Assembly: GCA_002269645.1 (NCBI GenBank)
Contig: NIVC01003374.1
Location: 1-64,000 of the forward strand
Source: Macrostomum lignano
Lineage: Eukaryota
DNA length: 64,000 nt
Direction: 5' to 3'
Below are positions 1 to 64,000 of the stretch, one piece after another (position 1 is the stretch's first letter; the number at the start of each line of letters is the position of its first letter). The position numbers and the translations under genes were made by a program. The notes beneath the pieces are model-generated. The model did no database searches and was not told the origin of the DNA. It worked only from the letters and a program-made list of their open reading frames with translations.

Positions 1-145
1 CATGGGTTTATAGCGCTGAAGAATATCACAAAGAGAACGAGCCAGTGCCATTTTTTAAAAAAGCAGTTTGTTCAGCGACAACTGATTAATATGGAGTTTA
101 CTTCAATCATTGAGACCTCATTGGATTTTTAAAACGCACTCCGAA

Positions 146-402
146 CTACGAACGAATGTAGAACTCTCCAGGTGTTTTGTACAGAGCCGGATGAGGAATC
201 AGCGGATACCTCAGCAGGTGGCAGGCAAGTCGCAGCCCATCAAACAGCACAGCCTCGCACTGACCAGCTTTGCACCTGGAAGTGCACTCGAGGCTGCTCA
301 TGGCGTTGTGAGTCCAGTAGAGCGGGCTGGTGTAGTTTGTGGCTGTAGTAATTGCGATGTAGTTTCTGGGTGACTCAGCAAAGCTGACGCACTCTCGGCT
401 GC
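146..402 (-). CDS. WSC/PAN protein copy 1, exon 2 (PAN/apple-like Cys domain)
   Basis: Acceptor ttttcag ends at 403; phase-1 join gives S-G-SREC. C-x3-C-x4-C-x9-C pattern (ECTSRCKAGQCEAVLFDGLRLACHL); closely similar to the paralogue at 3432-3688. Confidence 0.8.
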
Positions 403-484
403 CTGAAAATATTTGTTTTGAAAAGGAACTATATACCAAATAGCTTTGATTTTCGTTTTGTTCAGAAAAATCGTAACTAACTAC

Positions 485-970
485 CTGAGTACGTCAAGGC
501 GTAAATAGAGTTTCTATCGCGCCCGCCGCACATCTGAGAGCGATCCCCCAGGCAGGACATGTTGCACTCTTCTTTGCTGGCTGCAAACCCGTACCTGCCG
601 TACGTATTGGAACAAGAGCAACAGCAGGCGTGCTGTACGCCAAAGTAGCTGAAGCCTCCAAGAGAGCAGACTGACGCACACAACTCCAGAGTCATGTTTC
701 TGTCAAAAACCACAGCCTGCTGGTAAAAATGCTGTGTCCGCCAAAATAGTGCACACCGAACAGCGCATTCAGATCTCTGGCCCCGGGCTTGTTTGAGTCC
801 ACGAAGCATCCAATATAGCTGCTGGTTGCCGGCCTTGCCTCAGCAGTTTGGCAGGATGTCAGCACTAGCAGGATGAGCAGAGAAGCTGAAGGCAACAAGG
901 CAAGAAGACGAAATGAACATCTTCCATCTTGCTGCTGTTGGATTAGCACAACTGTTTTAGTAGCCATCAT
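485..970 (-). pseudogene. WSC/PAN protein copy 1, exon 1 (signal peptide + WSC domain), 1-nt frameshift at about 725-729
   Basis: ATG at 970, hydrophobic leader, YIGCFVD...MTLELCASVC...YFGVQ...CxC...C...CGG WSC pattern split across two ORFs. Adding one T to the T5 run restores the frame (743+1 = 744 nt). Donor AG|GTAGTT at 484. Could be a sequencing indel rather than a true pseudogene. Confidence 0.7.
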
Positions 971-1471
971 TCTTCTTTCCACTGTTTAAATTTTTCATCC
1001 GTCTTAATGCGTTGGATTATATATTGAAATTTCCTGCCAATTTGTAGCAATTCACAAATGTCACTCAAACTGAAGCGTCTCGATCTACAGGTTAATTGGC
1101 AGGTGTGAACAAGTTTTTGGAGAGGAACAAATTGCAATTAAAAATGTCTATCGTCCGACCTTGGTTCAATATTTACCCAGCAACTGATATTATTTTCAAA
1201 ATAAGAATACAAAGATGCTACGCAGATCAAATGATTATCGATTTTAGTTTTGTCAATCAATTCGATATAATTGATTGCTATCTGTCCTACTGTAAGTAAC
1301 CCTTTTAGAGCGGTAGCATTCGAAAGGAAAATGTGCCTTAAGCCTTGGTTATAACCTTGCGTTAAAATTGAAATGAACTATAGCAAATCGAATATGTCAT
1401 ACGTATTTGTTTTTAAATCAACTAATTAGTTGAAACATACAATTCCATACACTTCCTTTCTGATTAAAAAG

Positions 1472-1980
1472 GGGATGTGAACTTAAGCTCCAGAATGGAG
1501 CTCAAATGAGGCCAGCAGACCAAACCGACTGGAATCGATAAGTTGTCGGCCCAGATGACTACAATGACTTTTGCGGGTCGTCTCCTAAGGTGGGGGGGGG
1601 ACCTTCGCTACCCGCCAGCCCGAGTGGCACTGATGGCACCTTATGGTCTTGGGCAATTAGACCGTAAAAAATTCACGGCCTAAACCAAAAACTGAAATGT
1701 GAGGGCTATTGACTCGCTTCTTGGTTTCCAAAATAATCACTATTCCTTAACATGGCTTAAGGGCTACAAACACTGCGCGTTTTTTGAGATAAACTCTAGA
1801 GCCTTAAGTTCACATAAAATCCCCATTTATCCCATTTCTTCCCCAGGACCCTGCAGTAGAATAGACTCGGGTGGGATGTGTCAGCGTTTGTAGTCATCTG
1901 GGCCGACAAGTTATCGATTCCAGTCGGTTTGGTCTGCTGGCCTCATTCGAGCTCCATTCTGGAGATTAAGTTCACATCCC
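1472..1980. mobile_element. MITE-like element with 93-bp terminal inverted repeats
   Basis: 1472-1564 (gggatgtgaactt...gactacaa) is a near-perfect reverse complement of 1888-1980; no coding capacity; no clear TSD. Confidence 0.8.
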
Positions 1981-3431
1981 TTGTTTTTGCTTGTTGTTTT
2001 TGCAGGGCCAAAGAGACTAAAACAGCTTAAACTACGCATCATCTTAAAAGTACTTTCTAGGTAACGATCCACAGGGCCCTCGATGGCAATATATGTAGCT
2101 TCTCCAACGTTGGAATGGTCTGAGGCTTACTTAAACAGCTTATAGCGACCTTGAAGACTGTCGTGTGACAGGGAAAAAACATGTTTACGATGCTCAAATT
2201 GTATTTGCTATTCATAAATTTTGAGTCGGCCTCCTCATCTTCTTCAGCTTAAAACTCATTTCTGGTGGTTGTAACTATATCGCAAGGCGACACACCTGAC
2301 TATTGTTAAAAAAGTTCACTCACGTGTGTCTCTTACCAAGGACGAAAGCGTTTCTCAACAGCAAGACTCCCTTGTCTGTTTTACTTTCATTGTGCAGCCA
2401 TGTCTGGCATAGCTTGTAGAGGCCAGTAAAGTCCAGGAAATTTTTTTCTGGCAAATAAACAAGTAGCTACGAGTATGCCCCTGCTGTGTAAGTATCAATT
2501 TATTCAAATGTACGAAGTATTGCTATTGGCAAATTTTAGAAACAGTTTTGCCCTCGTAATTCTTTTAGCTTTATGAGGGCAAGATTTAGCAAAAAAAACT
2601 TGCACTTCACTTTCAAACAAGACTCCTATATTTGACAATCTATAGATATATTCTTCCAGATGCAAGCAAAATCATGCATTCCCATGGATGGTGGCAGTCG
2701 GTGTGGTATGAGTTCAAACTTGCCTGCTGCTAAATTCTCAACTCTTTACGAGTACTATGCTATGATAATGAAATGAAAATGCTTTTGTATGCCATTGCAG
2801 ACTACATCAAGACTGGCATCCAGACTTGGGGGGGGGGTGAGGTGCTCATTGCATCTTGCAATGAGGCAAAGGATGAGAGGTAAAACGACAGACAAGAAAC
2901 AGCTTGGTCTAGGAGCTTGTAAAATGAAACTGACGCGGGGACAATTTTTGCGGCAGGAGCAGAAAAATACCTTAAACAAAGAAACAATAGATATTCAGCA
3001 GAGAGCTGAGGTGAAAAAAAATAGGAGAGACTTGACTACTGTAGTAGAGCTGCTGTCTGGGCAAAGAAGGTCGAGGATTAACAACTAGGTAAGTGGCGCA
3101 CTACTTTTAAAAGAAAGTTAGGCATATCGTAATGTGGAAAGCAATATGTCAATCTTTAGAAATCATTTCAGAATTTCGAATGACTTCATGTATTGAGCTC
3201 GTGGATTCGCGTATTTACCAACCCAATTTTTTGGATCGACCATAAATAAAAAACACATGAATCTGAATTTTCTCTATCTTGCATTATCAGCAATATAGGA
3301 ACCGAATTCCGCAAAAGTACCAACTGTCAAATTCAGCTTTAACTGCCAGTTGCCTCGGCGTAAGAGCACATCATGATTTATTTTTTATCAAAAATATCGA
3401 ATAATATTATAATTCTCGTATGTTTGTTTCT

Positions 3432-3688
3432 TCACACTCGAACGTAGAACTCTCCGGTCGTGTTGTACAGATCCGGATAAGGAATCAGCGGATACCTCAA
3501 CAGGTGACAGGCCCGTCGACGCTCATCAAACAGCACAGCCTCGCACTGGCCAGCTTTGCACCTGGCGGTGCAATCCAGGCTGCTCATCACGTGGTCAGTC
3601 CAGTAGAGCGGGTCGGTGTAGGATGTGGGTGCCCTAATGGCGATGTAGTTCCTTGGAGCCTTTTTAAAACCGATGCACTTAGGACTTT
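3432..3688 (-). CDS. WSC/PAN protein copy 2, exon 2 (PAN/apple-like domain)
   Basis: Acceptor ttttcag at 3689; phase-1 join P-E-SPKC; stop at 3432; paralogous to 146-402. Confidence 0.85.
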
Positions 3689-3791
3689 CTGAAAATGATT
3701 TTTTTTTCAGAATAATCAAGTTAACAATACTTCATAAGATTTTAATAAGGCTCTTAGAATCGTATCATTGGCTGAGTAGAAATGAACCCAC

Positions 3792-4263
3792 CTGGATATG
3801 TCAGGGCGTAAACTGAGTTCCTTCCAAAGCCGCCACATATTTGTGAGTGATTTCCTTTGCATGTCGTGTTGCACCGGCTTTCGCTAGCAGCCATTCCGTA
3901 CCGGCCGTAGGAATTCGAACAGAAACAGTGGCAATAGTATTGCAAGCCAAAATACTTGAAGACTCCAAGTGAGCAGATTGCGCTGCACTTCTCGATGGTC
4001 ATGCTTGAACAGTTGTAGGCCGTGCCATAGTATGCGCTCATGGAATGTCCTCCGCTACCGAAGTACGAAACACGGAACAGGCCGTCGAGGTCTCTGGCTC
4101 CATAGGTTCCCGAATCAAGGTAGCATCCTAAATAGCTGAAATTGGCCGGGCGTCCCTCGGCAGCAGGCGGTGACGTCATCAGGACAGCAACGGCGGCAAG
4201 TGACAGAATAGAAGCGAAACACGCTGTACAGGAGTCTCTGATCAGCTTTTTAGTCGTCGGCAT
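3792..4263 (-). CDS. WSC/PAN protein copy 2, exon 1 (signal peptide + WSC domain); 242-aa product
   Basis: ATG at 4263; leader ASILSLAAVAVLMT; YLGCYLD...MTIEKCSAIC...YFGLQY...CFC...C...CGG; donor AG|GTGGGT at 3791; spliced length 729 nt is in frame. Confidence 0.85.
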
Positions 4264-5338
4264 AGCGATGCACGTTTTCAAACGTCAGCTTGGCAATGAG
4301 TTTGGACTTTACCTCAAGAAATTGGATTTTTTTGTCGCTTTTTTATGCTGCTGTACTCGGTGCAGTAGCTCTCTCCAGGAATCATTTTCCTGATTGGCTC
4401 AGATCCAAGGACTTCCAGACAATTCCTTTAACTGCTAGTGGTCGTCGCTTATACGTTAGAGCCTGCAGCTATAGGTGTCAAAGTCTGGCAAAGTCTTTGC
4501 CAAAAGCACAGCAAAGCCATGCATCTTTCTTTCAAAAAGAGACAAACTTGCGCTCTCTCTGATGTTTTCCGCATCGCATTTTCAGTGCGACTTTGAGAAA
4601 CCAAAAAGTATGTATGAAAAAAATTGGCTCATTAGCTAATATTAGATATACTCAGTAGTATGTCTCTCAAGTAGCATAATTGACACAAAATCAAGCAACT
4701 TTTTTGTTTTTATTAAGCTTTGAAATTTGCTTTTGCAGCTTTTTATTAGATGACGGCATAAGTAGCCATGAGAAAAAATTGAATTTGATAGCAATGATGA
4801 GGACGCACTTTTTTCCAAATCCCGCGCTAGCACACGGGCTCTAAATTTACTAGCCTACTAACAGTGGGCGATGGGCATTTTTATCCTTTTTCTGTAAATT
4901 GTCATAGAATCTATACTAGATATAATGTCTGGCCATACTAGTAGTCATAATAACATAGGCATTGCTTTTTGGGTCATAAATCATCGCTTTCGAAGCTGGT
5001 CTGACAGCCACCTGCGCCTCACTCAGTGTTGAGACGGGCGCCAGATGGTCTGAGAGGATGCGGGCGGTAGCTTTTTTCTCATCGTTTTGACAGGCCATCA
5101 AGATTTATGAGGTCAGAGCCTATTGTTCGGATTCACTCAAGCGTGTGACAGCTTTGACAGCTATGCGTTTTACCCCTAAAAGTACTTTGGGATTAGCGAT
5201 TAGCAATTCCTCTTCATTATCTTCACTTTCTATTTAATAAGAGCTTTCTAATGTATATTTTTTCATTAATTTCTGTCAATCCTACGCGAAAAGTCATAAA
5301 TCATTTTGTTGCGATTTTGAGTGATTTATGGCCGCACC

Positions 5339-6004
5339 TGTCATCTTTTTACGACCCTGTGGGAACTGATAGGATCTCTCGGTCACGTGATTCTGGGTAG
5401 CAACAAGCTTAGCCAATCAGAAAATTCGACGCTCATTTTAACAAAACGGCTCAGCCAATCAGAATCGACGTGTTCTGTTATAACAAACGGCGGTCCAGTT
5501 GGCGGCTATTTAAACCGGTGTTTTTGGCCCGCTCGGACCTCAACCTCCTGGGAACTTGGCCTAGCTAGAGACCTCCCGGAGCCTGACCGTCGTCTCTTGA
5601 TCCCCGGATTGCGACTCCCCCCGTCATCATCAAGGACGAGTCCCCCGGTCATCAGCAGCGAACATCAAGTGAAGAGCATCACCTGCTAGCTGACAGTGAA
5701 GATCTTGACAGCATCATCCCGAGTCTACAGCTGCAGAGCATCAAGCCGATTCGGTCACTGTGGATTACCTGGTCTCCGGCTGTTGAGTTTCTGATTGGTT
5801 GGGTGAGAGGCTACCTAGACTTGCTTGATTGGGTGATTCCCTATCTGTCCCCTGTTTCAGTAGCTGAATTAGGCGCACACTTTTGCTCATTTTGTTCAGT
5901 GGTGCTGTTACTGAGGCAAAATCATTCAATAATACTGCCAGTAGTCTGAAACTCCAATTCGATCCGAAGTGTGAAGTGATCTAAGGAGAAGGTTAAATCT
6001 GACA
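5339..6004 (+). mobile_element. Possible solo-LTR-like fragment
   Basis: TGTCA...TGACA ends, two AGCCAATCAG (CCAAT) motifs and TATTTAAA inside; no matching TSD or PBS found. Confidence 0.25.
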
Positions 6005-7541
6005 GTTATTTTTATCGGTTTTAGTTCTTTGTTCGCCGATGGCTCAGATGAGTAGCTAAGCTAGTAGGCGCCGGTCACAGTGGACCAATGGCAAGGCGGT
6101 TCTCAGTCGATCAATCAATCAAATCAGTGAGCAAAACTGCCAGAAGTGCAGAATCGGCGCCAGAGATGTACTTTGTGCACTCTAGGTTAGCCAAGCGGCT
6201 CGGGTAATGAATCATGCGAGGTCTCTGAAGTTCGAGTTAGCCTATCATCAGCGCTATGAGAGGCTAGTTGGCGCGTTGAAGGCTAAAAGTACATATCTTC
6301 GTATTTAGCAATGTAATAGTACATGTAGCTACCCCATAGACTCGCCACCGCAAGAATCCCCTGCACAAGTCCCCTCTGTACCTGCATGGCCAACGCGATC
6401 TAGTCCCAGCAGTGTCCCTTATCATCGGCTATGACTTCGAGATTGACAGCAAAAAGACACTAGTTGGCAGGTAAGTGCAAAGCCCCTTCTAGTCGGAAGC
6501 CCGATTTCGAGAGTCCCGGTGTGGTGAGCCAGGGCGCACGGGCTGGTGGCAGCAAGTTAGTTGATCTGCGGATTAGCTAATTTCTACTTTCAAAATTCTC
6601 CCTGCTCGTCTCTCGCTGTCCCTCTCTTAGCTATAGGACCTAGACTGCTCGCCACACGATCAAGCTACCATGGGGCTGACCATCTGACAGGAGTGGGGGG
6701 CCAGGTCTCTAATTGATTTATTTCTGAGCCTGAGGCCCGAAGGCTTCCCTAACAAGGAGCCCGAAGGTCGAAACCCATCAGCAATATAAAACTTCAATTT
6801 TTCGTAAACTTACTTTTCATTTAATTCAGCATCTGGATAAAAAATAGTGTGCATAATAAATATTTCATGCAAGCTATGTTTAAACTGCTAACTGAATTTG
6901 TACTGTGGCTAAACTATAAAAACGAGCGTAGCTAATATACATGTAAGCATATGAATTAGCTATAAATCAAGGTCGCACGATCAACGGCGATAAAAAAGGA
7001 AAATAAAGCATTTTTTTGCGGTTTTTTTACAGAAAGTTCGTAGATACTCCTAGAAACAAACGTATAGCTAGCCAAAACTGCTCCAGTGCCACAACTTATT
7101 TGTTTACTAAATTAATTATCAGATTACTTTCAATATTAAGTGTGAACTTATAAATTTGTTATGTTTCATATAGTAGAAACAGTAAATTATTCCTAGCAAC
7201 GTTAATTCTGCTTTATAACCATAATCTGATAGAAGCTGTGGAACTGGAGTCCGAAAAGTACAATAGATTAACGAGAATCGTTAACTAAATATCAAGAAAA
7301 AGCATCAAAACAAAAAAGTTGAAACTGAAAAACAATCAGTATGAAATAATAAGTTTGTGACACTAAATCTAAAAAAATCAATAAAATCCATGTTAACTAA
7401 AGAAAGTGCCGTCAAAAAAAACAAAATTTCAGTTATTAATTTTGTTATCGTCATTGAGCTTGAATATATAAGCACCAGCACCAGAGGGTAAAACAAAATT
7501 TTAAAAAATCGCACAGCAGGTTATAGAAAAAAATCGATGTA

Positions 7542-7792
7542 TACTCAGCAACATCGAAAAGTCGCCATCACACAAGATTTCGTCTGTGGTCGCCCCTGTT
7601 GAGAGCGCAGGTGAAGTCTCTCAATCTTTGCGAGTGACGCAACTTACGCGCGTAGCTACCCCACGCGGCAGACTTGAGTTGAGGAATGAAGTGGTGGAGC
7701 GGTGTGCGACGGTTGGACGGATGAAAGCTACCATGATCAAGAGAAATTGCTCACTGGCGCATAGAGTGGCGACTTTTCAATGTTGCTGAGTG
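7542..7792. mobile_element. Small MITE (about 250 bp) with about 25-bp TIRs
   Basis: actcagcaacatcgaaaagtcgcca (7543-7567) vs tggcgacttttcaatgttgctgagt (7767-7791). Confidence 0.7.
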
Positions 7793-7872
7793 CATCTAAT
7801 TGTTATAAAAATTCAAAGTTTCTTGTGTATAAAATAAATTATTTTGTGACATTTCTCGATCAATGTTTTTAT

Positions 7873-8240
7873 TTAGCTATCGCGGTCTCTTTGTTGCATA
7901 ATCACTTCGTGAGCCAGCTGCACGGCGATGAAGATATCTTTATCGCCTCCTTTGTCTGGGTGATTTTTCAACTGGGCGGCTCTGTAGGCTTCCTGCAGTT
8001 CTTCATCAGAGCAGTACTTGTTCACATTTAATAGCTGGTAAGCAGCTTCAGTAACAATTTCTTCCAACTGAGCCAACTGCTTCATTTTCAGTGCCTCTGA
8101 TTCTGCTTGGTCTTCTTCGAAAAACATGCTCCAAAATTTGTCGCCCAAGTAGTGGTCAGCAAGGACGGAAAAAATAACGATGCCAGCTTCTACGAGTAGC
8201 ACACATGGGCCACCGATCACCATCAAAGCTAGAATCGTTC
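7873..8240 (-). CDS. Chimeric J-domain protein, exon 2 (hydrophobic helix + C-terminal DnaJ domain)
   Basis: Acceptor ttgcag at 8241, phase-1 in-frame join to the 8657 exon; AYQLLNV...EELQEAYRAAQLKNHPDKGGDKDIF with intact HPD. Confidence 0.85.
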
Positions 8241-8656
8241 CTGCAACAATTTCAAAAAAACATTATTGCCAAATTTTAAATAGAATTTTAATCTAACACA
8301 AATTCCCAAAGGAAGCTCAAGAGTACATGTAGCGTCAAACTATAAGAGATATGCTCGATAGTATACTCATGCCCCCAATAAGTTGACCCCGGCTTGTACG
8401 ATTTGCACCCTAAAATACTCCTTCACACTCAGATTAAATGAGACTGAGTCTACATGTCCACATGCCTGACGACTATAGAAAGCCAGACCTGCATGTATGA
8501 GTACGTGTCTGCGTACATAATTGTGTGCTCAGGGTGCAGCCTGCGGAATGAACATAACTACTTATCGCATCACTGACTGTGGCTCGACTGCAGTCTCGCT
8601 AACTAGCCAAACGAGACTAGCCAAACACATCAGTTTTTAAAGCCAGACAGTCTCAC

Positions 8657-11357
8657 CTCCAGTAGTGGCTGCCACAGTGCCGCCGAGTCTGGCCAGTTGC
8701 TTGTTCCTCTCCGCTTTGCTCAGTAGACTGCGACGGTAAGCCATTAGAATTTGATACGCAGAGTAGGTGGTTGTTCCGACAAGCATTGCTGGGCCCAAAA
8801 ATCTTCCGAACCCGGTTAAGGCCTTGCCAATCGTGGTGTAGCCAACGCTTTTGCAGATTTGTCCCAAAACATTAGGGGATGTGACAACAGCTCTGATGAC
8901 GCCGCCTCTGACAGCGCCGAACCCCGCGCTTCTGGCTATCCTGATGGCGCACTCGGAGCTGCTGATCTCCCCCGCGAGGTACCGGCGGACTTCCTCGTCG
9001 CAGGAGATCACGCCGGACAAAACTGCATCTACGAAAGCGCCAATAGCAGCTTCTAGACCAATCTTTTTGATAGCGAAGTCCAGACTCTTGGTTCGGACTG
9101 AAGGATTCCTTAATCTGGCTTCTAGCCAGCTCTTGGCTTTGTTTTCAAGATTGGCAACCTCCTTTTCCAATTGATTTCGCCTGGCTTTTTGCTTTTCAAA
9201 TTCATTGTTTTTTGCTTGAAGATGCCGCGACAGACCCTTTTCAAAAGCCTCCCGTCTCTGCTGCTTGGTAAAGTTACTCTTTAGCTTTTCGATATCACTT
9301 TGCAATTTGGAAATGTCTTTGTTGCACTGGGATAGTTTTTCCCTATCACTGTCTCTTAGGCTATTCATTGTTGACTCCAGTTCCTTGTCCTGAACAGACT
9401 TCTGATGTTCTGCTGAATATTCGTCTTGAGTCCTTAGTTTTTCGCGTTTATTCTTCAACTTTTCAAGACGCTCTTCAGCATTTCTTAGCTCCGTCGGCTT
9501 ATCAATTAGTTCATATATTTTGTCGTCCAGCATCTTTTGGTATTCGGCAATGTTGCCTTCATCCGGAACAAAAACTTGCCGCGCGCTGCCATCATGTTTG
9601 ACGATGGCTTCGTGCTCTTGCAGGGACTTGATTCGAGCCTCGAGTTCAGCAACTTCTTGAATACCTTTTCTGAGCCCGTCGACTTCTTTCTGCAGAGCGT
9701 CAATCTTTTTTATTTCGGCTAACTTCGGTTTTATCTCAGCAAACACTGAGCTCATGGTCTTGTCCTGAAGGAAATCCCGAAATGTTTCCCTGTTCTGATC
9801 GAGGAACGCCCGAATGTTATCAACAGTGTCGGTCTCGATTTCAAAGCCAATCCGGATTCTTGATTCTGCAGCACCTTCAGTGGCATCTGCGATGCCTTTG
9901 GGGCCAATCACGGTCACATTGTCCAGCTGCAGAGCTTCTGGGTAACCTTTAGCTTGTCCAAACTCGCGCTTTGATAGATTGCGGTTCCACTTGGCCCGCC
10001 AGTTGTTGATCGTGTCCACAAGGTTTTCAGGTGTGTCCGTGTACTTGAACTGCACGGCAAAGTACTCGCCAGTGTGGGTGTTTTGAAAGACTGCGTCCGT
10101 GTACTCGGGCGTCTTCAATTCGACATGATTCTTTATGGTGATCTTCCCGTTCCCATCGCCGGCGTGCAGCACTATGGGAGCGCCGCGCCTCTGCACCTCC
10201 GCCATCACCTTCGCTATTTGAAGCTCCTCGAAAGTGATGCCTAGAAGTTCATTCGGATAATAGTTTGGCTTGAGACTTTCTAGACAATTTGGCTTCTTCT
10301 TTAGCATTTCCGTTGCTGCCTTGACACCGCCATTGCGAAGTTCTTTCACAAACTGCGCCCACGGTTCGTCTGTCTCAAGTGAGCGGGTTGCATTTCGAGC
10401 TGCGTTGGATTGATATCCGATGTTTTTAGCGGCCAATTGAGCACCCTCTTTTTCGGACTTTGCCTGCGTGAAGTTTTTGTATGCTTTTTTAAAGTCCTCC
10501 ACCTCCTGTAAGCTTATGTCTTTCAACGCTTGGTCTCTCGATTTAACCCTGCCCGGATCGCACTGAATCCGCAGCTTAATTTTATGAGTAAATGTCGCAT
10601 CGGCTCTCTTGTCACAGGCGCCGCTAAACACAAGATTTACAATTTTCGTCCAAGTTTTCAGCTTGACTTCCTTCGCAACCGAATACTCAATTGTTCCCAT
10701 TGTGGTAGCGGTGAGTTTGCCTTTAGCAATGAACACTGGCAGTTTAAGCTCCCGATCGGTGCCATTTAAACTGTATTTAGCCTTGTAGAGTTCCATGACC
10801 ACCTCACAGCTGACAGACTCTGGTGAGCACAGATGGAGCTTCGCCGAGATCGGTTCAACAGACAAGCTGACTGTTGAGGGCAAACAGTTCAGTTCTGACG
10901 CCTTGCAATCGACAGTAACGGCGTCATTAGTTTGAATCAGTTTAGGAAGCAGTGAGTTCATCGACAGCCTGTCGGAGATCTCTTCGTCAAACTGGAGTCC
11001 AATCTCGGTGAAGTAGCCGCTTATCCAGTAGCGATCCAGCTCTGGAAAGTCGCACAGCCAGTGCCTCATTTTTCCTAGCACGTCAGAATTGTCGCCACCT
11101 TCAAGAACTTCGCAATCGGTATTTCGTAGGCCACTCGAAATCAAAGTAAATTTCTTTTTAGAGTTTTTATCTATCGCTTTCGTTAAAAGCTCACTCGCTT
11201 CTGCAGTTTGAAAGGCGAATTTATCTCTCAGTTCACCCAGTATTTGTTTATGCACCTTCTCAATGTCTCTTTCTGGCAGTCGGCAGGGGACCTCCATTGC
11301 TTTGGCCATTGCCTGCTTGTAGATGTCTAAGCCATTCTCCACCGTTGTTGAAGACAT
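8657..11357 (-). CDS. Chimeric J-domain protein, exon 1 (putative PD-(D/E)xK-like domain, coiled coil, Gly/Ala-rich helices); total 1022 aa
   Basis: 2.7-kb stop-free ORF; donor G|GTGAGA at 8656; 2701+368 = 3069 nt in frame. Preceded by tttcag|acaATG, with a probable 5' UTR exon donor (AAG|GTAATT) near 11753. Confidence 0.85.
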
Positions 11358-11393
11358 TGTCTGAAAGTTTTAGGAGGGTGTAGGTGTCAGTTA

Positions 11394-11712
11394 GGGGGGG
11401 GGGGGTTATGGCCGGTTGGTTAGAGCGTCGGACTCAAGACTGAAAGGTCAGGGGGTTCGATTCTCGACCTACTTGGAATAGTTTGTGCCCTTGAGCAAAA
11501 CACTTTAAAGTAAAGTATATTGCTTCAGTTCACCCAGCTATAAAATGGGTGCCAGCATTAGCTGGGGTAATTGAGAGTGAGTGTGGCCGACCCCCAGTCC
11601 TTGGACTGAACAGCCGTACGCAGCCTTCAGATGCGCCGCGCAATAGCTGCGGCTGAGCTGTCGGTTGCACATCTGGCCCAATTGGGGCATGTGTGATCAA
11701 ATATTAATTATT
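11394..11712 (+). mobile_element. tRNA-derived SINE with CORE-like central domain
   Basis: A-box TGGCCGGTTGG (11409), B-box GGTTCGATTCT (11454), then gtgcccttgagcaaaacactt...cttcagttcacccagctataaaatggg resembling the CORE-SINE domain; AT-rich tail. Confidence 0.75.
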
Positions 11713-12442
11713 AAATTTCAGTCAAATAGAATAGTAAATATATAGAAAATTACCTTAACGTACTGTTTTGAGCGATTGAGGTGATAATTTCAAGGTTTTT
11801 AGTTTTTAATTTTTAGTATATGGACTAGCTAGTAGAGAATTCAACCGTAGGATTCAGCAAGGTAAAGGTAGCAATAAATTTCAGAGGGGGGCAAGGCTGA
11901 GAAAGTAGAGTGGGTGAAAAAAAATTGTCGCGTTATAGCTACACCGAAAAAATAAGAGTGTTCACTATTTAATTTATAATTGTACAAGCTATTCGTGAAT
12001 AGCCGCTTTGAAGTAATGAGCATTTCTTTAACTGTTACTGCTGCCAAAAGAACAATACAGGAATGTACATGTACATTGTACGTGCATTTCTCGCTAAACT
12101 GAAGTTCTCTTTTAGTGTGTACACGGTGCTTACAAAAGCAGCCAACCGATTCGTGCCGTTCAACAAAACCAAAGTGCGAGCGTACTATAATTCCCTTTCT
12201 AAATACTGGAAAAGCGCTAGGGCTGAAATTATATTTTTTTCAGTTAAATTTTCTAAGAATAGCACTGCTGCTGCGCCTTTGTTGACTCCAAAGACTACTG
12301 CGTTTTTAGGAAGCAGGTTTTACCAAAAAAAAATACGAGCGTTCGCATTGCGAGTCTACGAAGGATGTCTCAAAAGTCGGTGGCACATTCTTCACACAGC
12401 CTTTTCTAACCGCGATCAGAAATATTTAGTGTGTACTCGTAG

Positions 12443-13215
12443 CAGTTGAAGAGATTACCTGCCCGTTAAAATGACTTTCTATTTATTTCTGTATCTGCTG
12501 GCATTCTTGAGATGTGGGCATTTTTCTGCCCCACCCCCTGTGCTACTGCTACAAATTGCCATAAACCAAAGCTTTGTACCTGATGCACGGAACAACAAAA
12601 CATCCGTCCGCAACTCTAAAGCTGAAGAAAGAACAGTCAAAGTTAATCATCAACGTTTGTCCAAAGGCTAATTATCCACATAGTCACTACTGTGCTGCAC
12701 AACAACAAAATACGCTGTCAGGATGGCAAAAGTCAGCGTCACAGGGCGCGCTTCATGGCTTGGGCGCGAACAAAGGCCGCGCCACCGGCAGTGTCCGGGG
12801 CGCCGGCGTCAGCCAGCAGACAGTCGACATAACGCCGAGTTCGCGCTTGACCTCGCCGGTAGGGTGCCTGCAGCGTGAGCAGCAGCACCTCCTGCACCGG
12901 CTGTGGGCAGTACGACTCGGCGCGGATGAGATGGCCTGCGAGCTGGAGTCGCCGACGGCGCAGTAGATCGCTTGGACGTGGCAGGCCAGCGCGGCGATAG
13001 AGTGCCGCGTTGGTGACTCGCTCGACGCCGATGTTGAAGGCGGCGCGCAGCAGGCCAGCGTGCGCCGCATCGACTTGCTGTTCGAGTGAGTCCGTCAGCG
13101 TCCAGGTCTCGGCGTTGTACAGCACACATTTCAGCATCGTATCTCAAGAATGCCAGCAGATATAGAAATAAATAGAAAGTCATTTTAACAGGCAGATAAT
13201 TCTCTTTTCAACTGC
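12443..13215. repeat. About 70-bp inverted repeat pair (12443-12512 / 13140-13215) enclosing the LINE fragment
   Basis: gcagttgaagagattacctgcccgttaaaatgactttctatttatttctgtatctgctggcattcttgagat has an imperfect reverse complement at 13140-13215; mariner-like terminus tacgaaggatgtctcaaaagt at 12357. Confidence 0.75.
12739..13137 (-). mobile_element. 5'-truncated non-LTR retrotransposon (RTE-like) ORF C-terminus
   Basis: VLYNAETWTLT...LLRAAFNI...NAALY...RRRRLQLAGHLIR is the typical post-RT C-terminal region of RTE-type LINEs. Confidence 0.8.
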
Positions 13216-14123
13216 TTCACACTAACATTAACTAACTAAAACCTGTAACTCAGTAACTAACCTGTCGAATGTAGATCGACCTTTCTCCTGACATAGCAAA
13301 TAATGGCTTATAATAATAAATGTACATAGTTAGAGTTAGAGCTCATCTTTATATAGTCTAGTAGATTGTCAGAATTATAACTCTCTTTGGCTGAATTCTC
13401 TCGATTCGGTAATTAAGGGGTCGGCAAACTCACAAAAGCTCGTAGATGATGAATTCAGCTCATGGCTGAAGGCCAGATGAGAGGAAAGGCATGAGAATAC
13501 ATGTAGATGAGTGATAAGAGAGGAGCTGAAGCAAGAGATGGGATGAGAGAAGAGAAAAGGAAGAGAAGGGCTGAGAGGAGAGAAGAGTGAGGAGATACTG
13601 AGGTAAGTAGAAGAGACACAATTGACAAACATTGAGCCGAGCTATTGCTATTGTGAAGTTTCCAAGGACCCAAGGGCCAGAGTTTCTAGCCTAAATCATG
13701 TACATCCCGCAAGTGCAATGTTGCTTTTGAACTTCTCTTTTTCAAGTGTACAATGAACAATGACCAATAACTATGTACAACGCCGGCACTTTTGTTATGC
13801 CTTGTGCGAAACCCTTGCAACATTTCTGGTCCAAAAAAGTTACAAAAAGAGAACGAAATGTTTTTAGTAGCAACAAAAGATGCCAAATAGGCAACGATTT
13901 GTTTTGTTTATTTATTTGTATTGGCGAATAAAGATTAATAATATACAGGGACTGTTGTATGTAAATACTAACGAATAAGTAATTTAATTTAATCACGCCA
14001 TGATTATTATACACAGAACGAAATCACTGTCAGGTCATTTAGAAAGTTTTTATCGCCTATTTTTTTGGCTTTGACTGCTCATAATTTTGGCCGTGTTTCA
14101 CTTTATTCGTTGCAGCTGGGGGC

Positions 14124-14375
14124 GACTAATTTTTTGAGTAAATACTACTGTAATAGGGCAGATATGCTTTTACACTACTGTCAGTAGTTGTAGCCAGAGA
14201 AAATATTCATGATGGGGCTAGATCGTGAATTTGGGACTTCGACTAATTTTTTGAGTAAATACTACTGTAATAGGGCAGATATGCTTTTACACTACTGTCA
14301 GTAGTTGTAGCCAGAGAAAATATTCATGATGGGGCTAGATCGTGAATTTGGGACTACGACTCATTTTTTGAGTAA
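14124..14375. repeat. 117-bp tandem duplication (about 2.2 copies)
   Basis: The unit start gactaat/gactcat recurs at 14124, 14241 and 14358. Confidence 0.9.
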
Positions 14376-14550
14376 ATACCACATAAACGCAATAACTTCT
14401 CCGATGAACTAACTGATAAATTGCCGTATTGATTAAGAACAAGCCAATAAAAATTTGCAAAAAATAAAAGCCCTTAGACGTTCAAGAAACTTGCACAAAA
14501 ATGGAAATTAAAAATGCAGCAATGAGTAAATTAAATTTTAGAATTCCAAC

Positions 14551-14784
14551 TCAATCAGAGAACTCATCCGAGTGATCCATTTGATGCTGATGAGTGCCGG
14601 CCGTTCGCGAGTCCAAATTGAGCACGGATCGCATAGCAACCGCGCCTTCGTGAGCTTTACGATTTTTGCTGTCCAATCTGATTGCGATCTCGTAGTGCAC
14701 CAGCGCCTCCTGCTGCTGGCCGCATCGGGAGTGACAGTCGCCAAGCAGGCGGTGCAGCTCCGCTGTGGTCTCACCAGCTGGCTC
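14551..14784 (-). CDS. ANAPC7: Anaphase-promoting complex subunit 7, last exon
   Basis: Acceptor gtcgcag at 14785; LHRLLGD...QEALVHYEIAIRLDSKNRKAHEG matches the recalled APC7 LHRILGD...QEAMDQYSIALSLDPNDQKSLEG. Confidence 0.85.
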   Translation of the reverse strand, partial: EPAGETTAELHRLLGDCHSRCGQQQEALVHYEIAIRLDSKNRKAHEGAVAMRSVLNLDSRTAGTHQHQMDHSDEFSD

Positions 14785-14924
14785 CTGCGACAGGTACATA
14801 CACATTTGGGATAATTGGGATACTTAAGCGCTGGAGTACAGTTACTAGGAAGATTCTGGAGGGCCTCAACTTTGATTGGGAGATCATTTAGAATACTAAC
14901 TGCTAGGGAGTATAGAGGTTGGAT

Positions 14925-15190
14925 TATCCTGTGATGGGGAGGATGGATGCTGGATTATCCGGTGATGGGGAGGATGGATGCTGGATTATCCGGTGATGGG
15001 GAGGATGGATGCTGGATTATCCGGTGATGGGGAGGATGGATGCTGGATTATCCGGTGATGGGGAGGATGGATGCTGGATTATCCTGTGATGGGGAGGATG
15101 GACGCTGATTATCCTGTGATGGGGAGGATTGATGCTGGATTATCCTGTGATGGGGAGGATGGATGCTGGATTATCTTCACTGTGATGGGG
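14925..15190. repeat. 31-bp minisatellite in ANAPC7 intron
   Basis: Unit ggatggatgctggattatccggtgatgggga, about 8 copies. Confidence 0.95.
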
Positions 15191-15209
15191 AGATAGGACA
15201 TCTACTTAC

Positions 15210-15415
15210 CTGCTCAATCTTCTGCACGAGCAGAGCCTTGGCCTCTGGGTAGCGCTTCTTCTCCATGTACAACTCAGCCAGCACAGAGACGCACTCAGGC
15301 AGGCAGCCGCGACCGTTGAACATGGCGAAGGCGTCGGCGAGGATCTCGATGGCTTTGTCCTTGTTCTCGTAGGATGTGGCGAGGCCGTAGATGCCCAGAG
15401 TTCGAGGGTTTCGGC
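15210..15415 (-). CDS. ANAPC7: ANAPC7 internal exon (TPR)
   Basis: Acceptor ttgccag at 15416 (phase 1), donor CAG|GTAAGT at 15209; GRNPRTLGIYGLA...DKAIEILADA. Confidence 0.85.
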
Positions 15416-15483
15416 CTGGCAATCATTTTGGATGTTAAGTTTTTCTTACCTACTGTAAGTAATTTTAGGTTAAACTTTCCTTG

Positions 15484-16598
15484 AATGGCGATTCTTGATG
15501 ATGGTTGATTGAGTGGCGATTCTTGATGATGGTTGATTGAGTGGCGATTCTTGATGATGGTTGGTTGAGTCACTTGAGTGGCGATTCTTGATGATGATTG
15601 ATTGAGTGGCGATTCTTGATGATGGTTGATTGAGTGGCGATTCTTGATGATGATTGATTGAGTGGCGATTCTTGATGATGATTGATTGAGTGGCGATTCT
15701 TGATGATGGTTGATTGAGTGGCGATTCTTGATGATGATTGATTGAGTGGCGATTCTTGATGATGATTGATTGAGTGGCGATTCTTGATGATGGTTGGTTG
15801 AGTGGCGATTCTTGATGATGGTTGGTTGAGTGGCGATTCTTGATGATGGTTGATTGAGTGGCGATTCTTGATGATGGTTGGTTGAGTGGCGATTCTTGAT
15901 GATGGTTGATTGAGTGGCGATTCTTGATGATGATTGATTGAGTGGCGATTCTTGATGATGATTGATTGAGTGGCGATTCTTGATGGTGGTTGATTGAGTG
16001 GCGATTCTTGATGATGGTTGATTGAGTGGCGATTCTTGATGATGATTGATTGAGTGGCGATTCTTGATGATGATTGATTGAGTGGCGATTCTTGATGGTG
16101 GTTGATTGAGTGGCGATTCTTGATGATGGTTGATTGAGTGGCGATTCTTGATGATGGTTGATTGAGTGGCGATTCTTGATGATGATTGATTGAGTGGCGA
16201 TTCTTGATGATGATTGATTGAGTGGCGATTCTTGATGGTGGTTGATTGAGTGGCGATTCTTGATGATGGTTGATTGAGTGGCGATTCTTGATGATGGTTG
16301 ATTGAGTGGCGATTCTTGATGATGATTGATTGAGTGGCGATTCTTGATGATGATTGATTGAGTGGCGATTCTTGATGATGATTGATTGAGTGGCGATTCT
16401 TGATGGTGGTTGATTGAGTGGCGATTCTTGATGATGGTTGATTGAGTGGCGATTCTTGATGATGGTTGATTGAGTGGCGATTCTTGATGATGATTGATTG
16501 AGTGGCGATTCTTGATGATGATTGATTCAGTGGCGATTCTTGATGATGATTGATTCAGTGGCGATTCTTGATGATGGTTGATTGAGTGGCGATTCTCA
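15484..16598. repeat. 28-bp minisatellite filling ANAPC7 intron
   Basis: Unit gagtggcgattcttgatgatggttgatt, about 40 copies. Confidence 0.95.
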
Positions 16599-16621
16599 AC
16601 TATGATTGAATAAACACTCAC

Positions 16622-16934
16622 CCAGCTGTTTAACCAGCAGTTCAGCTTTAGCAATAGCATTCCTATACTTGTGCCGATTAATATAAGTCCACACAATACC
16701 GTGCTGCACTTCAAAGCTGTTAGGCGCCAGCTTCCTGGCCTCGGTGAAGTAGGACAGAGCATCGCGCTCTTTGCCATTTCTAATGCTTACATAACCGCAC
16801 ACGATGAGGGCGTGCACGGAGTTCGGGCTGATGGTCAGGGCTTTCTGGGCGAAGAACATTGCCTTGCTGGACCGTTTGTTGCTGTGGTTCAGGTAGCCAT
16901 AGACTACGTAAGGCTCAGGCCTGTGCTCAGACAC
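16622..16934 (-). CDS. ANAPC7: ANAPC7 internal exon (TPR)
   Basis: Acceptor ctttcag at 16935, donor G|GTGAGT at 16621; SEHRPEPYVVYG...KAMFFAQKALTISPNSVHAL vs APC7 SDQHAEPWVVSG...RALYLGAKAIQLNSNSVQAL. Confidence 0.9.
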
Positions 16935-17054
16935 CTGAAAGATATATTAAAACTATTTATGCTACATATCGGCGATTGAAAATCGAAAGCTTTGAAGTCT
17001 TAGTCCGATAGAGGTCTTAACACGTTAGAATATGCATAACAATACACTGTACAG

Positions 17055-18050
17055 GCTTGGGGGATTGCTGAGATGTCAAGTCTTGGGGGGAATTGCTGAG
17101 ATGTCAAGTCTTGGGGGGGGGGAATTGCTGAGATGTCAAGTCTTGGGGGGAATTGCTGAGATGTCAAGTCTTGGGGGGAATTGCTGAGATGTCAAGTCTT
17201 GGGGGGAATTGCTGAGATGTCAAGTCTTGGGGGGAATTGCTGAGATGTCAAGTCTTGGGGGGAATTGCTGAGATGTCAAGTCTTGGGGGAATTGCTGAGA
17301 TGTCAAGTCTTGGGGGGAATTGCTGAGATGTCAAGTCTTGGGGGGAATTGCTGAGATGTCAAGTCTTAGGGGGAATTGCTGAGATGTCAAGGCTTGGGGG
17401 GAATTGCTGAGATGTCAAGGCTTGGGGGGAATTGCTGAGATGTCAAGTCTTGGGGGGAATTGCTGAGATGTCAAGTCTTGGGGGAATTGCTGAGATGTCA
17501 AGTCTTGGGGGAATTGCTGAGATGTCAAGTCTTGGGGGGAATTGCTGAGATGTCAAGTCTTGGGGGGATTGCTGAGATGTCAAGTCTTGGGGGGAATTGC
17601 TGAGATGTCAAGTCTTGGGGGGAATTGCTGAGATGTCAAGTCTTGGGGGGAATTGCTGAGATGTCAAGTCTTGGGTGGATTGCTGAGATGTCAAGTCTTG
17701 GGTGGATTGCTGAGATGTCAAGTCTTGGGGGAATTGCTGAGATGTCAAGTCTTGGGGGGAATTGCTGAGATGTCAAGTCTTGGGTGGATTGCTGAGATGT
17801 CAAGTCTTGGGGGGAATTGCTGAGATGTCAAGTCTTAGGGGGAATTGCTGAGATGTCAAGGCTTGGGGGGAATTGCTGAGATGTCAAGGCTTGGGGGGAA
17901 TTGCTGAGATGTCAAGTCTTGGGGGGAATTGCTGAGATGTCAAGGCTTGGGGAGAATTGCTGAGATGCCAAGTCTTGAGGGAAATTGCTGGGATGTCAAG
18001 CTTACGGTGGAATAGCTGAAATGTCAAGTATGGGGGGTAATTGCTGAGAT
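17055..18050. repeat. 28-bp G-run minisatellite filling ANAPC7 intron, followed by (CT)n to 18135
   Basis: Unit ttgctgagatgtcaagtcttggggggaa with variable G-run, about 35 copies. Confidence 0.95.
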
Positions 18051-18058
18051 TCTCTATC

Positions 18059-18126
<68 letters not shown>

Positions 18127-18137
18127 TCCTCTCTCAC

Positions 18138-18587
18138 CTGCATGAGACTGGCAGCCAGACACTCCAACTGCCTAGTCTTATTAGCATGCCTGTGCAGCAG
18201 TTCAGCCAGAGAGTCAATATGCCTCAGCCAGTTGCTATCCAGACTGTGCAATCGAGTCAGAATCCGTTCAGCCTCAGTGTAGTCACCGCATTGATAGAAC
18301 GCCTCGCCAAGGGTAGCCAAGAGATTGGAGTCGCCAGTCATGAGATCGTTGCCGTCCAGAGCTACCAGAGCTTCGATGGCTGGTCGGAATGCTCGACCGG
18401 CCGCTTGGACGGAGGCGTCAAAGTAGCGAGCAAGCAGCTGCTCAAGAGGCCCAGTGGCGCTGGCGGCTCGCTGGGTGAGGCATCCACAGTTGGCCAGCAG
18501 CTGCAGCACTTCGGATAGGGGAGTTCGACAGGCCAGGAGGCCTTTGATCGCTTCCATTGACAGGCCGCCTGTAGCTTTCACGCAGCA
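18138..18587 (-). CDS. ANAPC7: ANAPC7 internal exon (TPR)
   Basis: Acceptor cccgcag at 18588, donor CAG|GTGAGA at 18137; SMEAIKGLL...DSNLLATLGEAFYQCGD vs APC7 ALDAILGLL...DNVDLLGSLADLYFRAGD. Confidence 0.9.
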
Positions 18588-18679
18588 CTGCGGGTTTCGA
18601 ATTTGGAAAGAGATTTCAGGCTTGAATTTTTTAATGACATTTTAAAAAGTGTAACTTTGAGTTTCTGAGATCATCCGAG

Positions 18680-18830
18680 TTTTATTTATTTTGAAGAGAT
18701 CACGAGTTTGAATCTTCAAAGTGAGATCCTGAGTTCGAATCTTCAAAAAGACATCCCGAGTTCGAATCTTTTAAGTGAGATCCCGAGTTCGAATCTTCAA
18801 AAAGACATTCCGTGTTCGAATCTTCAACCT
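18680..18830. repeat. Degenerate about 30-bp tandem repeat in ANAPC7 intron
   Basis: gagttcgaatctt motif repeated about 5 times. Confidence 0.7.
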
Positions 18831-18873
18831 CTCTTAATTAAAAAAATGTATAACCGATGCCATCTTAAATCAC

Positions 18874-19236
18874 CTTGAAAGCAGTCTGTGCAAGTTTCTC
18901 CTCGCCAGATCTCAGATAGCTCTGTCCAAGCGCCAGATGCATTGCAGGCGTCCTGGCTTTCTCTGGGACGCAGGCCAGCTCCCTGCAGGCCTCAGCATGA
19001 AGCCGCTGAGCAGCATAGCACAGGTAGGATCGCCACCGGATATCCGCTTCGGTTGGCAGGCCGCGCAGTCTAGAAGTGCACCGACGAAGTTGCAGAGCTT
19101 GGCCCAGATAGCGCAGCGCTTTCTGATGCTCGCCAGTCCTGTGACAGGCATCGCCAAGGTGTACATAGAAGGTCAGCCGGTCAGAGTGAGACAAAAGCCG
19201 CTCATTGTTCTCGGCGATGGTCACAATGGGGCCAAG
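18874..19236 (-). CDS. ANAPC7: ANAPC7 first identifiable coding exon (no ATG; begins at a splice acceptor)
   Basis: Acceptor ccctcccacctcag at 19237, phase 0; donor AAG|GTGATT at 18873; LPTEADIRWR and VPEKARTPAMHLALG vs APC7 LPSEIEVKYK and IPSRQRTPKINMMLA. Five exons total 1566 nt in frame. Confidence 0.88.
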
Positions 19237-20954
19237 CTGAGGTGGGAGGGGTACGCACAGGCTGTATGGCTATTTATCATATCTTGAATTTTAGCCTGCC
19301 ATGGCGAGATTATGACACAAGAAACCTTTATGAGCCACAAGCCCACAACCTCTAACATTCTTAACTCTTCAAACTAAAACATTTAAGTCCTCCACTCCTA
19401 CTAAAGCCTACTCAAATCTTAAAACTGGGTGCTCAACTGTTAGACCTCTTATCTATCTGCCTTTCTTTAGAGCAAAATTATCCCTAATTCTTTCTCTTCA
19501 TTTATAAGTCAAAAAAGTCAAAATTTTACTCTTAACTTTTTTTCTGAATATTTGATTTGATTCTGAATATTTTGTCTATTTGTCCTATTTTTAAACTTGC
19601 ATTAAGTGCAATTTATACATGTATTGAACTACTTTTATAAAATACTAGACACTTAAAGAATGAGTTATCTATAAAAATCTAGATTTGATATTTACTTAAA
19701 CAAATATATATAGAATATCAATGTAAAAGAAAAGATATAATAATATACATTCATATTCTGCATAACTACTAGTCAATATAAACTTAGTAACATGTTAAAT
19801 TTTCTACTCCAAAGCCAATGGTCAAATTTTCTCAGATCTTAGCCTTAAGTGATGCAATTCACACTATGTCAGCATTTTTCATATCAACTGTGGATGATGC
19901 AATTGTTAGATGAGGGCTGCTATTCTTAGTTTTTTTAGTTCTTATGAATTTGCAATGGTCTGCCAAATGACAAATGCTAAGCAATGACATGCTATTAGGA
20001 TGCTTGAAGCTAGGATATCAGTTTGAACAATTGCTTAAATCAATTCATGAATTAATTTAATGAATTCATTTTTAATATCATTAATAACAATATACTAATA
20101 TCAGTTTATATATAAGATATTCTATGGGTTTGAGGTTGGTATGTGATTAAATCTTGAGAGCTAATATGACTTAGGTTGTTTGGGGCTAAGATCTAAGGAA
20201 AGTTGACCATTAGTCTTGGGATAGAAACTTGTAACTTATTGCTAAGTATAGCCCATAGTCAGGATCATGCTGAGTATATACCTTAATAAAAATTGAAGAA
20301 TTAAAATGCATGTTGAAAAAAATGAGCTGGACCACACCCAAAGCAATTGACAGTTAGTTGCCGCCATGAGCCAGGTTGAAGGTTCTGCATCTGCACAGAG
20401 GCTGGGGACATTAGGCTAGCAGCAGCGGTGCTAACCTAAAATTTGCTGCAGCGTGTGGCAATGGTTGGTCTAATGCGGGGGCCAAAAGGCGAGACCCCAA
20501 GAGCTAGCTGGGGGTAGGCTGACTGGGCCGATTGTTGCTGTGGGGTACTGCTATGACTGCTGGGCTGCTGTGCTGCTGGGCTGCGGTGCTGCCGTTGCAG
20601 TCAGCCAAGGTGGTTGGCTGCCAGGACTGCATAAGGCCAACCAGGTAGGCTCAGCGTTCCGCGCTGGGAGTCAGGCTCACCAATGAGGCGGAAGGCCTTT
20701 TAGTTTCAATAGATGGAATGGCAGCAAAGAGTTTGTGCTGCTTTGCACATGTATTTATATATTTACAAACAATGCCAGATTGAGGGGCCAAGCCAAGGGA
20801 GGTGCAAAACTGGTGGCATGGTGTGATTGGCTATGCCAACCCCCCTAGCTTAGCAAGCCAGCTAGCTTGGCGCGCACCCACCCCACCTCAGCAAGACAAA
20901 GGCGGGGGGGTTTCTAGTGCGGCTACACTGGTGCTGCTAGTCGCGTAGTCTGGC

Positions 20955-23197
20955 GGACTTCTTTAAGTTTTTGATAAAATAGTTTCAATTTGGATAGGAT
21001 CATAATTTTGTCTCTATAGAGGTTTTTGATGGTGCTGATTTCAAATTTGAGCTCCATTTTTAGGTAGCTTTAACCCAATTATATGTAGCTTTAAACCAAC
21101 CACCGGGGCATAGGGAATGGGAGGGTTTTAGGGTGGGGAGATTCTTCATGGGGATTGATTTTATCAACATAAACTTGAATAGAGGCATAGAGACCTATTC
21201 AAGATTGTGCTGATAAATTCCAATTCTAATAGGGGGCGGGGGGGGGTTGAAACAAGTTGGAATTTATTTGACAATGAATCTGTGGACTGTGTTTAATTAT
21301 ATCAACATAAACTTGAATTAACATAACTTTATCTAAATGAATTTGCTTACCAAAATTAAGTGCTGGCTCATTCCATATAAGCATGGTCGTAACATGACAG
21401 GTTATTTTTACTTATAAAATGAAATCTAATAATAGAATATACTAAACCAATATTTTAAATGAAAGATTATTTTGTCTAGAATATATTTATAGAGTTTCAT
21501 ATAGATATCATCATTAGTATAGATGCTATTAAACCTTAAATGACACTTATGGTCGTAACGACAGGATTTTTGACATATAGAAACTAAAAGGTAAAAGTCT
21601 TATAACATTTTTCATTTTTGATATTTTGCAATACATTTTTAAAATTTGACTAAGAACATCTTTAGAAATCATACTCTTTTATTAGAATATATAAACTCAA
21701 AAGGCAACAAAGATACAAAAGAAAAGGCAGCCTTATGGTCGTAGCATTATGGTCGTAACATATTTTTTTCTGTCAATTCAGTAACTTTGAGGTACTAATA
21801 CATTAAAAATATAATAGATTATTTGGTCACCAATGCTTTTATCTGATGATGCAAGTACTATACTTTTATCTATAGTTTGTTTCAACCTTCAAAAGCTTTC
21901 TATTTGTTTTTAAAAGGTACAAAATCTTAATGATGTCTTTTGCTTCGAAAAATGTCCAAATTTTTACAAAAATGACTTTTTGCCAATTGATAACATACTA
22001 ATCCAACATTTTACCATTCCTTTATTCTTAGATTGTATATATTGCACAATATAAACATTTGGTAAAAAAATAGGCTAATTAGGCAATGGCAAGCAAAAAT
22101 ATTGACTTTTTTCTATTTTCCAAATATGTCCATCTTATATGGAATGAGCCTGCTGTTACTGCCTTAAATACAAGTGCGAGTTTTGAACATTGCTTTGGCT
22201 GGGTGCAGTGAAAGTGCAAGTTGTGACATGGCAGTTTTTAAAAAAAAGCACACAGTGACGTGGCACTGTCTATGCATTATAACTAAATTGAAAAACTATA
22301 ATCTGCAAACATAAAAAACATTTGCATATTAATTTGTAGGGCAATCCTACACTTCCGTTCGGTAAATTATTTTAACATTTGAATTCGTACCACCGAGTCA
22401 AATGACGTCAATTGGCAATGTGTCTATGGCCAAAAGTTTGAGCGAACAGAGTTTAAGGGGGTGTCAGTTTAAGGGAGCTGTTGCTTGTGAGCTGCTTGTT
22501 TTTTGAGCTTCAATTTCTCATTTCCCATCGGCTGCACTTCGTAGATCCAGCAGACCCAATAGTCCACACCAACACCGTGGAGGGCACATAGGCCCACGCA
22601 AAGTGCAAGATCTGCAACATGCATAGCACGAGCGATGCTCTCTTCAATGCACACATTGAGGAATTCCTCTGGCATTGTCTATATCCCCAATGTCCATTTG
22701 GGGCTATCCTGTACTGGATTGGACATTACTATCCATTATAGACACCTTAATGACCTGCAGACACACTCTAAGTGACTATGCACTCTAACAGACTGCTACC
22801 ATGTTCCACTGTTTCAGTTTTGTTTGGTTACATTGTTATTTAACACGCCTGTTCAAAATTCAGTGTCAAAATAATTTACCGAACGGAAGTGTAGGATTGC
22901 CATTTGTAGATATTAGTATTCATCTTTAATTGGCCTAATGAAGTTCTAGCATATGTGCCATAAAATAAAAAGTCAAGTGGATACACTTTCAAAAATGTAT
23001 TTGTAAAACTTTTTCTCACTGAACCTTATTAAGAGAATAGGGAATCAAGTAAATCATCATTGCATCAACCATACAGGTAACTTTCTACACTTTTTTTTGC
23101 ATTTATGTAATTTTGGATCCCCCATAAGTCTCCACCGCAAGTTTCAGAAAAATCGAAAAATCGGAAGTATTTTATCAACATAAACTTGAAGAAGTCC
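20955..23197. mobile_element. Degenerate DNA-transposon remnant(s)
   Basis: ggacttctttaagttt..tgataaaata (20955) is inverted to tattttatcaacataaacttgaagaagtcc (to 23197); the same motif recurs at about 21160 and 21298; no TSD found. Confidence 0.4.
22340..22901. mobile_element. Non-autonomous DNA transposon, 34-bp perfect TIR, 8-bp TSD (Merlin/hAT-type TSD length)
   Basis: TIR ggcaatcctacacttccgttcggtaaattatttt at both ends; TSD atttgtag at 22332-22339 and 22902-22909. Confidence 0.9.
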
Positions 23198-24392
23198 ACA
23201 TATTTACAGTACAGTACAGTACAGAAGCTACAGTACACATATTTGTTTTATCATTTAATCCAATGTTTTTTATTTCGCCATTATTTTAGAGCTAATCATT
23301 GTAATTGATTAAATCACAATACAGGAATCAAGTATTTACTTAGCTTTATCAATTCAAAATAAGACAATTTAATTATGCCTTCAGATCTAGGCTAGGGGCC
23401 TAGTCACTAGTCAGTCAGTCTAGATCTACCATAATGAATCATAATATTACATAGATATTATATTTAAATGTCTTTACTTACCACAATTTTGATATCCTCG
23501 TACATTTCATTAGTCTGTAGAAGTTTTATATTTTGTAACAATGTGTTAGAAAGAGCCATTTTTTACTGCGCAGCTAGCAGCCAAAGTCCAGACACACAGA
23601 CAGCGGACAGGTTGAGAAACAAAAAGTCAAAGTTATAATATTATATTTATGATATAAGTTGTAAAGTGGGCTTGAAATTTCAAAAGTTTCTATGGTTTGA
23701 AATTTTAATCAGTAACAAGAAGAAACGTAGTTAGCTACCTATAAAATAGTGCTTTTTGCCCGATTTAGACTATGATGAATTAGCCTGGTTAGCTTGCATG
23801 CGCTCACCGCCGCACCATGAGCAACTTAAATTTTTATGTTCTTTGAAACGAAAAGTCAAACAATTTTCTGTATTTATTAAAACGTTTTTTATGTTTCTTA
23901 GAATTTCTTACACCTTCTTTTAATTTGTTTAGTTGGTTTTTTATATCCTATGATTAAACATTTATTAGGAAATGAACCACTTTTTTTAAAGTTTCTTCTC
24001 TGTTTCTATCAAAAAAATGTCGAGATATCAATTATCAGGATATTTTCGTGTCTACCAAAAAAGGTGCGTAGTTCGCTTTAACTTTTGTCTTTAGCTATAA
24101 AAAGACGTGTTGCCGAATTTGCTTTCGCCGAATTAGTCCGTGTTAAATTTCTGTTGCCAAATTTGTTTGTTCCTAATTAATACTGAGCTCTGTGCCCTGC
24201 AGCTGTAGGCTGCAGCTAGATGTGCGGCATAGGTGGCATAGGCCATGGGCCACTTATATTTTATCCATAATACTAAAAATAAGTTGTCTTAATGTGGTTA
24301 GGTAGGTAGGTAGGTATATAATAGATTTCAGAAAAAATAGCTTTAAAAAACAATTTTCTTCAAACATGAGACCAATACTAGATTGTTTTTTT

Positions 24393-25136
24393 GGAAGTGC
24401 TTATCCCCACAGTCCCCTGCCAATAATTCTAATTTTATCCACACAGATCCATGTCAATAATTTCTAGCTTATCCCCACAGCAGCTTATTGAAATAGTTGT
24501 CACCATTCAACTGATTAAAGTCTTATAGGCCTTGTCAATAATTCCAATTTTATTCACACAGATCCATGTTGATAATTTTCAGCTTATCCCCACGACAGCT
24601 TAGGGCCTATTGGAATAAAGAACCTTAAAATGAATAAAACTGTCTATTTGTTTTCATAGTTTTACAAATCTTTAAAATAAAATACTGAATATTGAATAGT
24701 ATTAAGTACTTTGTTAAAACTTTTTCTGCACTAAAACTAAAGGGTTAATTTTAAATATTTGCTTAGCTGCCAGCTTTGCTTAGAATGACCAAATTACATA
24801 CTCTATTGAGTAAGGCAAATGAGACTTGCAAAATTTAAAATTCAAAATGTAATAATAGGCCTAATAATAATAATATTGATAATAATGACAATATCAATTT
24901 AATGTCAGTACACAAAACTTAACACAAACAACTGCACAATCTAGCTATGGGGATAAGCTGAAAATTATTGACACGGATCCATGTGATAAAATTGGAATTA
25001 TTGACATGGCCTATAAGACTTGAATAGTGGCAACTATTTCAATAAGCTGCCATGGGAATAAGCTAGAAATTATTGACATGGATCCGTGTAGATAAAATTA
25101 GAATTATTGACATGGGACCGTGGGGATAAGCACTTC
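24393..25136. mobile_element. Foldback/MULE-like MITE with about 200-bp TIRs
   Basis: gaagtgcttatccccac... arm (to about 24600) is the reverse complement of about 24942-25136; arms contain internal direct repeats; flanks tgttttttt / tgtttttta suggest an 8-9-bp TSD. Confidence 0.8.
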
Positions 25137-26360
25137 TGTTTTTTATACTGAAAATGTCTCCCATCATTAAATCAATGATATGACTAGGCTGTCTAGCATT
25201 CTAATAAGATTTTAAAAGTTTTTTTAAGCCTAGCAATATTTGAATGATTAGGCCTATTAGTATTAAACATGATAAAGTGTATTAATAATATTCCAAAATA
25301 GAATATTAGGCCTATTCTAAAAGGATCTGAGTGAACTTGTCAACTTTTTATTTGTCAATTGTGTTAATGAGTTTACCTCAGTTTGTATAATGTATAACTA
25401 ATATGCAGTATAACAAAGTATACAGAAATAAGTGATGCAAACAAAAGAGATGTAGAAATATGGTCCCCTAGCTACTAGTTGTTGAAATAGAAGATTCTTG
25501 GTTTTATTGTTTTTAATTTGATCATATCTCATATTTGATCATATTATATATGGCAGACTACTAGGTGCTACAATGCGCTGTTGCATGTCTCTTATCCAGT
25601 CAATCTAGCAAAAACATATTCCAATGATAGATGATTTGCTTATCTGGCCTATGCCTAAAAACCAGCATTACAATGACATGGCTCAGTTCATTGTTTTTAT
25701 GAATCTGTTTTATTTGTACACTGAGACTAGCTGCATATACTGTGCATGTGTACTATGCTGAGGAATTTACCAGTTGACAAATTTATTACACAGCAAAGCC
25801 AATTGAGGAAAAAAAATTGACAAGTTTACTAGCACCCTTCTAAAATGGTATCATTTAATTATCATCATTTACATTATCATTTACCAAAATGGAGGCTAGA
25901 CAGGATTGAAATCTTCAAGCAGGATCAAGATTGGGAATAACGTTTTTCCTAGGATTGGGATTAGGATTGGGATTTGGGAATTAGGATCAGGTCTTTTAGT
26001 GTATTGTAGCTAAAAGGTCCATATAAAGTAAAAACAAAATTGAACAAAAAATGTCAAGATCAAAAAGTAAAAAACAACAAAATTAATGCAAAGTTTTGTA
26101 ACCAACAAAGTAATAATGTAATGAGTACAATGTAAAACAAAATATATTCAAGTCAAGCAATTACTAATTCTATAACTTTTTAATCAAAAGACCTATTCCT
26201 GCTTCTCATGTTTTTTAGGGTTGAGATTCTGGTCCCATGGAAATCCAATTTTTCTTAGGATCCTAAGATTTTGAGATTGGATGGGGATCCCACTTGACCT
26301 CTAATGTTAATGTATTGAACAAATGATAATGTTTATTTTCTAATGCATATAACTCAATTA

Positions 26361-28120
26361 CGAGGGATGTTCCATAAGTACTTATACTTTTGCATGCTGC
26401 TCAGGAACTATGCAACCAATCATTGTAAGTTTTATGTCGCTGGAAAGCGGCTTTACTCATCTTTAATCTGTCGCCAAAATCATTTCGTTCTGTCAACTAT
26501 GTCAAAAGTTACAACAAAAAACGTAGTCAAAGGTCACCCATAGACTTACAAGAAATTTAAAGAGCAACAACTACAATGGCAAGCATGAAAACAGAGGCGC
26601 GTTGTTGATGACAGAAAGTTTGACTTCTTTGTCACTCATCCTCAGTCGGTACCGACACCTTCTCAACGTAGTTTCCACCGGAGTTGATGCACTTGGTCCA
26701 CCTGTTAAACTTTAAACATGCTTTTGATGGCTTCTGCGTACAGCTGTCGGGGGATGACATACAGCAGAATTCTGCGGACTTCCTCCTCGATCTGGTTCCT
26801 GGTCTCGTACACGCGTCCTTTCAGATGGCGCTTCAACTCTGGAAATAAAGCAAAGTCTGCTGGTGCCAGGTCTGGAGAGTAAGGAGGGTGAGGTAGAAGA
26901 TGGAGCTTCAGCTTGCTGATTGCCTCGACTGTCTTTTGTGCTGTATGAGGCCTTGCATTGTCATGATGAAGAATGAAAGGTCTGGGATTTTCACGACGCT
27001 TGTTCTGGATGTCATGATGCAGCTTTGTTAGCGTTTCAACGTAGCGCTCAGAGTTTATTGTAGTGTTTGGCTCCAAAAACTCGACAGTTAGAGGACCATT
27101 GCAGTCGAAAAACAGAGACAGCATGATCTTCTTTCCATGTGCGTCCCTTTGAGCTTTTACCGGAGGATCAGAGCCCTTCAGCATCCAGACCTGGGAATCA
27201 CGTTTCGTTGGTGGATCAAAATGGGGAATCCAGGTTTCATCTCCAGTGACTATCATTCGATGGAAGAGATCCCAACCACCGTATTCTTCCATCATCCAAA
27301 TATTGGCCTGACAAATCTGCTGCCTCTGCAGTCTCAAGTCCGAGGTGAGTAGGCGTGGCACCCAACGAGCAGTCAGCTTGACAAAGTCCATGCGCGACAA
27401 GCAGCGATGCACAGTTGTGCTCGGCGTGTCCAGTCTATCTGCAATCTGTCGAATCGTTAGCCGACAATCTTCGTCCAGCAGATCAAGAATTCGATCGGTG
27501 AGAGCATCAGAGCCTGATGTGCAGGGGCGGCCCGACCTCGGCAAATCAGCAACATTGGTCCTTCCTGCTTCGAACTGCTCAACCCAGTTGTAGACGGTCA
27601 TCCTGCTCACCGCATTAGCTCCATGAATGTTGCATAAATCCGCATAAATCTCTGATCGCTTTTTTCCGAGTTTCCAGAGGGTAAAAATTGCAGCGCGCTG
27701 TCCTTCCCTTGAGTTCACATCCATGGTGATGCAGCAGCAGCCAAGGTGGTGAAACTTTACAAGATTAAGATGCTGTGATCTTAAGATTAAGATGCTGTGA
27801 AAGCTTAGGCCAGTATTTTCCATAGATGAAAAGGGTGTGGCATTCGCTTATGAAGCAAAAAAGAATGCATTATGTAGAATCCGAAATAACTCTGCGTGCT
27901 GAACTTTGAAGTTTTGATTTTGAAAATTTCTTGTAAGTCTATGGGTGACCTTTGACTACGTTTTTGTTGTAACTTTTGACATAGTTGACAGAACGAAATG
28001 ATTTTGGCGACAGATTAAAGATGAGTAAAGCCGCTTTCCAGCGACATAAAACTTACAATGATTGGTTGCGTAGTTCCTGAGCAGCATGCAAAAGTATAAG
28101 TACTTATGGAACATCCCTTG
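26361..28120 (-). mobile_element. Mariner (DD34D) element with about 198-bp TIRs and TA TSD
   Basis: TA|cgagggatgttcc...agaaattt (26361-26558) is inverted to 27924-28120|TA; encloses the transposase ORF. Confidence 0.95.
26705..27724 (-). CDS. Mariner transposase, C-terminally frameshifted
   Basis: Likely start MDVNS at 27724; WVPRLL, VTGDETW, HHDNARPH, YSPDLAPAD with D-34-D spacing; the conserved RWTKC...GNYVEK lies in another frame (stop 26632). Confidence 0.9.
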   Translation of the reverse strand: MDVNSREGQRAAIFTLWKLGKKRSEIYADLCNIHGANAVSRMTVYNWVEQFEAGRTNVADLPRSGRPCTSGSDALTDRILDLLDEDCRLTIRQIADRLDTPSTTVHRCLSRMDFVKLTARWVPRLLTSDLRLQRQQICQANIWMMEEYGGWDLFHRMIVTGDETWIPHFDPPTKRDSQVWMLKGSDPPVKAQRDAHGKKIMLSLFFDCNGPLTVEFLEPNTTINSERYVETLTKLHHDIQNKRRENPRPFILHHDNARPHTAQKTVEAISKLKLHLLPHPPYSPDLAPADFALFPELKRHLKGRVYETRNQIEEEVRRILLYVIPRQLYAEAIKSMFKV

Positions 28121-28619
28121 TATTTTTAGTACAGTTAATGTTAGTTTTATTAGTATTTGAAAAATAATTTTTCTATGTCATGAAATTAGAATCAATCTAG
28201 TATTAGAAAGTTTTGTCAAGTTCTGCTAATGCATAAAATATAAAAGAAAATTTTCCTAGCCATTTTTTTAAACTTTTTAATTCCATTATTTTGTTATTAT
28301 ATGCTTTTGATTTTCCATGTTATCATTTTTACATTTAAGTTAAAAGCAGTTAGTACTTTTTGCAATTAAAATTCTAATTAATAATAATATTGTCTGTAAA
28401 AGTTTATTTATAACAGTTTTATTTTTTATGTAGAATGAAAAAAATTTACCAATTATATTGAAGTATATCAAGCTTGGACACTTATCAATTTTTTGCCTTA
28501 TTCTTTCTTTCTGGTAGGTTTTATTGCTTCCTAACCAAACCTAATTTATTATATTTGATGACTTCCCAGGCTAGCGGTTTGAATATGATCTGTATTGTAA
28601 CAATAGTGGTAGAGCCCTA

Positions 28620-29060
28620 TGCAGAGAAAATATAAGAAAGGAGAAATAGAGAGAATACAAATGATAATGATACAATTTGTATGTATCATTAATAATACAA
28701 ATGATACAAATGAGAAGAAAAGAAGTAAAGATAGAATAAATAAGAAATGTTAGATTACAAATAAGAAATGAGAAATAAAATAGATAAAAAAGAAAAAAGG
28801 AGAGATAAGAGAGAGAAAAGAAATAAGAGAACACAGAACAAAAAGATAGAAGAAAAGATAAAAGCAAAAAAAAGCAAAAAATAGAAAGGAAAGAAGAGTA
28901 GAAATGAGAGTGCAGAGAGGAAAAAAGAGATAAAAAAAAGAGAGAAGAGAGAAAAGAGATAAAATAATAAAAAAGAAAGAGGAAAAAAAGAGATAATAGA
29001 TAAGAGTCAGAGATAAAAAAGTAAAGATAAAACAAAATACAGGAGAAAGTCCAAGTCTAG
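28620..29060. repeat. A/G-rich low-complexity tract
   Basis: Nearly pure purine runs; the minus-strand Phe/Leu/Ser ORFs are compositional artefacts. Confidence 0.85.
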
Positions 29061-30573
29061 ACAATGACAGTCAGTTTTTACAAACAGGGAAAACAAGATA
29101 TGGTATTTTAGATTTTATAGAAGTGTTGCAAAGGATTTAGAAGATGGAATTTGGGTCATAGGATTTAGCTAATATATTTTAAGGAATAGAATTCTAGAAA
29201 TAGAGTTCTATCCCTTTTCTTCTCCAATAGAGAAATTGGCTTTGTAGTGTATAAATGTAATAAATGTATATAAATATATTAGTCTTACTGATATATGATT
29301 GGTCCTGCTTAGCAAGGAAAACAAATTGATAGGTGATATATAACATAGGTGACATAGGGTAAAATGAGGATACTTTGCTTTTTAGGCTCATTAGTAATTT
29401 GGCTACTATGAAAATTGAAAAAAATCAATATACATATTTAGATAGTCATGGCAAATCAATTTATAAGAATACATTTGTTTGCAATTGTCTTTTTGTTGCA
29501 TTTTTTTAATTTTAGGCCTATCAAAAATTTGATTATTTAATAAGTATATGATTTAGTTTAAAGTATTTAAAAATAGACCTAGTTATTTTCCAAAAATTAT
29601 TTATGCAAATTCATTTTAACTGCATATGTTTCCTAAGAACCAATCTGTTCTTTAGTTTTCCTAATCACTTTATTCAAGTAAAATTGTTACAAAGATGTTT
29701 GCTATGAATTTATTTTATGCAAGAAATAAAAAGACAATAAAATAAAGCCTTTACAAAGACAATAGGCATTCTCCCTAAATAGAAAACATTAAGGCAAGCA
29801 CCTTTTCCAAATAGGAAGTATCCTAAAGATAGCAAGTATCTCCCAATAGGCAATAGCAAGCATCCCATAATAGCAAGTATCTTCTCCTAGATAGCAAGCA
29901 TTCCACAGATAGCAAGAAATCTCTATTAAAGATCTCTAACATAAGTATCCCTACTATTCTTCTAAAAAATTCTAGGGGGTATTCTACAATTTGAGGGAAA
30001 TTCTTCTTAAGAGTTATAGGGGCAATTCAAGATTAACACAGAACTTTTTGAAATCATTAGCCACAATGCTTAGTCTTTTAGTCATCTCCAATGGACTCTG
30101 TGGCTTTGCTTTCAAGGGCAGGCAAAATTGCTCTACTATGGTACTATTCTGGTAGTTCACTGAGCACCTAGGGTAGGTAGGCAGACAGATAGATTAGAAT
30201 AGACAGATGGACATGGCAGCTTACTCATTTATAATATCTATTAGACTTATTGTTTAAAGTGGACAAGACAACATTGAAGCATATGACTATTAGGCCTATA
30301 GATTGTTCTTATTCATTTGTCAGATAGGTGGTGTCCAAAAAGTCAGAGCCCAGATACAAGATTAGCTCTATGCAATCATTTGGAGTTAAGATGGTGAACT
30401 CTAGTCTAGTTGAATGCTTGGCCTAGGGTTTTGACTATAGAATCAGGAAACCTAAAGAAAGTTGAATAGTTAATCTTTGCACTAATGCTTATATCTCATA
30501 TTGTTATATTATTAGAGCCAATATGCTACTGCAAGTTATTTTCCTAACATCCTAGACAGAGAATATCTTAGAG

Positions 30574-31936
30574 GGGAGTACGAGATTTGCTGGCAGGAAA
30601 TCTGCTAGCCGAAGTTTGCTAGCAAGAAATTTGCTTGCCAAAATCTGCTAGCCAAAGTTTGCTAGCCAAAATCTACTAGCCAAAATTTGCTAGCCAAAGC
30701 TTGCTAGCAGGAATTTAGCTAGCAAGGATTTTGCTAGCTGAGATTTGCTAGCAAGAATTTTGCTGGCTGAAAGTTGCTAGCAGGAATTTTGCTAGCAAGG
30801 ATTTAGCTAGCCGAAATCTGCTAGCAGGAATCCAACCAAAACCACCAAGCAGCAATTTGGCTAGCCAAACTCAGGAAGTTGTACAAGTAATTAGCTAGAG
30901 ACAATTAGCTTGTCAAGTTTTGCAAGAATTTCACTAAATCCTCTATAGCATTGCTCCACTTTTACCTTTACCAATCCTCTTCAAATTGGACACAATCCAA
31001 TTGTCAACTATGTTGACAATCGTGTAAAAAGTTTCGAGTCTCAAAGTTAATTCTTAACAGCACTGTGTACTTTTAAAGTTGGTCTGCTTTTCATTAATGA
31101 GACAGCCACCCCAACCTCTGCCTCTCTCCTTCCTGACCACTGGACAGATGTGTGAAGGGGGTTTAAAATTAACTAACTTTCAGCTGCCATAAGTTTGCTC
31201 CACGTACAGCGATTGACTTCAAACTTGATACAATTCTTCATTGACCCATTCTCTGTCTACATGTAAATATAAAGTCTCAACTTTGTACCTCAGTTAGAAC
31301 AGAAACTGTAGGCATGTGAAGTTTGTCTGCTTTTTCTGTTGTTTGTGCTACTCATTCACTCATTCCCCCGGACCAAGGATTAGGTGATAGGGCTCAATGT
31401 ACATAGCAAATGTACAGTTTTCTGGAATAACTTTTTATAGCCTTCTCTGCTAACGTTTAGCTTTGACAGTTAAGTAAAGAATTCAACTACTGTCCTAACT
31501 ACGAGCTATCTGATTGCGATTTGAGAGTATTCTGTCCCCCACAATGACAAACTGACTTTCCAAGCACTTGAACTGATGCTGATGCTTTTAGTTATAAAAT
31601 ATTTGGATTTTTACCCACTTCTCTGGATTTTTTTATGTAAAACAATACATTGCCATTGCCAGAAAACAAGCAATATTTTGACGCCGGTTGCAAGAAGTTC
31701 AGTCAGCAAATTTCTGCTAGCAACTTTCGGCCAGCAAAATTCCTGCTAGCAAATCTTGGCTAGCAAAATCCTTGCTAGCTAAATTCCTGCTAGCAAGCTT
31801 TGGCTAGCAAATTTCAGCTAGTAGATTTTGGCTAGCAGATTTCGGCTAGCAAACTTCAGCTAGTAGATTTCGGCAAGCAAATTTCTTGCTAGCAAATTTT
31901 GGCTAGCAGATTTCCTGCTAGCAAATTTCATAGACC
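30574..31936. mobile_element. Foldback MITE with GCTAGC-motif arrays in both arms and 10-bp TSD (Mutator-like)
   Basis: TSD tatcttagag at 30564-30573 and 31937-31946; arms about 30575-30830 and 31690-31936 are inverted arrays of tttgctagcaagaaa-like units. Confidence 0.85.
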
Positions 31937-32018
31937 TATCTTAGAGACTAGAGGATGGGTTCTTCTTGGCCATGGTTAAATAGACTAAGTTGGCCAGAGT
32001 TGACTTGAAGCAAATGTA

Positions 32019-33134
32019 TGAGGGTTGTTTGAAAAGTCTACAATCAAACATGTCTAACAGATTAATGGATTAAACAAATGTAATGCTTCTCTTCCTGCTT
32101 CTCAACATAGACAGGCACTCTTAATACTTATGCACTTCTGCTACCTCTTAGCCAACTTCTTGATACTGGCAGCATAGAAATTAGCAGGTGACCCCTTGAC
32201 CATGGCTGATGCCAGGGTCTATAGAAAGCTTTACTAGCAACCTCAGGTATGTTTTTTTCATCTTCCCAACAGCTAGAAGTTACTAAGTGCAATGTCCAGC
32301 AAGTAGGATGTGTGGCAACACCTGGAAGCCTAGGTCTGAAATAGCAGCCATTGTAGTAGACATTGTCATGCTAAAGCAAGATGCCACAACTCAGCTTGCC
32401 ATATCACTGGGGCTTGATGGCTTCATGCAACTTCTGCAGGACTTAGATATAGTACTTACTATTGATTGTGGCACCATAGGAAAGCCATTAGATAAGCAGA
32501 ATGCCCTTCTTGTCCCAGAAGATAGTGGCCATTTGCTTCTAAGCTAAAGATATAGTCGGGGTCTTGAAAGATGTAGGTATGGCTTGCCTTCTACACATTG
32601 CTCTGCATTTGGACTCTGGCTCACTATAATAGAACTAAGATTCATCCCTAGTCACAATCTGGCCCAAAAAGTTGGGATCATTGCAATATGACTGAAGAAG
32701 CTGCTAATATACCTAGGCCTTCTTTTTCTTATTCCAGACAGGGCCAGTCTGGAATAAGAAAATCAATAGTTTCACCTATTGACCTTGGTGGCTGCTCTGT
32801 GAAAGGTCATCAACCATCTCCTTGCTATCTTCAAAGCACTTATTAACTGTGGTTTTTGATTGTTCACTTTTACCATACATTGCTTGTACCTCATAAAGAA
32901 TTTCTGCTTGCCATTTCCCTTGCTTCCACAAAAACCAAATGACACTCTGCTTTGTTTCTTTATTACTCAGAATAGTGAAAAATATTTGGAACTAAAACAC
33001 TGCAAGAAGGAAATGCTTGGCTCAAACAAGACCACTCTGTTTTAAAACATTTAGGGTATACTATTTATATATGGTATAAAGTTTCAAGTCAAAGTAATAA
33101 CTCAAAAAATTCCAGACTTTCTAAACAATCCTTG
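32019..33134 (-). pseudogene. Old degenerate mariner element with short TIRs
   Basis: TA|tgagggttgtttgaaaagt ... actttctaaacaatccttg|TA; minus-strand remnants IVTRDES*, KQMATIFWDKKGILLI, HDN, SYLLDIALSNF* with many stops. Confidence 0.85.
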
Positions 33135-36100
33135 TAGTAAGACATGAAAACTTTATATCCTAATAAGGAGAATAGAGAGAATAGAGAGAGGGGAAAGAGG
33201 AGAGATAAAAAGAAAGAAAATAATAAAGAAAAAGGCAAAAAAGTCATATAAAGTGAAAATTAAGTTGCAATCAGGAGAAACTAAGTTGCAAATCTGGACA
33301 AAACTAAGTTGCACCGGATAGGTGAAATTTTGAGGTTGGGCATGTATGCTTCAGCTAAGCAAGCTGAGTGTGCATGCTTCTAGGGAGCTTAGTTTTGTAC
33401 TCATTGATGTCTAGTTGAACTCCAACAACTTTGTTGGGAAGTTCAGCATATGTGTATTGGGCCAGGTTGTGTTAATGAGCCAAGGTGTGGATTTTGACAA
33501 TATATAGTAAAGACAATGTCCTTGAGGCAAAATGGGAAGATTGACAATAAATAAATAGTAACAAAGATGCCAGGGTTATAGGCAGCTAATGATAAACTGT
33601 TTAGCATGTAGTGTATAATACAATGCTATTTTTATTGAGTAGCCAAATCTCATGATAATAGAGGTTGACCTCCAGAGCAATGGATATATTGCCAATAATA
33701 GTTCAAATGACATTGTTCTTATCTACCTGCAGACATTGCCAATTTAAGTTGCAGATAAGAGTCATCCATATAAGTGCAGCATACTTGAGGTAGGGACAAA
33801 TATAGCTTTCTGCTTGAAATCAAAGATGTGTCTATATGTCTACTTTAAAGGCTATGTATATATTTTAGATTTGCTCCAATAGCCCCAATTTTAACAAACA
33901 TACAGACAGACAATTTTAACAGACAGACCAGGCGGTCTAACATCATGCTCAGTATAAGCAGGGAGGGTCAACACTCCAGTCTTGCTACTTACCAATCCTG
34001 AGGCATGTTGCACACATAGACTGAAAGTTAGTAACTAGGGTCATGGTGAAGGCACAGGCCTGGGTAATAGAATGCCGACTCCAGACCCCAAAGAACTTGC
34101 ACATTTATGTGGGTATTACTGAACTTGAGGATCATTGCTATCATTGCTCAGATATCTTACTCACTTTCAAGCCATAGGCCTAGATGTCTACTATGACTGT
34201 TCTAGTTTATTTATGTTAGTTATGTTAGCTATACCCTGGTATAGATGCAAGGATGAAAAAATACCAACTCTAAGGTGATAAACAGACTGGGAGAGAGTGG
34301 AATGCAAATCAAATGCACTGCTGCCTTAGCCAGAATGCCATGGCAGAGCCAATCAGCATGTAAGAAAGGGTAGAGAATTGATGCAAGAGAGCACACAAGG
34401 GAGGTGGAGGGCTTACATGCAAGCAATTGTAATTTTAATTTCCTATTAATATGTTTAATGTTTACTTGATAGTTGTTATATGCACTACCTGTGCAATTGC
34501 TGTCTAACACAGCTGATTTGGCCAGTGTAAACTGTGGTAGGCCAAGTGTAAGTGGCAAAATAGACAACTTTCTAAACAATATTTTATGAGTAGCTAAACC
34601 TCATCCTTTGCTTTTGGATAAGTTACAAAACTAAGTTGTATTTTCAGTCAAAACCTAGTTGCATAACCAGTGTTACAAGTTCAGAGGTTATGCATATATT
34701 TTAGTATTTTTTTCTGATAGGCTCATGATGTTAAATGTATATTGTTTATTTTTCAAATTATATCATACCAAGCACCAGGTGACATAGTGTGCATCAGTGA
34801 TCATTTGTTATGTACCGTATTATAATGATGTACTATATTCGTTGTACTTTATTCCATGCTTGCTGTTATGGTAAGTTAGTCAACATGGCAGCATTTTTTG
34901 ACATTTTCACTTTAAAAGATATGTGGTGATATGGGGTTTAATGCACTTTGCTCTTAGTTATACACTTTACTTATAGTCGTTCAAAAGGTATGATACAAAA
35001 AAAGACAATTTTTCCTCCTAAATGAAAAAAACCGTGCGAATCAGTATGTTCGTGACTAATTTCGGACTGATACCCGGTTCCTTTTGCACAGATATAAGGT
35101 AACAGTTCTGCACAGTACAGGTGTGTCTTTGGCGAGCCAGAGACAGATAAAAGAAGCGAGTTAGAAAAAAGGCCTGAAGGATGACGGCCCTAGCAGTTGG
35201 TCATTTTTGGGATAGATTAGATGCTTAGAGACAGGGGAGGTGAAGTTATCCCCAATCCAAGCAGTGGTAAGACAGTGGTGGAGTGTTTGGTGCATAGCGG
35301 GAGAGAAGGGAACGGTCAAACTGGGCTTGACATCGGAGAGAAAAAAATAAAACGAATGTGGAATGGCGGCCGCCTCTTGTTCCTTCCTAGCCTAAATCAA
35401 GAAGGTCTAAATCCAAAACCTGGATTGACAAATCTTCCCTCAAAATCGCCCATAAAAAGTTCGTTTTTTTACTTTAAAATAAAACGAGGTTTTTCATAAT
35501 TCCGGTTAACCAACAGTAGCAATCTGAATCTAAATCTATCTGAATATGATCAAAAAGTGCAATAACTCCAGGTAGTTTTGGATCTCCGTCGCCAGTCCCC
35601 TGGCCTTTTACATCTGGCTTCATAGTCATGCTTTAATTTTTAGCATCGGTTCTATATATACTGTATGTACGCGTGCATACTTTTGCTTTTAGCTAAAAAT
35701 AGCTTTTTTAAAGCCGACCAATTCGGAAACTGCACAGATAGCTGGGTTGGGAGGGGGGGAGCCAAGCCTAGTGGATAGCTATAAAGCAGCGAGTGGGGTC
35801 GGTTGTCAAGCGTAGATTAGCAGCCAAATAATAAAAAGCTGCAATGCAACGCTTTCTTAGGATCTAATTTGTAGTTATTCCTAGTCCTAACAATTCACTG
35901 TCAATCTGTAACTTTCAGTCGTCTATCTCTGCCTGACTGCTTGCTGTTAAGAATATCAATTTTGAATAAGTCTGCTCGTTTCCGAAGACTGATGGCAACT
36001 AGACTTGTTAGTGTGCACTGCGCATTGAACCGATAGGCATCACGTTTAATACTGAGCCGATGTCTTATCCAACTGGCGTTCTACTTTGCACCGTGTGTTT

Positions 36101-36258
36101 AGTTTTAATAAACAATCTAAAGATAAAGATAGAAATTAAATCAACAGTCTTCGTACGCTGAGCCATTCTCTGACGGAAGTTGCACTGCTGGGTGAAGAGA
36201 TTCATCGTCCAACAGAGACAACTGTTTAGACTGCCTATTGAAATAGATATATTTAGTA

Positions 36259-38537
36259 ATGCAGCGAAGCCTTAAACCGCCGCAGGGTCATCAGGCCCAG
36301 CAACAGCAACAATACAATCAGTTTGGCATTGTATATGTGAAGCCATCAACTCGCGAGCATCGCAGCTCAAGCGCCACTGCCATACCCAGCGGTGCCAGTG
36401 GCAAGCATCGTTCCCACTCGGCTATACCACAGCCTCCGCAGCAGCCGCATCATCCAGATCCTTCTTCTTCAACATCAGCAGTAGCAACAGCAGGTACTTT
36501 GCCATTTTCTCCTCGATACGGTCTGCGTTCTCGGCAGCAGCAGCAGCAGCAGCAGCGTTGCCATAGCAACACAGGTAGCAGAAATACCAGCCCGGCGCCG
36601 CCTTTGGCCCCGTCCAGACTGACATCCGGTCGTCACGCTATGCCTACCGGTCACTCAACAGCATCTTCCGGCACTTCATCGTCTGGCATACCAACTAGCA
36701 GCGGCAAGTCAGCCGCTTCGTCGGGAATTCCTCAGCCCCAGGGCAGGCGAGGCTCAGCAGCCGCTGTGGTTGCAGCAACGCCTTCGCCTGGCGCCTCTGC
36801 GCACAGCTCGCTGCCTCAGCCGCAGCGGCATCAACGAGCTCGATCTGAGCAGCCTCCGGCGCAACCGAAGCAGCCAACTGTTCAGTCTACTCAGCTTCCT
36901 AAACCGACTAAATCTGTCCCAAACAGTAGCGGCATCCCAGCGCCATCTGCATCGCCGGCCGCGAAATCCCGTACAGCTTCAAAGAAACCGCCGACGACTC
37001 CGCAGTCTTCTTCTTCGACTAATTCTCAGGCGGCATCCTCGTCAGCGTCCACTGGACGTAGATTGCTGTCCAGGCCAACAATCGGGCAGACAGCTTCACC
37101 TAGATCTGTTACAACGGCATCCCCTGCCTCCGCTACTACTGTTAAGAACTCCAACAATACTAGCAGTAGTAATAGTTTTCTAACTTGCGATGCTTCCGAC
37201 GAGGATAACAGCAATTCCTTGCACATCGACTGCAGCGATCTTGATGATGCTTTAAACAATGCCGACGAGATGTCGATCAGTTCCAGCGAACTGTCGGACG
37301 CTGTTGCTGAGCTGGAACGCTCAGTCTGCGCTGGAGGAGAGGGCCGGGCCACTCCAGACTTGTATGGCCTCACTTTGCGTAAAGCATCGGCAGATTATGG
37401 AGCCATTCGTTCATCCAGTCGGCTTCAGCAACTCCTTCAGGAGGGCTCAGCTGGCGGCGGCAGCGGTGGAGAGTACTACTTCTCCGATACAGAGTCTGTA
37501 CAGCGTCAGCAGCAGCACCAGCTGCTACAGCAGCACCAGAGACGCAAAACCGGCCTGGCTGCTGGCACCAGTGGCTACTGCACCATTCGGTCTGCAGCTG
37601 GTCAAGCCCCCGCCTCTCTGCCAATGTCTGCCGCTGTTCCTCCAACACCTAGTCAGAGCCTTCGACTGCCGTACGCCACCATGCGGTCAAGCTGTTCAAC
37701 TGGGAGCTTCTACCCGGGTAGTGGTGGCGGCGGAGGCATCGGAGGCTCCACGCTGTCAATCTACTCGGCCGTGTCTTCATCAGCCACTACGGCTAATGAG
37801 GAGCGGCAAGCGATGGAGATTGCAAAGCTTCGAGCTGAGCTTGAGCAGGCCCAGCAGAGAATCGCTAGTCTGGCTGGTCAGCTCTGCGCCAACACAGACG
37901 CTGCCGAGGCTTTTGAACAGTCTCTGTCGGATGTCACCACCAAGCTGAGAGATCTGGCTAGCAGTGCTGAACGCAAGGACACTGAGCTGTCCCGTCTCCG
38001 GGCCGCTGTTGGCGCGCTGAAACGCGAGGAAGCGCCAATGCAGCTTATGATGCAGAAGGAGTCGCAGCAGCAAGGCTCGCAAAGTAAACGGCATCATGGC
38101 TGGTTGAGAAGTTTGCGCAGCTCAAAAAAGCAGCAACAACAGCAGCAGCAGCAGCAGTCACAAGCACAGCCTCCTCCTCAGCAACAGCAGCCACCTGTTG
38201 TTGAGCCTCCCGCACTAACAGAGCTCGAACTCCAGCAAAAGCAGCAATCCGCTGCCGAGCTGCAACAATTGCGCAGTCTAACAGAAAAAATGCGAGCAGA
38301 CATTAGCAATTTGAAGGCTGAGAATTGTCGCCTTCAGCAGCTGCAACAGATGAGATCAGATTTTGTAAGCGAGGATCACGGATTTGGCGGGTCGGTTACT
38401 GACGTTTATGGTGGCTTCGGCGGTGGCGCCAGACGGCTGAGCGTGGACTCGACAGCAGCTTTGTCGGCGATCTCTGTCGGCGATGGCTCAATGGATGGTC
38501 GCTGCGATGCCGCCGTAGTGGTTAACGGGGCTCAAGG
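36259..38537 (+). CDS. NAV2: Neuron navigator / unc-53 / sickie-like protein, exon 1 (Ser/Pro/Gln-rich region + coiled coils)
   Basis: EIAKLRAELEQAQQRIASLAGQLCANTDAAEAFEQSL...ERKDTELSRLR matches the NAV coiled coil (EIRKLRRELESSQEKVATLTSQLSAN...AFEQSL); donor GG|GTGAGA at 38538. Symbol denotes the family, not proven orthology. Confidence 0.88.
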
Positions 38538-38559
38538 GTGAGAAAGATTTTAAAGTATA

Positions 38560-38800
38560 GAGACCGGTAGTTTCCATGAGGGGAAATACTTCCGCTGACT
38601 CCTGAGGACATGCAAGCGCGACAATATTATACGCAGGCACGCACTCATACACATGCTCATACAAGGTGTACAATGGCCCTTTGACTTACTAATCGTTAGA
38701 CTTGTACACCCTCTGTGCCTTAGGGGTTAGAGCCGTTCAGGGAGTCGAACCAGGGGCCGTAATGTGATAGTCAGACGTGCTTATCACTGACAGTGTTGCA
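38560..38800 (-). mobile_element. tRNA-derived SINE in the NAV intron
   Basis: Minus strand: A-box-like tcagtgataag, B-box GGTTCGACTCCC (38740-38751); body shares a 26/31-nt core with 8492-8525. Confidence 0.65.
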
Positions 38801-38851
38801 CATTATACTGTAAGCTTCACAAAGTAACTACCCACCCTATTTCCCCCGCAG

Positions 38852-40352
38852 ATTTGACCTAATCGATGGATTTCCAAGCTCAGCGGAAAGTCTCCGACTC
38901 ACTGTGCTGGCTGGGAGCAGCAAGCAGCCAATTGGCTGTCTGCCAGTCTGTCCCAGAACAAAATGGGAAACTTTAGACGCCTGTTGCGGTCGGCTGTTTA
39001 AAGAATATTTGACTAGAGTTGATCCTAGCCAGGGTCTCGGCTTGGGATCGGACTGCGTTGTCGCTTACGAAATCCTTGGGAGCAATGGCGGCAGCAGCGG
39101 CATGGGTCTCAGGCGGCGTGGCGCTTCATCTCACTCTTGCCCGCCGCCTCTGGTAGCTTGCATGTCGGCCGCCTCTGCCGCCTCCTCGGATCCCAATATT
39201 GATCCTAGAAATCCCCAGCTTCGACTTTATCTACAGCTCCATCTGGCTAGCGAGTTGGAGACCCTGGCACTGGAGACTCTGGTGCCTAAGCCCACACTGC
39301 AGAGATATATCGGTCTGCTGAAGGAGCACAGGCGTATTGCGTTGTGCGGCCCAGCAGGTGTTGGCAAGTCCAGACTGGCTGCTAGCCTAGCAGCTCACCT
39401 GTCTGGTTCTTCCTCTAGCGTGGCCACTTTCACCGCCGATCGGCGTAGCGAAAGAAATCTTCGAACTTTTCTCACCAGTTTGAATAACGATTCCAGCGTT
39501 GGTGCAGTTGTGCTGGATAATTTGCACCTGGTAGACTCGCTATCTGAGGTCCTGTCAGCCTGTTTGCCGCCGAAGGAACCGCCGCCGTATTTCATAGTTG
39601 GCGTGATGACGCAAGGCGGCAGCGGGCAAGCTGAGCGACTTCACGCGGCCAAGCTTGAGCTGCACAGCGCTTGCAATTTTCGCTGGGTTCTGTGCTCGGC
39701 TCATATGGAACCGGTGCGCGGCTTTCTGGGCCGGTGTCTGCGCCAGCGTCTGGTTGCTGCCGAAGTTGAAGCTGGGTCCAGACTGCCCGAGATGTCGCTG
39801 ATAGTTGACTGGCTGCAGGACGCCTGGTTGAAGTTAAATCGCCTGTTGGAGACACACGCTGGCGCTGAGGCGTCGCTGGGCCCCGGCCAGTTCGCCGCCT
39901 GCCCCATGGACTCGTGGCGCGGCGCGGAGCAGTGGTTCCTGCGGCTGTGGAATCACTGCTTAGTGCCCTACGTTATCGAAGCTTGCCGTGAAGGCCTGCG
40001 TCTGCGCGGCGCCAGAGCTCCGTGGGAAGATCCGGCGGCCAAGTTGAAGATTGACTGGCCCTGGGGTGCCAGCGGGGACGCCGAGGAGTTGATCAGCATC
40101 CGTCCGGAGGATGTGGGTTACGAAGCTAGTAGACCTCCAGCCGCAGGGGTTTCCGCACCAGCCGTTGCCACCGGAGCTGCTGATGACATCCCAGCCGAAG
40201 TTGTCAATAAAGATTCTACAGTATCTAACGACGAGGTGATTCCAGCATCGTCTGATGCCAACACCACAGATGACCGACTGATGGCTATGCTCATGCGGCT
40301 ACAGGAGGTTGCTAACTGTGGTTTGGCTAGTGACCTGACAGACTGTGTCTGA
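38852..40352 (+). CDS. NAV2: Neuron navigator-like protein, exon 2 (AAA+ ATPase); total 1259 aa
   Basis: Acceptor ttcccccgcag at 38851, phase-2 join; ETLVPKPTLQRYIGLLKEHRRIALCGPAGVGKS (Walker A); 2279+1501 = 3780 nt in frame. Confidence 0.92.
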
Positions 40353-40439
40353 GTTTGTTAGTGTGCGGTTATATTGTGCGCAACCATTGAACAGCAATGT
40401 TTTAGGATCTTGTGGATTTTTCTCTGAGAGTTTCGATAC

Positions 40440-41065
40440 ATCCACGATAATCTCCCTTCAACCCACTAGAATCTCCCTTATAAATCTATCAGAATCTTGC
40501 TTAAATCCACGAGAATCTTCCTTAAAATCCATGAGAATCTCTCTTAACTCCACAAGAATCTCCCTTCAATCCACGAGAATTTCCCTTGAATCCACGAGAG
40601 TCTCCCTTGAATCCACGAGAATCTCCCTTCAATCCACGATAATCTCCCTTCAACCCACTAGAATCTCCCTTAAATCTATCAGAATCTCGCTTCAATCCAC
40701 GAGAATCTCCCTTCAATCCGCTAGGATCTCCCTTTAATCCACGAGAATCTCGCCTAAATCCACGAGAATCTCCCTTCAATCCACGAGAATCTCGCCTAAA
40801 TCCACGAGAATCTCCCTTCAATCCGCGAGAATCTCCCTTCAATCCACGAGAATCTCGCCTAAATCCACGAGAATCTCCCTTCAATCCGCGAGAATCTCCC
40901 TTCAATCCACGAGAACCTCCCTTCAATCCACGAGAATCTCCCTTCAATCCACGAGAATCTCCCTTCGATCCTCGAGAATCTCCCTTCAATCCACGAGAAT
41001 CTCCCTTCAATTCACGAGAGTCTCCCTTCAATCCACGAGAATCTCCTTTAAATCCACGAGAATCT
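40440..41065. repeat. 21-bp minisatellite just downstream of the NAV stop
   Basis: Unit aatccacgagaatctcccttc, about 29 copies. Confidence 0.95.
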
Positions 41066-42379
41066 TCTAAAATTTTACGTGAAGCTCTCTAAACCGTACA
41101 AGAATATTCGAAAAGTCTGAGAAGCCTTCTCGAATTCATAGAATCGTCTTTGAGCTGTCTGTTATATTCAGAAGCATGGCAGTACTTGTCAACTAGTTTT
41201 CATCTGGAGCAATATTTTCAAAACATGGCTTACTTTGAAGAGTTTATATATTGTTTATTACGATAGATTTGGCAGAAATCTGACGTATTGCAATCTTCAT
41301 GTATATGCGTTGCTAATAAAATTAAAAGCAATACATTTTCTCATTAATTAGATCACTGTATTATTTAATGTATTTAATATATTATATATATTATCTTATT
41401 GCATTACAATATTTGCAAAAAAGCCTGCATTATATACAAGTATTTTTTAGCGTAATCAAATCAAAACTTTACCTAAAATTGATACTTTCAATAATTTGTG
41501 CAGTTTTTATCAATTATATTATATAGTGTCTTCTGCCCAGTCAGACGTGTTGGTTGGTTAAGAAAGAAAGAAAAACAGTTTGATACAGTTTGTTTAAATG
41601 CGATCAAGTCTTCAGCTGTTCGCCTTTCAACCGCTTGCTTTTATCTCCGTATTTTACCATTTTTTATTTGCTCATCATCTCTCATTACTTCCATCCAGCT
41701 TAGCTGCATAGCATTGGCTTCCACAAAGGTTCTTTTCTACTAATGTATAATCACAAAATTATTTGAGCAATAAATCCAATTCGATTATTTTTATCAGTTA
41801 TAAATGCTTGCGCTTGCTGCAAATAGTTTTTATTGTGTTTTAAAATCCTTCGTGCCGCCGGAGTCTCTTAGTACAGACTAATCTCTTGTGAAGTTTTTTT
41901 ACCTTGTTGCTTTTTTGTAAATCGAATTCGCTTAGCCGTTTTAGTCACCTTAGTATGAAAAAACCGTTTATTTTGTCATTTTTTGCAACCGATGTCTAGT
42001 GTAAATAATACAGAAAAGTCTCGGTTGTTGAACTTTTCTCAAAGTACAATTTCACTAGCAATGCTACGTGCTTTTTTGTTTTTTTGTGTCTGTGAATGAA
42101 ACTATTTATATTGTTTTTTTAGCTTGGTAACTATTATTTACTTGGTATTGATATTTAGAATTCTTGGCATTGAGAAAATATTTATTGGCTTTATTATCGA
42201 ATATAGACTAAGCAAAAGTTCTTTATTAGTTATCAAATAATTATTCACGAATATATTTCGTCAGAAGTAGAACTTTTTGTTTCAGTATCCACACACACCC
42301 AATGGACACTCAGAAATGGCTTTCACAAACCTATACTACGAATGTACATTCACTCTTAGCCAACCCCTAACCTTTATTG

Positions 42380-43230
42380 TATACTCGCTCTTCACAGACA
42401 TTAACCCCCAGTGTACGCTCCTATTCATCAAACTCTAACCCCCAATGTACACTCGCTCTTCACCAACCTCTTACCCCCAATGTACACTCGCTATTCGTCA
42501 ACCTCTTACCCCCAATGTACACTCGCTCTTCACCAACATCTTACCCCCAATGTACACTCGCTCTTCGCCAACCTCTTACCCCCAATGTACACTCGCTCTT
42601 CGCCAACCTCTTACCCCCAATGTACACTCGCTCTTCGCCAACCTCTTACCCCCAATGTACACTCGCTCTTCGCCAACCTCTTACCCCCAATGTACACTCG
42701 CTCTTCGCCAACCTCTTACCCCCAATGTACACTCGCTCTTCACCAACCTCTTACCCCCAATGTACACTCACTCTTCGCCAACCTCTTACCCCCAATGTAC
42801 ACTCGCTCTTCACCAACCTCTTACCCCCAATGTACACTCGCTCTTCACCAACCTCTTACCCCCAATGTACACTCGCTCTTCACCAACCTCTTACCCCCAA
42901 TGTACACTCGCTCTTCACCAACCTCTTACCCCCAATGTACACTCGCTCTTCACCAACCTCTTACCCCCAATGTACACTCGCTCTTCGCCAACCTCTTACC
43001 CCCAATGTACACTCGCTCTTCGCCAACCTCTTACCCCCAATGTACACTCGCTCTTCACCAACCTCTTACCCCCAATGTACACTCGCTCTTCACCAACCTC
43101 TTACCCCCAATGTACACTCGCTCTTCACCAACCTCTTACCCCCAATGTACACTCGCTCTTCGCCAACCTCTTACCCCCAATGTACACTCGCTCTTCGCCA
43201 ACCTCTTACCCCAAAGCTACACTCATTCTT
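42380..43230. repeat. 35-bp minisatellite
   Basis: Unit ccaacctcttacccccaatgtacactcgctcttc(a/g), about 23 copies. Confidence 0.95.
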
Positions 43231-44389
43231 AAGTTATTTAAACCTTAGGGCTTATCATTTCGCAATAGTTAACAGCCAGTAAATAAGCAAGGTATACATT
43301 TCACAAACTTTTCACCTAGTATACCATTACAATGTACGTACAGATTTATCTGTTTTAGTAAAGTATCATATTTTATACTTAACTTGTGTGAAATTTCTGT
43401 CGATAAAATTAATAATCTTATCCTATACATGATTAATTTGTCATTAATTTCGCCACCCAGTCCACAATCAGGTTGTTTCAAATTTAGTCGAATTATTAAT
43501 GCAAACTAGTTTTTCGCGTTTATCGTGTTATTGTGTACTTGAGCTGAAATAGAAGCCTTTGCTTTGCATTACATAATAATATTGACTTTGTCAGTGATGT
43601 TAGAGAATTCCCATTCGTTGTGGCAGTAGTACACTCAGCCTGTGTGCACCCTGGCGCACTTTAAGCGACATTGTCACACAACCGGCGAGAGGCATTTAAT
43701 GGTAGCCAATAGTGTGACTGCACTTGGAATCGAGCCTGGGCCGCTGAAACATCACTAAGGCTGCCCCCCCCCTTTAGGCAGTCTGTGGGAGTGCAGCTTG
43801 GAAGTTCAACCTGTCCGTTTGGTTGGCTATATTGTTTATGGCCAATTCCAGTTCTGTGGCAGTGGCTGCTTGCTGCAGCTAATGCAGATTCTCCTAATTG
43901 TCAAATTCACTGATAAAAGCAATTTATAAACTTTCGGACATTTCTCCTGAGCGCCTATTGTTTGTTACAATGATTTCACTGTTCCCTAAATAACTGTACC
44001 AATGCTTTATTAAACAAGCTTTAAAAGCTTTCTTTTATCACAATTTTCTAACCCAATTTTTGTGAGAAGAATTTTTTTTCGCATTACCAAATATTTGATT
44101 ATATTTGTTTATTAAAGTAAATTGATCAGCTTTAATGTGCAACTGCTTTTTTGCCATATCTGAGTTCCATTATGGTTTTTTCCGATTTTTTTGAGTTTTT
44201 TTTTTAGAATATGAAGCATTAGGACGTTATTAACTAGCCATTTAGAAAATTAGTTTCCCAGGGATCTTAAGCCTTCTAGGGATTGCTAGCAATTAATAAA
44301 AAATTTTAAGCCTTTTTGTAGTTGCACTTGTTGACAAATAGCTTTTTTGTGACGCTGTAGAATTCAGTCTGTGGTTGTTGGAACTGACA

Positions 44390-45620
44390 AGGGGCGGAGC
44401 GTTATATTAAGGGGGCGGATGGTTAAAGGAAGGGGGTGGATGGTTTAAATCGAGGGGCGGATTGTTATAGGGAGGGAAGGATTGTTATAGCGTGGGGCGG
44501 ATGTTTAAATAGAGGGGCGGAAAGTTTAATAGAGGGGCGGAAAGTTTAATAGAGGGGGCGGATGGTTTAATAGAGGGGCGGATAGTTATAGGGAGAAGGC
44601 AGATGGTAAATACTGGGGGCGGATGGTTAAATAGAGGGGCGGATGATAAATAGAGGGGACGGATGGTAAATAGAGGGGGCGGATGGTAAATAGAGGGGGC
44701 GGATGGTAAATAGAGGGGGCGGATGGTAAATAGAGGGGCGGATGATAAATAGAGGGGGCGGATGGTAAATAGAGGGGGCGGATGGTAAATAGAGGGGGCG
44801 GATGGTAAATAGAGGGGGCGGATGGTAAATAGAGGGGGCGGATGGTAAATAGAGGGGGCGGATGGTAAATAGAGGGGGCGGATGGTTAAATAGAGGGGCG
44901 GATGATAAATAGAGGGGGCGGATGGTAAATAGAGGGGGCGGATGGTAAATAGAGGGGGCGGATGGTTTAATAGAGGAGGCGGATGGTAAATAGAGGGGGC
45001 GGATGGTAAATAGAGGGGGCGGATGGTTTAATAGAGGGGCGGATGGTTTAATAGAGGAGGCGGATGGTTTAATAGAGGGGCGGATGGTTTAATAGAGGGG
45101 GCGGATGGTTTAATAGAGGAGCAGATGGTTAAACAGAGTGGGCAGATGGTTAAACAGAGTGGGCAGATGGTTAAACAGAGTGGGCGGATGGTTAAACAGA
45201 GTGGGCGGATGGTTAAACAGAGTGGGCAGATGGTTAAACAGAGTGGGCGGATGGTTAAACAGAGTGGGCAGATGGTTAAACAGAGTGGGCAGATGGTTAA
45301 ACAGAGTGGGCAGATGGTTAAACAGAGTGGGCGGATGGTTAAACAGAGTGGGCAGATGGTTAAACAGAGTGGGCGGATGGTTAAACAGAGTGGGCAGATG
45401 GTTAAACAGAGTGGGCAGATGGTTAAACAGAGTGGGCAGATGGTTAAACAGAGTGGGCGGATGGTTAAACAGAGTGGGCGGATGGTTAAACAGAGTGGGC
45501 AGATGGTTAAACAGAGTGGGCGGATAGTTAAACAGAGTGGGCGGATGGTTAAACAGAGTGGGCGGATGGTTAAACAGAGTGGGTGGATGGTTAAACAGAG
45601 TGGGCAGATGGTTAAATAGA
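44390..45620. repeat. G-rich 20-bp then 21-bp minisatellite
   Basis: ggatggtaaatagagggggc to about 45110, then gatggttaaacagagtgggc(a/g). Confidence 0.95.
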
Positions 45621-46215
45621 GCGCGAATGGTCTAAGTGAGGGGCGGATATTTAACAGAATGAGACTGAGAATGGTGTACGGCGCAAGGCCGTTAATGAAA
45701 TCGAAGCAGATGGATGGCTTTGTGTGGCTCTGTGAGTTCAATTGGATCCAATTGTAAGATTTTCTATAGGCTCTCTTTACTTTAAGCGGTTATCTTCACA
45801 GGTATTAAGAACAAAATCACTCAGCTAGTTGCCTTCGTGTTGTCATTAGATTTCTATTGTCTATAAAATAGTCTAAACTGGCTTTGCCTATTCATTTTTT
45901 AATGGCAAAAGCGTATGAGGGGTTAATTTTGCGGCTATCCTCTGCTACTGCAAGAAACCGGGGACGGACGGCTTTGGAGTGGAGAACTCTGTAGGGGATA
46001 ATGGCGAGGGGAGTCTGGGCTGGAGGGGGTGTTGAGAGGCTGAGAAGGGAGTCGCCTCTTCTCTCCTCCCGTATTTGCATTCCTCCCCTCTTTTTTTCTT
46101 CCTAATCTGCAGCTTTCTGCGTACAGTCAGTCAGAGTCTGAGAGAGATCTGCTGTAGCGCCCACTTCTATCTGTCTTTCCGCGCTCCTGCTGCCCCTTTT
46201 TGGTCGGGCTTAATT

Positions 46216-46268
<53 letters not shown>

Positions 46269-46659
46269 CGTGCCTTCATCTCTTTCTGCTCTGAGCCCCA
46301 CGTGGTTGGCTGATATAATACTGTATAGCAAAGCTTCCATAGCGCTCGCGTGCGTGAACGAATGCTTTATGAGGAAGGCTCTGAGGCGATTCTTTTTTCT
46401 CTCTCTGCTCTTCTCGTTTGGTCAGTTGAGTAATAGTCTTGCGAAATGATACTCGTATTTACTGCTTCTTATAGAGTTTTGCGTGTTTATTATACAATTG
46501 TCTTGCGAATTGCTTCTACTGGCTAATCGGCTTGGTAAAAACTATCTTGCTTTTTTGTTTTGCTCTTGTTTGTAACTAGATAGTTGCAACTTCAAACAAT
46601 GAGTTGTCCCAGATTGTCTCCAGATTGTCAGTAGGATCATGCTTGGATGCATCAAAATT

Positions 46660-48745
46660 AACTTTAGTTTGACGCCAAGATTGACACTAGTTCGGCGCCA
46701 AGATTGACACTAGTTTGACGCCATGATTGACACTAGTTTGACGCCATGATTGACACTAGTTTGACGCCATGATTGACACTAGTTTGACGCCATGATTGAC
46801 ACTAGTTTGACGCCATGATTGACACTAGTTTGACGCCATGATTGACACTAGTTTGACGCCATGATTGACACTAGTTTGACGCCATGATTGACACTAGTTT
46901 GACGCCATGATTGACACTAGTTTGACGCCATGATTGACACTAGGTTGAGGCCATGATTGACACTAGGTTTGAGCCATGATTGATCGTAGTTGCTTGACAC
47001 TAAATCGGCGCCCAGATTGACGCTAAATCGGCGCCATAGTTGATACTAAATCGGCGCCATAGTTGACGCTAAATCAGCGCCAAGATTAATACAAAATCCG
47101 CGCCATGGTTGTCAAAATCGGCGCCAAAATTAGCACTAAATCGGCGCCACAGTTGACACTAAATCAGCACCCAGATTGACACTAAATCGGCGCCATAGTT
47201 GACACTAATCAGCACCCAGATTGACACTAAATCGGCGCCACAGTTGACACTAATCAGCACCCAGATTGACACTAAATCGGCGCCACAGTTGACACTAATC
47301 AGCACCCAGATTGACACTAAATCGGCGCCACAGTTGACACTAATCAGCACCCAGATTGACACTAAATCGGCGCCACAGTTGACACTAATCAGCACCCAGA
47401 TTGACACTAAATCGGCGTCATGGTTGACACTAAATCAGCGTCATGGTTGACACTAAATCAGCGTCATGGTTGACACTAAATCGGCGTCATGGTTGACACT
47501 AAATCAGCGTCATGGTTGACACTAAATCAGCGTCATGGTTGACACTAAATCAGCGTCATGGTTGACACTAAATCAGCGTCATGGTTGACACTAAATCAGC
47601 GTCATGGTTGACACTAAATTGGCGTCATGGTTGACACTAAATCAGCGTCATGGTTGACACTAAATTGGCGTCATGGTTGACACTAAATCAGCGTCATGGT
47701 TGACACTAAATCAGCGTCATGGTTGACACTAAATTGGCGTCATGGTTGACACTAAATCAGCGTCATGGTTGACACTAAATCAGCGTCATGGTTGACACTA
47801 AATCAGCGTCATGGTTGACACTAAATCAGCGTCATGGTTGACACTAAATCAGCGTCATGGTTGACACTAAATTGGCGTCATGGTTGACACTAAATTGGCG
47901 TCATGGTTGACACTAAATTGGCGTCATGGTTGACACTAAATCAGCGTCATGGTTGACACTAAATTGGCGTCATGGTTGACACTAAATCAGCGTCATGGTT
48001 GACACTAAATCAGCGTCATGGTTGACACTAAATCAGCGTCATGGTTGACACTAAATCAGCGTCATGGTTGACACTAAATCAGCGTCATGGTTGACACTAA
48101 ATCAGCGTCATGGTTGACACTAAATCAGCGTCATGGTTGACACTAAATTGGCGTCATGGTTGACACTAAATCAGCGTCATGGTTGACACTAAATCAGCGT
48201 CATGGTTGACACTAAATCAGCGTCATGGTTGACACTAAATCAGCGTCATGGTTGACACTAAATCAGCGTCATGGTTGACACTAAATTGGCGTCATGGTTG
48301 ACACTAAATTGGCGTCATGGTTGACACTAAATCAGCGTCATGGTTGACACTAAATCAGCGTCATGGTTGACACTAAATTGGCGTCATGGTTGACACTAAA
48401 TCAGCGTCATGGTTGACACTAAATCAGCGTCATGGTTGACACTAAATCAGCGTCATGGTTGACACTAAATCAGCGTCATGGTTGACACTAAATTGGCGTC
48501 ATGGTTGACACTAAATTGGCGTCATGGTTGACACTAAATCAGCGTCATGGTTGACACTAAATCAGCGTCATGGTTGACACTAAATTGGCGTCATGGTTGA
48601 CACTAAATCAGCGTCATGGTTGACACTAAATCAGCGTCATGGTTGACACTAAATCAGCGTCATGGTTGACACTAAATTGGCGTCATGGTTGACACTAAAT
48701 CAGCGTCATGGTTGACACTAAATCAGCGTCATGGTTGACACTAAA
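46660..48745. repeat. 23-bp minisatellite complex (two 23-mers separated by a 45-bp dimer zone)
   Basis: gattgacactagtttgacgccat (to about 46960), 45-bp period 47160-47410, ggttgacactaaatcagcgtcat (47420-48740). Confidence 0.95.
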
Positions 48746-48996
48746 TTTGCGTCATAGGCCTGTATAGAAGAGATAATATTTCACTCGAAATATCCCAGCT
48801 AGGGGATTTGTAAAGCTGACAGCAGCCAGTATTCCGCAGAGATTTCCTGTTCCTGTTGTGGATGCAGCCTGTCAAGGGCAGTCGTAGAAGCTATGTAGGG
48901 CTGACTGTCACTGCAAGTTCATACTTCGAATATAAGGCTGCATAGACTTCCATCCGAGTTGCTTCTACTAAACTCATCTCGCCTTTCCGTTGTCGC

Positions 48997-49293
48997 TATA
49001 TAAGATCAGCGAGCGCTAAAGGCGGATCTGCAAGCCGAGGCTAACGGAAATAGCAAACGACACGTTTCCTTCTGCTTCTGCCTCGTGTTCTTCCTTAATT
49101 TACCCCCTCGCCAGGCCATTAGTTCACGCCTAGCTGCTCAGAAAAAGTAGACGACACACAGAAGAGGAGGGGAAGCGGAGACTAAGGGGAAGATCTTCTA
49201 GCAAGGCTGTCGTGTCTTAAATTACCCAAATGTTGCTGCTACTGCTGCCTTTTCTGCTTTTTTCTGCTTTTTAATAGTGCGTTGCGGGCTAAG
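48997..49293 (+). promoter_or_regulatory. Possible TATA box and non-coding first exon of arrestin
   Basis: TATATAA at 48997; donor AAG|GTATGT at 49294; candidate acceptor tttcag at 50770 upstream of the arrestin ATG. Confidence 0.3.
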
Positions 49294-49499
49294 GTATGTA
49301 ACTTTTCGCTGCACTGATTTCTGGCTTCGTTTGAATCTTAACTATATGTTTGAGCCCGTGATTATGGTTGAGCCTACAGAGAATAAAGGCCACACTGACT
49401 AGCGCGTTCATAGATCACTAAATGGCGTGTAAACTTGGACTGGAAACTTGAAATGTCATTAACTCCGGGACAGTAACTAAAACTGTCATCGCGGATCTT

Positions 49500-49730
49500 T
49501 TAATAGTAAATCTGGACTGCAAGTTCATGGACACCTAAACAAAATTGAATTGACTCGAACTAAGACTGCCGTTACTAGCAGATCTCTAAATAGTAAAATA
49601 AATCTGGACTACCAGTTCATGGACAACTAAACAGAACTGAATTTACGTGAACTATGACTGCTGTTACTAACGGATCTCTTAATTGTAAAATCTGGACTGC
49701 ATGTTCATGGACAACTAAACAGACCGTGAA
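49500..49730. repeat. About 92-bp tandem repeat, about 2.5 copies
   Basis: aaatctggact...ttcatggaca.ctaaaca recurs at about 49509, 49601 and 49690. Confidence 0.8.
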
Positions 49731-50866
49731 GTATAGATTTTAGGGACTTAGACATTTATTAGCAAAAACATAATTTCAAACTTCTTAGGAACAATCAAGC
49801 ATGCCTAATATGGAAATGCCAGTGTTTTTTCTGCTTGAATTTCTTATCGGTGGCTGCTGGCTAGATTTTTTATTGTTCGATTGCTTGTTGCCAAGCAATT
49901 TAGATCGTCAGAAGAAGATATTTACGAAATGGTTAGCCAAGCTTTACGAGCGCACTTGCAGCTATTTTTAGCAGTAAAAAATTTCAATGTTTTTGGCAGA
50001 AGCTTCTCGGTTGAAACCGTTTTCGATTGATTAGGCTTGATAGTTTTATTACTGTGCTCAGCTTTCAGATTTGAAATGGCCTGGGAGGAAATCTTAATCC
50101 GATTTAATCTGGCCGGGCCGGGCCGCCTTTTTCTTTTGAGCTTCCCTTTTTAGGCTTGCCTTTTTAGCTGAGGTTTTTTTACTGAGTTTTCCCCGTTTTG
50201 TTATTTCGAATTCATTCCCTATTTTTATTTCTTTGTCTCTCTCCGACTCTTACTCTTCTCTCTCTGAATCTCACTCTCCTATCTATGGCTCTCACTCTTT
50301 TATCTGCAATTCTTACTCTTCTCTCGATGAATCTCACTCTCCTCTCTCTGACTAACTCTCCTCTCTCTGACCCTCATTCTCCTCTCTCTGACTCTCACTC
50401 TCCTCTCCGACTCTCACTCTCCTCTCTGACTTGCTTCTATTCTTTCATTTTTATCTAACTTGTTTTAAAGTTCCGTTCCCCTCTTTCTACAAGTCTCTCC
50501 TCCCGAACTCATAATAACTTTGTTTAGTTGAATTCGCAAAAAATTGCGCCAAAAAGTTTTGGTTTTTTTTTAAGTTTGATTTGTATCCAACTGTTTGGGA
50601 TCGGGATTCAAGTGCGTCATTGCTTGAACACGACAAACACTTGCAGGGGGGAATGTTTTTGGCTACTTGAATGCTATTGAAAACTTTATTCTGAAATTTC
50701 TTTAATCTAGCCACTGCAAAGTGAAGTCCCGTAGCAACAAGAATTTCGCATATCTTATTAATCATTTCAGCTGTCATCAAATGAGAAAAACATGACATTT
50801 ACATCCGTATTGCACAACTGACAGACACTAATTACTTCCTAGATTAACCCTGACATCAAAGCATCA

Positions 50867-51544
50867 ATGGCTGACACAGCTAAAGCCGCTAACAACAACT
50901 CAAGCTCCAAGCCGACTCAAGCCAATAATAATGGTGATGTGAACCAGAGCAGCACAGACCCCAGCGCCAAGACTCAGCAGGCTCAGTCCCAGCGTCAGGG
51001 AACGCGGGTGTTTAAAAAGAGTTCTCCAAATGGCAAAATCACCGCCTACCTCGGCAAGAGAGACTTTGTGGACCATCTGACTCACGTGGACCCCATTGAC
51101 GGCGTGGTCCTGGTCGACCCCGACTACATGAAGGACCGCAAGGTGTACGCCCACGTGCTAGCCGCCTTCCGTTACGGCCGCGAAGATCTGGACGTTCTTG
51201 GTCTGACATTTCGCAAGGACTTGTACATCGCCTGCATGCAAGTTTATCCACCAATTAAGGACAATGCTAAGCCGTTGACTCGACTGCAGGAGCGCCTCAT
51301 CAAGAAGCTGGGCGATAATGCGCATCCGTTCTTCTTTGAGCTGCCTCCTCAGCAGAGTCCAGCTTCTGTCACCCTGCAGCCGGGGCCCAATGACAGCGGC
51401 AAACCTTGCGGAGTTGACTACGAGCTCAAGACCTACGTAGCTGAGACTGCCGACGGGAAGTCGCATAAACGTAGCACCGTCAGGCTGGCTATTAGGAAAC
51501 TCACCTATGCACCCGAGCAGCCGGGCCCGCAGCCCAGCGCTGAG
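50867..51544 (+). CDS. ARRB1: Beta-arrestin (kurtz-like), exon 1
   Basis: [38 protein letters not shown]...[19 protein letters not shown]; donor GAG|GTGATT at 51545. Symbol denotes the family. Confidence 0.95.
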
Positions 51545-51679
51545 GTGATTCGCTTGTTTGGGCTTCATCCATTCGGAGGGTGGCGAAAGGTTCAATAATG
51601 AAGTGTCATGGAGACTAACGGATGCATCAGTGGTGGTAGCAGTGGCATCAATGTTAACTTCGGTTATCAAAAGATCCTG

Positions 51680-52520
51680 AAGGTTTATGGAGGGTAACTG
51701 TTGACATCAAAAGATCCTGAAGCTTCAGGAAAGGTAGAGACGACATCAAAGGATTCTGAGCTTCGGGGAGATTAGGGATACTGCGACATCAAAGGATCCT
51801 GAAGCTTCAGGGATGGTAGGGCAGTACGACATCAAAGGATCCTGAAACTTCAGGGAGGGTAGGGACGACATCAAAAGATCCTGAAGCTTCAGGGGAGGTA
51901 GGAACGACATCAAAAGATCATTAAGCTTCAGGGGAGGTAGGAACGACATCAAAAGATCATTAAGCTTCAGTGGAGGTAGGAACGACATCAAAAGATCATG
52001 AAGCTTCAGAGGAGGTAGGAACGACATCAAAAGATCATTAAGCTTCAGGGAAGGTAGGGACGACATCAAAAGAGCATTAGCTTCATAGAAGGTAGGGACG
52101 ACATCAAAAGATCCTAAAGCTTCAGGGAAGGTAGGAACGACATCAAAAGATCATGAAGCTTCAGAGGAGGTAGGAACGACATCAAAAGATCATTAAGCTT
52201 CAGGGAAGGTAGGGACGACATCAAAAGATCATTAGCTTCATAGAAGGTAGGGACGACATCAAAAGATCCTAAAGCTTCAGGGAAGGTAGGAACGACATCA
52301 AAAGATCCTGAAGCTTCAGAGGAGGTAGGAACGACATCAAAAGATTATGAAGCTTCAGGGAAGGTAGAAACGACATCAAAAGCTGATGAAGCTTCAGGGA
52401 GAGTAGCGGCGATATCCAAGGATCCTGAAACTTTAGAGAGTGTGGGGTGATATCAAAGGATCTCAAAGTTTCAGGGAGGGTAGCGGTGAGATCAAAGGAT
52501 CCAGAAGATACATGGAGGGT
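51680..52520. repeat. 39-bp minisatellite in arrestin intron 1
   Basis: Unit ggtaggaacgacatcaaaagatcattaagcttcagggga, about 20 degenerate copies. Confidence 0.9.
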
Positions 52521-52567
52521 AGGAGACATCCTGACGGCTCATAAAGTGTCCCTTCCCTAACCCGCAG

Positions 52568-52996
52568 ACCACAAAGGAGTTCATCATGAGCGCTGGCTGT
52601 CTCAGACTGGAAGCCAGTCTTGACAAGGAGAAATATTACCACGGCGAATCGATCGCTATCAACGTCCTGGTTGACAACAACACCAGCAAAACTGTGAAGA
52701 AAGTTCGAATCTCAGTTCGTCAAATTGCCGATATTTGCCTATTCAGTCCGAATAGTTACAAGTGCGGAGTGGCCGAACTGGAATCTGAAGAAGGCTTCCC
52801 TATTGGGCCTTCGCAGACTGGCTGGTGCAAGGTGTACCACGTGTGCCCCCTGCTGGCTAACAATCGGGACAAGCGTGGCCTGGCTTTGGACGGTCAGCTG
52901 AAACACGAGGACACCAACTTGGCTAGCAGTACCATACTGAAGGATGCCAGCCAGTCTAAGGAGAATTTGGGCATTGTGGTCAACTATAGAGTCAAG
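52568..52996 (+). CDS. ARRB1: Beta-arrestin, exon 2
   Basis: Acceptor cccgcag at 52567; [16 protein letters not shown]...[20 protein letters not shown]; donor AAG|GTTGGT at 52997. Confidence 0.93.
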
Positions 52997-53029
52997 GTTG
53001 GTTTCGATGCTATTGTACCATTTTTGAGA

Positions 53030-55330
53030 TTGGATGCTTCAGGTGAGAATTGGATGCTTCATGTGATTATTAGATGCTTCAGGTGAGAATTGGATGCTCC
53101 AGGTGATGATTGGATGCTTCAGGTGATGATTGGATGCTTTAGGTGATGATTGGATTCTTCAGGTGATTATTGGATGCTTCAGGTGATGATTAAATGCTTC
53201 AGGTGAGAATTGGACGCTGCAGTTTATCATTTGATGCTTCAGGTGAGGATTGGATGCTTCAGGTGATGATTGGATGCTTCAGGTGATGATTGAATGCTTC
53301 AGGTGATGATTTGATGCTTCAGGTGATGATTGGATGCTTCAGGTTATCATTCGATGCTTCAGGTGAGAATTCCATGCTTCAGGTGAGAATTGGATGCTTC
53401 AGGGGATGATTGGATGTTTCAGGTGATGATTGGATGCTTCAGGTGATGATTGGATGCTTCAGGTGATGATTGGATGCTTCAGGTGATGATTTGATGCTTT
53501 AGGTGATGATTGGATGCTTCAGGTTATCATTCGATGCTTCAGGTGAGAATTCGATGCTTCAGGTGAGAATTAAGGATGCTTCAGGTGATGATTCGATGCT
53601 TCTGGTGATGATTGGATGCTTCAGGTGATTATTGGATGCTTCAGGTAATGATTGGATGCTTCAGGTGATGATTGGATTCTTCGGGTGATTATTGGATGCT
53701 TCAGGTGATTATTGGATGCTTCAGGTGATGATTGGATGCTTCAGGTGATGATTGGATGCTTCAGGGGATGATTGGATGTTTCAGGTAATGATTGGATGCT
53801 TCAGGTGATGATTGGATGCTTCATGTGATGATTGGATGCTTCAGATGATGATTGGATGCTTCAGGTAATGATTGGATGCTTTAGGTGATGATTGGATTCT
53901 TCGGGTGATTATTGGATGCTTCATGTGATTATTGGATGCTTCATGTGATTATTGGATGCTTCAGATGATGATTGGATGCTTCAGGTAATGATTGGATGCT
54001 TTAGGTGATGATTGGATTCTTCGGGTGATTATTGGATGCTTCATGTGATTATTGGATGCTTCATGTGATTATTGGATGCTTCAGGTGATGATTGGATGCT
54101 TTAGGTAATGATTGGATTCTTTGGGTGATGATTGGATGCTTCATGTGATGATTGGATGCTTCAGGTGATGATTGGATGCTTTAGGTGATGATTGGATGCT
54201 TCAGGTGATGATTGGATGCTTTAGGTGATGATTGGATGCTTCAGGTGATGATTGAATGCTTCAGGTGATGATTGAATGCTTCAGGTGATGATTTGATGCT
54301 TTAGGTGATGATTGGATGCTTCAGGTGATGATTGAATGCTTCAGGTGATGATTGAATGCTTCAGGTGATGATTTGATGCTTTAGGTGATGATTGGATGCT
54401 TCAGGTTATCATTCGATGCTTCAGGTGAGAATTCGATGCTTCAGGTGAGAATTAAGGATGCTTCAGGTGATGATTCGATGCTTCTGGTGATGATTGGATG
54501 CTTCAGGTGATTATTGGATGCTTCAGGTAATGATTGGATGCTTCAGGTGATGATTGGATTCTTCGGGTGATTATTGGATGCTTCAGGTGATTATTGGATG
54601 CTTCAGGTGATGATTGGATGCTTCATGTGATGATTGGATGCTTCAGGTGATGATTGGATGCTTCAGGTGATGATTGGATGCTTCAGGTGATGATTGGATG
54701 CTTCATGTGATGATTGGATGCTTCAGATGATGATTGGATGCTTCAGGTAATGATTGGATGCTTTAGGTGATGATTGGATTCTTCGGGTGATTATTGGATG
54801 CTTCATGTGATTATTGGATGCTTCATGTGATTATTGGATGCTTCAGATGATGATTGGATGCTTCAGGTAATGATTGGATGCTTTAGGTGATGATTGGATT
54901 CTTCGGGTGATTATTGGATGCTTCATGTGATTATTGGATGCTTCATGTGATTATTGGATGCTTCAGGTGATGATTGGATGCTTTAGGTAATGATTGGATT
55001 CTTTGGGTGATGATTGGATGCTTCATGTGATGATTGGATGCTTCAGGTGATGATTGAATGCTTCAGGTGATGATTGAATGCTTCAGGTGATGATTTGATG
55101 CTTCAGGTGATGATTGGATGCTTCAGGTGATGATTGAATGCTTCAGGTGATGATTGAATGCTTCAGGTGATGATTTGATGCTTTAGGTGATGATTGGATG
55201 CTTCAGGTTATCATTCGATGCTTCAGGTGAGAATTCGATGCTTCAGGTGAGAATTAAGGATGCTTCAGGTGATGATTGGATGCTTCAGGGGATGATTGGA
55301 TGCTTCAGGTGATTATTAAATTCCTCAGGT
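53030..55330. repeat. 20-bp minisatellite filling arrestin intron 2
   Basis: Unit tgatgattggatgcttcagg, about 115 copies, with block duplications. Confidence 0.95.
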
Positions 55331-55362
55331 GAAGAATAAGTGCTTCATTTGTCCTTAATCAG

Positions 55363-55692
55363 GTCCGCCTAGTGCTGGGTTTCGGAAGCTCTGACGTGTG
55401 CGTGGAGCTGCCCTTCGTGCTGACACACCCGAAGCCCTGTGAGGAGGACCTCTCCGAGGCCGGCGACGCCCCAGCCGCCGCCTCCGCTGGCTCGACATCA
55501 AAGGCCGCCGCTCCAGAACCTGCCGCCGCCGCCGCGGCCGCAGCCGACTCTGACATCCTGGACACCGACCTGATTCACTTGGACGCTGGCAGCGATGGGG
55601 CCCGGAGTCTGCACCTGCACCCGGACGACGATCTGATCTTCGAGGACTTCGCCAGACTGCGGCTTCAGGGCCACGGCGAGGAGGACGCTTGA
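55363..55692 (+). CDS. ARRB1: Beta-arrestin, exon 3; total 478 aa
   Basis: Acceptor cttaatcag at 55362; VELPFVLTHPKP, clathrin-box-like LIHLD, AP2 motif DDDLIFEDFARLRL. Confidence 0.93.
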   Translation, partial: VRLVLGFGSSDVCVELPFVLTHPKPCEEDLSEAGDAPAAASAGSTSKAAAPEPAAAAAAAADSDILDTDLIHLDAGSDGARSLHLHPDDDLIFEDFARLRLQGHGEEDA

Positions 55693-55989
55693 AGACGTTC
55701 GCTGTTGCCTGACCAGCTGGTTGAACTTTTTTGCGCGTCTGATTTATGCAAATATGACTAATCATATGCACTATATACTATAGCTACTACTAGCTTTCTG
55801 CAATATCAGTAGTATGTTGTGGTTAAATGCACCTCTCCATTTGTATTGAAAAGCTACTCTGACTGTCTGATTTATCAATATGAACTTTTTGTAGCCCTCT
55901 CTGTTTTGTCTGCTAATTCGGCTGGTTTGTTACATGAAGTATAGCGTCCGTCCCGCTGTTGGTGATCTGACTGGGCTGTCTCCGTTGGA

Positions 55990-56695
55990 TTTCAAAATCT
56001 CATCTAGAGATTCCTAAATCTCAACTAGAGATTCCTAAATCTCATCTCGAGATTTTTAAATTTAATCTGGAGATTCCTAAATCTCATCTTGAGATTCCTA
56101 AATCTCATCTTTGAGATTCCTAAATCTCATCTCGAGATTCTTAAATCTCATCTTGAGATTCCTAAATCTCATCTTGAGATTCCTAAATCTCATCTTGAGA
56201 TTCCTAAATCTCATCTTGAGATTCCTAAATCTCATCTTGCGATACCTAAATCTCATCTTGTGAATCCTAATTCTCATCTTGAGATTCCTAATTTTTTCTT
56301 GAGATTCCTAAAGCTCATCTCGAGATTTCTAAATCTCATCTGAAGATTCCTAAATCTCATATTAAGATTCCTAAATCTCATCTCGAGATTTCTAAATCTC
56401 ATCTGAAGATTCCTAAATCTCATATTAAGATTCCTAAATCTCATCTCGAAATTTCTAAATCTCATCTGAAGATTCCTAAATCTCATCTCGAGGTTTCTAA
56501 ATTTAATCTGAAGATTCCTAAATTTCATCTCGAAATTTCTAAATCTCATCTTGAGAATCCTAATTCTCATCTTGAGATTCCTAAATCTCATCTTGATATT
56601 CCTAATTCTCATCTCGAAATTTCTAAATCTCATCTTGAGAATCCTAATTCTCATCTTGAGATTCCTAAATCTCATCTTGAGATTCCTAAATCTTA
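55990..56695. repeat. 21-bp minisatellite downstream of arrestin
   Basis: Unit ctcatcttgagattcctaaat, about 33 copies. Confidence 0.95.
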
Positions 56696-58479
56696 ATGAC
56701 ACACATTTTCAAACCGACTTGACCCAATCTGATAAAAACTTATTCACCTTCAAATGTGATTTAATTTTAAGTTTTGTGAATAATAAACTGAAATGTAGTT
56801 ATGAAAAAAAGAGAATATTGTATTGAGCTATTTTAACAGGCTTATTTATCAGTACAGATAGTGAGAGTTGTTCAAGTTATTAACTGTTGTCAGTTGTTGC
56901 TAGCACACTTCTCTACCTTGTTTATTTGTAACATTTTTGCTATTTCCACTGCTATGTTGTTGTTGGCTTGTCAAGTTGTTTTTCATGTTTATATCAATAA
57001 TTAATAAATCAGAAAAAAAATTATCTTGCGTTTTCCCTCCTGGATTAGGAATTGGTTTTCTTCTCTCAATTGCGCAGATTCCCTCGAAAACAATAATTAA
57101 TCCATATTTTACTGCTTTAAAAGTGCAATTCTGCTTTGATCAGATGCCGTCAGCTGAAAATACATATTTATAAATACAATAATTATATAATAATTGTTCA
57201 AGCTTTGAAGATTTTTATATCGGTGTTCTTTTTTAAACCCTTTCTAGTCATTCGATTTGTGACTCTGATTTTAAGCACACTGCGCTTGAACTTTTTGCTG
57301 TCAGCTTGATTTTGCGTTTTATTTATTTATTTATTTACTTAGTTTTCTTATTTATTTACAGGAGAGCTTTGGGGATGTGAGGCGAGAGTTGATCAGCATC
57401 CAGTCTATGGCCCAAAGGGGGTTTGTGGAGCCGGACAGATTTCCCATCGGGCAAACGTGGATATGACAGACCCCTTTTGTGCCATAGACAATGAGAGGTA
57501 GGTCCTCACAGGTAGCTTGATTCTAGGATTAACAGTACCTTATCAAACAAGAATCAAGTCGCCAGCCTTCCGGACCGTCGAGATATTCGACGATTCTGCC
57601 AGAAGGTCGGATTATTTCCATAAGCGCCAGTGTATTCAGTACACCCCTGTGCGCCAATCAGCACTGCGCCTCAGTGCAGCCTTGCCAAGCCTCCAATTTT
57701 CATCAGCACATCGACCACATGTGTCTGCATCAGCCCTGACTTCGTTGGTCACTGACCTTCACCCAGACGGAGCTTCTGGACCTTCAACAGGTGGCACCAG
57801 GTGACTATGAACACCCTGATGCGAATTTCTCTAGTTTCACTGATCCAGCCTCGACACTGGGCAAGCCTCAACTCCCGGACATCTTCAACTGGTCTCACAA
57901 ACATTCAGACATTACCCCGACGCCGTCTGGCAACTTCAGCAGGTCGCACCAGGGGACTACATGTAGGAACATCCTATTGCAACTGTGTCAGATTTTTCTT
58001 TCCTGGGCGAAAAATGGGCTTGGGGTAAAATTCCTACTGTTAGATTGCTTGCGTCCAATTTATTTGTCCAGAGTTTTGCACGCAATTTAAATTGGACTCC
58101 TGACTGACTGACTGACTGGCTACCAGGATGCTGATTCAATCAAAGTTGATTTTCAATTTTTGTGTCGCGTCTTGCGCGCTTGGTAAAAGTTGGCCGAGTT
58201 TAATTCAATATTGCTGCCTGCTTTTTGGGTCACGTGACTGCTTTGAGTCTACTGAAGTGCATGAGGCTTTCTCACAAATTGCAGTCTCAGTGTGAGTGCT
58301 TGTTTTGGAGAAGTTCTGAAAATTCTTGCTAAACTAAGTACTTCTTGAACTTATAAACGCTCGTACATGCATTGTGTATATTTTTTTAATGCAGTAAAGC
58401 ATCAAAATTTGAATTTCACTTTTAAGTTACTTTCTACGTCACTCTCAATCCCATTCATTTTCACCCTTTTAGTCACTTT

Positions 58480-59130
58480 TTGAGTCGCTCTCGCTCCTTT
58501 TCAGTGTCACTCTCTTTCACCTCACTTTCTCTTTCACTCACTCTCAATCATAACTCAGTATCTTTAAGTGCCACTCAGTCATTTTCAGTGTCTCTCTCAA
58601 TCACTTTTAGCGTCACGTGTCACTCTCACTTTCAGTCACTCTCTCACTCACTTTTAGCGTCACGTGTCACTCTCACTTTCTATGTCTGTCTTCCACTCCC
58701 TTTCACTGTCACTCTTCACTCACTTTCAGTGTCACTCTTTCACTCACTTTCAGTGTCACTCTCTCACTTACTTTGAGTGTCACTCTCTCACTCACTTTGA
58801 GTGTCACTCTCTCACTCACTTTCAGTGTCACTCTCTCACTCACTTGAAGTGTCACTCTCTCACTTTGAGTGTCACTCTCTCACTCACTTTGAGTGTCACT
58901 CTCTCACTCACTTTCAGTGTCACTCTCTCACTCACTTGAAGTGTCACTCTCTCACTCACTTGAAGTGTCACTCTCTCACTTTGAGTGTCACTCTCTCACT
59001 CACTTGAAGTGTCACTCTCTCACTCACTTGAAGTGTCACTCTCTCACTTTGAGTGTCACTCTCTCACTCACTTGAAGTGTCACTCTCTCACTTTGAGTGT
59101 CACTCTCTCACTCACTTTCAGTGTCACTCA
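58480..59130. repeat. CACT/CT-rich 20-24-bp minisatellite
   Basis: gtgtcactctctcactcactt(gaa/tga/tca) repeats. Confidence 0.9.
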
Positions 59131-59919
59131 TTCTCAGCCGAGTTTTGACTTCCAGTTCTCTTCTATCAACCGCATGCCGAGCTCGGGGAAAAATTGGTTA
59201 GAAATTTTTTACCAGGCACAAGTAGCCAGTCATTTACTGTTTGACCAAAAAATTTTTTCTGGAGCGGAGCTGATCGCGCCTGCACGGCTCCCCACCGCCC
59301 CTGCTCCAATTTAGCGGCTATGCAAATTGGACGCACAGCAATTTTCGCGTGTGTCCACGCGATGCTCTGTGCCTTTCCGTTGCATCAGATGAAGAAGGAG
59401 GCTGGCTTACAGAGAGGAGCAATGCCTATGGTTATAGACAAGTGCCGTTCTCAGAATCCACACCATGCTGAGCGGCCGGTGCAACTCCCCCTACACCGTA
59501 GACTCAACTCATTCCGCGGCCATTGTCGAATCGATTGCGGCTTGGGCCGGACAGATACTGAACTCTCTCCAGACGATGAACTGATAACGGACAGCGGCCG
59601 CGTGGAGAGGCCGGCCTGCTGAGCCAAAAAATCGAAGTTTCCTCTCGGCTCTCTCGTCTATATAATTTTCCAATAACTTGACTGGCTCTGAATATCTTTT
59701 CCCTACTTTTGGTCTATGAAGTGATGTTGGGCAAATGAGAGGAGGCTGGGATAACTTTTTTCCGAGTCAAGTAATAATTATATAGTGCCAGGAAAAGTTC
59801 AGGCTACACTTATTTTGGTCAAAAATTGCTTTGCATCATTTCTACATGTTACCACTGGTCGTGCAGTGGGGTGTAGACAGGAACTTTCATTAGAGAGCCG
59901 TCTACATGTATTTGGGGGC

Positions 59920-61070
59920 GTGGGGTGCGCCACTTCTTTGAGAGAGGCGCCACTTTATTTGGGAGCGTCGCCACTTCTGTGAGAGAGGCGCCACTTTATT
60001 TGAGAGATGCTGCGAGGCGCCACTTCTTCGAGAGTGGCGCCAATTTATTTTAAAGAGGGGCCACTTAACTTCAAAGAGGCGCCACTTTACTTCAGAGAGG
60101 CGCCACTTCTTTGAGAGAGGCGCCAAATTATTTGAGAGAGGCGCCAAATTATTTGAGAGAGGCGTCACTTTATTTGAGAGAGGCGCCACTTTACATGTAT
60201 TTGAGAGAGGCGCCACTTTATTTGAGAGGTGCCACTTCTTTGAGAGAGGCGCCACTTCTTTGAGAGAGGCGCCACGAGAGGTGCCACTTCTTTGAGAGAG
60301 GCGCCACTTTATTTGAGAGGCGCCACTTCTTTGAGAGAGGCGCCACTTCTTTAAGAGAGGCGCCACTTTATTTGAGAGGTGCCACTTCTTTGAGAGAGGC
60401 GCCACTTCTTTGAGAGAGGCGCCACTTTATTTGAGAGAGGCGCCACTTTATTTGAGAGAGGCGGCACTTTATTTGAGAGAGGCGCCACTTCTTTGAGAGA
60501 GGCGCCACTTTATTTGAGAGATGCCGCGAGGCGCCACTTCTTTGAGAGTGGCGCCAATTTATTTTAAAGAGGGGCCACTTAACTTCAAAGAGGCGCCACT
60601 TTTTTGAGAGAGGCGCCAAATTATTTGATAGAGGCGCGTCTTTGAGAGAGGCGCCACTTTATTTGAGAGAGGCGCCACTTCTTTGAGAGAGGCGCCACTT
60701 TATTTGAGAGGTGCCACTTCTTTGAGAGAGGCGCCACTTTACATGTATTTGAGAGAGGCGCCACTTCTTTGAGAGAGGCGCCACTTTATTTGAGAGAGGC
60801 GCCACTTTATTTGAGAGGTGCCACTTCTTTAAGAGAGGCGCCACTTCTTTAAGAGAGGCGCCACTTTATTTGAGAGGTGCCACTTCTTTGAGAGAGGCGC
60901 CACTTCTTTGAGAGAGGCGCCACTTTATTTGAGAGAGGCGCCACTTTATTTGAGAGAGGCGGCACTTTATTTGAGAGAGGCGCCACTTCTTTGAGAGAGG
61001 CGCCACTTTATTTGAGAGAGGCGCCATTTCTTTGAGAGAGGCGCCACTTTATTTAAGAGAGGCGCCAGTC
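59920..61070. repeat. About 21-bp GGCGCC-containing minisatellite
   Basis: Unit gagagaggcgccactttattt / gagagaggcgccacttcttt; internal block at about 60003-60085 recurs at about 60520-60600. Confidence 0.95.
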
Positions 61071-63239
61071 CCAAGGAGCGTCAGCACCAAAGGGCGCCAA
61101 TGCAGGGGGTGGGGCTTTAAGCAGTAAGTGCCGAAAATCAAGGTAGCAGTCGCTCCCGCAGCCAGAGAGTAGGCAAGCAGTTGCGCCTAATTATGGCACT
61201 CATCACCGAGCACTCTCAGACACACTGATACACACCCTCAATTATTTCAGTTCTGCACATTGAAGCTGGTAGAGATCGCATAATTACGATCTGCGAAACA
61301 GTTACGATTTTGCACCTTTAGAACCTGAGCAGCACACAGCAGGATATAACTGAGAAACTCTCAGAGAATAATGAAGATAGATGATGTAGATGCATATATA
61401 CGACTGGGGTTGGAGTACAGATTGGTAATCAGGCTGGTATTGTGCATTCCCAGTTATTATATCGCAGTTTTATTTTGGCTCTACATCGATACCCTTGCAC
61501 AGCCTCCTGCTATAGAGGGAGAATTTGGCTTCATCCCAATTATTTTGGAACATCATCTATCTTGTCAGCTGGACTTCAGCTAAGCTCTCTAGGAATTTGG
61601 TATCTGGCTAAAATTCGATGCAGATCAGGCCATGGACTGTGCTAATGTAGCTTCCGGAATAGAAATCCATTGCAACAACATACGTTTAGACCACACACAT
61701 TATGCATAATTGTCGGTCTTATTGATTTGTGTATTGCGGCAGTTGCCAGTTGTGTGGAAGATTAATTTTGGCAAAGGTTTTTCCGTTTCGTATTTGATTT
61801 ATTATTAAAATATTGTTTCCACCCACGATTGCAGAACTCCATGGCTTGGCCAGCCAATTCAGCAAGTTAAAGAGGCGGTTTCTAGTTCGGCTCTGCCTCT
61901 CGGTCTCCCCATCCACTTCCTTGCCCTCTTTGCATTTTCACTCTTTGCATCCCCATTTATAAAATCGGCCCGAGGCACGCACCGCTGGCCGCGAATTCCT
62001 TTTTACAAGCAGAACGCAAATTTGTGGGATTGTTGAAACACAGCCCTGCTGCCGATTTTTAATTAATCTGCACCCATTACTAAAAACTGATGGGCCGATT
62101 TGTATGCCGATTCGATTCCGCGCGCCATCGTAAAAAACCCATGCATGCGTGCACTTTTAACTCGCTTTTCAATGAGATTGTATAAAAAGAGACAGAGGGA
62201 GAGAGAGGGGGGGAACGCAACTCAGAAATGCTGTATGCCAATTTCGTTAATGCATTTCTTTCCCCATAATAAATTTCCAAAGCTCTCAAATACCCGGGGG
62301 GGGGGGGGGTGAATCATCTGTCCCCCTTTTTTGAACGAATTTCATACCACGCCATATCCCTTGGATATCCGCGATCCCAGTCCTGCAAAGTGGGATAGAG
62401 TCCAGGCTGGTGAGTCAAGTAGGGGGAAGAGCTGAGCAGCGGTGGGTGACCCGTCCGTCTTCCATCCGGGATCTCCGCTGCCAACTGATCTCCGCTGTCT
62501 GCTGCTCGCTCTTTTTCTTGCCTAATCGACTGCCTCGAGGAGGCTGGGGATGAGGATTCTCGGGGTGGACGTCCTCGGAGCTTGGGGTGGCTCCTTTTTA
62601 GCTCATCATCAACAACCTGTCCTTCTCCCAGCCCCGCCGTCCTCTCTCAAAACCTTTCTCTCAACTCGAACTCTTCTCTGCTAACCCACACCCCCGACCT
62701 ACGGGCGCGCATTCGACTCAACTGCAGATGGCTGACTCCCTTTCCCTGTCCTCTGTTCCCCTCCAGCCCCCTCCCTGTCTCCCTGACTCTGCGTGCCTCG
62801 CTCTCGTCCTTTTCCCGAGCTTGCGCGGCCTGAGCTCGCGCCGAAGCCCCCCCCTCCACAGCACCAACACTGGCAGAGTGCGACAGAACGGGCAAACAAG
62901 ACTTTAACGCTGGGTTATCGATGGACGATATTGGGCGGGAGTTTGGGGAAGGGGATGTCCATCTCTACCCACTCTCACTTCTCCAAACCTCTCTCCATCA
63001 ATCCCGCTTCTCTGGACCCTCTCTCCCTCTCTCTCTTACCCCCTTGACTGCCGCCACGCCTCTGAGGTTAACTAGTCGCCAAGACTTCTTAGCAGTTCAA
63101 CCCACTCATCCATCCTTAACACTGCCGATCTTCTCAAGTTAATAACTGTACTGATTTGGCTGCCTTTCTTGTAACTGCAATTCTATTAACCTCGAGCTAA
63201 ATATTGACTGAACTGACTGCTCAGTCGCGTCAGAAGAGA

Positions 63240-63519
63240 ATGGTGTCTCAGGTGCCAAGCGGAGCGGCTGCCGCGGCGTCGGCCTGCGGCAAGAAGCGGG
63301 CTCTGGTGCACATGATGTGCATCAACGCGTGCAGCGCCTTCTTCATCCTGACGGTTTCCGTGTCGACCGACTTCTGGATCTACACCTTCGAGAGGGAGAC
63401 GAGCGTCAACGGGACAACGAAAATCAACGCCATGCACTCGGGCCTGTGGCGAAAGTGCTTCGAAAGGAAAACCATGCCAGCTGGGAAAAAGACTCACTTT
63501 GTGTGGACTCAGGAAGCCA
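63240..63519 (+). CDS. PMP22/claudin-superfamily protein, CACNG/TARP (stargazin)-like, exon 1 (gene continues beyond window)
   Basis: TM1 followed by VSTDFWIY and MHSGLWRKC, resembling CACNG GTDYWLY...THSGLWRTC; donor A|GTGAGT at 63520. Confidence 0.8.
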
Positions 63520-63744
63520 GTGAGTATCAATTGCATCGTTCTGTGTTTGTTTGCCATCGATTTCTCTTGATGATTAATGTCCAACACATGTTTTAGTTGA
63601 AATATCCGGCAGCAGAGACAACTGCAGCTATCACAACAGCTCACACGTTGTTGCGGCAATTGCTTTCATTGGCCGAAAGAGCAACGAGATTAAGCCCACT
63701 GATATTCGTAAGTTTACCTACTGTTGCAGCAGCTATAGTAGTGG

Positions 63745-64000
63745 GTACGTCTTTGTGGGCACGTCTTTGAGTTGCATGTCTTTGGGTTGCACGTCTTTGA
63801 GGGGCACGTCTTTGAGTTGCATGTCTTTGGGTTGCACGTCTTTGAGGGGCACGTCTTTGAGTTGCATGTCTTTGGGTTGCACGTCTTTGAGGGGCACGTC
63901 TTTGAGGGGCACTTCTTTGAGGGGCATGTCTTTGAGGGGGACGTCTTTGAGGGGCCCATCTTTGAGGGGCACATCTTTGAGGGGCACATCTTTGAGGGGC
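63745..64000. repeat. 20-bp minisatellite in the CACNG-like intron, running off the window
   Basis: gtctttgaggggcac / tctttgagttgcat units. Confidence 0.9.

Follow-up and report, generated by a model that had tools for sequence, protein, structure and literature searches.

Gene structure

What would an animal protein do with a nuclease-like domain, a coiled coil and Gly-rich hydrophobic helices joined to a C-terminal J-domain, and do all these parts belong to a single gene? The question is raised by a locus in a 64,000-nucleotide stretch of the Macrostomum lignano genome (contig NIVC01003374.1; the window, to which all coordinates refer), where the ORF list gives a 906-aa frame at 8637..11357 (-) and a second frame downstream at 7873..8226 (-). 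The original prediction, made from the DNA letters, held that two exons join in frame here into a 1022-residue chimera. Splice reconstruction gave the following coding structure:

8657..11357 (-): coding exon 1, aa 1-900 and the first base of codon 901 (ORF list, sequence, splice reconstruction, identity to PAA47020.1)
8241..8656 (-): intron of 416 nt, GT..AG, phase 1 within codon G901 (sequence)
7873..8240 (-): coding exon 2, the remainder of codon 901 to aa 1022, with the stop at 7875-7873 (sequence, splice reconstruction)

Exon 1 opens with an ATG at 11357-11355, 3 nt downstream of an AG acceptor at 11362-11361, and ends at 8657 with the donor ...actggag/GTgaga. Exon 2 starts at 8240 behind the acceptor ...ttgcAG/gaacg, and an AATAAA at 7873-7868 overlaps its stop codon. 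Joined, 11357-8657 and 8240-7873 make 3069 nt in frame (1022 codons and a stop), and from end to end the product matches a hypothetical protein of M. lignano, PAA47020.1 (UniRef A0A267DEL5), with 100% identity. The join is supported by orthologues of two kinds: those of Lottia and Dendronephthya have no intron and their reading frame runs uninterrupted through the region equivalent to the flatworm junction, and that of the moray eel Gymnothorax javanicus has a phase-1 intron in S802, the codon aligned with G901 of the flatworm. The 1022-aa two-exon gene is genuine, and its GC content is similar to that of its neighbours.

A small family with a constant domain order

Word-indexed protein searches with full-length and N-terminal queries retrieved a single relative besides the protein itself, probably because their candidate list was swamped by coiled-coil and J-domain words, so that an exhaustive HMMER search was needed. 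Across 1.84 billion representative proteins this search found only 35 relatives. The five named members are all animals: two cnidarians (a soft coral and Clytia), a mollusc (Lottia), the flatworm and an eel; M. lignano itself has several copies of the gene. The homology search that had been suggested as a check on taxonomic spread thus returned animal relatives among the named members, and no bacterial-looking match among those examined. All relatives examined carry modules of the same architecture, and in the full-length ones the domain order is unchanged from cnidarians to a vertebrate. One relative, P0002, is truncated; intron read-through was rejected as its explanation and the contig end proved to be a fold-back assembly artefact. 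The parts of the protein are as follows:

10368..11357 (-): N-terminal family-specific module, aa 1-330 (conserved in 13 or more relatives)
9744..10367 (-): predicted restriction-endonuclease-like (PD-(D/E)xK-fold) domain, aa 331-538 (AlphaFold2 and Foldseek neighbours)
10041..10232 (-): putative active-site stretch, aa 376-439 (invariant columns of a 21-sequence alignment; motif scan of relatives)
9123..9743 (-): charged helical, coiled-coil-like linker, aa 539-745 (composition, heptad scan against shuffles)
8657..9122 (-): Gly/Ala/Ser-rich hydrophobic-helix domain, first part, aa 746-900 (alignment A4, hydropathy, hhalign repeat)
8107..8240 (-): Gly-rich domain, second part, aa 901-945 (alignment A4, hydropathy)
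7876..8058 (-): C-terminal minimal J-domain, aa 962-1022, helices I-III (Pfam PF00226, PDB J-domains)

The N-terminal module, the Gly-rich domain with its repeats and the divergent nuclease-fold domain are three conserved regions of the family that no Pfam model matches. The N-terminal module, which is missing from some isoforms, has about three helices, next a beta-rich stretch at aa ~140-280 with the motifs PIxxxLxxHNPxxV and WxKxxSLGINxxFD, and then a further helix; an AlphaFold2 model of aa 1-535 from a 2-sequence alignment reached a pLDDT of 37. A likeness of this end to GBP/atlastin helical bundles had been suggested and is not supported by sequence, as a profile of 13 modules (A5) matched nothing in Pfam or in PDB sequences, where GBP/atlastin was absent at E<=10. 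The relatives are annotated only as 'hypothetical' or 'J domain-containing' and a literature search returned no paper mentioning any of them, in agreement with the earlier impression that no named gene has this architecture.

A central domain with a predicted nuclease fold

A restriction-endonuclease-like alpha/beta fold is predicted with confidence for the central domain. AlphaFold2 modelled aa 331-538 with a pLDDT of 92.3 and a pTM of 0.88, placing helices at 369-391 and 443-461 and strands at 395-399, 405-408, 412-415, 422-426, 432-437 and 482-484. Along the chain this reads as a helix bearing E377, a strand, a GDGxG loop, a hairpin, a strand with D421, a strand with Q436 and K438, a helix and a last strand, and in this order of elements the core of the model has the alpha-beta-beta-beta-alpha-beta topology that marks the PD-(D/E)xK superfamily. 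In a Foldseek search of the PDB, ranks 1 to 36 were all nucleases of this fold, among them PfoI, EcoO109I, Can2, Card1, BbvCI, CidB, AddB, BamHI, PaqCI, a splicing endonuclease, R2, MunI, NucS and arenavirus L, with HamA also among the neighbours, each match being weak (best E 0.045, probability <=0.44, TM <=0.31). Many of the named top matches in BFVD (best E 2e-3) were likewise Mrr-domain, RecB/Cas4, YqaJ or other PD-(D/E)xK proteins. Since no single structural match is significant, the assignment draws on the consistency of the list together with the topology; on this footing the nuclease-like fold of the original prediction is supported by the model.

The motif from which that prediction started, FEE...YTDAVFQNTHTGEYFAVQFKY, lies at aa 376-439 (nt 10041-10232). 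Nine residues are invariant in the alignment of 21 homologues (A2; 23-48% identity), namely F376, E377, G400, D401, G402, G404, D421, Q436 and K438, and they include the proposed constellation of E...D-x14-QxK. E377 lies on a helix and G400-D401-G402-x-G404 forms the loop; D421 stands just before strand 422-426 in the model, and Q436-x-K438 at the end of the next strand, the D-(x)n-QxK spacing being 14 in the flatworm and 12-15 among homologues. The invariant Glu, the two Asp and the Gln-x-Lys sit on those helix and strand elements of the predicted core that in PD-(D/E)xK enzymes bear the metal-binding and catalytic residues. An apparent canonical D...ExK formed by E413-x-K415 after D401 was discarded as a catalytic motif, being unconserved among homologues.

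With PD-(D/E)xK nucleases such as PfoI, EcoO109I, Can2/Card1, NucS and the AddB nuclease domain, the flatworm domain shares the predicted core and the conserved series formed by a Glu of the first helix, an Asp opening a strand and (Q)xK of the following strand. It differs from them in having Gln in place of Asp/Glu in the xK motif, in an additional invariant GDGxG loop and beta-hairpin that separate the first strand from the Asp strand, and in belonging to an animal protein, where it is flanked by a novel N-terminal module on one side and by the coiled coil, membrane helices and J-domain on the other. It also shows no sequence-profile similarity to any described family: the A2 profile found nothing significant in PDB sequences, Pfam, NCBIfam, PADLOC or PHROGs. 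Matches to HslU (E 0.04-0.07) were confined to a short stretch outside the core and were dismissed as chance.

Charged linker and Gly-rich helices

The coiled coil of about 200 residues that had been read from the sequence corresponds to the linker at aa 539-745, which is 49% K/E/R/D/Q and shorter in most orthologues. In a crude heptad scan nearly all of aa 532-747 exceeded the 95th percentile of shuffles.

The Gly-rich domain that follows is made of internally repeated amphipathic helices (hhalign E 1.7e-4 for the repeat) and ends in a very hydrophobic segment of about 27-35 residues with a GGP turn. In its first part lie the first Y-x-x-G-E-I-(S/T)-x-x-E repeat motif and, at aa ~765-785, a helix of moderate hydrophobicity. 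The strongest segment, aa 903-929 (nt 8155-8235; Kyte-Doolittle 2.34), is the only one whose hydrophobicity would suffice for a classical transmembrane helix, and the family motif (G/A)D(H/Y)(F/Y)LGDKFW comes after it. Small-xxx-small-xxx-small motifs number 13 in these 200 Gly/Ala-rich residues versus 9 in the other 745, with a comparable enrichment in 7 orthologues. The glycine-zipper label thus holds as a description of composition and not as a family assignment, as the Gly-rich profile (A4, 11 sequences) matched nothing in Pfam or PDB sequences, Gly-zipper and pore-former families included.

The toxin or immune effector of the original prediction is speculation, and a cell-autonomous immune or cell-death effector is a reading that we consider unlikely. 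The N-terminal module would sense a trigger, the coiled coil would oligomerise and the Gly-rich helices would permeabilise a membrane by an insertion of the colicin/Bcl-2/APOL kind, in which amphipathic helices shield a hydrophobic hairpin; the nuclease-fold domain would act as a further effector or sense a ligand, and Hsp70 recruited by the J-domain would keep the protein latent and soluble. The build of the Gly-rich domain, with its repeated amphipathic helices and terminal hydrophobic segment, is consistent with this, as are the patchy taxonomy, the mostly intron-poor genes and the several M. lignano copies. The architecture is also reminiscent of defence effectors of prokaryotes in which a PD-(D/E)xK nuclease is combined with a sensor, and the structural neighbours include Can2, Card1 and HamA. 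However, profile searches gave no homology to known pore-formers or defence proteins, and the strictly conserved nuclease-type residues suit an enzyme more than a sensor.

A J-domain next to a membrane-type segment

The strongly hydrophobic Gly-rich segment stands immediately before the J-domain, the only part of the protein with a Pfam match (PF00226, aa 967-1020, E 3.8e-9; 37 bits, the cut-off being 27.8). HPD lies at aa 994-996 (nt 7954-7962), which agrees with the intact C-terminal J-domain first proposed, and HPDK is invariant in 11 orthologues. The G/F and the zinc-finger/C-terminal client-binding regions are absent, the chain ending 26 residues past HPD with no further DnaJ-related Pfam match. 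By these sequence features the protein is assigned to class C (type III), and with its relatives it is a small, previously undescribed animal family of J-domain proteins of that class.

A hydrophobic or Gly-rich membrane segment adjoining a minimal J-domain (helices I-III, HPDKGG), with neither G/F nor zinc-finger region, is also the layout of Pam18/TIM14, DNAJC19 and DjlA. These proteins are small (about 100-270 aa) and have no enzyme domain, whereas the flatworm J-domain terminates a 1022-aa multidomain protein. One could accordingly imagine a housekeeping, organelle-anchored J-protein like these or like Sec63, in which a non-catalytic nuclease fold binds protein or nucleic acid, tethering for example RNA or nucleoids to the membrane. 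TIM14 is indeed among the PDB sequence matches of the J-domain (E 0.019), and many PD-(D/E)xK-fold domains are non-catalytic binders, inactive ones being common. On the other hand, absence from most animal genomes, with 35 clusters worldwide, is not expected of a housekeeping protein, and it would be unusual for a decayed active site to keep all five catalytic-type residues invariant; we regard this explanation as rather improbable.

Evolutionary origin

The original prediction named Mrr and YeeR as bacterial models, with a possible horizontal origin. A recent transfer of an Mrr/YeeR-like membrane nuclease from bacteria into the flatworm would fit the long intronless first exon (2.7 kb), the Mrr-like D...QxK motif and a viral Mrr-domain protein at BFVD rank 4 (probability 0.80). 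The order of motifs is also alike, FE...GDG...D...QxK in the flatworm against FE...GDGGIDG...QAK in Mrr (PF04471, type IV EcoKMrr), but in the flatworm the partner Asp of QxK is found 20 residues past the GDG loop and not within it. The Mrr winged-helix DNA-binding domain is lacking, with no Pfam match for it in the protein or in the 13 N-terminal modules. Mrr_cat gave no Pfam match for the flatworm protein at E<=10, and Mrr_cat_2 matched 1 of the 21 homologues at E 0.17. We compared the domain by hhalign with a single EcoKMrr and with a 79-member alignment of EcoKMrr-type catalytic domains built from genome contigs; the latter gave a probability of 0.35% over 13 Gly-loop columns only. The motif is Mrr-like and membership of Mrr is rejected. 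The resemblance to E. coli YeeR fails as well (best BLASTP E 0.69; hhalign of A2 against the YeeR C-terminus, 0.2%). By eye YeeR reads G-x-G-H-G...D...IQTKY, which probably prompted the earlier suggestion, a homology that no method supports.

Transfer from bacteria is already contradicted by these results and is, in our estimate, hardly credible. In addition to the hhalign values, the domain has no match in Pfam, NCBIfam, PADLOC or PHROGs, the relatives examined all have the family's eukaryote-type modules and none looks bacterial, and the few members that carry names are cnidarian, molluscan, flatworm and fish proteins, with one intron position shared between flatworm and fish.

A second possibility is exchange with, or derivation from, giant viruses (Nucleocytoviricota) with sporadic retention in animals, either as domesticated viral genes or as a host gene captured by a virus. 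The best full-domain match in BFVD is Bodo saltans virus A0A2H4UU33 (probability 0.99, TM 0.50, all 208 columns), a 1002-aa 'J domain-containing protein' of nearly equal length and with the same annotated domain, and proteins of Orpheovirus, Harvfovirus, Terrestrivirus and Pandoravirus are also among the matches. The patchy presence in animals and the single-exon coding regions of Lottia and Dendronephthya would suit such a history; the Dendronephthya gene is located within an intron of an Ig-domain gene. Yet the likeness to A0A2H4UU33 rests on the nuclease-like domain model and on annotation, with 11% identity in the structural alignment, and the exhaustive HMMER search did not recover this protein, so that homology is putative. 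Four viral-contig scans yielded no relatives, nor did a scan of JGI metagenome contigs, and the phase-1 intron common to flatworm and eel together with the neighbour-like GC content implies long residence in animal genomes. A viral connection seems to us a minor possibility.

A membrane-tethered, Hsp70-coupled nuclease?

The novelty of the protein is best read as that of a new family and a new architecture built from known folds. We know of no J-protein that combines a restriction-endonuclease-fold domain, intact catalytic-type residues and adjacent membrane helices, and our searches found none outside the family with such a domain beside membrane helices. Sacsin is a large eukaryotic protein in which a J-domain adjoins a HEPN nuclease-like domain. 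It offers an analogy only, in that a J-domain and a nuclease-type fold occur in one large eukaryotic protein, as its fold is HEPN rather than PD-(D/E)xK, it has no membrane helices and there is no sequence relationship.

We propose that the protein may be a membrane-tethered, Hsp70-coupled nuclease, to which we give a probability of slightly under one half (about 0.45). The N-terminal 900 residues would be cytosolic, since a signal peptide is absent, and the coiled coil may form dimers or oligomers. The Gly/Ala-rich helices, aa 903-929 above all, would lie in or on an organelle or the plasma membrane, near which the nuclease-fold domain would cleave DNA or RNA. The J-domain would load Hsp70 locally and could thereby keep the hydrophobic helices soluble, drive their insertion or dismantle the oligomer, and the N-terminal module may serve as a regulatory or target-recognition part.

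It is tempting to go further and to speculate that an ancient animal family, which giant viruses possibly share, provides a chaperone-gated effector of cell-autonomous defence or cell death in which a PD-(D/E)xK nuclease, latent membrane-inserting helices and a J-domain act together. Its logic would be analogous to that of nuclease/transmembrane effectors of prokaryotes such as Can2, Card1 or Cap4, and it would have been built independently in eukaryotes; we hold this to be a long shot.

The sparse distribution of the named members and the possible giant-virus counterpart make the family an evolutionary puzzle. J-domain proteins are the source of Hsp70 specificity, and if the nuclease is active the family would represent a new coupling of nucleic-acid cleavage to membrane and chaperone control in animals, for which antiviral or anti-transposon defence or regulated cell death would be plausible roles. 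As RNAi and transgenesis are routine in M. lignano, its function is directly testable.

Gene structure

The longest open reading frame in this animal genomic DNA encodes 906 aa and is followed by a shorter one on the same strand.

Reading frames of the gene
8637..11357, minus strand, 906-aa ORF, the largest in the window
7873..8226, minus strand, 117-aa ORF from the ORF list, downstream of the 906-aa frame

Canonical splice sites connect the two, with a donor at actggag/GTgaga (final base of exon 1 at 8657) and an acceptor at ttgttgcAG/gaacg (opening base of exon 2 at 8240). Joining 11357-8657 to 8240-7873 gives 3069 nt, that is 1022 codons and a stop, and the product matches PAA47020.1 of Macrostomum lignano at 100% identity from end to end, which identifies the source of the DNA and confirms the two-exon chimeric protein of the original prediction. 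PAA47020.1, encoded on three contigs of the duplicated M. lignano genome, is titled ‘hypothetical protein BOX15_Mlig024987g1’ and carries the UniRef name ‘J domain-containing protein’. Public annotation thus already includes this gene model but assigns it no function; the protein is uncharacterised, and no mention of the family accessions was found in any paper. An alternative M. lignano model, UniRef A0A1I8J0I6 (912 aa), starts at M97 and skips 13 residues, YLAGEISSSECAI (aa 789-801, window 9000-9038). Since these hold a G-E-I-S/T motif conserved in all orthologues, that model is probably wrong there.

An AG acceptor at 11361-11362, 3 nt upstream of the ATG (ttcAG/acaATG), could belong to a 5'UTR intron or be a spliced-leader trans-splice site; no exon upstream of it was identified. 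Spliced-leader trans-splicing is frequent in M. lignano (PMC8629364). At the other end, AATAAA overlaps the stop codon. Just 5' of the start codon lies a tRNA-like or SINE-like stretch (11400-11560) reading on the minus strand ...ggtcgagaatcgaaccccctgaccttt...gacgctctaaccaaccggccataacc and then a C-run, in which ARAGORN called no tRNA. Elsewhere the window holds the following.

Other features of the window
3754-4281, minus strand, ORF whose start resembles a signal peptide and which encodes a WSC carbohydrate-binding domain (PF01822, E 4.9e-15)
26705-27823, minus strand, intact 372-aa mariner/Mos1-type transposase ORF (Transposase_1, DDE_3, HTH_48) in AT-rich surroundings
36259-40352, plus strand, neuron-navigator-like gene; its first ORF (36259-38541) is Q/S-rich and of low complexity (GC 0.55), the next has a NAV1 ubiquitin-like domain, an AAA+ domain and the NAV1 lid (PF25408, E 2.5e-33)
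50867-53086, plus strand, arrestin exons (N-domain PF00339, E 1.8e-24; C-domain PF02752, E 4.6e-15)
15470-16777, 40522-41031, 42377-43282 and 45028-45741, long tandem repeats with spurious ORFs in several frames, coinciding with two blocks (14-18 kb and 42-46 kb) in which GC skew is extreme

A predicted nuclease-type domain

We aligned aa 331-538 with 21 homologues sharing 23-48% identity with the window protein. F376, E377, G400, D401, G402, G404, D421, Q436 and K438 are invariant, so that the E...D-x14-QxK constellation is exactly as first read and is joined by a GDGxG loop. E413-x-K415 was also considered as a catalytic motif and dropped, as it is not conserved in the 21 homologues. With this alignment AlphaFold2 returned a confident model (pLDDT 92.3, pTM 0.88).

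Elements of the AlphaFold2 model
aa 369-391, helix carrying E377
aa 395-399, strand, then the GDGxG loop
aa 405-408 and 412-415, hairpin
aa 422-426, strand, D421 directly before it
aa 432-437, strand carrying Q436, K438 directly after it
aa 443-471, helices
aa 482-484, strand

In the model, this order is that of the restriction-endonuclease fold, alpha-beta-beta-beta-alpha-beta, with one inserted hairpin. Foldseek found no significant match in the PDB (best E 0.045, probability at most 0.44, TM at most 0.31), though ranks 1-36, each a weak match, are all PD-(D/E)xK-fold nucleases, among them PfoI, EcoO109I, Can2, Card1, BbvCI, CidB nuclease domains, AddB, BamHI, PaqCI, tRNA-splicing endonuclease, the R2 endonuclease, MunI, NucS and the arenavirus L endonuclease. 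Against predicted viral structures the best E was 2e-3, and the named matches again include many superfamily members (an Mrr-domain protein, RecB/Cas4, YqaJ and ‘PD-(D/E)XK’ proteins). Together with the topology and the invariant residues, the consistent neighbour lists give the proposed PD-(D/E)xK fold good support, short of proof.

The closer identities did not hold. No membership of the Mrr type (Mrr_cat) was detected: Pfam gave no match, and hhalign reached a probability of 0.35% over 13 columns when the domain was compared with a profile built on 79 EcoKMrr-type catalytic domains taken from genome contigs. The supposed YeeR-like resemblance came to a BLASTP E of 0.69 and an hhalign probability of 0.2%, and the domain matched nothing in NCBIfam, PADLOC or PHROGs.

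Flanking regions and the J-domain

The N-terminal ~330 aa form a family-specific module, conserved in at least 13 relatives and absent from some members or isoforms such as Clytia isoform X2; its sole structure model is of low confidence. Because it matches nothing among PDB sequences or in Pfam, the suggested likeness to GBP/atlastin is unsupported. Between the nuclease-like and Gly-rich domains, aa 539-745 are 49% charged and shorter in most orthologues, and the heptad signal exceeds that of shuffled sequences across nearly all of the region, consistent with the predicted coiled coil.

The Gly-rich helices read in aa 746-945 likewise find backing in composition: Gly/Ala/Ser is raised (30% versus 18%), small-xxx-small motifs are enriched, and aa 903-929, at the end of the region, form its sole strongly hydrophobic segment (Kyte-Doolittle 2.34), after which comes the family motif GD(H/Y)FLGDKFW. 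A repeat around Y-x-x-G-E-I-T-x-x-E (window 8107-9122) gives the region the look of having been duplicated internally; when the family alignment is split in two, hhalign matches one half to the other at E 1.7e-4 and 50% probability. No described family in PDB sequences or Pfam matches it.

The only region above Pfam threshold is the C-terminal J-domain (aa 967-1020; 37 bits against 27.8, E 3.8e-9), as anticipated with an intact HPD; no other Pfam domain appeared even at E<=10 with regions scanned separately. PDB J-domains, including TIM14, match at E 2e-4 and weaker. Since only 26 residues remain after the HPD, its sequence marks it as a minimal, class-C J-domain.

A small animal family and its origin

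Word-indexed protein searches were swamped and recovered one relative. An exhaustive HMMER search of 1.84 billion representative proteins, with a profile of aa 1-535 and one relative, gave only 35 matches (E<=0.001). All those whose sequences were read either are full-length proteins of 900-1000 aa that keep the domain order or represent pieces of such proteins. Five carry organism names, the others coming from assemblies and transcriptomes.

Named family members
Lottia gigantea, mollusc
Gymnothorax javanicus, moray eel, on a chromosome scaffold of 152 Mb
Dendronephthya gigantea, soft coral
Clytia hemisphaerica, hydrozoan
Macrostomum lignano, the source flatworm itself

One relative, P0002, stops at 853 aa. 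Because its metagenome contig, L001, ends in a fold-back (2740-2919, the last ~110 nt repeating the sequence before them in reverse complement), this truncation is an assembly artefact; P0005, of 938 aa and from the same cluster, does carry the J-domain.

Gene structure among relatives
Lottia and Dendronephthya, coding region essentially a single exon
Clytia and a contig of GCA_013332895.1, one intron at the boundary of the N-terminal module and nuclease-like domain
Contigs of GCA_041443065.1 and GCA_025491035.1, J-domain on a separate ORF downstream
Gymnothorax javanicus (L085, the eel locus, 5405-5568), one 164-nt GT..AG intron, phase 1, within codon S802

The Dendronephthya orthologue (L086, 1-6880) is nested, on the opposite strand, in a large Ig-domain (I-set) gene and presumably sits inside one of that gene's introns. 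The patchy distribution and few introns of the family are odd.

In our alignment of the Gly-rich domain, eel S802 and flatworm G901 occupy one column and both codons hold a phase-1 intron. That a protostome and a vertebrate have an intron in common, in position and phase, indicates that the gene has long resided in animal genomes, as do a GC content like that of its neighbours and the lack of any bacterial-looking relative among the matches whose sequences were read. A recent bacterial transfer, as originally proposed, is on these grounds essentially excluded. A giant-virus-related origin would concern history rather than mechanism and is compatible with the other readings. The one notable lead comes from Bodo saltans virus, whose ‘J domain-containing protein’ of 1002 aa aligns structurally with the domain model over all 208 residues (probability 0.99, TM 0.50, identity 11%); scans of viral contigs found no relatives. 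We give this origin little credence.

Proposed mechanism

What stands of the original prediction is its domain content (nuclease fold, coiled coil, Gly-rich helices and J-domain), while the Mrr, YeeR, GBP and bacterial assignments fall away. The window protein is a conserved multidomain protein with a functional-looking J-domain and a hydrophobic Gly-rich C-terminal region, and its nuclease-type fold is confidently predicted; the catalytic-type residues are invariant. A chaperone-gated pore-forming or immune effector seems unlikely, and an organelle J-protein whose nuclease-fold domain is non-catalytic quite improbable. We tentatively favour, at a probability of about 0.45 for the scheme as a whole, a protein whose N-terminal part would lie in the cytosol, whose coiled coil would drive oligomerisation and whose residues ~903-929 would anchor it in or on a membrane. 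Close to that membrane the predicted nuclease domain would cleave DNA or RNA in a metal-dependent manner, and the J-domain would load Hsp70 locally and so control insertion, solubility or disassembly. Neither the family nor its architecture seems to have been described before.
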